Shown in pieces: positions 1-58,994 of a stretch of 58,994 bases of DNA. Where the stretch lies: the NCBI RefSeq assembly GCF_937965895.1, contig NZ_CALCKS010000178.1; one strand, given 5' to 3'. The translations under genes and the position numbers were made by a program. Under the pieces are notes generated by a model. The model was given only the letters and a program-made list of their open reading frames with translations. It was not told where the DNA came from and searched no databases. This DNA comes from an uncultured Campylobacter sp. (GTDB taxonomy: Bacteria > Campylobacterota > Campylobacteria > Campylobacterales > Campylobacteraceae). Position 1 is the stretch's first letter. Each line of letters starts with the position of its first letter.

Positions 1-1
1 A

Positions 2-37
2 CCTAAGCTTTCGCTTTTAGTTATGCAGGTTTTGCAG
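2..37 (+). repeat. Left copy of 36-bp terminal inverted repeat
   Basis: CCTAAGCTTTCGCTTTTAGTTATGCAGGTTTTGCAG matches the reverse complement of 58958-58993 at 34/36 positions. Confidence 0.9.
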
Positions 38-66
38 GGATTGTAGTTTTAAGGAGGTTTAGATTT

Positions 67-830
67 TTATTGTTCTTTTTGTATATAAATAATGCGGTTT
101 ATTTTTCTTTTTGGATCAAATTTGTAGATCATTTTTGCGTAACAGTCTTGAGTGATATTAAATTTTTCTAAGAGTTTTTGAGGAATATAAACATCTTTCA
201 AAAATCCAAAGCGTCTGCCGTCTTTGCTTTTGATCGTAATTTTTCCGCTCGTTTTTTTAAACGCAGACCCGATGTTAAAATAAGATATTTGTTTATCTGA
301 AGGCTTTATGCTTTGCTCCAACGGCTTGCCATCAACTACTTTAAAACTGTAGCAAGATAGTAAATTTAAATTTTTATTTTTTAGTTTAATCTCTTTGATT
401 TTAAAGTTCACTTCGTCAAAATCTGTAAAACAATAATACCGTGTATCGGTGTTTGCATCCGTATAACTATCATAAAATACGCAATCAACTACTTTTAGAT
501 CGGTATAGAGGTACTCTTCTAAGATTGTTTGGGAGTATTTATAAAATTCTATATTGCTTATTGGCGGATCGTAATTCTTTACGATATTATATAAGATAAA
601 AAATTTGGCTCAAGATAAGTTAGGCGGATTTTCTCTTATTAATTTTTAGCAAAATACAATAAAGCCCTCTTACATTTTCACTGTTGCTATATCTAGATTC
701 ACGCTCTTTAAGATAAAGTAAGAAATTCTTTTCTCTTAGCTTCCCTTGGGTCATTACCGTCGCGTCGTCTTACAAGATATCTTTAAATTCAGCTAATCTA
801 TGCTTAACACGACTCCAAAAGTTTTTTATA
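67..830 (-). pseudogene. Disrupted gene remnant; C-terminus resembles OB-fold/cold-shock-like tails (FGFLKDVYIP)
   Basis: The frame of ORF 67..411 stays open upstream to ~609 and then hits in-frame TGA/TAA; no good start or RBS; upstream limit approximate. Confidence 0.45.
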
Positions 831-903
831 CAAAGTATCATATGCCCCCCGGTATTCCCGATAGATAGTGGATATTCAAGGCGTTGTATTAAGCATAGCC
901 GAC

Positions 904-1119
904 TTAGCCCTTAAGCGCCTTTTTAAATATCTCAGTTATAGCATCACCAAGACTAGCGGATACAGTTTTGCGCTCTAGACCTTCGTTGCCGCATTTTGGA
1001 CAAATTTGCGGTATTTGCTTAAAATCGCCAGCGCCCAAGCAGTCGCTTTTAAACTGAATCATCTTTTCAAAGTCGCACTTTGGGCAGTAGATTTTAAACG
1101 GTTTTGGTTGTATTGCCAT
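904..1119 (-). CDS. Small zinc-ribbon protein
   Basis: CPKC...CPKC pairs; AAGGA RBS before ATG. Confidence 0.75.
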   Translation of the reverse strand: MAIQPKPFKIYCPKCDFEKMIQFKSDCLGAGDFKQIPQICPKCGNEGLERKTVSASLGDAITEIFKKALKG

Positions 1120-1282
1120 ATTTTATCCTTATAGGATTTTTAAGAGGCATGGATTTATCGCGCCTCTTTGCTGTTAAATTCTATAAAATTATAGTAAAGA
1201 AGCGTAAAATATCACATCGGGTCTAAACCTTAGATTTAATTACTTTTACAAGAATCATTTTACTAAAACATAAGATGACTTT

Positions 1283-3940
1283 TTAGCCTACCTGACTACT
1301 TAAATAATTTAGATAAGAACGGCATCCTTCTTCTAGTTGTTCTAAAAATTCATTATACATATCTCTACCGAAATCCTCTTTTATATCTTTGCTTAGTTTT
1401 TCAGCAATATCAAATACACATTCTTTAAATACATTAAATTCATCAATTTGCTTTTTTATAAATGTTTTTAGCCTCATTATCTTTGATTTTTTAGACACCT
1501 TATATAGATTATATAGATTATATACAAAATCTTGAATATCTTTATTTTCAATATCCGAAAGAGCCATTTTACTTACAAATCTAGATATAAATAATAATCT
1601 CTTATTTTTTGTGTTATCTGGTATCACTCTATTTATATACATATTTAAAGAATTTGTAAAATCGCTGTAATATACGCCGCGATAATTAAACTTACCAAGC
1701 GATGCTTTTATGTTTTTGGGCTGTTTTAATATAGTGTTTTTATAGGATTGATATAAAAATTGCAGCTGTTGCAAAAAAGTATCGTATATATTATGTGCAT
1801 CACAAATAGTATTCATTTTATCTAAAAATTCATTTATTTGTTGGTGATTTGTCCAATACCATCCAGAATGGGAATTAATAGAACTATATGTTTGAACTCC
1901 TGCAATATTCATATTTCTTCCCCATATAGTATTTATATAGTTGCTATGAATGGATTTTATCTCGTTATTAAACTCTTTTTTATCTCCCTTGTTTATTACA
2001 ACAAATATTTTACTTTTCTCAACTTCTACATTCTCCAAAAAGTCCAGTTCTTTATTTGTTATAGTGATATTATCAGCCGACGATATTAGTATTAGGCCGT
2101 CTACGTTACTAAAAAGATTATAGTCTAAATAATCTATAGCCCAATTTGGAATATCTATAAAACATATATTTTTATATTTTAGTTTAGATTGCATAAGTGA
2201 AAAAGCTATTATATTTTTTACGATATTATCTAACTTATCTCGGATATCTTCATAGTATAGCTTTAGATGATAATCTTGGTCGTATGGTTGCATATCTATA
2301 GTCTTTCCGCAATAACTATGAGATATAATTCTTTCATATTCACTATCAATGATAAACATTTCATCTTTATTGATATTTTCATCATACATTGGTATTTTAA
2401 AATTAGACATTATAAGACTATTTATAAAGGACGTTTTTCCTGCATATTCCAGTCCGCATACAGCCAATACATTCCTCTCTTTTTTCAAATCTGTTATTGT
2501 ATTTTTTAGCATGGACAATATTTCATCTTTTTGTTGTTGATTTATATCAATCTCGTTAAAATCCACCCGAACATCCTTAATCTCAAACACCACCTTAACA
2601 GCTTCCTTAAATTTATCCATCACGATTTCGAGAAATTTTAGATTTTTTTCTTCTTTTTCGGTGCTAAAATAACTCTTGTTTTTTAATTTTAAAATCTTAC
2701 TGTCGACATCATCTAATCCCCCCTCTTCTAGTATATCCATTCTTATTGAATGCAATGTCTTTTTAATAGAGTTTTTATATTTTATGCTATTTTTTATAGC
2801 CTCTTTGTAGGCTTGGTAGATATTTTTTAGCTTATTAAAAATCTCTACATGCTTTTGGCTAGGCGTATCGCATTCGGTCAAAAACTCATCTAAGCTTTTG
2901 CCGACTATGCAATGATTTTCAAGAGTTCTAACGGAGCTAAAGGTCTGTATGCCTTCGTAGTTTATACCGTAGTTATCTAGATTTTGCCTTACGGTTTCAG
3001 TAATGGCCTCTAGGTCGCTAGGCGCTCTTAGGTCGGCTTTGTTTATCACGATGTATAGCTTCTTGTTTTCTAGATCCAAGCTGCTTAAAAACTCCAAATC
3101 TCCGCTTGGCATCGTGCCTGTGCTGTCAAGCCCCACGAGCCATAAAAACACTCCCGCTTCTTCCAAAAACTCTTTTGCCGTATCTATGTCGGCACCATAG
3201 TTTGCTATATTGCCTGATGGGTTATAGCCCGGAGTATCGATAAAGCAGATATTTTCAAATTTAAGCTTCGTGCCTAGCACGATAAATGGCAAAATTTCTT
3301 TTAAGTTAAATTTGAATCCTTTCATAAAATCATGATTTAGCCTAGCGTGAAAATTGTTATCTATCTTACGCAGGTCAACTGCGCCGCCGTTTTTGGAGTA
3401 ACCCAGTAGATACTCTTTGGGCGCATTCATGACGTATGCGGGTATGGCAGTAGTTGGCTCGATGGAAATAGGCAGCTTTATGCCAGAATCCATAAAACTG
3501 CTGATAAATTCCGATTTACCCGCGCTAAATCCACCGCCGACGGCTATGATATTTTTTTGATATAGCTCAGGGCAAGCGGCTATGATACTAAGCTCTTTTT
3601 CTATATTTTGAAGTTGCAACAATACTTCGGCTTCGTTTGCCAGCGTATCATCGGCATTGGCAAACTCCATATAATCGCCGTTTAACGTCTCGCGGAACAT
3701 CGCTACGCCTTTATTTTGGACTTTGGCAGCGAGGAGGCTTGAAACTAGTTCGTGTCTAAGGCTAAGGTCGGTTAAAACCTTATCTTGTTCTTCTTTTTCT
3801 TTAATTTTTTCCGTAAGGAGTTTTGAGACCAGTTCCTGTTTTTGATTAGACGCTTTCAAGTCTCCATTCTGCCCAATTTTTCTGCTTTTTAATAACTCCT
3901 TAACTGTAGGTGCATTCTTTGTTTTACCTTCTGCCTGCAT
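1283..3940 (-). CDS. Dynamin-like GTPase with a second, degenerate tandem GTPase domain
   Basis: GGFSAGKS / DTPG / INKAD, then GLEYAGKT / DIPN / INKGD. Confidence 0.85.
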   Translation of the reverse strand: MQAEGKTKNAPTVKELLKSRKIGQNGDLKASNQKQELVSKLLTEKIKEKEEQDKVLTDLSLRHELVSSLLAAKVQNKGVAMFRETLNGDYMEFANADDTLANEAEVLLQLQNIEKELSIIAACPELYQKNIIAVGGGFSAGKSEFISSFMDSGIKLPISIEPTTAIPAYVMNAPKEYLLGYSKNGGAVDLRKIDNNFHARLNHDFMKGFKFNLKEILPFIVLGTKLKFENICFIDTPGYNPSGNIANYGADIDTAKEFLEEAGVFLWLVGLDSTGTMPSGDLEFLSSLDLENKKLYIVINKADLRAPSDLEAITETVRQNLDNYGINYEGIQTFSSVRTLENHCIVGKSLDEFLTECDTPSQKHVEIFNKLKNIYQAYKEAIKNSIKYKNSIKKTLHSIRMDILEEGGLDDVDSKILKLKNKSYFSTEKEEKNLKFLEIVMDKFKEAVKVVFEIKDVRVDFNEIDINQQQKDEILSMLKNTITDLKKERNVLAVCGLEYAGKTSFINSLIMSNFKIPMYDENINKDEMFIIDSEYERIISHSYCGKTIDMQPYDQDYHLKLYYEDIRDKLDNIVKNIIAFSLMQSKLKYKNICFIDIPNWAIDYLDYNLFSNVDGLILISSADNITITNKELDFLENVEVEKSKIFVVINKGDKKEFNNEIKSIHSNYINTIWGRNMNIAGVQTYSSINSHSGWYWTNHQQINEFLDKMNTICDAHNIYDTFLQQLQFLYQSYKNTILKQPKNIKASLGKFNYRGVYYSDFTNSLNMYINRVIPDNTKNKRLLFISRFVSKMALSDIENKDIQDFVYNLYNLYKVSKKSKIMRLKTFIKKQIDEFNVFKECVFDIAEKLSKDIKEDFGRDMYNEFLEQLEEGCRSYLNYLSSQVG

Positions 3941-6164
3941 CTTTTATATCCTTTAGTATCAATTTATATCTATCTAAAGCCTGCTCTTTATTTTCTATAT
4001 CGCTAACTAGGGAGCTTATCTCTTCATCATATTTTACAAAAATAACATTTGCCACGTCTTGGGATTTAAACGAACCAATCAGCGCATCGACGCTAGATTT
4101 TACGTCGCTCCTTACTCTGCTTTTTAGATTTCTGGCAAATTCGCCCGCAGCGCTTAAAAACTGCTCGGCTTCGTAACCTTTTAGGGTACCGCTTTTTTGT
4201 AGTTCTTTCGGAAACGAACCGCTATAGTTGATATCCGGGTTTTTGACCGAGTTCAAAGTCCCCCTTATCGTACGAGAAATAATAACCGGATCTAATACGT
4301 CGTCGTCCACGACACTTCTAGCCGAGGATACTAATGATTTATAGAGGCTCTTTTTCCATTCTGCTATGTTTTGTCTATACTCTATCTCGGTTAAATTTTC
4401 TACCTCGGATATGACTTGATCGAGAGAATTTTTGACGTAACCGGCTTTTACGGTGGTTCTGGTGCTGTATTTTGTTTTGTATCTATCACCAAAAAGTCCC
4501 CATAAATTTGTAAATCCATTATCTTTGACTTTGTAACTATATTCCTCTGTAGCTTCGCTGCTAGCTATATCGTCGGTTAGCTTTTTAAAGTAGCTTTCCA
4601 CTTTGGCAAAAAGCCTGTCTTTGATATTTAGCTCAAATCCTTCAATAGAGTCTTCGTATGCGGTATTTACAGCCTCTACGGCTTTTGATTTGATTTTTAT
4701 CATTTGCTCTCTTTGACGCTTAATCTCGTTTATATCAGAGCTTTCCAGTATTTGCATCTTTTCTTGAATTTGCTGTTCTACAGCTTGTTGATAATTGAGT
4801 AAATTTTTAGACTTAACCGAGATAAACTCTGCGCTTCTTTTTTGTAAAATTTCCTCTTTTTTCTCTTTTACTTTTGAGACTATTTGCTCAATCGCCTTTA
4901 TGCCCGATAGCAAATTTAAATTTGCTAAAGCAGACTGTTTGTCGTCGAAATAGTCTCGATAAAAGTGATTTAAATTTCCCCAAACATGCTTTGAGTTTAA
5001 ATCCCAGTTGCCTTGATCGTCATAGTTTTTCATCATATAAAACGCTGCCGCCGAACTTAAAAGAACTTTGCTATCTATAAGCTCATTTAGACTGTCGCCC
5101 ACTTCCGGACTTTGAGCTTTTATCTCTTTTAAAACCCTTGACTGCTGGGCGCTTAAGGTTTCTCTTATATTGTCAAGTACTTTTGGTAACAAACCGCCAC
5201 CTTTTTCTTTTTCACTGCCAAAGAGTTGGTTGTCTACCTGAGATGCCACTAGGTATACTTCTCTGATGCCGTCTTTTTTAGTGACGCGGTCGAGTAAATT
5301 CGTATCCTCCGAGCTTAAAAACTGGCCGGAAGGCGAAACGACTAACACCACGTCGCAAGTTTTCAAAAGCTGTTTTGTGCGCTCCTCTCTTGAGACGACG
5401 GGATCATTTACGCCGGGGGTATCTATTATCTCTATATCTTTTAGACTTTCCTTATCTAGTTTTAGCGTTACGGATTTTGTAAAGGGCATATATTTGCCAT
5501 CAGCGCCGACAAAATCGTAAAGCTTGCGATTTAGCTCGTCCATGTTAGCAGCAGAGATGTTTTTAAATCCCTCTAAATTTGCTAAATTTACCCCAGAACG
5601 CTCGATACGCTCGTATTGCTCGGCGGCTGCACTTAAAGCTGCGTCATTGCGCATCTCTTGTTCGGCGATACTCATCGCCCTTTTTCGTAGCTCGGCTTCT
5701 TTTTCTTGATCTAGTTTTTTAAAATTTAGCTTTTGCTTTCTTTTTTCAAGCTCTACTAGCTCGTTAAATTTAACTTCGGCTATTTCGTTTTTTCTTTTTT
5801 GAAAATTTGCCGCATTTTCTTTGATATCCCGCAAGTCCTCTTCGCTAAAAAAATCGACCTGCGCTTCCAAATTTTGCCCATATTTTAAAACCGTAAGTGC
5901 AGCTGTCATCGGAGTAGCAGCCTTTGGTAACACATCTTCGCCCTCAAAAATAAGTGCATTTATAAGAGAGCTTTTGCCTGATTTTACTCGTCCTATGATT
6001 CCTAGCTTTAGCGTTCTACCATCTTTTTGCATAGCTTCTAGTTCAGCTTCTAGTTCTGAACTTTTTGAGACAGAATTATCTTGTTTTAAAAGTGAAACTT
6101 CATTACCGAGGTCGTATTTGGCTATGATGGCTTCAAGCTCTTTAGCAAATTTAACTACGTTCAT
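3924..6164 (-). CDS. Bacterial dynamin-like GTPase
   Basis: GRVKSGKS P-loop, PMTA switch Thr, DTPG, long helical stalk. Confidence 0.9.
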   Translation of the reverse strand: MNVVKFAKELEAIIAKYDLGNEVSLLKQDNSVSKSSELEAELEAMQKDGRTLKLGIIGRVKSGKSSLINALIFEGEDVLPKAATPMTAALTVLKYGQNLEAQVDFFSEEDLRDIKENAANFQKRKNEIAEVKFNELVELEKRKQKLNFKKLDQEKEAELRKRAMSIAEQEMRNDAALSAAAEQYERIERSGVNLANLEGFKNISAANMDELNRKLYDFVGADGKYMPFTKSVTLKLDKESLKDIEIIDTPGVNDPVVSREERTKQLLKTCDVVLVVSPSGQFLSSEDTNLLDRVTKKDGIREVYLVASQVDNQLFGSEKEKGGGLLPKVLDNIRETLSAQQSRVLKEIKAQSPEVGDSLNELIDSKVLLSSAAAFYMMKNYDDQGNWDLNSKHVWGNLNHFYRDYFDDKQSALANLNLLSGIKAIEQIVSKVKEKKEEILQKRSAEFISVKSKNLLNYQQAVEQQIQEKMQILESSDINEIKRQREQMIKIKSKAVEAVNTAYEDSIEGFELNIKDRLFAKVESYFKKLTDDIASSEATEEYSYKVKDNGFTNLWGLFGDRYKTKYSTRTTVKAGYVKNSLDQVISEVENLTEIEYRQNIAEWKKSLYKSLVSSARSVVDDDVLDPVIISRTIRGTLNSVKNPDINYSGSFPKELQKSGTLKGYEAEQFLSAAGEFARNLKSRVRSDVKSSVDALIGSFKSQDVANVIFVKYDEEISSLVSDIENKEQALDRYKLILKDIKDAGRR

Positions 6165-6173
6165 TTTTGGTCC

Positions 6174-7871
6174 TTACTTATATAGAATTTGAGTTGCTAG
6201 TGTCCTGATTGCCTCTTTTGCATTTTCAAGAGCTAAAATTTGAGCTTCTATAGCCTGCATATCTTCGCTTTTTTCTTCTATGACTTTTGATATTTCGGTT
6301 TCTTTTTGCCGTAGCTGCTCTTCAAATTTATCGCTTACAACCTCTATCATAGCGCTTATTTGCTCGTTTAGTAGTGCGGGCATCTCGCTTCTAAGCTTAG
6401 ACTTGATAGAAGGTATAACGTTGCTTATTATCTGATCTCTAGCCTGTTCGCGTTTCTTGTTTTCGGCGTATCCTTGAGTAAAAAACGAGATAATATCTGG
6501 CAAAAATATAATGATAATTTCTAAAAGAGGATTTACAACTGCCGTAGTGAGACCCATGATCGTGGTTATAACTTTGTATATTTTACCTGCATTTTCGCCA
6601 CTTTTAAGCTTCTCACTAAAATCTACAAGTCCATTTTGGGCTTTTTGTAAAAATTCTTTTGTCGTTTGTGAAATTTTTTCTATCCATACGTCATCTATCT
6701 TAAAATCAGTCAAATTCAAGCTTCTCATCTCGAGACTAAAGTTATCTACTAGCTGCGAGCCAATATCGCTCATTTTACTTTTTATTTCTCGCACGAGCGA
6801 TGTTTTTATTATGCCGTTTAGTTCAGTACTAAAACCTTGCTGGTTGGTGGCGGCGAGCCCTGCTAGAGCGTCTATATTCATATTTATATCGTTAGCAACC
6901 GCTGCAATAACGGAATTTACGCTACCGTCTGAATATCTGCTTTGTATCTCGTTAAGTGCGGTTTGCTTTTTAGCTTTTAATTTTTCTATACCCAACTTTA
7001 GCTCGTTTATAGCGTTTTGTGCGTCTTCTTTGGAACTTTTTAGGGCTGATTTAGTCGTATCAATAGCGCTTTGGGCTTCAAATGAATTTTGTTTTAATTC
7101 GTTTTCAAAGATACTTTTAAAAAGTCCTTTTGAATCAATTTTTTCGAGTATATTTTTTAACTCGTCGCCACTGTCAAGCCCGAGGGCTATAACACCTTTT
7201 TGGTAATCAAAATAATCTCTTAATTGCTCTTCTATCCTATTTTGTATCAAATTTACGTCGCTAGGCGCTCTTAAATTTGCCTTACTTATACAAAACGAAA
7301 AGCCTTTGCCGAATGCGTTGATATTTTGTATTTCTCTAAGCACACTATTTGTTATATTGCCATCCTCAACACTGATTAACACTATAAAATACTTACCCTT
7401 GCTTAAGTAACTTAAAATTGCTTGGTTGTGTAGCTGTACTGGCGAGTCAAAGCCTGGCATATCAACAAGTACGAGCGGTGCAATAGCTTTTAAATTTGCG
7501 TTATTTAGATAAAGACGTAGAAATTTATACTCCGCAGCCCGATCTTTGATCTCGTCTGTTTGAGTAAGATCATATCTATCGCTATCGCCGCTTTCTTTTA
7601 CTGCCTCAAAATAACTTTCTTCACCGTATCTTAGCTCGGTCGCAAGCGCGGTTTCTGGAGTAATGTTTGTAGGCAATACGCCTGAGCCTAGAAATGAGTT
7701 TATTAGAGTACTTTTACCTGCGCTAAAGCCGCCTACAACGGGCACGATAAGCTCTGTTGCTCGCAAAGAGCCTATTAGCTCTTCCTGTTTTTTTACGTCA
7801 AATTTTAGAGGACTTAGTATCGCTGACACGTCTTGCAAGTATTTAATATATGTTTGCTTTAAAATTTGCAT
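6174..7871 (-). CDS. Bacterial dynamin-like GTPase with hydrophobic paddle segment
   Basis: GGFSAGKS, PETA, DMPG, SKAN; hydrophobic stretch VITTIMGL...IIIIFLPDII. Confidence 0.9.
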   Translation of the reverse strand: MQILKQTYIKYLQDVSAILSPLKFDVKKQEELIGSLRATELIVPVVGGFSAGKSTLINSFLGSGVLPTNITPETALATELRYGEESYFEAVKESGDSDRYDLTQTDEIKDRAAEYKFLRLYLNNANLKAIAPLVLVDMPGFDSPVQLHNQAILSYLSKGKYFIVLISVEDGNITNSVLREIQNINAFGKGFSFCISKANLRAPSDVNLIQNRIEEQLRDYFDYQKGVIALGLDSGDELKNILEKIDSKGLFKSIFENELKQNSFEAQSAIDTTKSALKSSKEDAQNAINELKLGIEKLKAKKQTALNEIQSRYSDGSVNSVIAAVANDINMNIDALAGLAATNQQGFSTELNGIIKTSLVREIKSKMSDIGSQLVDNFSLEMRSLNLTDFKIDDVWIEKISQTTKEFLQKAQNGLVDFSEKLKSGENAGKIYKVITTIMGLTTAVVNPLLEIIIIFLPDIISFFTQGYAENKKREQARDQIISNVIPSIKSKLRSEMPALLNEQISAMIEVVSDKFEEQLRQKETEISKVIEEKSEDMQAIEAQILALENAKEAIRTLATQILYK

Positions 7872-8212
7872 ATGTGTTCCTTATGGTGAAGTTTATTGAT
7901 TTTTGAGTGATTAAATTTGATGAAAGATATTTGTCTCTAGAGTTACCCCCCCCATCGGTTTTTCTAATTTTACCTGCATTTTACCTTCTTTTGGTGTTAC
8001 TAATGAATTTATTCTGTTAATTATAGTTTTAAAATCATTAATCTATGCTTTTATGTTGTTTAAAATTACAAACTGCATTTTATGATTTTTTATGCTATAT
8101 CTTTCAGCGTTTTTCTCGGTATTTTTTAACTTCTTTGCTGTTTTTTTATTTGATATTGTATAAATTCAAAGCAAGCTTGGTCCAAATGTTGTCCTTGCCT
8201 GCTTTATACTGC

Positions 8213-8404
8213 TTAGATGCCGGCGGCGTACCCAGATGGATACTCCTCTTGCTCATCGCTTTCATCTTCATCGGCCAAAACAAGATCCGCTTCCTTATTT
8301 TTTTCGTCACTAGTTTCATCAAATATCCCGTATTCGTCGGCATAAGTCTTTAATCCGTATCCAATAGCTAGTAGTGCTACGCCTCCTATGATATACTTTA
8401 GCAT
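8213..8404 (-). CDS. Small membrane-anchored acidic protein at the head of the dynamin operon (possibly the 5' part of a decayed longer gene)
   Basis: AAGGAG RBS; N-terminal hydrophobic helix IIGGVALLAIGYGL followed by a D/E-rich tail. Confidence 0.55.
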   Translation of the reverse strand: MLKYIIGGVALLAIGYGLKTYADEYGIFDETSDEKNKEADLVLADEDESDEQEEYPSGYAAGI

Positions 8405-8451
8405 CTTTTCTCCTTTGATTTAAATTATGATGGAAATTTAACACAAGGGCA

Positions 8452-8466
8452 CGACAGGTTATGTCA
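8452..8466 (-). promoter_or_regulatory. GAC-N7-GTC box, dynamin operon promoter
   Basis: CGAC-AGGTTAT-GTCA; TAAATT (minus, 8440-8435) 11 bp downstream. Confidence 0.6.
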
Positions 8467-8556
8467 TAACCAAAATAACCCCATAAGAATCTTTTAAATT
8501 TATATCAATCTTTTGACAGATAAAAACATCTTTACATTATATATACCTTTAAAACT

Positions 8557-8572
8557 AGACAACTATAAGTCT
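8557..8572 (+). promoter_or_regulatory. GAC-N8-GTC box at WYL1 promoter
   Basis: AGAC-AACTATAA-GTCT; TATAAT at 8581 (8 bp gap, possibly autoregulatory). Confidence 0.6.
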
Positions 8573-8604
8573 TATATCGCTATAATACTCCCAAAGGAGC
8601 TTCC

Positions 8605-9531
8605 ATGCAAAAACCTAAAAAAATCATCCCCGAAACCAGCACAAGTAAATACGAGCGTATAAACGATATAGCCGTTCTTATCAGCAACAAGCCGCACTCC
8701 ATCTCCGAGCTTTCCGAGAAACTCGGTGTTTGCACTAAAACCATACAAAGAGATCTTTATGACGTGCTAGCCAAAAACGGAGCCGTAAAAAAAGGTAGGA
8801 TGTGGAGCATGGATAAAACCGAGGCCAAAGATAACCTAGATCAAGAAGAGCGAACTATCATAAATATCTTAGATAATATCTCAAAAACTATGGGTGCAAA
8901 TTTCTATTCAAAGGCTCACGTCTTGCTAGAGCAGATCACTAGCCGGCTAAACCACCCTATACTAACCAATATAAACAACGAAAAGCTAGACGAAAAAGAC
9001 TTTGCAAATTTCGAACTACTTGAAAACGCCATCAAAGAAAAAAGACTGGTGGAGTGCGAGTATAATAACTTTAAATTTAAGACAAAACCTTTAAAGCTAG
9101 CGATGTTTGACGGGTTTTGGTATTTGCTTTTTCTTGATACGGGCAAAAACGATACATTTAAAAAATTTCATCTAAAAAGCATTGCGAGCATTAAAATACT
9201 TGAAGATAAATTTGAGATAGAGGCAAAAATAGAAGATAGGCTAAAAAATATAAACTCCGCATGGGCGACGCTAGATGAGCCAAAGATAGCCAAGCTGCTT
9301 TTAGCGCCGCAGATAAAGAAGTATTTTGAGAGAAAACCATATGCCAAGCAAAGCATATACGGCGAGGATCCAGATGGCTCCATCGTCATCGATATAGAGT
9401 ACACCAACATAATGGAGATCAAACCACTCATATACTACTACATCCCATTTATCAAGGTGCTTGAACCAAAGGAGCTAGCAGATGAGCTAAGAGATGAGAT
9501 AGAGGAGTATTTTAACGAGATAAATGTCTAA
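8605..9531 (+). CDS. HTH-WYL-WCX transcriptional regulator (WYL1)
   Basis: N-terminal HTH (ELSEKLGVCTKTIQRDL), FDGFWYL, C-terminal KVLEPKEL. Confidence 0.92.
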   Translation: MQKPKKIIPETSTSKYERINDIAVLISNKPHSISELSEKLGVCTKTIQRDLYDVLAKNGAVKKGRMWSMDKTEAKDNLDQEERTIINILDNISKTMGANFYSKAHVLLEQITSRLNHPILTNINNEKLDEKDFANFELLENAIKEKRLVECEYNNFKFKTKPLKLAMFDGFWYLLFLDTGKNDTFKKFHLKSIASIKILEDKFEIEAKIEDRLKNINSAWATLDEPKIAKLLLAPQIKKYFERKPYAKQSIYGEDPDGSIVIDIEYTNIMEIKPLIYYYIPFIKVLEPKELADELRDEIEEYFNEINV

Positions 9532-9542
9532 AATTTAAGTAC

Positions 9543-9567
9543 GCATGCGATCTGTAACGTCGCATGC
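9543..9567. terminator. Hairpin between convergent genes
   Basis: GCATGCGA-N9-TCGCATGC. Confidence 0.5.
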
Positions 9568-9677
9568 ACATCATGGATAAAATCACGTAGATTATTTTGC
9601 GTTAGCTGATCTAACTCTTTGCCAAACAGCCGCTTCTTCTCTCAAAAGCTCATCGTCATATGCGTCGTTGCCATCGG

Positions 9678-10196
9678 TTAAATTTTTTTGGCCTTTTTAT
9701 AAAATTTTTTGCATACAGATTTATACTTTTTTACCCTGCTTAGGAAATCTAAGAAATTTAAAAAAATTCGCCTTTTCATGCCTGAGCTTAAAGCGCTTTT
9801 TATAGCTGTTTTGATCTGTTTTTTACTAAGTATATTTTGCTTACAAAGTAAGAAATAATTATTTATCTTAAATCTTTTTATCTGTTTTACGATGATCTTT
9901 CTGGTAAGCTTTTTATCGTTTAAATTTTCATAGATGCTTCTAGCTATATAAAAATGTTCCATAGGATATTTACATACTTGCAACGCCCTTTTTAGGATAG
10001 TTTTTATTATCTTTTTCCTATTTTCGTTATTTTCAAGCTCATCAAAAGCTAGCCTTGCCAAATACAAATACTCTCTAAAATCCTCACATTTTGACAGGAT
10101 ATCGTTCAATTCGCTAGAAAGCAGTTGTTTTGGCTTTACAGACGATATAAAATCACTAATCTCCATATACGGCCTAAGCCCCCAGAATCTTTTCAT
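9678..10196 (-). CDS. Lys-rich helical-repeat hypothetical protein
   Basis: GGAG RBS before MKRFW; repeats like YIARSIYENLNDKK resemble those in 10951 and 56099. Confidence 0.6.
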   Translation of the reverse strand: MKRFWGLRPYMEISDFISSVKPKQLLSSELNDILSKCEDFREYLYLARLAFDELENNENRKKIIKTILKRALQVCKYPMEHFYIARSIYENLNDKKLTRKIIVKQIKRFKINNYFLLCKQNILSKKQIKTAIKSALSSGMKRRIFLNFLDFLSRVKKYKSVCKKFYKKAKKI

Positions 10197-10209
10197 ATTT
10201 GCTCCATAA

Positions 10210-10944
10210 TTAACCATTTTCTATATTCTTTCCAAATTTTTCAACTCTAATAATAAAATTTAAGAATGGAAAAATTTGTTCATATCTATCAAAATGCCTG
10301 CTCGTATCAAGCTTGTAACTTATGACAAAATTCGGCATTTGACTTTTTGCAAATTTTAGTTCATCAAACAATCTTTGCGCATTTTCGATCGCACTAGGAA
10401 ATTTATCATTTTGACATTTCTTACTTTTATCATAAGTCAAATATGACGGAACGATCATAAAAGCTATCTTATAAAACACTGTATTTTTTCTCTCGTAAAC
10501 CGATAAATTTTGAAACGTCAAATGCGATATTTGTTTGATTGCATTAAACCATCTATTGCAATAACATTGTTCAAAGCTATTAGTAGAAAAATTATGCCAG
10601 CCGTGTTTCACTTCAAAAAGATACATTGCATTATTATCGCCGTACATCGTCGCAAGATCTATAAATCTTTGTGTCTCATCATTGCCCGTTTCTTGTCTAG
10701 CTCTTTTATTTACTCTCTTAAATGGCTGTTCCAACCAAACAACCCCAGTGAGCTTATGAATAGCTGGCACAAGAGCTGAAAAAGACTGTTTTTCATTGGT
10801 TAAAAACGGATAGTCGTTCCATACTTCATTTATTTTAAAATTCTCTTTTATAAAATTTTTAACCACTTCTTCCAAAAAATCTCTTGCCTCTGACTCATTG
10901 TTTTCATAAACATATAAATTTCTTTCATAAAATTTTTCCATCAC
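10210..10944 (-). CDS. Putative PD-(D/E)XK-fold nuclease
   Basis: E..(RF)ID...FEVK pattern; RBS AAGGAG. Confidence 0.55.
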   Translation of the reverse strand: MMEKFYERNLYVYENNESEARDFLEEVVKNFIKENFKINEVWNDYPFLTNEKQSFSALVPAIHKLTGVVWLEQPFKRVNKRARQETGNDETQRFIDLATMYGDNNAMYLFEVKHGWHNFSTNSFEQCYCNRWFNAIKQISHLTFQNLSVYERKNTVFYKIAFMIVPSYLTYDKSKKCQNDKFPSAIENAQRLFDELKFAKSQMPNFVISYKLDTSRHFDRYEQIFPFLNFIIRVEKFGKNIENG

Positions 10945-10950
10945 ATCTCC

Positions 10951-12207
10951 TTAAATTTGATTTACCACGTCAATTATACCATTTTTTACTATCTCTATCG
11001 CCCATCCTTTATCCTTGAAAATATCCAAAACATCAGTAGCTGCATGTAAAATTTCTGTTCTGGTTTTGGCATTTTCTACGGCTTTTACTGCGCACTCTTT
11101 GGCTAAATTTGGATTGATATTTTTTAAGTAGCTAGCGATCCTCATATAGCTAGGATCGGGCATGCTTAGTAGCTTTTCACAAGCCATATCTAAAAGCTCC
11201 TTATCGCCAAGTTCTTTTAAGATATCAAGCACAAAAAACGTCTCTCTAGGATCTGGCAAGAGTTTCACGGCTTTATCTAAAAATTCTTTTGCATAAATTT
11301 TATCTTTAAAATCCATCATAACGCTACTTGCCACATAAGCATAATCGGCCGCGGTTTTGGCATAAATTTCTCCGTCTTTATAAAGCTCTAATATCCATCT
11401 TTGCTTGCCGAATTCTTCCGCCATATCATCTAAAACATCGTAGAATTTATAAAAGTCGCTTGTCTCACTTAGCTCGCTTAGATATTCGTCTTTGTTTTTA
11501 TGTTCTTTTGAAGCTACAGCCTCTTTTTGCTCTTTTCGTTTCGGTTTTATGCCGAGTGCTTTTAGCTCACCTCTGTCCTTTATAAAAACGTGAGCATAAC
11601 TTAGATAGAAGTCATGTTTGTCTTTCTCTATGCACTTTTTATAAAATTTATAGGCAAACTCATCAAAGCCTCCTATTTGCTTTAGCTCCAGCGCCATATC
11701 GAGATAAAAATCCGCCTTAAAATCGGTTGCCGTTAGCGCAGTTTGCAAAAAATTTTCGGCCTTAAGTCCGTTTAGTGTTTTTATCTCTATAAAATTTAGC
11801 ATATTTATATAGCAAAGTCCATTTTTTATGCTATTTTGAGCTATTTCTGAAAGACTTTTACACCATTTTTTAGCTCTTAAAGTTTTATACATAGCCATCG
11901 CCAAGTATGAATAGTCCATGCCGCTTTTACAAAGGTCTTGCGCGATTTTATAAATTTTTATCGCTAGGCCTCTATTTTTGCTTTTAAAAAACACTGCGCG
12001 AGCTAAATCATCATACTCAAAAAGATGATGATTTACCCTCAAACAAAGCTTTGTGTGGTTTTGTAAAAGGTAGTCAAGCTTGTCTTGGCTTAGGTTCTTA
12101 GCTAAATTTACCAGCAATGCACTGTCATCTATAATATAATCTGCATAATAAATCCTGCAACATCTGCAAAATTTATGAATCCGCTCGTAGCGTCCGGATA
12201 AATTCAT
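10951..12207 (-). CDS. Alpha-solenoid (TPR-like) repeat protein, paralogue of 56099..57850
   Basis: Shared block DYSYLA...WCK...CYINMLNFI...DF.A.FY; AAGGAG RBS before MNLSG. Confidence 0.7.
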   Translation of the reverse strand: MNLSGRYERIHKFCRCCRIYYADYIIDDSALLVNLAKNLSQDKLDYLLQNHTKLCLRVNHHLFEYDDLARAVFFKSKNRGLAIKIYKIAQDLCKSGMDYSYLAMAMYKTLRAKKWCKSLSEIAQNSIKNGLCYINMLNFIEIKTLNGLKAENFLQTALTATDFKADFYLDMALELKQIGGFDEFAYKFYKKCIEKDKHDFYLSYAHVFIKDRGELKALGIKPKRKEQKEAVASKEHKNKDEYLSELSETSDFYKFYDVLDDMAEEFGKQRWILELYKDGEIYAKTAADYAYVASSVMMDFKDKIYAKEFLDKAVKLLPDPRETFFVLDILKELGDKELLDMACEKLLSMPDPSYMRIASYLKNINPNLAKECAVKAVENAKTRTEILHAATDVLDIFKDKGWAIEIVKNGIIDVVNQI

Positions 12208-12221
12208 ATTTTCTCCTTTGT

Positions 12222-12809
12222 CTAAAATTTTAACGTAGCTATACACTCAAAAATCTCTTTTTGTACAAAATTTCCATCCGTATCAAGCGTATAGTTTTTG
12301 CCTAAAAAACATAGTTTAAAGCCCGTTATCTCGCCAAAAACGGGTAGCGATTTCGTCTTTTGATAGTAGTCTTTAACGATTTTAGAGATTATATTTAGCT
12401 GCTCGTCTAGAGCCTTAAAACATAGTTCATCTAAAAACGGCGTTAGGCTGATATACCTTAGGTGCTGCACCATGGCAAGGGCGAAAATTGGCTCGTTAAA
12501 TCTCTTAAAATTTGTATCTATGTAGATATAAGAGCCTCTAAATTTCGCTCGCTCGTCGTAACGGATTTTTGCGGCATTAAGCTCGTCTTCGATATTAAGC
12601 CCAAAGTGCTCGCTAAGAGCAAGGACAAGCGTTTTTGAGCTATGCGACCAGTCAAAATGCCCCTTTGACATAAACTCATCTAAGCTATTTGCTCTTTGCA
12701 AATTCGCAAGAGCACTACTGAAGTTCTTTTCTCTTGCGTAACCTAGTGCCTTTGAAAGTGCCCTTTTATCGCTATTTAGCGTTAGTTCTTTTATTTGTTC
12801 GTAGATCAT
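12222..12809 (-). CDS. Hypothetical protein
   Basis: 195 aa ORF with AAGGA RBS; decayed paralogue at ~19980-20116. Confidence 0.7.
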   Translation of the reverse strand: MIYEQIKELTLNSDKRALSKALGYAREKNFSSALANLQRANSLDEFMSKGHFDWSHSSKTLVLALSEHFGLNIEDELNAAKIRYDERAKFRGSYIYIDTNFKRFNEPIFALAMVQHLRYISLTPFLDELCFKALDEQLNIISKIVKDYYQKTKSLPVFGEITGFKLCFLGKNYTLDTDGNFVQKEIFECIATLKF

Positions 12810-12856
12810 TGATTATCCTTTTTTGATTTTCGTGCCGATACATTTTTTGCACGCTT

Positions 12857-13255
12857 TTAAATGCCCGTAGCTAAAAGCCACACCTTGATTTTTTCGCCTA
12901 AAAGCTTATGAGTCTTTATGTTAAAGACTATTTTTGATTTTTTACTACAAATTTGTTCCACCTCCTTTACTATTTTTAATACTACTTCTAGCGGCATTTC
13001 AGGATTTGCCGTAAAATTTAAGGCCACAAATTTTGCTCTTTTTATAGGTAACTCCGCAATCTTTTGTAAAATTTCCTCTTCCGTAAAAGTACCGCTAAAG
13101 CCCATTATCTCACCTTTTGCGTTTAAAACGTTTTTTAAGTCTTTTAAGTCCATAACCGCCTTTCTTGATACCCTATACAAACAAGCTTCAAAAAATTTTA
13201 GGAAAAATGGCAAAAAACCGTCAAATTTCTTAGATAGTGTTACGGTTTTACTCAT
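12857..13255 (-). CDS. Stand-alone FtsZ C-terminal-domain-like protein
   Basis: MDLKDLKNVL (T7/H8-like), IKRAKFVALNFTANPEMPL, KIVF, KIKVWLLATGI; compare FtsZ GARGVLVNIT...ELRVTVVATGI. Confidence 0.7.
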   Translation of the reverse strand: MSKTVTLSKKFDGFLPFFLKFFEACLYRVSRKAVMDLKDLKNVLNAKGEIMGFSGTFTEEEILQKIAELPIKRAKFVALNFTANPEMPLEVVLKIVKEVEQICSKKSKIVFNIKTHKLLGEKIKVWLLATGI

Positions 13256-13300
13256 TTAGCATTAATTTGCCGGGTAGTTCCGGCAAAAACTCATTCAAAA

Positions 13301-15294
13301 CTATCCTTTAAACCCCGCTATGCGGCCGTTATTTTCGATATTCTTATGTTTTATTTCCTCGTTTAGCCTATCTATAAATTCGCCCGTGCTTAAAATAGGG
13401 CTAAATTTAGCCGATCTTGCTACCGCGGCAAAGTCCCCGGGCGTTAGAAATTTGATTTTTGCTACGCTATTTTTTGCCGTTTTATCTACGCTTATACCTA
13501 GCGACTCGCACTCTTTTTGTAGTAGCTTTGCCGCCTGTGCGCCCTCCATGTATCCAAACTCGATCTTCATATCAAAGCGCCTGATACTAGCCCTATCCAG
13601 CCTATCCATCAAATTCGTCGTGGCGATAAACACCCCATCAAAGCCCTCCATCTGCACTAGCATCTCATTTACTTGGGTTATCTCCCAGCTTCGCGCAGCC
13701 ATACTTCTATCTTGCAAAAAGCTATCTATCTCGTCAAATACCAGCACGGCGTTTTGATCTTTGGCTTCTTTAAAAGCGTTTGCGATGTTTTTCTCCGTGT
13801 TTCCCACGTAGCAGTCGATGAGATCGCTTGCTTTTTTGATGATTAGCTTGCTTTTTAGGCTTTTGGGATAAATTTGGCATACTCGCTCTTGCCAGTACCG
13901 GCCGGACCGTAGAGGCAAAGCCTAGCGTTTTTGCTCTCTTTTATACCTTTTGCCAGCTCTTTTAAATTTGCGCTTGCATTTATCAAACTCACGTCGTAGT
14001 TTTGCGGCAAATTTATCTCCTTGTTTTTATCTTTCTTGCCTTTTTTAGCAGTAACAAAACCTTGCGCTTTTAGGCTACTTTTTATCAAATTCTTAAACGC
14101 TTCATCCTTGCTTTCATGACTTAAATTTGAAACGACTTTTGTCGCGCCAGATATTAGCGCAGGCGTGATAGCTCTGTTTTTAGCTAGCTTTTTGAGCAAC
14201 TCCTCGCTTACTTGGCCGTTTGCGTAGCGCTTTAGTATTTCTAGTCGCTTAAATTTGGGCGGGATTTTAAACTCTATAACTATATCAAAGCGCCTGATAT
14301 AGGCGTTATCTATCTCGTCTATGTCGTTGGTTATCCAAAATGTCGGTACGCTATTGTTCTCTAAAGTCGAGTTAAATAACGCTTTAGACATCCTTTCTGT
14401 GCCTTTAAAAACATCCTCTATCTCGTCAAACATTATGATGTCGCGCTCTTTATTTAAAACCTTGTCCGCAGTTTTTAGCGATAAAAATCGCTTTTCACCG
14501 CTATAATTATCGTCTGTATATCGGCTTTTTGAGGCTATTTCATAAAGATTTCTGTCTAGCTCGGTGGCTATCATTTTGACAAACTCGGTCTTACCCGTGC
14601 CGGGAAGTCCGTAAAGCAAAATATTTACGCCCTTATCCGCCTTTAAAATATGGCTTTTTATAGCGGCTTCGTCTACTTTTATATGCCTAAAATCGTCAAA
14701 TTTGAGCGGTGACTTGCCAGCTTTAAAAAACGTCGATCTAAAAACCTCTAAAATGTCGCCCTGAGCGTTTAACATATCTGTGCTAAAGTAGATGTAAAAA
14801 AACTTAAATACGCAATCAAGCCTGATATCTTGCCTATCGTGCATTTCTAAAATATTGCTTTGTCTTAGCTTTGATTCAGGATGTAACGCTTCTTTTACAT
14901 GTGTGGCAGGCACGCCAATAATATAGCCCAAAACCTCGTAAAAAGCTATGATATGCATATTACCTAGAGGCCTAAAAACCTCTCCTAGGACGGCAAATTC
15001 ATTTACTATCACGGCAAATTCGATGATTTTTCTGTCTACTTCGTCTAAATTTAGCACCGCACATAAAGCATCCAAATTCCTATCTAAAGTCTCAATGCTG
15101 GTTATTTTTGATTTTTCAAGCTCGGCAAGGCGTTTTTTTAGCCTAACTTTTGCCTTGGCTATGGATTCGCCTTTTTGCAAGATGTCGTCGTATCTTTGAA
15201 AAAAACTATCGGGCAAGCCAAATTTTTCGATCGCTCTTAGCGCCCAAAGTTTGATTTTATTTTCGATCTGGGGCGGTAGTAAAATCTCATCCAT
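13301..15294 (-). pseudogene. Double-AAA+ ATPase, split by a 1-bp frameshift near 13865
   Basis: Two Walker A motifs (GLPGTGKT, GPAGTGKS); ATC CCA AAA GCC TAA versus ATC GCC AAA AGC CTA in the intact paralogue 50212..52230; could also be a sequencing error. Confidence 0.85.
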
Positions 15295-15331
15295 GGCAAC
15301 TCCTTTTTTGGATGATTTTACTTGCATTTTA

Positions 15332-15347
15332 GGACATTTTGCGGTCC
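15332..15347 (-). promoter_or_regulatory. GAC-N8-GTC box, AAA operon promoter
   Basis: GGAC-ATTTTGCG-GTCC; TAAAAT (minus, 15320-15315) 11 bp downstream. Confidence 0.75.
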
Positions 15348-15378
15348 AAATTTAACAAATTTGATTGCCGATCGTCGG

Positions 15379-15936
15379 TCAAATTTCTATAATATTAAGC
15401 CCTAGACTTGAGTTATATATCTTGCAGTTGCCGATTTTATCGACTCTTGATAGCGGATAATGTACATGCCCGCAAAGGATAATTTTTGCCTTCATGAGAC
15501 CGTATTTAAGCGCCCTATAAAGCTCTTTATCTCCAAAATCTCTGCCGCACTCAACGGCCGTTTGCGTGTGAGCGGGCGGGACATGCGCGAGCAGCACGTC
15601 GCACTCTGCAAAGTCCAAAATATCCGTACACATATAAGGAACGCAGCCGAATTTTATGCCTTCAATCATCTTTATATCGCCGTCTGCGTAAATGTTTGGC
15701 ATCCTCATCCAAGCGGCATCGCTAGAGCCGTCTACGTCGTGGTTGCCGCTACATACAAAGATCCGTCCTTTAAAATTTTCAAGCCACTGCCTAACCCACG
15801 CCTTTTGTCCTGCGACGTCTTTTTGACTCGCGTCTATCAGATCGCCGCTTATGCAACAAACGTCAAATTCTAAATCTAAAATTTGATCAAATTTGGCCTT
15901 ATCAAAGTGCAAATCGCTTGCATGCAAAATTTTCAT
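15379..15936 (-). CDS. Calcineurin-like metallophosphoesterase
   Basis: SDLH, GDLID, GNHD, HVPP, GHVH motifs; start moved to MKILH behind AAGGA RBS. Confidence 0.9.
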   Translation of the reverse strand: MKILHASDLHFDKAKFDQILDLEFDVCCISGDLIDASQKDVAGQKAWVRQWLENFKGRIFVCSGNHDVDGSSDAAWMRMPNIYADGDIKMIEGIKFGCVPYMCTDILDFAECDVLLAHVPPAHTQTAVECGRDFGDKELYRALKYGLMKAKIILCGHVHYPLSRVDKIGNCKIYNSSLGLNIIEI

Positions 15937-15961
15937 CTCGTTTCCTTTTTGGCGCATATTT

Positions 15962-15977
15962 GGACACGGTTTTGTCC
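15962..15977 (+). promoter_or_regulatory. GAC-N8-GTC box
   Basis: GGAC-ACGGTTTT-GTCC; TATAAT at 15989, 11 bp downstream. Confidence 0.75.
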
Positions 15978-16024
15978 GTTTTAAAATATATAATTTTATC
16001 AAATTTAACCAAAAGGAGAAAAGG

Positions 16025-16282
16025 ATGATTAAATTTGACGTTCGTTGCAGACTAAGCGAACTCCACGCTAAATTTAAAAGCGGCCTTGAAGTACCGACGG
16101 CATCCGTAAAGTCGCTAAAACTAGAGTTAAGCTCTGGCGACGATATCTCGCTTTTAGCTATCGTCAAAGCGGTAAATTTGATAAAAGGCGAGCTAAAAAC
16201 GGACGCTAAATTTCACTTCATAAATCAGATTTCGCCGCTAAAAAACGGCGAAATATCAGCAAATTTTACGCTCCTGGTTTAA
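16025..16282 (+). CDS. 85-aa protein, probable divergent FtsZ C-terminal-domain-like fold
   Basis: AAGGAG RBS; SVKSLKLELSSGDDISLLAIVKAVNLIKGELKTDAKFHF...ISPLKNGEISANF follows the FtsZ_C pattern. Confidence 0.55.
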   Translation: MIKFDVRCRLSELHAKFKSGLEVPTASVKSLKLELSSGDDISLLAIVKAVNLIKGELKTDAKFHFINQISPLKNGEISANFTLLV

Positions 16283-17124
16283 CCCAGGAGCATCCTTAAT
16301 CCCTCAAGTCCTCCAGCCTTTATCGCCATGCCTCGATATGCGCTTACGTGAGTATCTACCGGGTTTATGCGGATTAGATGAGCCATTTTAAATCTTTTCG
16401 CCATCCTTTCTCCAAAAATCCTGATAGTTGGTACGGCAAGCCCAGCTCCGATCTCGATTATAACTATGCGCGAGTTCATATTGTGGCTAAGCCACGCATC
16501 GTACTTTTTGCGTTGCGCCCAAGCTCTTTTATGGTTAAACTCGTGATCGTAAAACATAAGGATATTTGGACGGCTCACGCATCCGCACTCTGGGCAAACT
16601 GGCATCTTTGTAGCGACAAATTTCTCCTCGTCCACTTCCACGCTATTTTCGTCCATATTCCAGATGTTTCCGTCATCGTTGTGGATACACTGAGCGTAGT
16701 GAATGGAGCCGTGGACTTCATAAATTTTATCTTTGTCAAATCCCGCCTTTGTAAAGTGTCCGTCGACGTTTGAAGTGTAGATAAAGTAGTTTCCATTTTT
16801 GGCTTCGCAAAGATTTTTTAGTAGCGCAAAGCCCTCGTGGGGTTGGGTTTTGTTATAAAGCTTTAGCCTGTGTCCGTAAAACGCCCAGGCTAGCTCAGGA
16901 CTGCTAAAAAACCACTGCGGATTTGCCATTTCTGTAAAGCTTAAATTTTTATCTTTTAAAGGCGGATAGGCTTTCCAAAAGCCAAGATCGCCTCTAAAAT
17001 CGGGCAGTCCGCTATCTACGCCCATGCCTGCTCCTGCGGTTATGATGACGGCTTCGGCGTTTGCGACGATTTCTTTTGCGCGGAGTATTGTGTCGTGTGC
17101 CAGCTCAAATTTGTCACTATCCAT
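16279..17124 (-). CDS. Sir2/sirtuin family NAD-dependent enzyme (copy 1)
   Basis: GAGMGVDSGLPDFRG, SNVDG, EVHGS, CPECG, RPN. Confidence 0.92.
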   Translation of the reverse strand: MDSDKFELAHDTILRAKEIVANAEAVIITAGAGMGVDSGLPDFRGDLGFWKAYPPLKDKNLSFTEMANPQWFFSSPELAWAFYGHRLKLYNKTQPHEGFALLKNLCEAKNGNYFIYTSNVDGHFTKAGFDKDKIYEVHGSIHYAQCIHNDDGNIWNMDENSVEVDEEKFVATKMPVCPECGCVSRPNILMFYDHEFNHKRAWAQRKKYDAWLSHNMNSRIVIIEIGAGLAVPTIRIFGERMAKRFKMAHLIRINPVDTHVSAYRGMAIKAGGLEGLRMLLG

Positions 17125-17173
17125 GTTGCCTCCTATGGCTTAAAATACCTATAGGTATTATAGCCGGTAAAGC

Positions 17174-17188
17174 AGACACTTTTTGTCT
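17174..17188 (-). promoter_or_regulatory. GAC-N7-GTC box upstream of sir2 copy 1
   Basis: AGAC-ACTTTTT-GTCT; TATAAT (minus, 17162-17157) 11 bp downstream. Confidence 0.7.
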
Positions 17189-18674
17189 ATTTTGCCACCT
17201 CACGCAGTTTTTCTAAAACCTTAACCATAGCTAGCGTATCGAGTTTGCAGTATTCCAAAAGCGCCTTTCTAATCATGTCTTGCTCGCCCCTGGTTTTGCC
17301 TTTTAGTTTTGCGTATTCACTCATGGCTTCACCGCCGTTATGGATTAAATTTAAATTTGTATACGCATCCTTAAAACCAGGTACTATGGCCGGTAGAACT
17401 TTCTTGATGGATGAGCTTCCGTACATTTTTGGGTGATAATAAAATTTCTTTGCAAACGGTATTTCAAGGTCTTTGATGTTGCTATGTATATTCATAAGAT
17501 GAGATGATAATTGCGGAAACAGTGTAGCTTAATTCTGTATCACCCCCTTTTCAAAACTAGCATGATAGGCTAGCACGCAGGCATCTTGTGGGATAAATTT
17601 GATCAAATTTAATGCCAGCTCGTATCTAGGATCGGCTCCGACCTCGGCTAAAAACTCAAAATACTCCAAATTTCCCTTGCCGTCATCTTTGTGGATAGAA
17701 AACTGAAAAGGTATCTGCTCATATGGCCTAAGACCTACAAACTCAGGCACGGCCTGCTGAAATGTCTCAAAGTCAAGATGATATAGCGGATAGCTAAGCG
17801 TGTCCAAAAACTCCTTAATTGCTACTTTATCAATAAATTCCTCCCCATTAATTTGAGCTTTTATTTGTATCTGCTGATTTGTGTTAAAGGCGTCTATGTC
17901 TTTGATGTCTGCAATATTTACTATCCCGTCTTGATAAAACTCGGTCGCTTTTTTCTTACTGATCTTTGTGATATTAAAAACAGAAGTCCCATCTGGTATA
18001 TTTCTTTGCTCGCGCCAGCAGTGATTCATCCCATCGTACTCATAGGGCTTAAAACAATGCGCCCCTATGTCTAAATTTGGCTCAACATCATCGCCTATAG
18101 TCCTTTTTAACTTTTTGATGTTTTCAGCCACTTTGCTTTGCATAGACACAATTCGATTCGTTACATCTTTTATAACAAATAGCTTATCAAGCTCTAGCTT
18201 CTCGCCGCGAATGTGTTGATTATTTAGATGTATCACATTAATGTACTCCACATCATATCCCAGTGAGCTAATGACATAGTACTGGATGCTCACGTCATCT
18301 ATATAGACATCGGACAAGCTCGTGCTACTTTTTCCCTCGTTTATGATGAGTTTCCCACCAACGACTTGCAAGATATCCACCATAACTAAAATTTCATCAA
18401 AACAAAATGTCGCTTCATATATTGCTTTTTCGCCTTTTTTTATAAAATTTTTAGTTTGAGCTATCTTTTCACTAAAGCTACTGCCATCAAATTCTATCCT
18501 TTGACTGCCGCCAAATAGCTCACAGGCGAGCTCTCCTATCATGTTTCCGGTCTCGAATATGGCAGGATCTGTATTTTATTCCAAAACATCAGGCTTATAC
18601 TTTTTAAGCCAAAGCGACTTTGAACACTGAAGGTCTCGTACGTAGAGGGATTTTGATAAAAATTTATTGCTCAT
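17187..18674 (-). pseudogene. DUF2779-type nuclease, frameshifted twice
   Basis: Collinear with intact 45720..47198; start MSNKFLSKSLY at 18674; breaks near 18575 and 17530. Confidence 0.85.
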
Positions 18675-18761
18675 TTTTCTGCCTTTATCAAGGATTTATT
18701 ATACTTTTTTAAACTATATTTAAATAAAATAGTTTTCATTTTTTAGTTTTAACATAAAAAA

Positions 18762-18780
18762 CTAGACATCAAAAGTCTAG
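18762..18780. promoter_or_regulatory. GAC-N7-GTC box (perfect palindrome arms)
   Basis: CTAGAC-ATCAAAA-GTCTAG; no clean -10 at the 11-bp spacing. Confidence 0.55.
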
Positions 18781-18799
18781 AAAAATAGGTAATAATTGC

Positions 18800-19200
18800 A
18801 TTATGCATTTTTTTTTGCAACAACTTAATTTAAAAAAAGGGGGGGGCGTTTAAAGATCATAAAGAGACGTTTGAAAAAAATTAATGAAATATTTTTCAGA
18901 GGTAGAAAATCTATTTGATAAAAAAATAAAAGAACAGCTAAAAGATGCTAGCGATGATGTGATAGGGTTTATGGCAAATATCATTTGGCCTTTGAGGCTA
19001 CCGCCTATAAAAAGCATATAGAAGGAGTTGTGTTGAGATTTTTTTAAAAAAAATCAATAAAGAAGTATTAATAAATAGTAGCTCTAATTCATTACTAGAA
19101 AATTTCGACGTATTTGCTAAAAGCAGGCAAAAATACTACGACCAACAAGCTAAACTCATCGCTTTTTACTCCACTAAACCTGTTGATTCTATCTCAAGTT
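18800..19200 (+). pseudogene. Decayed ORF remnant
   Basis: Interrupted coding-like stretch (EVENLFDKKIKEQLKDASDDVIGFMANIIW) with homopolymer runs including G8 at 18839-18846; limits approximate. Confidence 0.4.
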
Positions 19201-19415
19201 AAAAGTATAAAACCTTGATTGATCATAGCATCTAATTGTTTTGGGTTTTACTGGTGCAAAGAGAAGCAAAAATTCGTTAAATTAGCCACCAAGCAACCCA
19301 CGTAGGGATTTTTATCCCTGCTATATTAGTACGATAACAATTTTACCTATCTTGAAGACTCTTTATGTTGGACCAATGTGATCTGGCACCACATGTTTTA
19401 TCTTGCGATACAACG

Positions 19416-19763
19416 TTATCTATTTAAGAACTTAACTAATTCATCTTTAAAATGGTCATCATCGTACTCTTCGCCCAGAGCATCATATGTTAGCTCGAAA
19501 GATACATTACCAACATACGCATTTACTCTTGATGTATAAGAAGTCGGTTTTTTGGTAGAAACTTCAATATTTAGATATGCCGGCAAAAAAGAGCCTTGCT
19601 GATCAAAACTATTTCTAGTAATAACGCATTTTTCGTTTAAATATGCATTGCAAAATTCTAAAAACTTAGACCCCAATGCGTCTGCTAGCTCCCTTTGTGT
19701 GTTAGCTAAATCTATAAACTGCTCAATTATTGGAGCTGATTTAACAACTTTTTTCTTTGCCAT
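19416..19763 (-). CDS. Hypothetical protein
   Basis: AAGGAG RBS, 115 aa. Confidence 0.7.
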   Translation of the reverse strand: MAKKKVVKSAPIIEQFIDLANTQRELADALGSKFLEFCNAYLNEKCVITRNSFDQQGSFLPAYLNIEVSTKKPTSYTSRVNAYVGNVSFELTYDALGEEYDDDHFKDELVKFLNR

Positions 19764-19979
19764 TTTTTCTCCTTTGTTTTAAAATGTTTAAACTTTTTTA
19801 TTTCTTTGTCTAAATAACTTTTTGTAAAAATATACGTGTTTTTTGGCTAGATAAAAATGTCCATTTTTTAGATTTTTAAATTTAAGCCACAAAGCAACTC
19901 TGCTTTGTTTTTAATTCGGTTATGCTCCTCTGAAGCCTTGCCCATTCTGCTTTTAGCTGCCACTCTTTTGCTATCACGC

Positions 19980-20116
19980 TCTAAAAATAAGCCCCCCTGC
20001 TCCTTTGTAATAAACTCGTCTAGGCTATTCCAAATTTGCAAGTGCTCTTGTTAAACATGGCCAAGTGCCTTTTTATAGCTGTTTTGTGTTAATTTTTGAG
20101 CTGCTTGCAAAATCAC
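19980..20116 (-). pseudogene. Decayed paralogue of 12222..12809
   Basis: VILQAAQKLTQNSYKKALGHV*..ALANL..SLDEFITK versus MIYEQIKELTLNSDKRALSKALG..ALANL..NSLDEFMSK; shared 5' region 20119-20159 versus 12812-12851. Confidence 0.65.
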
Positions 20117-20185
20117 TAATTATCCTTTTTTTATTTTTATCGCCGATACATTTTTTGCAATATGTGAAATTATAATGAATAAATC

Positions 20186-20201
20186 GGACAAAAAATAGTC
20201 C
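20186..20201. promoter_or_regulatory. Bidirectional GAC-N8-GTC box
   Basis: GGAC-AAAAAATA-GTCC; TATAAT (minus, 20174) and TAGAAT (plus, 20213), each 11 bp away. Confidence 0.8.
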
Positions 20202-20259
20202 TTATGTGCTAGTAGAATTTGTCAAAATCACAATAAATTCTTAAAATTTAGGAAAAACA

Positions 20260-21057
20260 GTGAAGCCAGCTATTCTTATTTCCAATCTTTTAATCAAAAA
20301 CTACGTCAAAATCACCGATGCTTTGCGCTCTATCCTTGATAAATACGATATAAAATGCGAAATTTTAGAAACTAAAGACATTTGGATGAGGGACTTTATG
20401 CCGTTTTTGCTTGATGATGGGCGCATTGCATCTTACGTTTACGATCCGGACTATCTAAAAAGCGATAAGTATAACCACCTAAGAACCAAAATCCGATATA
20501 CAAGCAACCATATAGACTTAGTTATAGACGGCGGAAATTTCATAAGGCATAAAAATAAAGCCATAATGACCGATAAAATTTTCAAGGAAAATCCACTGAA
20601 AACAAAAGCCGAGATCGTGGAGACCATAAAGCAAAAATGCGCGCTAAACGAGCTTATAATCATACCAAGACAGCCATACGATATGCTAGGGCACAGCGAT
20701 GGCATGGTAAGGTGGATAGATGAAAATAGCGTGCTGGTAAATGACTTTTCAAATGAGAGCAAAAGCTTTAATGATAGGCTCACAAAAGCGCTTAAAAAGA
20801 GTGGCTTGGATGTGAAATTTATGAAGTATAAAGAGGGATTTTTCACTAAAAAGAGAGACTGGGGCGCTTACTTAAATTTTATTAAAATTAAGGATATTTT
20901 AATAGTTCCGATATACGGCATAGATGAGGATGATGCGGCGGTGGAGCAAATCAGGAAATTTTATAGCGGCTGCGCGGTGGAAACGATAAATTTGAGCGAG
21001 ATCATAGAGTATGGCGGGGCGCTACACTGCATAACGGCAGAGAAATTTGGGCGGTAG
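20260..21057 (+). CDS. Agmatine/peptidyl-arginine deiminase family protein
   Basis: DIWMRDF, DGGN, GHSDG, YLNF, GGALHCIT. Confidence 0.9.
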   Translation: MKPAILISNLLIKNYVKITDALRSILDKYDIKCEILETKDIWMRDFMPFLLDDGRIASYVYDPDYLKSDKYNHLRTKIRYTSNHIDLVIDGGNFIRHKNKAIMTDKIFKENPLKTKAEIVETIKQKCALNELIIIPRQPYDMLGHSDGMVRWIDENSVLVNDFSNESKSFNDRLTKALKKSGLDVKFMKYKEGFFTKKRDWGAYLNFIKIKDILIVPIYGIDEDDAAVEQIRKFYSGCAVETINLSEIIEYGGALHCITAEKFGR

Positions 21058-21077
21058 AGTTACCGCCATTTTTAAAA

Positions 21078-21899
21078 CTATTTTTTGTTTTTACTCCAAT
21101 ATTCAAAGTTTTCTGGAAATTCCACATTTTTGTTTAGATAGTTATTCCAAAATTTGTTTATACCTCTGGCAATAGGTTCAAAACTCTCAGCCGACAAAAA
21201 ATCACTTTTTGCATTATTACAAATGTAACAAGCCAAACGACAATTATCTTTTGAATATTTATTTTCTGGCGCTGTTATCACTCGCTCAACTTCTAAAAAT
21301 TTTCCTCTTTGTCTAGCATCTTCATATTGTGTGTTTTTGCTATGAAAATATTTTTTTAGGTCTGCTTCTTCAACGCCGCAATAGCAGCATTTTTTCTCTT
21401 GATTGTTATACCAATTTAAAAATTCATCTCTTCCGCCAAAACCTTCTATTCTATCCGCAGTAGCTAGGCTATTTATTCTTCTATCGTTATCGGCATAATC
21501 AGTAAATGATTCGATATTTAAGTCAATCATATCTTTTTGTGCTACTGTTACACTATCTTTATTTTTACAAATTTCAAATTTATCATTAAAAAGCACCTCC
21601 ATATCAGCATCAAATTTTTTTATCTCAAGCTCAAGCCTATAAAATTTATCATCATCAATGCAACCAATAATTACATTGACATTATTTTTAACTTTTTCCA
21701 ATATTTCTTTTTTTAATAAAAGCCTATATTTCTTATCGGCTCTTTTTGAAATACTTTTTACAATCACCTTCTCGTCGTCTTTTTCAGTATAAAACCAGTC
21801 ACTGGGATTAGATATAAAATTCTCAAATCTTTTGTCTGTTAAAATATATGCTCTTGTTCTAAGCGTTAATTTCTCTATCATATTTTTCCTCTCCTCCAT
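21078..21899 (-). CDS. HNH endonuclease
   Basis: CCYCG...EVER...NCRLACYICNNAKS. Confidence 0.8.
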   Translation of the reverse strand: MEERKNMIEKLTLRTRAYILTDKRFENFISNPSDWFYTEKDDEKVIVKSISKRADKKYRLLLKKEILEKVKNNVNVIIGCIDDDKFYRLELEIKKFDADMEVLFNDKFEICKNKDSVTVAQKDMIDLNIESFTDYADNDRRINSLATADRIEGFGGRDEFLNWYNNQEKKCCYCGVEEADLKKYFHSKNTQYEDARQRGKFLEVERVITAPENKYSKDNCRLACYICNNAKSDFLSAESFEPIARGINKFWNNYLNKNVEFPENFEYWSKNKK

Positions 21900-21928
21900 A
21901 AATTTTTGCCATTATACCAAAAAAACGC

Positions 21929-21943
21929 AGACACAGAATGTCC
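21929..21943. promoter_or_regulatory. Bidirectional GAC-N7-GTC box
   Basis: AGAC-ACAGAAT-GTCC; TATAAT (minus, 21916) and TACAAT (plus, 21956), each 12 bp away. Confidence 0.7.
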
Positions 21944-21989
21944 AATCCAATCGGCTACAATATACCATAAATTCATACAAGGATACGAC

Positions 21990-23492
21990 ATGAAAAAATA
22001 CGCGAAAATACGCATAAAGACCGCAAAAACATATGCGATAGCGATCAAGGAAGCTGGACCGCAAGAGATAGATTATAAAGCGTTGGAATCAAGTAGCGAT
22101 CCGCTAGAAAAGTTAAATTTTACTCAGGAAAATACACTACTATTACCAATCCTAGATAACATCTATATCGGCAAAACTCAGCATTCAAATACAAGAGGCT
22201 TATATACTTATGATATTTTTGTGGAGATTTACGAAAATGGCATACAAAAAGACGCTAAGCATTTTTACGGTCACGAGGCAAATAATTTTTGTTATGATAC
22301 GTTTTTTCCAAATAATTTTTTAAAATCTAAAAACAACGATAAAGCTTCCATAGTCAAACTCGATGAGATAGGCGCTAGCGAAACATTTTATGAATTTGAA
22401 CTTGAGCCAAAAGAAAAATTTGATATAAAAAATTTGTTTATTTCAAACATGCCTTTGAGCGTTTTAGAGCTTGATGGCGAATGCGCTTTAAAAGGAGTGT
22501 ACTACGTAAAAAACCTAGCCGACTACATACAAAAGCTACATTTAAACGAAATACTCGTAGATACCGTAAATTTTGAGGATAGATTATTTTGCAAAATTAG
22601 TGAACATGATTTATTTCAAAGAGCCGCCAAAAGAAATAATTTCATAAAAGAGCTAGAAAAAATCGAACTAAAGCAGATAAATATAAAAACAAAAACGAGC
22701 ATTAACCAAAGGTATATTATTTTTATGACTAACGGCTTTTTAGTGGAAAAATACATCAAAAAGGACTATAACAATGGCGTAGATATCTGTATAGAAGGCT
22801 TTGGAGCGCGGTATTTTGAGTTTGGAAGTATCAAAAAAGACAATATCGATATGATAGGCAATATATCTAAAGGCAAGTATTATAATATTTTTGGGTGTTA
22901 CGAAGACAAGATGTTGTGCGTTTATCCGAGTAATGCAAAATTTTTAATAGAAGATAAGCAGATAAAAGATTGGGAGAGGCTGATTTTTAGGATCCCGATT
23001 AATGACTTACCAGATAACGATCACATGCTATACACAAGGAGATCGAAAGAAGAAATAGTAAAGATAGCCTTTAATATCCCACTAGACCGAGATAATTTTG
23101 CATTAGATGATTTATATATAATTGTTTATAGTTTGCCCATAAAAGATGACTTTAATATAATCGGAGGTTTTTACCATATACCTAAAGCCATAGCAAAACA
23201 CATAATGGACGTATGTGGTAAGCAAGGAGAGCCAAGGGATCATATAGAGGAAATTTTTAAAGAGATTGAGAAAAATTGGAGCAAGAAGCATTACTTTGGG
23301 GTTGGTCAACATACCACTATTGAATATTTAGACAATCTTTTTAATGCCTTAAGAATAAATGCTATCTGCGACAAAATAGAGTCAAATGAATATGATGTAA
23401 AAATATATGACAGCGATATGAACGTCGTAAAAAATAAGACTTTAGTTTTTGTTAAAAACTCACAAAGTGACCCCATATACCTAATTGTATAA
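21990..23492 (+). CDS. Hypothetical protein (500 aa)
   Basis: Long ORF; AAGGA RBS before MKKYAKI; no recognised motif. Confidence 0.75.
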   Translation: MKKYAKIRIKTAKTYAIAIKEAGPQEIDYKALESSSDPLEKLNFTQENTLLLPILDNIYIGKTQHSNTRGLYTYDIFVEIYENGIQKDAKHFYGHEANNFCYDTFFPNNFLKSKNNDKASIVKLDEIGASETFYEFELEPKEKFDIKNLFISNMPLSVLELDGECALKGVYYVKNLADYIQKLHLNEILVDTVNFEDRLFCKISEHDLFQRAAKRNNFIKELEKIELKQINIKTKTSINQRYIIFMTNGFLVEKYIKKDYNNGVDICIEGFGARYFEFGSIKKDNIDMIGNISKGKYYNIFGCYEDKMLCVYPSNAKFLIEDKQIKDWERLIFRIPINDLPDNDHMLYTRRSKEEIVKIAFNIPLDRDNFALDDLYIIVYSLPIKDDFNIIGGFYHIPKAIAKHIMDVCGKQGEPRDHIEEIFKEIEKNWSKKHYFGVGQHTTIEYLDNLFNALRINAICDKIESNEYDVKIYDSDMNVVKNKTLVFVKNSQSDPIYLIV

Positions 23493-23657
23493 ATTTTCTT
23501 GTCACTTTAATCAAATCACCATTTCTGCTCTTAGAGTTTTAAATATACGGTAAGCTTGTTGGTACGTTGATTTGTTTGCTTATATGATTTACGGTTTTAT
23601 ATATTTTGTACACAAATAAATATACCAAAATATGCTCACCTCCCCTACATTAACTAT

Positions 23658-24698
23658 TTAATTATCTTCTAAAATTTCGCAAAGTAGCCATCCAAACGGC
23701 TGTTTATTTATAAGCCATATAGTAGTTTCCTCATCTCCAAAAGATGGTTTTTGCCCTTTGCCCTTCATTATTTTTATCTTTCTCACGCCATCTACCGTAA
23801 CAGCCCTTGCGCCGCTATGTTTACCGACTCTCAATAAAAATTGATTGTCTGCTAGTTTTAAATTTTCATATTTTTCAATAAACTTGTCAGATAGTGCTTC
23901 GCGCGTAAATTCATCTGTTTTATAGCTAAATTGAGAGGCAAATATCGGCATATAGTGAGAGTTACAAGCTGTTATCAGCTCTTTTATATTAAATTTACCA
24001 TTTTCTATCGTAAATACCGTCTCAAATTCACTTTTTGAATTTATAGCCTCATATCGCACTTTCACGCCTTTACCGCCATCATCCTTAGAGGCCCTATTTC
24101 TCCTTATATTTACCGCATCGGCGACAAATGTGTGCGACTGTATAACATTACTATCAGCAACCGAGAAATTACTAAAATATTCTTTTGTGTCATAATTTCT
24201 TGCTTTTTTATAAAGCATTTCGCCAAAGGCTGTCGCTATTGCCCCTTTTAAAGAGCTACCAGGGATTATGGCCTTTTTAAGATTTGGAGATATGAATGTT
24301 TTTTCGATGATCAGATGATTTATGACTTTTTTACCACCACCTTCTTTTTGTACTGCCCTACCTATTTTTTCCCTATATTCCTTTGCTACTTTTGGGGATA
24401 CTAAAATCTTTTGAAAAGATTTTTTCTTAGCTAAGGCACTTTTGTCTTTTATAAATTTCTGCAATGCAAACAATGTATCTCCAGATAAATTTGAAACTAT
24501 TTTTCCGAATTCCTCTTTAGACTTATCATCAAGTCCTTTAACAAATTCAAATTCATCAAAAACATACATATAGTCCTTGCCGTCTTTTAAATCCACATCT
24601 ATGACATAATTCATGGGCTCATAGGCCTCGCCGGTGCCTATATGTATCGGGCTTATAGGTTTTAGTTTTATCTTATAGTTTTTAGTTTCATTGCGCAT
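23658..24698 (-). CDS. csm5: Type III-A RAMP Csm5
   Basis: SPIHIGTG, IPGSSLKGAI, LRVGKHSG, PFGW. Confidence 0.9.
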   Translation of the reverse strand: MRNETKNYKIKLKPISPIHIGTGEAYEPMNYVIDVDLKDGKDYMYVFDEFEFVKGLDDKSKEEFGKIVSNLSGDTLFALQKFIKDKSALAKKKSFQKILVSPKVAKEYREKIGRAVQKEGGGKKVINHLIIEKTFISPNLKKAIIPGSSLKGAIATAFGEMLYKKARNYDTKEYFSNFSVADSNVIQSHTFVADAVNIRRNRASKDDGGKGVKVRYEAINSKSEFETVFTIENGKFNIKELITACNSHYMPIFASQFSYKTDEFTREALSDKFIEKYENLKLADNQFLLRVGKHSGARAVTVDGVRKIKIMKGKGQKPSFGDEETTIWLINKQPFGWLLCEILEDN

Positions 24699-25575
24699 TT
24701 TTTATCTCCGTAGCTATTAGTATGCTATATCCTTGGTGTACCGTGTTCGCATTTGCGGAGTGTCCGCTTATAGCCTTTCCTATATACTCTTTTTCGCAAA
24801 TTTCTTCATATACCGCCACGCTACCGCTATCGGCCATTAGAATAGGGCTTTTAAAAGGATTCGTGTTTGCAAGCCCTCCGCCATGTTTGCCAAATCTCGT
24901 AAACGGCTCATAGTAAAATTCTTTTAAATTTTCATCATCTATCACGACTAGACTAAGCGTCATAAAGGCATTTGAACTATTTTTAACAGATACCTTTTCA
25001 AACGCGCTATACTCAAACGTCCCTTTGCCTATGCTAGCTCTCTTGCCGTAGCCGCTCTTAGATACAACATCAAGCGCTTTTTCTAGCTCATCAAGCTTAA
25101 ATCTATCATCTAGCAAAAAGTAGATATCTTGCTTACTAAATTTCATCTCCACCAAAGCATATGGCGCAAATTTACCGCTGTCATCGGTTGTAAACGTGAG
25201 ATAGTTTATGGAGTTTTTGATCGTTGCATTCTTTGTTAGCTCATAGTCGATCTCTTTGCTTGTTTTAGCATTTTTGAAATTTCCACCTTGCAAATCCTCC
25301 ATGCTAAGCCAAATTTTCTTTCTATTTTCTTTTTTTAGATCCAAATTTTCGCCCAAAAGATGACTTGGCATACTAGGCTTTGGCAAATATCCGCTAGCAA
25401 AACCATCAGATACTATCAAAAACGGCTTTTTATCGTAGTCACTTAATAGCTCATTTAGCCTATCTTCCCCGAGTGCGTATCTGATCGCCCAGCAAATTTG
25501 CCCAAACAAGGTATCGCCTTTTAACGGCGTAGTAAAATTTGACTTAGGCGTTATGGTAGTTTTATAAAGCGTCAT
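24688..25575 (-). CDS. csm4: Type III-A RAMP Csm4 (Cas5 family)
   Basis: GDTLFGQICW, SDGF..YLPKP, GYGKRASIGKG. Confidence 0.9.
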   Translation of the reverse strand: MTLYKTTITPKSNFTTPLKGDTLFGQICWAIRYALGEDRLNELLSDYDKKPFLIVSDGFASGYLPKPSMPSHLLGENLDLKKENRKKIWLSMEDLQGGNFKNAKTSKEIDYELTKNATIKNSINYLTFTTDDSGKFAPYALVEMKFSKQDIYFLLDDRFKLDELEKALDVVSKSGYGKRASIGKGTFEYSAFEKVSVKNSSNAFMTLSLVVIDDENLKEFYYEPFTRFGKHGGGLANTNPFKSPILMADSGSVAVYEEICEKEYIGKAISGHSANANTVHQGYSILIATEIKNAQ

Positions 25576-26210
25576 TATTCCCACTCCCACTCGAATTTAA
25601 CCCTTCCGTAACCTCTTGAGCCGCTACCGCCTAGATAATCGTTTTCTATTAGCTTAAGTCCGCTCTCAACCATCTGTTTTAGCTCGTTTTCGTTGTCGTT
25701 ATAAGGCTCTTTTTCATCAAAAACTTTTAGTCTGATAACTAGATCAAATTTTACTCCAGCCGGCACGCGCTCGATCTGGCGCGGGTGCTCAGCAGTTCCG
25801 CTTTCTCTGTTGATCACGTTTTCATATTTTGCTTCGCTTAGTTTTAGACCTTCGCTCTCTTTAGATAACACGCAATCACCTACGCTTATTCTAGTAATGC
25901 CAAATTTATTCTCTTTATCGCCAAAAATTTTTAGTAAATTTTGAGCTGATTTTTTATCTGGATCTGGGACTTTTTCTAAAATTTTAGAGTTAAAAACCTC
26001 GCCTTCGCCATAACTAACTAGCCTATTATTCCACTCTAGCAGGCTTCTCATTTTGCCCTTTAGTGAGCTTCCAGGGATATAAGGCTTATTTGTGTTTATA
26101 TCTTTTATCACCTGCGAGTCTATACCGCCTATCTTCATAGTATCATCGCCGCCACCTATATGAAGTCCGCTTAAAAGCTCTATTTGTCCCTTTAAAGTTA
26201 AAATTTTCAT
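25575..26210 (-). CDS. csm3: Type III-A Csm3 (Cas7 RNase)
   Basis: GLHIGG, IGGIDS (catalytic Asp), PYIPGSSLKGKMRSLLE, LGGSGSRGYG. Confidence 0.95.
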   Translation of the reverse strand: MKILTLKGQIELLSGLHIGGGDDTMKIGGIDSQVIKDINTNKPYIPGSSLKGKMRSLLEWNNRLVSYGEGEVFNSKILEKVPDPDKKSAQNLLKIFGDKENKFGITRISVGDCVLSKESEGLKLSEAKYENVINRESGTAEHPRQIERVPAGVKFDLVIRLKVFDEKEPYNDNENELKQMVESGLKLIENDYLGGSGSRGYGRVKFEWEWE

Positions 26211-26219
26211 ATTCTCTCC

Positions 26220-26624
26220 TTATTTTTTAGAAAAGCCGATAACGGCCTCAAAAAAGAGTTTAAATACCCTTAGATCATCTTTTGTTGCCACCTGAGCCAC
26301 ACATTTGTTTATCATCTCAACGAATTCATTACTAGAATGTTTTCTGGCGTTTGAATAAGCCGCTTTTGAATTTAGCATCTTTACAAATGGCAAAATTTCG
26401 CTAAAGTCTTCGGTGTTTGATTTTTGCTCTAACTCTATGACATAGTCATAAAATGCTCTCATTTGCGTAGCCTTTGTTCCTGATATTTTCTCAGCAACCG
26501 TTTTTGCCGTTGTATCAAACAAATTTGGATCTTTTTTGTAGTCTAAAACGATTGGCGGCAAAGAGTTTGCTTGCGGTTTATTGCCGGCATTATAATTGCC
26601 ACCGCCATTTCTATATCCATTCAT
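26220..26624 (-). CDS. csm2: Type III-A small subunit Csm2
   Basis: TQMRAFYD, AAY..AR, FKLFFEAVIGF. Confidence 0.92.
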   Translation of the reverse strand: MNGYRNGGGNYNAGNKPQANSLPPIVLDYKKDPNLFDTTAKTVAEKISGTKATQMRAFYDYVIELEQKSNTEDFSEILPFVKMLNSKAAYSNARKHSSNEFVEMINKCVAQVATKDDLRVFKLFFEAVIGFSKK

Positions 26625-28138
26625 CGCTCTCTCCTTTTATATATGTATTCACAAATAGCCATTTTGCTCTCCTTTGGATTGTTTTCTATCACATTATTTA
26701 GCATAAGAAGTAGCTCATTCATATCGCCGCCCCCTTGCTTACCCTGCATATTTCTAGTGAAGCTATAACTTAGCTTTGACTTCCACATCGTATTTCTTAC
26801 GTCCTCGCATACATTTTTACTCATCTCGCAAAGCTCAAGTAGTCTATACAAAAACGCCGTATTGTCTATATTAAATTTCACAAACTCATCTAAAATTTTA
26901 CTTCTGACGCTTAAATAGCTCTCCCACTTAGCAGTCTCGCCAAATATACTAATCGCGTCTTTTCCACTCATCTCTTTTGAGCTCTCCAGCCATTTTTCGC
27001 TAGTTTGAGCTAGAAAGCTTATAGGCGTAGATGGTTTTGCTAAAATGACGCCAAAAGATATGCTTAGATCTTTTGTCTTTATAAATTTCATAAACTCTTG
27101 CCTTACAAAAACAGCAAGCTCTATCATCTGGTCATAACTACCAACTATCAGCAGATCATCTCCTCCCGCAAAGACCGTGTAGCTATTTTCAAATTTCTCT
27201 TTCATCTTGCGTGGCACATATAGAGAGAAAAAGTTATTTATCCCCTTTGAAAATGTGTCAAAATTTGCAAAGCTTTGCGTCACGTCGCTATGTTTTATGA
27301 AATTTCCCATATTATCCACGTCGGCTTTTATTACAGCGATCGCATTATCTCCGCGCGATTTTTTAGCCAGATCTTCAAAGTCTACTATCTCACCTGCATT
27401 TTTAGCGACGTATGATCTTATATTTTCCGTTATCTCAAGATCCACGTCCATAAAGTCTATGCCTATAGCTTTGCTATTTACCTTCTTGCTATCGCTAGCC
27501 AACCTCTCGCCAAGACGCACAAAGGCACTGCAAATTTCGCATTTGTCCTTATCGTGCACTATCTTTCTTATGTTGCAAATTCTGCAAAGGGTTTGATTTG
27601 TTATGCCCTTATCATATGAAAGCACGGGCTCTTGCTCTTTTAAATTTAGCTTTTTAAATTTCTCTAGTTCTACAGTCTTGCTGATCTTATCTCTTAGCTC
27701 TTTATATCGCTGTGGCTCCATAAAGTCCGCCCTCTCACACTCCACGCAAGATAGACTAACACCGCTAACGCCAAAGAAATTTTTTATAAAATAAGCATTT
27801 ACAACGCCTTTTATCTCTTTAAAAATAGCTTCGTCAAATTTAGGGGATAGTATCTCAAATTTACCAGCCGTGCATGACAAGATATGCTTTTCGTCTATGC
27901 TAAATTTTTGGCAGATAAATTTAGACAAAACTACCATGAAAAGTTCGCAAAATGCAGACTTTGCCCTTAGCACTTTGGCTGCATTTTTTGAGCCTAGGTT
28001 GTCAAATATAAATTTTTGTATCCCGTAAAAATCCCCGCCGATTAAAAACATCTTATCTTGCAATATCTCATCTATATCTTTTGATCTTTGCTCCAAAGCG
28101 GCAAACTCATCGCTAAAATAACTGCTAAATTTGCTCAT
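26621..28138 (-). CDS. cas10: Cas10/Csm1 lacking the N-terminal HD domain, cyclase motif intact
   Basis: GDFYGIQKFIF ~30 aa from the start, CRIC/CEIC Zn finger, ADVDNMG, FAGGDD; only 505 aa. Confidence 0.92.
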   Translation of the reverse strand: MSKFSSYFSDEFAALEQRSKDIDEILQDKMFLIGGDFYGIQKFIFDNLGSKNAAKVLRAKSAFCELFMVVLSKFICQKFSIDEKHILSCTAGKFEILSPKFDEAIFKEIKGVVNAYFIKNFFGVSGVSLSCVECERADFMEPQRYKELRDKISKTVELEKFKKLNLKEQEPVLSYDKGITNQTLCRICNIRKIVHDKDKCEICSAFVRLGERLASDSKKVNSKAIGIDFMDVDLEITENIRSYVAKNAGEIVDFEDLAKKSRGDNAIAVIKADVDNMGNFIKHSDVTQSFANFDTFSKGINNFFSLYVPRKMKEKFENSYTVFAGGDDLLIVGSYDQMIELAVFVRQEFMKFIKTKDLSISFGVILAKPSTPISFLAQTSEKWLESSKEMSGKDAISIFGETAKWESYLSVRSKILDEFVKFNIDNTAFLYRLLELCEMSKNVCEDVRNTMWKSKLSYSFTRNMQGKQGGGDMNELLLMLNNVIENNPKESKMAICEYIYKRRER

Positions 28139-28961
28139 TCATATCCTCCGTTTTTATTTTTCCTAGTCCAAAAACAGTCTGCTTCCCTACGCCTATTATC
28201 TCGCCTAGCTTTAGTAGCTCCATGCACTCTTTGCTAACGCCTTTTATCTCCAAAGAGCCTACTAGTCCGCCAAAATTCATAGTAGTATTTTGCCTATTAC
28301 TACGCCTAGTTAGCTCCACGTATCTTAGATCCTTTTTGGTTATTTCGCCTTTTACTTCAAATGGCAACGCCTCATGATCTTGTCCAAAGAGGCTTAGCCT
28401 TCTTTGGTAGATGGAGTTTAATATCTCTTTTAGACTTATATTGTCATTTTTTAAAAAAACATTCTCTTTTTTTATCCTTAGCGGTGTTACAAATTTGACC
28501 TTAACGTCGCCACTACAGCCATCAAAGCTAAATTCTTTCACATAATCTCTAGGCAAGCTTATCTTATCGTCCTTTAGGCATGCGCTACCATTTACATACA
28601 TATCAAATTTCTCGTATTTGATCCTATCTTTGCCAAGACCATATCTTTTTAGCATCATATACGCCGCAGAGGCTATATATGGTAGTTTTTCGCACGCATT
28701 TCCTAGCAAAACTATACCAAAATCGTAAATTTCAGCGCCTAGCTCAAAATCGAGTCTATATCTATGGTAGCTATTTTTCTTTTCATAAAAGTCGTAGTAT
28801 AAGCAGCTCTCATTTGCAAAGCACTCGCCACACTTATATGACGGGTTTATACAGCTCACGCTTTTTAGCGCATAACCAAAAGCTCCTCTCACCTGGGAGC
28901 CGATAAAAAACGGCGGCTTTTGCGACGATCTAAACAGCACTCTAAGCTCGGCATATCTCAT
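28125..28961 (-). CDS. cas6: CRISPR endoribonuclease Cas6
   Basis: GSQVRGAFG, Cys cluster, FVTPLRIK, C-terminal GVGKQTVFGLG loop. Confidence 0.92.
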   Translation of the reverse strand: MRYAELRVLFRSSQKPPFFIGSQVRGAFGYALKSVSCINPSYKCGECFANESCLYYDFYEKKNSYHRYRLDFELGAEIYDFGIVLLGNACEKLPYIASAAYMMLKRYGLGKDRIKYEKFDMYVNGSACLKDDKISLPRDYVKEFSFDGCSGDVKVKFVTPLRIKKENVFLKNDNISLKEILNSIYQRRLSLFGQDHEALPFEVKGEITKKDLRYVELTRRSNRQNTTMNFGGLVGSLEIKGVSKECMELLKLGEIIGVGKQTVFGLGKIKTEDMNEQI

Positions 28962-29175
28962 CTGTACCACCCATTTTCACATACTCAAAAAGCTTGCACT
29001 TCATGCTCTCTTTTGCGCCATTGTTTGCATTTGTTTTTATGAATTTTTTAAGATTGGATATAAATTTATTGAGATTTGGTAGTTCTAACGGCATGTCAAG
29101 ACCATTCCTTGCAGTCCTTAGCTCGCGAGAAAATATCAAAATCATACTAGTTTCGTTATTCACTTTACCGCTCAA
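28942..29175 (-). CDS. Short ORF or gene remnant overlapping the cas6 start
   Basis: 77 aa frame coupled to cas6; weak TTG start. Confidence 0.35.
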   Translation of the reverse strand: MSGKVNNETSMILIFSRELRTARNGLDMPLELPNLNKFISNLKKFIKTNANNGAKESMKCKLFEYVKMGGTDEICRA

Positions 29176-29300
29176 TTTTTAATTTCTGTTATTATACATA
29201 AATTAAAAATAAATGTTTATTATTTTTAAGCTTTTTGCTTAAAAATTATTATTTTTTTACATTTTTACGCACGCCCATATCTGTTTTATTTAAATTTTTA

Positions 29301-29432
29301 ATTTGCAAACTTATTTAAGATGATAAATGCCTATTTTAGAGGTTCCTTTACTTGTCATTATTAATTTTATGAAGTTGGTATTTTTTAAATACCGCAATTT
29401 AAACAAATTTGACCAATCTAAGGGACGAAAAT
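29301..29432 (+). repeat. Partial leader copy plus single degenerate CRISPR repeat
   Basis: 29301-29393 aligns with leader 32522-32614; 29397-29432 ATTTAAACAAATTTGACCAATCTAAGGGACGAAAAT shares the first 18 nt of the A-variant repeat. Confidence 0.85.
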
Positions 29433-29499
29433 GCTATAATGGCAGCAAAGGGTGTAAACAGCGGAAATACCAATCAGCTCGATAAGCATTGAAGGCAAA

Positions 29500-29750
29500 A
29501 TGGCAGGCATGATATGACATAGCCAAACATAAAGTCGGCGCCAAATTAAAAATTTATCGCCAGATATCTATACGAGCACTTAGAAATCGGCAGACTATTC
29601 TTAACAGCGATGTAAAATCTATTCAAAAGGTCACACATGAGACTTTTTAACGGAAATAAACAGATTTCTTTAAGCATATATGAACTAAAAGAAAATAGCA
29701 ATTTAGCAAAATTTACCACACATATAGATAATAGAAAAACTCTACCTATT
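29500..29750 (+). pseudogene. Possible decayed second cas2
   Basis: Frame fragments YDIAKHK and IARYLYEHL resemble a Cas2 N-terminus; directly precedes RT-cas1. Confidence 0.35.
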
Positions 29751-29767
29751 TAAAGGCGGGCATCAAT

Positions 29768-32002
29768 ATGTTTACCAAAACCTTAGAACAGATATTTACC
29801 AAAAACGCTTTAAGCTCCGCCTTTGACGAAATTTCTGCAAATTCTCTGGGCTTAGACGAGATCTCATATGCAGACTTTAAGAAAAATTTTAGCCAAAACG
29901 TAACCTATCTCATGCGTTCATTAATAAACGGTACCTACACGCCAGAGCCGCTAAGAAAGATAAACATCCCCAAAGAAAATCGTAGCGGAGTAAGACCCAT
30001 AGGCATATCCTCCATAAAAGATAAGTTGATTCAAAGAGTTTTATACTCGGAGTTAAATCCGTATTTTGACGAAACGTTTTTATCAAATTCCTATGCCTAC
30101 CGTCCAAATAAATCGACTTACAAAGCCATAAATAGAGCTAGTAATTTCATAAACGAGGGCTACTGCTGGATACTAAAAGCCGACGTAAAAGACTTTTTCG
30201 AGTCGGTAAACCACTCAAAGCTACTACAAATTTTACAAAAACATATAAAAGACGCAAAGATCACAAACCTTATCTCGCTCTTTTTAAAAACCGGCGGATT
30301 TTTAAAGCGCGATTTTAAAGAGCATAAAATCGGCGTGAACCAAGGCGATATCCTATCTCCTATGCTATCAAACATCTATCTTGATTTGATGGATAGATTT
30401 ATAAACAAGACCACGGATAAATTTGTCAGATATGCGGACGATTTTATCGTGTGCTTTGCAGAAAAAGACGAAGCGACCGAATTTGAGCAAAAACTAGATG
30501 ACTTTTTAAAACTACTAAATCTATCTCTCAACAAAGAAAAAACAAAAGTCGTAAACATAAACGACGGTTTTGTCTTCCTAGGCGTTCGTTTCTTCGGTAA
30601 AAACCGCTGCGTAGATAACGACAAAATTCAAAAGATCATCTCAAATTTACACTCCGCAAGCAAAGAAAAGTCAAATTTCATAGACTATATAGATGAGATA
30701 AACGCCATCTTGCTTACGCTTAAAAACTACTATCTAAAGATCATACCGCCAAACTCACCGCAAATAACGCAGATAAAAGAGCACCTCATAGACTCCTTAT
30801 CGCAAAAGATCGCCTTGTATAAGCAAAACAAAAGTATAAACTCAAAAAAAGATTTTACGCTCTATCTTGAAAAGATAGATTTTGGAGTACTATTTAATCA
30901 AAACGAGATAAAAGACAAGATAACTCTAGCCATAACAAAAGGCTATGACAAATATCTATCTCAAAAAAGCTACGACAACGACTCCCGCAAGATAAACCAA
31001 AAGCGAAATTTCTACGCAACCAAGATCGCTTCGGATTCTACGCTTCATATCAATCAGATCGGAGTCCATCTAGGTCTTAGCAAAAACAAATTTGTCATAA
31101 AACAATACGGCAAAATTTACAAAGAATTTCCCATCTCTAAAATTTCACGCATCATCGTTGATAGCGAACACATCTCGTTATCTTCTGCGGCGATCTGGCG
31201 CTGCGCAAGAGAAAAAATCCATATCGACTTTATAGACAAACACTACGTCCCATACGCCACTTTGCTAGCTTACAACAGCGTCTCTACGCAAACTACGCAC
31301 AAGCAAGCCATGCTCCTAAACACACCAGCCCAGCTATACATCGCCATGTCCTTAGTCGAGGCAAAGATAAAAAACCAAACCAACTACCTAAAGTACCTAA
31401 ACAAATACCACAAATCCCTAGCCCAAAACATCCAAAAACTGGAAAATATCCTGGCTAGAAAGCTAAAATACGCCAAAAACACAAACGAGCTTCTAGGCTT
31501 TGAGGGCTCGGCTGCGGCCATTTACTGGGACGGCATAAAGAACATATTACCGGTTGAGTTTGAAAAGCGCATAACATTTGGCGCCAAAGATATCGTAAAT
31601 TCATCACTAAACTACGCCTACGCCATACTCTACTCCAAAGTCCAAGAGTGCCTATATCTAGCAGGGCTTAGCCTACATATCTCATTTTTGCATGCGCTTG
31701 ACAGCACAAAGCCGACCCTAGTTTTTGATATGATAGAGCAGTTTAGGACATTTATGGTAGATAGAGTCATAGTCTCGATGCTAAACAAAGACGAACCAAT
31801 CGCACTAAACAAAGAAGGGCTTCTCACCGACGCTTCTAAAAAGCTCATAGCCCAAAACATGAAAGAAAAACTCGGAAGCTACACCATGTGGAAAAAAGAG
31901 TCTTGCAAATGCGAAAATATCATAATGCAAGAGTGCTACGACCTAGCTCGCTTCATAAACGGCGATAGCAAAAGCTATAAGCCTTTTGTAGGGAAATTTT
32001 AA
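29768..32002 (+). CDS. cas1: Reverse transcriptase-Cas1 fusion
   Basis: RT: RPIGI, SYAYRP, ADVKDFF, QGDILSPMLSNIYL, RYADD; Cas1: GFEGSAAAIYW, NSSLNYAY, FLH, DMIEQFR. Confidence 0.96.
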   Translation: MFTKTLEQIFTKNALSSAFDEISANSLGLDEISYADFKKNFSQNVTYLMRSLINGTYTPEPLRKINIPKENRSGVRPIGISSIKDKLIQRVLYSELNPYFDETFLSNSYAYRPNKSTYKAINRASNFINEGYCWILKADVKDFFESVNHSKLLQILQKHIKDAKITNLISLFLKTGGFLKRDFKEHKIGVNQGDILSPMLSNIYLDLMDRFINKTTDKFVRYADDFIVCFAEKDEATEFEQKLDDFLKLLNLSLNKEKTKVVNINDGFVFLGVRFFGKNRCVDNDKIQKIISNLHSASKEKSNFIDYIDEINAILLTLKNYYLKIIPPNSPQITQIKEHLIDSLSQKIALYKQNKSINSKKDFTLYLEKIDFGVLFNQNEIKDKITLAITKGYDKYLSQKSYDNDSRKINQKRNFYATKIASDSTLHINQIGVHLGLSKNKFVIKQYGKIYKEFPISKISRIIVDSEHISLSSAAIWRCAREKIHIDFIDKHYVPYATLLAYNSVSTQTTHKQAMLLNTPAQLYIAMSLVEAKIKNQTNYLKYLNKYHKSLAQNIQKLENILARKLKYAKNTNELLGFEGSAAAIYWDGIKNILPVEFEKRITFGAKDIVNSSLNYAYAILYSKVQECLYLAGLSLHISFLHALDSTKPTLVFDMIEQFRTFMVDRVIVSMLNKDEPIALNKEGLLTDASKKLIAQNMKEKLGSYTMWKKESCKCENIIMQECYDLARFINGDSKSYKPFVGKF

Positions 32003-32277
32003 TGAAATTCGTCATCGCCTACGACATACAAAACGACAAAAACCGCAAAAAGCTCTCCGATATCCTAGAAGGTATCGGATATCGCGTAAATTTTAGCGTC
32101 TTTGAGTGTGAGATAAATGAAACCAAGCTTAAAAAGCTGATCAAAGACGCCAAGCCTTTGCTAAATACCAAAACCGATAGCCTAAGATTTTACAGACTAT
32201 GCGAAAACTGTGTCGGCAAAAGTTTTGAGCTTTGCGATAAACCAGCCATCTTCGAGACGCAAGAACTCTTTGTCTAG
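32002..32277 (+). CDS. cas2: Cas2
   Basis: IAYDI..DKNRKKL, RVNFSVFE, DSLRFY. Confidence 0.95.
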   Translation: MKFVIAYDIQNDKNRKKLSDILEGIGYRVNFSVFECEINETKLKKLIKDAKPLLNTKTDSLRFYRLCENCVGKSFELCDKPAIFETQELFV

Positions 32278-32723
32278 CTTATACCATTCTTATGTCTTCT
32301 CTCCAAATTTAGATTTGCGAACTTTTTTAGCTTAAATTTGCCACTTTTTGGTTAAAATCTCGCCAAATAAGTTCGCAAACCTCTATATTTTAAAATATGC
32401 TCTTCTACATTTGCGAACTTTTAGTTATGCTTAAGTTTAGGATAACGTATTTTAGGGCATTGCGAAACTTATATATCGCTTAGAGTTCGCAAACCTATAA
32501 AATTTGAAAATTTTAAAAGAGATTTGCGAACTTTTTTAAAATAACAAATGCCTAAATTTAGGGGTTCTTTAACTTATCATTGTTAAATTTGCCAAGTTAG
32601 TATTTTTTAATACCTATACATTTGCGAACTTTTTTGAGATTTTTGCGAATTTTAGGTGTTTTAAAAGATGTTTTCTTAAATAAATTTGTTAGTTTTTATT
32701 TTGCGAGAATAGTCTTTTAGGCT
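32278..32723 (+). promoter_or_regulatory. CRISPR leader with ~9 TTTGCGAAC-type motifs
   Basis: AT-rich region between cas2 and the first repeat; motif in both orientations. Confidence 0.85.
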
Positions 32724-35700
32724 ATTTGAACAAATTTGACCCGATCTAGGGGATTGAAACCATTGTTAGTTTTTTCCATGCCTCGATGGCACCTCTATAT
32801 GATTTGAACAAATTTGACCCGATCTAGGGGATTGAAACTTTTGTAGTATTCGTTAATAGTTTTCATTTTCTTGTCATTTGAACAAATTTGACCCGATCTA
32901 GGGGATTGAAACGTTATAGGGTCTATAGAAAGATCGGACATGGTGTAGCAAGCACATTTGAACAAATTTGACCCGATCTAGGGGATTGAAACTCATTGGC
33001 CTTCAATTCGGCCACCAAAGCCGGCATAAAATAATTTGAACAAATTTGACCCGATCTAGGGGATTGAAACTGAAATCCTTTACGAGTAGTGTAAGCGTTT
33101 TTCACGCTTCATTTGAACAAATTTGACCCGATCTAGGGGATTGAAACACTCTGATTTTGCGCTTTTAGATAGTTTAGCACTATCAACTAATTTGAACAAA
33201 TTTGACCCGATCTAGGGGATTGAAACATTGGTTCTCAATTTTGAGAACAGCCTCAAACGCTTGTATTTGAACAAATTTGACCCGATCTAGGGGATTGAAA
33301 CAAGCTTTAACAGCACCTTTATATGTTACATACCTTCCAAATTTGAACAAATTTGACCCGATCTAGGGGATTGAAACAACTACTGTTGAAAATGTTGAAA
33401 ACAATTTCATAACATTTGAACAAATTTGACCCGATCTAGGGGATTGAAACCATTCGATGTCCGTATCTAGGCTAGTCTCAACTCTAGCCATTTGAACAAA
33501 TTTGACCCGATCTAGGGGATTGAAACGCTGTTTGAGAACTCTTTTTGATTATAGCCATCTTAAACCCATTTAAACAAATTTGACCCGATCTAGGGGATTG
33601 AAACGCTTTCCCATACTTCCCATTCCATAACTCAAGGTAGATAAATTTAAACAAATTTGACCCGATCTAGGGGATTGAAACTTATTATAATCTCAAACAT
33701 AGAGGGTTCCTCCCTCTTTGTTATTTAAACAAATTTGACCCGATCTAGGGGATTGAAACAAATCCACTCCATTTATTTCTCCTTTGTCATTGTTAGTTAT
33801 TTAAACAAATTTGACCCGATCTAGGGGATTGAAACCCAAAGCAATGTAGGGAGAAACATAAATATCAAGATGAATTTAAACAAATTTGACCCGATCTAGG
33901 GGATTGAAACGACGTTTCAATTCTTGCCTTGGTCGCTTCATTAAGAAGCAAATTTAAACAAATTTGACCCGATCTAGGGGATTGAAACTTTTCTATTGAG
34001 GCACTATCGTGCCAGTCCATTTCTACATTTAAACAAATTTGACCCGATCTAGGGGATTGAAACGTCATCAGTGTTGTCAAGTTCGAAGTCTGGTAGAAGG
34101 TCAATTTAAACAAATTTGACCCGATCTAGGGGATTGAAACCTATCTCCTTTATTAAAAAATTTTTATATTAAATTGAGAAATTTGAACAAATTTGACCCG
34201 ATCTAGGGGATTGAAACCACTCAATGTCTGCATCAAGAGCAGTCTCGACGCGAGCCTTAATTTGAACAAATTTGACCCGATCTAGGGGATTGAAACGACT
34301 CAGCCCTGAAACCCGCAAGTTTCAGATTCATGTCATTTGAACAAATTTGACCCGATCTAGGGGATTGAAACTAGAATTGCCTCTAACATATTAATACCAC
34401 CTTTTCTCTTGAAATTTGAACAAATTTGACCCGATCTAGGGGATTGAAACGGTTTTCGTAATCTCTTTAGATTGGATAACTCCAATCTCTCATTTGAACA
34501 AATTTGACCCGATCTAGGGGATTGAAACCCATCTGCCTTGCGGCAGTCGAAGCGAATGAACGCTTCGCCATTATATTTGAACAAATTTGACCCGATCTAG
34601 GGGATTGAAACATCATCAAAGACGATGTCATCTAGACTATCGTCTAGAGATTTGAACAAATTTGACCCGATCTAGGGGATTGAAACGTCAACAATCTCCT
34701 CAAGAGTAGAGATGGTAAAATTATTTATTTGAACAAATTTGACCCGATCTAGGGGATTGAAACTTATAGTGGACTTTAACTCCATCGCCAAGCGCATACC
34801 CAAGGATTTGAACAAATTTGACCCGATCTAGGGGATTGAAACATAAATGTTTAGCTCGCCGACAGACGTAAATGGTTCAAAATTTGAACAAATTTGACCC
34901 GATCTAGGGGATTGAAACTGTGTTGAGGCAATATAGTCACAAACTCATCTGCGTCTGCATTTGAACAAATTTGACCCGATCTAGGGGATTGAAACTGCGT
35001 TATTAGCTTCATCTCGAAGTAGTCCTCATCATCATTTGAACAAATTTGACCCGATCTAGGGGATTGAAACATATAGCGATCTTTTGGCACTTGCTCATTA
35101 AAAAGATTTGAACAAATTTGACCCGATCTAGGGGATTGAAACGATCTTTAAGCTGGTTCCATGCCGCTTTACCAAACATTTGAACAAATTTGACCCGATC
35201 TAGGGGATTGAAATGCAAAATTGTTTAGTTTTCTTTTCCCCCTCTCCAGTCATAAATTTGAACAAATTTGACCCGATCTAGGGGATTGAAACAGAGATCC
35301 TACTATCTCCTCCAGAGTCTCAATAACAAAGTTATTTGAACAAATTTGACCCGATCTAGGGGATTGAAACGTTGCTACCCACAGGATTGTTGGTAGAAAG
35401 ATAAATGATTTGAACAAATTTGACCCGATCTAGGGGATTGAAACAGGTTATTTTTGGTTTGCGTAATTACCAACTTTAAAATTTATTTAAACAAATTTGA
35501 CCCGATCTAGGGGATTGAAACAAAAAATTAAAAAATCCGTCATCTACGGTCTTTTGCATACTTGAAACATTTAAACAAATTTGACCCGATCTAGGGGATT
35601 GAAACGAGTTTAGGAATTGACGAAAGGAAGGCATACTTTGTCAAAGATTTAAACAAATTTGACCCGATCTAGGGGATTGAAACGGTCTGAATTCTAGTTT

Positions 35701-35752
35701 CATACTGCCGCCCTTATGGTATTTAAACAAATTTGACCCGATCTAGGGGATT
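32724..35752 (+). CRISPR. CRISPR array, 40 repeats (37 bp) / 39 spacers (35-47 bp)
   Basis: ATTT(G/A)AACAAATTTGACCCGATCTAGGGGATTGAAAC; ATTGAAAC 3' handle, leader on the left and truncated last repeat at 35721 give + orientation. Confidence 0.98.
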
Positions 35753-35769
35753 TATTTATAGTTTGTGAC

Positions 35770-36030
35770 TCAATTGAACGACAATGCTTTTGATATGTTT
35801 TGCTGGTCTATGAGGGAGGTATAAAATTTGGCAAGAAGAGATCAAAGATCTCAAAAAAGATTATGGCAAAAATCCTTTTTTAACGGTTTCTAGTGCTTTT
35901 AATGGGTTTTTGCCAAAGCCAGTCCACATCCAGTTGAATACTCGGCAAAGATAAAGAGTTAGAGAACGAAAATAGAAAGAGAATTTTGGCTTTCTTACGA
36001 AGCTTTTGTAAATTATTAAATTTACAAAAC
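35770..36030 (+). pseudogene. csm4: Decayed second csm4 fragment abutting the array trailer
   Basis: MFCWS / KDYGKNPFLTVSSAFNGFLPKP / ENRKRI-WLSYE versus Csm4 QICWA / SDYDKKPFLIVSDGFASGYLPKP / ENRKKIWLSME. Confidence 0.75.
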
Positions 36031-36198
36031 GAGGGCTACCTATGTTATGAATGAATTTTAAAAAGATTTGAAATTTACAAAGTAAAAAAGTAAAATAACC
36101 ACAAGCTACGTATATTGAGCTGCAGATATTTCATGCAGTAAACTTGATTTCATATTTCCTAGAATGTCCATATTTTATTAAACAAAGCAGTCATAAAG

Positions 36199-36223
36199 AA
36201 GCCATGAACCCAGTCCACGGCTT
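36199..36223 (-). terminator. Hairpin downstream of the small ORF 36235..36393
   Basis: Minus strand AAGCCGTGGAC-TGG-GTTCATGGCTT (two G-U pairs), then CTTT. Confidence 0.55.
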
Positions 36224-36234
36224 GCATAAGCCAA

Positions 36235-36393
36235 CTATTTGGAAGTTGGCTTCATGCGGAACGTGCCCTTAGTCGTTTGGACTTTGGTATAGCCGCCAAA
36301 GCTTTGACCGACTTTTTGGTGAGCACGGGCAGATGAGTAAGATCTGCTTGAGCATGATTTTGAAGAAGATGAACGTGAATAGCATTTTGCCAT
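36235..36393 (-). CDS. 52-aa basic Ser-rich protein (not in ORF track)
   Basis: MAKCYSRSSSSKSCSSRSYSSARAHQKVGQSFGGYTKVQTTKGTFRMKPTSK; AAGGGG RBS, TATAAT at 36440-36435, downstream hairpin. Confidence 0.75.
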   Translation of the reverse strand: MAKCYSRSSSSKSCSSRSYSSARAHQKVGQSFGGYTKVQTTKGTFRMKPTSK

Positions 36394-36451
36394 TTTGACC
36401 CCTTTGTGTTGAATTATTTTGTTTCGTTGAGTGAATTATAAGACAACATAT

Positions 36452-36466
36452 GGACATATTGTGTAT
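36452..36466 (-). promoter_or_regulatory. Half-degenerate box between the small ORF and WYL2
   Basis: GGAC-ATATTGT-GTAT; TATAAT (minus) 11 bp downstream; the right half overlaps the plus-strand TATAAT (36464) of WYL2. Confidence 0.6.
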
Positions 36467-36503
36467 AATTAATAAAAAACTTTAGAGTATAAAGGATAAA
36501 GCG

Positions 36504-37463
36504 ATGGATGCTCAGACCAGGATACTGTGGCTACTTAAAAAACTAAATCGCGGCGAAATAATCGATACCGCACAAGATGAGCTGTGGGTAAATGAAAAGG
36601 ACGAGACGCCAAGACTAAACTATAAAACCATAAGACGAGACTTTGACACGATAAAAAGTGTGTTTAGCGAGATGGATATAAAGAGAACAGATCCTGGCTG
36701 CTACCAGGCCATCAATACAAATTTACTCGATGATCTGCTAGATGAGAGAAAGAGAAGTGTCCTAAAGATAATCTACACGATGCTTGCCAAAAACTCTCAA
36801 AAATTTAACGAAACCAGCAAGAAAACGGCCGTATCTCAAACCATAAATGAATCATTGGGCGTTTATGACTTTATCACAAGCCCGATCGAGACAGAACTAG
36901 ACAAAAGCGTCATAAAAACACTAGAAGATGCGATACGCTATAGAAAAAAGCTCGCAATTGAGTATACGCCTACGAGCAGATCCAATAGCAAAAAATTTAA
37001 AGAGGTGAAGCCATATAAAATTTTGCTAATCAATGAAAATTTATATCTGGCAAATAGCAACAACGAGTATGATTTTTCACTTTTTAGGATAGCTGGGATA
37101 GTAAATTTAGAGGTTATCAAAGGCGAAACGTTTAATCACGACTACAACATCGATGATTTTATAAAAAACATCCAGACGCCATTTGCTGTTTTTTCGCATG
37201 AGTGGAGAAGCTCGCTCATAGAAGTGCGGCTCGAGATCAGTCCACAAAAAGCATTTTTGTTTGAGAGAAAAAACTTTTTTCAGTCGCAAAAGATCATAGA
37301 GCGCAAGACAGACGGGGCGATCGTGGTTAGTTATCATTTTACGGATCTTAAAGAGATAGAGTTTTTTATAATGGAGTTTTTGGGATACGTTAAAATTTTA
37401 GCCCCAGTGGAGCTAAAACAAAAGATCATAAAAAAGATAGAAGAAGGTAAAAATTTGCTCTAG
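36504..37463 (+). CDS. HTH-WYL-WCX transcriptional regulator (WYL2)
   Basis: KTIRRDF HTH, PYKILLINENLYL, FRIAGI, VKILAPVELK. Confidence 0.9.
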   Translation: MDAQTRILWLLKKLNRGEIIDTAQDELWVNEKDETPRLNYKTIRRDFDTIKSVFSEMDIKRTDPGCYQAINTNLLDDLLDERKRSVLKIIYTMLAKNSQKFNETSKKTAVSQTINESLGVYDFITSPIETELDKSVIKTLEDAIRYRKKLAIEYTPTSRSNSKKFKEVKPYKILLINENLYLANSNNEYDFSLFRIAGIVNLEVIKGETFNHDYNIDDFIKNIQTPFAVFSHEWRSSLIEVRLEISPQKAFLFERKNFFQSQKIIERKTDGAIVVSYHFTDLKEIEFFIMEFLGYVKILAPVELKQKIIKKIEEGKNLL

Positions 37464-38147
37464 CTAAAATAGTTTTTTAGGCATGCTTTTGACTATCCTA
37501 AAACATGCCTCGAGCGACTTGTCGCCTATGCCAGGAGCTCTTAGCAAAGAGCTTAGCGAGTGATATAGCCCGCTATCTATCGCATCTTTGATAGCCTGAA
37601 ATCTTATATTTTTTACGCCTAGGATCTTGGCTTGTCTTTTTAGCTCATTGATATCAAAATTTAGCGCAAATTCATCATACAAATCATCACTTGCATTTTC
37701 ATCAAATTCCCAAATTTCGCACTCTATTTTTAGAGGCTCGAGAAATTCCATCATCAAATTTATAACTTCATCTTTATCAAGTCCGCCATTTGCAGCACCA
37801 AGAAGAGGAAATGCGACGCTGTCGATGTTTTTGCTAGCATATGTATTTACAAATTTTTCAAGACCGACTTTTATGTAGCTCATTTTTGACGGATCTTTCC
37901 AGTGCTTTTTGGTAGGGAAATTTAGCACCTGTCGTCCGTCATCAGCCTTGTATAACCATAGTTTACCTATCTCTATTTTATTTGGGTTGCCTTCACTGCA
38001 AAGCTCGACATATCGTGCAAACATCTCAGGATAGCGCAGCCTAAACTCATATGCTATACCAGCGCCCATAACGCCCACGCAGTTAATGGTATTTACGATA
38101 GTATCCGCTTTGGTGTTAAATATATTTCCACTTTTTAGTGTTACCAT
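37464..38147 (-). CDS. darG: Macrodomain antitoxin DarG-like, with C-terminal HhH-like motif
   Basis: VNTINCVGVMGAGIA, NFPTKKHW, PLLGAANGGL; PGIGDKS; directly downstream of darT. Confidence 0.85.
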   Translation of the reverse strand: MVTLKSGNIFNTKADTIVNTINCVGVMGAGIAYEFRLRYPEMFARYVELCSEGNPNKIEIGKLWLYKADDGRQVLNFPTKKHWKDPSKMSYIKVGLEKFVNTYASKNIDSVAFPLLGAANGGLDKDEVINLMMEFLEPLKIECEIWEFDENASDDLYDEFALNFDINELKRQAKILGVKNIRFQAIKDAIDSGLYHSLSSLLRAPGIGDKSLEACFRIVKSMPKKLF

Positions 38148-38156
38148 TTTTTATCC

Positions 38157-38777
38157 TTAGAAAAATTTACCTGGATCAACTATGATATTGATATTATACG
38201 TCTTAAGATCGCCAGCCAGCTGATCTTCGATAGCTTTTTTGCACACTTGATGTTTAACATATATAGAGCGTATATAGTGGCTATAAACTACATCATTGAT
38301 TAAAATTTCTGCCATCATTTTTTGTTTGATATCATCATATCTAATGCCATTGTTGCACCATCTTGAAGAAAAGACATCATTAAAATTTATAAAATTTTGA
38401 TTTTGCAAGTCAGGCAAATATTTACTAAATCTAGCGTTATTTACAGCTGCATTGCGATCTGAGATCAAAACACCCGTGCGATGATCTTTAATAACTCGAA
38501 CGTCAAGTCCTAAAATGACAACGCGAGCATTGTTTCTATTTTTATAAAGCATGGCATTGCGAGGGTTAAAATAAAAAGGGACATAGTCGTGGATTTTACG
38601 TCCATATATATGTTCAACTTTTTCGCGCCTATCATTTACTTCCCGGTTGCTAATATCTACCTTTTTGTAAGCATTATAATGATTTTGTAAACCATGCAAT
38701 AAAATATTTTTTAAATTATTGTAGTCTGTCATATGAAAAATTTCGCTCATGCCGTCTAAAAAAGCTTGGTTGCTCAT
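38157..38777 (-). CDS. darT: DNA ADP-ribosyltransferase toxin DarT (DUF4433)
   Basis: FHMT..NL..IL..GL, DISN..V..RR, HDYVPFYFNPRNAMLY, MAE; GGAGG RBS before MSNQ. Confidence 0.9.
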   Translation of the reverse strand: MSNQAFLDGMSEIFHMTDYNNLKNILLHGLQNHYNAYKKVDISNREVNDRREKVEHIYGRKIHDYVPFYFNPRNAMLYKNRNNARVVILGLDVRVIKDHRTGVLISDRNAAVNNARFSKYLPDLQNQNFINFNDVFSSRWCNNGIRYDDIKQKMMAEILINDVVYSHYIRSIYVKHQVCKKAIEDQLAGDLKTYNINIIVDPGKFF

Positions 38778-38818
38778 TATAACCTCCGTTATTTTTTCAG
38801 AGATTATAAGGGGCATTA

Positions 38819-38835
38819 TAGACACATAGTGTCTA
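38819..38835 (-). promoter_or_regulatory. GAC-N7-GTC box, darTG promoter
   Basis: Perfect TAGACAC-ATA-GTGTCTA; TATAAT (minus, 38808-38803) 11 bp from AGAC. Confidence 0.8.
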
Positions 38836-38846
38836 AAAATATTAAA

Positions 38847-58957: not shown

Positions 58958-58993
58958 CTGCAAAACCTGCATGGCTAAAAGCGAAAGCTTAGG
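58958..58993 (-). repeat. Right copy of terminal inverted repeat
   Basis: Reverse complement CCTAAGCTTTCGCTTTTAGCCATGCAGGTTTTGCAG. Confidence 0.9.
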
Positions 58994-58994
58994 A

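Follow-up and report, generated by a model that had tools for sequence, protein, structure and literature searches.

An uncultured Campylobacter sp. carries a real gene, under purifying selection, for a free-standing C-terminal domain of FtsZ, referred to below as FtsZ-C. The gene was found in the window analyzed here, a single stretch of 58,994 nucleotides (contig NZ_CALCKS010000178.1). Free FtsZ C-domains of this kind form a small family without a name, under purifying selection and carried in variable islands and mobile elements. As to function, we infer tentatively, and at somewhat less than even chances, that FtsZ-C docks on the nucleotide face of FtsZ and pauses division, as a dominant-negative microprotein.

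An earlier note on this DNA had described a 132-aa ORF at 12857..13255 (minus strand) containing DLKD, AKFVALNFTANPEMPL and a terminal KIKVWLLATGI, and had remarked on the missing GTP-binding N-domain. The ORF was found as described, with no GGGTG-type motif in it. Its length stood only in part: the 132-aa frame is present, but the protein probably comprises 98 aa, starting from the ATG at position 13153, with the first 34 codons of the ORF left untranslated. An AAAGG sequence lies 5 nt upstream from this ATG, and 98 aa is the called length of most FtsZ-C homologues. When eight Campylobacter sequences including the window were aligned, the frame opened by the upstream ATG ended after 8 codons in the seven other loci; the 132-aa frame arises because two indels, peculiar to the window among the eight sequences, fuse frames. 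In the AlphaFold2 model of the ORF, pLDDT falls below 50 at residues 1-14 and 23-35. Comparison of seven orthologs (21 pairs) gave a median dN/dS of 0.19, and variable columns were distributed over the three codon positions as 19/9/28. The coordinates of the gene and of the features around it are collected in Table 1.

Table 1. Features of the window around the FtsZ-C gene.
Feature	Position	Strand	Basis or remark
X179, which ends the gene run; no known family	9678..10217	-	Library searches
X244, possible PD-(D/E)xK-type nuclease (motif only)	10210..10944	-	D96, E111 and K113 invariant in 7 sequences
X431, helical protein, no known family; overlaps the end of X195	10951..12246	-	Library searches
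X195, conserved 195-aa protein, no known family	12222..12809	-	47 nt 3' of the FtsZ-C gene
Probable true CDS of FtsZ-C, 98-aa free-standing FtsZ C-terminal domain (MDLKD...LLATGI)	12857..13153	-	ORF, AAAGG 5' of the ATG, homologue lengths, Pfam, fold, dN/dS
Window-specific lengthening of the 132-aa ORF at its 5' end; probably leader and promoter, untranslated	13154..13255	-	Ortholog alignment, pLDDT
Candidate sigma-70-like promoter (TTGACG, 18-nt spacer, TAAAAT)	13195..13224	-	Consensus scan, 10/12 matches
12-nt box GAAATTTGACGG, overlapping the -35	13218..13229	-	One other exact copy in the window, 15376-15387 (-), 5' of the AAA gene
Inverted repeat TTGCCGG-N6-CCGGCAA (7 bp, perfect), in the gap from the AAA stop to the promoter-like site	13267..13286		Sole exact copy in the window
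Double AAA+ ATPase gene, here two ORFs (13855-15327 and 13301-13918)	13301..15327	-	Two AAA domains; 1-nt deletion near 13866
Metallophosphoesterase of 185 aa (start MKILHASD), 5' of the AAA gene	15379..15936	-	Pfam Metallophos, E 1.6e-12
SIR2-family protein	16279..17124	-	Pfam SIR2, E 2.3e-21; phrog_2162, E 2.3e-64
HTH-WYL-WCX transcription regulator, convergent with the operon end	8605..9531	+	Pfam WYL, WCX and HTH_11; PADLOC WYL, E 6.2e-23

The proposal that the ORF encodes a free FtsZ C-terminal domain, beginning at the T7 loop and devoid of a GTP-binding domain, was backed by profile search, Foldseek and VIA; the first two of these comparisons had been suggested along with it. The only Pfam match of the ORF was FtsZ_C (PF12327), at 25.7 bits and E 1.4e-5, with residues 62-132 aligned to positions 24-94 of the 95 in the profile. 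This score (25.9 bits in the genome search) lies under the gathering cut-off of 27 bits; relatives rise above it, with 33.6 bits for the copy of the Arcobacteraceae genome G592 and a precomputed PF12327 match on many cluster representatives. The TIGR00065 ftsZ profile aligned with the ORF over positions 235-324 of 353 (E 0.0012; 18.2 bits, the cut-off being 295.2), and a profile of the stand-alone family found true FtsZ genes in 382 of the 401 genomes of the order, with E values down to 2.5e-22. BLASTP of the FtsZ-C protein against the FtsZ of its own genome was not significant (best E 3.1), and a search of PDB sequences gave a best E of 0.19. Real FtsZ C-domains share 34-38% identity with the Arcobacteraceae member. 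Judging from its sequence, the Campylobacter FtsZ-C is an old, diverged copy and no recent ftsZ fragment.

From residue 51 on (51-130), the AlphaFold2 model has pLDDT values of about 85-91. Foldseek against the PDB returned FtsZ in all of the best 50 rows, with a lowest E of 4.5e-8, and entry 1w5f was among the fold matches. The VIA alignment with FtsZ had a Z of 11.6 and an rmsd of 2.4-2.7 Å over 96 residues, model residues 37-132 corresponding to FtsZ about 209-316; the same residues superpose on 210-315 of E. coli FtsZ (entry 6ll6). The four-stranded sheet with flanking helices expected of a domain superposable on FtsZ about 210-316 is thus present in the model. Oliva, Cordell and Löwe are said to have found in 2004 that the two FtsZ domains fold independently. 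Profile and fold together back homology, and the window protein is therefore a diverged member of the FtsZ_C domain superfamily.

The synergy (T7) loop of FtsZ carries the motif NxDxxD. The DxxD of FtsZ-C (MDLKD) aligns with the DFAD of the own-genome FtsZ, and the alignment of the model to 6ll6 places D36 and D39 of the ORF at the residues that we take to be D209 and D212 of E. coli FtsZ. The loop Asn is missing because the protein begins there. Throughout two FtsZ-C alignments, of 10 and 8 rows, the second Asp never varies and its partner is always D or E, and the group consensus lines agree; P0133 and P0136, two common Arcobacteraceae variants, lack the first Asp. Three neighbors of the Asp pair that are invariant in FtsZ (N215, F218 and A219 in the numbering of the own-genome protein) are gone or replaced in FtsZ-C (M/V, L, K/E). 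At the other end nothing follows ...LLATGI, which aligns to the last strand of the globular FtsZ core: there is no linker, and no C-terminal peptide of the kind to which membrane tethers bind. The true ftsZ of the genome sits on a separate contig, next to what reads like ftsA.

The FtsZ-C gene was detected in 9 of the 142 genomes of the genus, and the family comprises 40 close homologues and 141 family clusters. Its branches are only 23-48% identical, yet start and end are fixed. In the searches made, all members bearing a taxon name were Campylobacterota (Campylobacter, Arcobacteraceae), the remainder being a few short metagenome contigs without a name; a contig scan gave at least five close Campylobacter loci. 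Plasmid and phage collections searched by tblastn with the 98-aa protein gave no match, viral contigs scanned with the Campylobacter alignment and the Arcobacteraceae protein held no relative, and none of the PADLOC-DB models (0 families) matched the ORF. An integrase gene and HTH_17 genes adjoin the module of G092; ParA-like (P-loop motif only), LPD7 and TraG-like genes lie near the copies of G483 and G560; and three dynamin-like genes, SIR2, McrBC and a UvrD-nuclease gene occur in the islands around FtsZ-C. Broken copies were found in L081 and G087. The downstream operon is present without FtsZ-C in G072 and accompanies an internally deleted copy in G087; FtsZ-C is therefore dispensable to its neighbors.

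In both branches FtsZ-C opens a run of accessory genes. Copies of an Arcobacteraceae branch lie directly 5' of a WYL regulator gene of the BrxR type, which stands at the head of BREX- or DISARM-like operons. The regulator lies 5-40 nt 3' of FtsZ-C in G483, in G557 and in 10 of 18 metagenome loci, the other eight being mostly too short or broken copies; the cargo downstream of the pair varies. The WYL regulator of the window is about 31% identical to these proteins. Neither of the two WYL regulators used as queries matched any PDB sequence, and their class, BrxR-like or DriD-like, is therefore not separable by sequence. A 102-aa ORF upstream of the window WYL gene (8045-8353) was considered as a second FtsZ-C and rejected: it has no Pfam match and a hydrophobic, junk-like translation.

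The Campylobacter run continues with X195, X431, a nuclease-like gene and X179. X195 is present in 41 of the 142 genomes of the genus and therefore often occurs without an FtsZ-C gene; an ESM Atlas search with it gave no lead (best score 0.78). X431 has matches in 16 of the 142 genomes, 13 of them long, and a 34%-identical homologue lies 3' of the FtsZ-C gene in G092. The slot of X244 is occupied in other genomes by a PDDEXK_4 protein; the one in G086 has 435 aa (E 5.2e-31), and BLASTP gave X244 no significant similarity to it. The AlphaFold2 model of X244, built from a 7-sequence alignment, is unusable (mean pLDDT 46.9), and the candidate nuclease assignment comes from the D...ExK motif. X195, X431, X244 and X179 had no match in Pfam, NCBIfam, PADLOC or PHROGs, nor did X281 in Pfam or PHROGs, the sole libraries used for it. 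On the far side of the AAA gene, the metallophosphoesterase, whose G086 ortholog is also 185 aa long, matched the PADLOC candidate PDC-S10 (E 3.6e-15), and a terminator-like hairpin (16229-16254) lies 3' of the SIR2-family gene.

The candidate promoter upstream of FtsZ-C has hexamers largely kept in the orthologs, with a spacer of 18 nt in the window and 17 nt in other loci; across the region overall, sigma-70-like sites were no commoner than in shuffles. Allowing at most one mismatch, the 12-nt box GAAATTTGAC[CG]G was matched 8 times against 1.9 expected, a number that none of 100 shuffles reached. Its occurrence upstream of both FtsZ-C and the AAA gene hints at co-regulation. The RNA fold of the inverted repeat has an energy of -14.6 kcal/mol (z -2.86) and locus L005 carries paired changes in both arms; the repeat may be either an RNA hairpin or a protein-binding palindrome.

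The AAA ATPase that had been claimed as the neighbor of FtsZ-C is indeed encoded directly upstream. The base missing from the window gene is present in 8 of 8 ortholog loci (6 genomes), the G086 ortholog being intact at 665 aa, and the gene matches phrog_10401 over its full length (E 2.9e-137). PADLOC gave a weak IetA-like AAA match among the FtsZ-C neighbors. The functional tie to the ATPase and the single operon from 15332, claimed in the same place, found no support: a conserved hairpin and a promoter-like site lie between the genes, the divergent relative in G092 has no AAA gene nearby, and the common 12-nt box is all that hints at co-regulation.

Our best explanation for FtsZ-C is an action on FtsZ itself. 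The synergy-loop face of FtsZ-C would dock where an FtsZ monomer, or the end of a filament, exposes its nucleotide face and, having no nucleotide face of its own, FtsZ-C would block further longitudinal contacts; the retained Asp pair may in addition make the bound subunit hydrolyze GTP. Switching on the operon, for instance upon damage, phage attack or element transfer, would then make cell division pause. Precedents exist. E. coli FtsZ fragments of 30 aa from the longitudinal interface sites, that of the T7 loop among them, tend to be growth-inhibitory (PMC9245647); SulA, MciZ and T7 Gp0.4 block the longitudinal interface and division stops (PMC13423816); and in lineages without a full SOS system the WYL regulators DdaA and DriD switch on the division inhibitor genes aciT (PMC13010146) and didA (PMC9186387), respectively. 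The whole genome, 96% complete, gave no match to SulA (PF03846) at E 0.01 or better and no LexA above cut-off. A complex prediction for the 98-aa protein with the core of its own FtsZ (residues 10-325) and GTP scored 0.00; made without controls, it is evidence neither way. In favor of this action on FtsZ, and of the inducible SulA-like division inhibitor put forward in the earlier note, which is a plausible role, are the Asp positions, kept in most members, the tight pairing of the Arcobacteraceae branch with WYL regulators, and the lack of a SulA match and of a LexA above cut-off. The identity of the domain, the purifying selection on the gene and the mobile-element setting also count for the action on FtsZ. 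Several observations speak against it. The Campylobacter branch is very distant from FtsZ by both BLASTP (E 3.1) and PDB sequence search (E 0.19). The FtsZ-invariant neighbors of the Asp pair are absent or replaced, and in P0133 and P0136 the first Asp itself is lost; the role of the remaining Asp could be no more than to cap helix H8. An intact FtsZ-C is missing ahead of the downstream operon in G072 and G087, and a strong poison of division would sit uneasily behind a near-consensus candidate promoter that is not repressed. Finally, the setting in defense islands fits equally well with FtsZ-C serving as bait for phage inhibitors.

Compared with known systems, FtsZ-C shares with the FtsZ C-domain (PF12327), to which it is homologous by profile, the order of elements H8, S7, H9, S8, H10, S9, S10, the start at the synergy loop, in most members with DxxD, and the end at the ...ATG[IF] strand. 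It differs in being encoded alone, as a protein of 98-111 aa, in being shorter between S7 and H9 and in having lost the loop Asn; relative to full-length FtsZ it lacks the N-terminal GTP-binding domain, helix H7, the linker and the C-terminal peptide, and its genes lie in accessory islands, outside the division gene cluster. With SulA, MciZ, T7 Gp0.4 and lambda Kil (PMC13423816, PMC3961180), which are small proteins and either inducible or encoded on elements, FtsZ-C would have in common the proposed block of a longitudinal FtsZ contact. Unlike it, these inhibitors are unrelated to FtsZ in sequence. SulA, MciZ and Gp0.4 bind the synergy-loop (bottom) face of FtsZ, whereas FtsZ-C is that face, so that its binding site would need to be the nucleotide face on the opposite side. 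DidA, a membrane protein, works at a late division stage and is not known to act on FtsZ polymers. DidA/DriD of Caulobacter and AciT/DdaA of Acinetobacter are comparable in that a WYL factor is genetically coupled to a small division blocker in lineages without the classic LexA-SulA circuit (PMC13010146, PMC9186387, PMC4211646). Neither DidA nor AciT is related to FtsZ-C in sequence, however, and the WYL gene near FtsZ-C is of the BrxR type (HTH-WYL-WCX) and heads defense operons, its control of FtsZ-C being putative. Laboratory FtsZ pieces that contain a longitudinal interface site also inhibit E. coli growth (PMC9245647), but those are artificial constructs and FtsZ-C is a natural, conserved gene family. 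The FtsZ-like families without recognizable FtsZ_C/Tubulin_C of Makarova and Koonin (2010), as described in PMC9871819, are likewise natural FtsZ/tubulin superfamily members that combine a partial domain set with a scattered distribution; they keep the N-terminal GTPase part, whereas the FtsZ-C family is their mirror image and retains the C-terminal part only.

Other readings of the gene were weighed against the same data. A doubtful but serious contender is that the fold was recruited for another purpose and contact with FtsZ was lost, FtsZ-C acting as a cofactor or anti-repressor of the WYL regulator in Arcobacteraceae, or of X195/X431 in Campylobacter. The new binding surface would be the side of the sheet against which helix H7 lies in FtsZ; by the model this side must be exposed in the free domain, and the long Foldseek and VIA alignments (residues 1-132) put the probably untranslated upstream peptide at the place of H7. 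The very tight spacing of the FtsZ-C/WYL pair (5-40 nt) above variable cargo and the strong divergence of the Campylobacter branch from FtsZ are both in keeping with such a role. However, the Campylobacter FtsZ-C is not beside a WYL gene, none being present in the stretches covered for G086 (20 kb) and G092 (12 kb); the neighbors differ between the branches and therefore one common partner is not evident. A recruited fold also leaves the synergy-loop start, kept in all branches, unexplained. The other main rival, which we regard as unlikely on balance, is a bait or decoy: FtsZ-C would display the synergy-loop face without polymerizing and either sequester an FtsZ inhibitor encoded by a phage or, once such an inhibitor is bound, alert the adjacent WYL regulator or nuclease operon, so turning defense on. 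The synergy-loop face is the surface attacked by known FtsZ inhibitors, and the defense protein CapRelEbc fires only on the Gp0.4-FtsZ complex (PMC13423816). FtsZ-C stands first in the BREX- and DISARM-like operons headed by BrxR, its Campylobacter counterpart heads an operon with a PDDEXK_4 or nuclease-like gene, and the islands with three dynamin-like genes, SIR2, McrBC and the UvrD-nuclease gene fit as well. A decoy, on the other hand, should track the surface of host FtsZ, to which the Campylobacter branch bears no similarity detectable by BLASTP; selection is purifying and not diversifying (dN/dS 0.19), no FtsZ-inhibitor phage of these hosts was identified here, and the operon downstream functions, or is at any rate retained, where FtsZ-C is missing. 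In its most specific form, a detached "integrated decoy" in which inhibitor-bound FtsZ-C would launch BREX, DISARM-like or nuclease defense by signaling, in Arcobacteraceae, to the adjacent BrxR-type WYL regulator or, in Campylobacter, to the X195-X431-nuclease operon, the idea is quite unlikely.

It is very unlikely that FtsZ-C is a client or adaptor of the double AAA+ ATPase, which would remodel it or turn it over as part of one system. An AAA-AAA gene does stand directly 5' of FtsZ-C in five of six examined loci (window, G086, G118, G111 and G127), a 42%-identical one lies about 4 kb from the free FtsZ-C gene in G592, and the 12-nt box is common to the upstream regions of both genes. But G092 has FtsZ-C without any AAA gene in the 12 kb covered, G075 and G004 have an AAA-AAA gene in the stretches covered but no FtsZ-C match, nor has G093, where a partial AAA-AAA match runs to the end of the stretch, and the Arcobacteraceae FtsZ-C/WYL pairs have no adjoining AAA gene; in the window itself the hairpin and promoter-like site separate the two genes and the AAA gene is frameshifted. 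Most improbable of all is that FtsZ-C is what remains, without function, of an ftsZ duplication, or that it antagonizes phage tubulins (PhuZ/TubZ). Its sporadic distribution (9/142 genomes) and the broken copies in L081 and G087 would suit a remnant; purifying selection, maintenance across genera at 23-48% identity with start and end fixed, and a confidently predicted fold would not. Antagonism of phage tubulins, put forward in the earlier note, has the common superfamily fold and nothing else to recommend it, with no family match in the phage, plasmid and viral-contig collections. None of 27 phage records with an FtsZ-like match came under a Campylobacter or Arcobacter name or host, in a tblastn search with FtsZ, a query to which PhuZ is invisible.

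No description of stand-alone FtsZ C-domain proteins turned up in full-text searches of openly accessible papers. Should FtsZ be its target, FtsZ-C would be the first division regulator in nature made of FtsZ's own C-terminal domain, binding the nucleotide face where SulA, MciZ and Gp0.4 bind the synergy-loop face, and the Campylobacterota would gain a candidate brake on division that damage or phage could induce. If it serves as bait, the guarding of FtsZ would be tied to WYL control of BREX- and DISARM-like systems, the signals of WYL regulators being poorly known; as an integrated decoy, it would represent bacterial effector-triggered immunity that uses a copy of the guarded host protein. 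Whether FtsZ-C brakes division or baits inhibitors, the tight FtsZ-C/WYL gene pair offers a testable handle on BrxR-type regulation.

The 132-aa ORF at 12857-13255 (minus strand) is present as the earlier note had described it, with all the strings quoted there and no glycine-rich GTP-binding motif, and the proposal that it encodes a free FtsZ C-terminal domain (FtsZ-C) was borne out: Pfam FtsZ_C, a family profile, an AlphaFold2 model, Foldseek and VIA all point to FtsZ. The sole Pfam match of the ORF is FtsZ_C (E 1.4e-5; 25.7 bits, below the gathering score of 27), residues 62-132 aligning to profile positions 24-94 of 95. Residues 45-132 align to positions 235-324 of the 353-position NCBIfam ftsZ model. 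A search of the whole genome (2.63 Mb, 321 contigs, 96% complete) found FtsZ_C matches at just two places, this ORF and the true ftsZ, a 384-aa gene on another contig that scores 87.2 bits and lies downstream of a putative ftsA, named from reading its sequence. Direct sequence comparison between FtsZ-C and FtsZ is weak: BLASTP against the FtsZ of the same genome was not significant (E 3.1), and a profile of close homologues reached FtsZ chains of the PDB at E 0.19 at best, in a colinear match of residues 1-98 to 207-313. Three stronger tests agree on the identity of the domain. When the profile included distant stand-alone relatives, true FtsZ genes were matched in 382 of 401 genomes of the order, with E down to 2.5e-22; one stand-alone member from Arcobacteraceae is 34-38% identical to real FtsZ C-domains. 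The AlphaFold2 model (28-row alignment) has a pLDDT of about 85-91 from residue 51 on and the order helix, strand, helix, strand, helix, strand, strand. Finally, Foldseek against the PDB, a check proposed in the earlier note, returned FtsZ in all of the best 50 rows (top E 4.5e-8), and VIA superposed model residues 37-132 on FtsZ 209/211-313/316 (Z 11.6, rmsd 2.4-2.7 Å, 96 residues). In the register with the E. coli FtsZ entry 6ll6 (37-132 on 210-315), both Asp residues of the MDLKD motif fall on what we take to be the synergy-loop residues D209 and D212; alignment with the FtsZ of the same genome sets this pair opposite the DFAD of the synergy loop.

A DNA-level alignment of eight Campylobacter loci, including the window, showed that the frame from ATG 13255 is open in the window alone, being joined there to the next frame by two small indels; at the seven other loci the frame from the upstream ATG ends after 8 codons. 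In the 60 nt preceding ATG 13153, substitutions are mostly amino-acid-changing, as judged by eye. The 98-codon core that follows has a median dN/dS of 0.19 (21 pairs, 7 orthologs) and its variable columns are distributed 19/9/28 over the three codon positions. Locus L010 (genome G114), whose match spans residues 1-76 only, was left out of the dN/dS set because its 3' part fails to align. An AAAGG motif lies 5 nt upstream of ATG 13153, most homologues are 98 aa long according to gene callers, and the divergent members of the C. ureolyticus and G092 types likewise start one residue ahead of DxxD. Together, these findings point to a protein that most likely comprises 98 aa, with the synergy loop at its start.

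The fold and superfamily of FtsZ-C are already known; the family itself is nameless in all sources apart from automatic labels. A word-indexed search yielded 40 close relatives (79-96% identity across the aligned part), for which the sole source name was "hypothetical protein" from uncultured Campylobacter. An exhaustive search of 1.84 billion representatives gave just 10 proteins with E no higher than 0.001; these include stand-alone members of 99, 108 and 167 aa, a 250-aa member with two tandem copies and one true FtsZ. The tandem protein (P0044, from a 1.7-kb metagenome contig) has a synergy-loop-like start on each copy. A profile search limited to proteins of 53-293 aa produced 141 clusters, mostly 107-112-aa proteins of Aliarcobacter, Arcobacter and Poseidonibacter labelled either not at all or, automatically, "cell division GTPase FtsZ". 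Among 121 Arcobacteraceae genomes sampled, short stand-alone frames occur in 4, and 49 other matching genomes hit true FtsZ alone. Branches with 23-48% identity to one another have kept the second Asp, a Gly at the end of H8, the "AK" at the start of strand S8, a Pro following S8 and the terminal "TG"; at the position of the first Asp, cross-branch alignments show D or E, and two common Arcobacteraceae variants lack the residue. Full-text searches, in the portions of the literature that they reach, turned up no natural family of the FtsZ C-domain alone that heads defence or mobile-element operons and is paired with BrxR-type regulators.

In Campylobacter, a common one-strand gene order was seen in five of the six gene-bearing genomes with an examined locus (the window, G086, G118, G111 and G127): AAA-AAA (a double AAA+ ATPase), FtsZ-C, X195, (X281), X431, (X244 or a PDDEXK_4 protein) and X179, the X proteins belonging to no known family and being numbered by length in aa. 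The window is without X281. Metallophosphoesterase and SIR2 genes lie upstream of the AAA gene wherever the contig extends far enough, and three of the five genomes have a convergent WYL regulator at the far end. In genome G092, a 48%-identical FtsZ-C copy is followed by homologues of X431, X195 and X244; the module adjoins a phage-type integrase, two HTH_17 genes and a stretch that is tRNA-like by eye only, and the 12 kb fetched contain no AAA, SIR2 or WYL gene. Occurrence of the FtsZ-C gene in the genus is sporadic (9/142 genomes), X195 is present in 41 of the 142 and X431 has matches in 16, long ones in 13. Genome G072 has an X195-X431-nuclease-X179 run without FtsZ-C. In G087, an internal deletion of ~240 nt has removed most of the FtsZ-C gene and the AAA gene is absent as a whole; the locus (L065, contig G087:C10, 6984-7297) retains the FtsZ-C leader and last ~15 codons, and X195, X431, a PDDEXK-like gene, X179 and the WYL gene are still present. 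Other Campylobacter genomes also carry SIR2, WYL, X195, AAA-AAA, phosphoesterase and DUF2779 genes, arranged in a shuffled order. The region is a variable island and FtsZ-C the optional first gene of one of its operons.

At all five examined loci without FtsZ-C (L060-L064, in G075, G093, G004, G053 and G072), SIR2 adjoins the WYL regulator (~60 nt apart), with X195, the phosphoesterase and often AAA-AAA nearby in shuffled order; the pair and its neighbours may form a system of their own. The window also carries three dynamin-family genes, presumably akin to the LeoABC/Eleos type of defence gene set, and a second set of related genes (43207-44433, 50212-52230 and 56099-57850): a 672-aa double AAA ATPase that is intact and shares 43% identity with that of G086, a 583-aa protein with 37% identity to X431 in its N-terminal part, and a 408-aa gene of PDDEXK_4-like type.

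In Arcobacteraceae, genome G483 has a 111-aa FtsZ-C gene with an HTH-WYL-WCX regulator (BrxR type) 6 nt behind it, and next come an SNF2 helicase and an Eco57I-type methyltransferase of 1624 aa; nearby are an LPD7 gene, a TraG-like gene and a gene that is ParA-like by its P-loop motif alone. The FtsZ-C/WYL pair is also found in G557, and a WYL regulator lies 5-40 nt downstream of FtsZ-C at 10 of 18 metagenome loci. Of the other eight, four extend <70 nt past the gene, one extends 160 nt with no match, two are of a 46%-identity type (the one inspected, L081, is broken) and one matches residues 1-27 alone. At locus L067, BrxA and BrxB come after the pair. The L081 copy (5403-5661), of Arcobacteraceae type, is frameshifted and shortened with no WYL gene downstream of it; its contig carries a putative replication initiator and a putative DnaB-type helicase, named from N-terminal sequence only. 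The free FtsZ-C gene of G592 exceeds the Pfam cut-off with 33.6 bits. Its island also contains McrBC, a UvrD-nuclease gene, SIR2 and Macro genes and an AAA-AAA gene that shares 42% identity with its Campylobacter counterpart. SIR2, Macro and AAA genes are consecutive there (L058, G592:C1, 2795-6190), Macro occupying the slot taken by the metallophosphoesterase in Campylobacter.

Features of the window around the FtsZ-C gene
Feature	Position	Strand	Remarks
Three consecutive dynamin-family GTPase genes	1283-7871	-	885, 746 and 565 aa; Pfam Dynamin_N; just left of WYL gene
Candidate sigma-70-like site TTGACG-N18-TAAAAT	13224-13195		score 10 of 12
12-nt box GAAATTTGAC[CG]G	overlaps -35 of promoter candidate		exact second copy at 15376-15387, upstream of AAA gene; no third
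Perfect inverted repeat	13267-13286		between AAA stop and FtsZ-C gene; single exact copy in window
Several inverted repeats built on AAATTTGA/TCAAATTT	15350-15393 and 15999-16077		between SIR2, phosphoesterase and AAA genes
DUF2779 gene, split	17187-18542	-	337-aa and 102-aa ORFs on profile positions 1-84 and 99-126

As the earlier note had it, the AAA gene lies directly upstream of FtsZ-C, here in the form of two AAA-domain ORFs that overlap (13855-15327 and 13301-13918). Its G086 ortholog is an intact 665-aa protein with two AAA domains, and phrog_10401 matches the protein over its full length (E 2.9e-137). The split results from a 1-nt deletion at ~13866, within the 13855-13918 overlap; the missing base is present in all eight ortholog loci compared (6 genomes), and either a real frameshift or an error of assembly could account for the split. 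The DUF2779 gene, a single 459-aa gene in G086, is a second broken gene within 5 kb, 4 kb from the AAA-AAA gene. The perfect inverted repeat between AAA and FtsZ-C folds as RNA at -14.6 kcal/mol (z -2.86), with paired changes in both arms at Campylobacter locus L005. The sigma-70-like site, whose spacer is 17 nt in other loci, is only a candidate since the region is no richer in such sites than shuffled sequence (7 versus 7.9). The 12-nt box has 8 matches at ≤1 mismatch versus 1.9 expected, and its position upstream of both genes hints at shared control. It does not point to a single operon, such as the box-controlled one of the earlier note. The "box" meant there is probably the set of AAATTTGA/TCAAATTT repeats, one half-site of which recurs at the promoter candidate. 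X195 starts 47 nt past the FtsZ-C stop codon, and the genes after it overlap or abut.

FtsZ-C is an isolated, conserved interface domain of a self-assembling protein, and action on the parent FtsZ is the simplest reading of such a domain; we predict it tentatively, giving it somewhat less than an even chance. Since the protein has the surface with which FtsZ enters the nucleotide pocket of the adjoining subunit and is without a pocket of its own, it could bind FtsZ at the nucleotide face, on monomers or at the ends of filaments, and so halt assembly; GTP hydrolysis might be triggered by the Asp pair that it has kept. Fragments of E. coli FtsZ made in the laboratory are often inhibitory when they correspond to sites of the longitudinal interface (PMC9245647). 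Two WYL regulators switch on division inhibitors in lineages without a full SOS system (PMC13010146, PMC9186387). In the genome searched here, SulA is absent and no LexA scores above cut-off. A polyvalent-protein analysis found the FtsZ/MreB-inhibiting CbtA/YeeV domain confined to conjugative elements and proposed that, by possibly inhibiting or delaying division of the cell, it gives the element time to complete its replication (PMC5512222).

The tight pairing with WYL regulators could also reflect a cofactor role unrelated to FtsZ, which we consider rather unlikely. SulA, MciZ and T7 Gp0.4 target the synergy-loop face of FtsZ, and the complex of Gp0.4 with FtsZ sets off a defence protein (PMC13423816); a non-polymerising copy of this face in a defence island could therefore be a sponge or sensor bait. 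This seems unlikely, as a bait is at odds with the Campylobacter branch having lost sequence resemblance (BLASTP) to its own FtsZ. That the AAA-AAA ATPase acts on FtsZ-C as its client, as suggested earlier, is now very improbable: G092 keeps FtsZ-C with no AAA gene in the 12 kb fetched, a hairpin and a promoter-like site part the two genes, and in Arcobacteraceae FtsZ-C pairs with WYL genes. Selection on the gene and conservation across the family make a dead remnant unlikely. The suggested antagonism of phage tubulins finds no support: of 27 phage records that have an FtsZ-like match by tblastn with FtsZ, a search that would miss PhuZ, none carries a Campylobacter or Arcobacter name or host. 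The main interest of FtsZ-C is that a protein of 98 residues allows a direct test of either leading reading.
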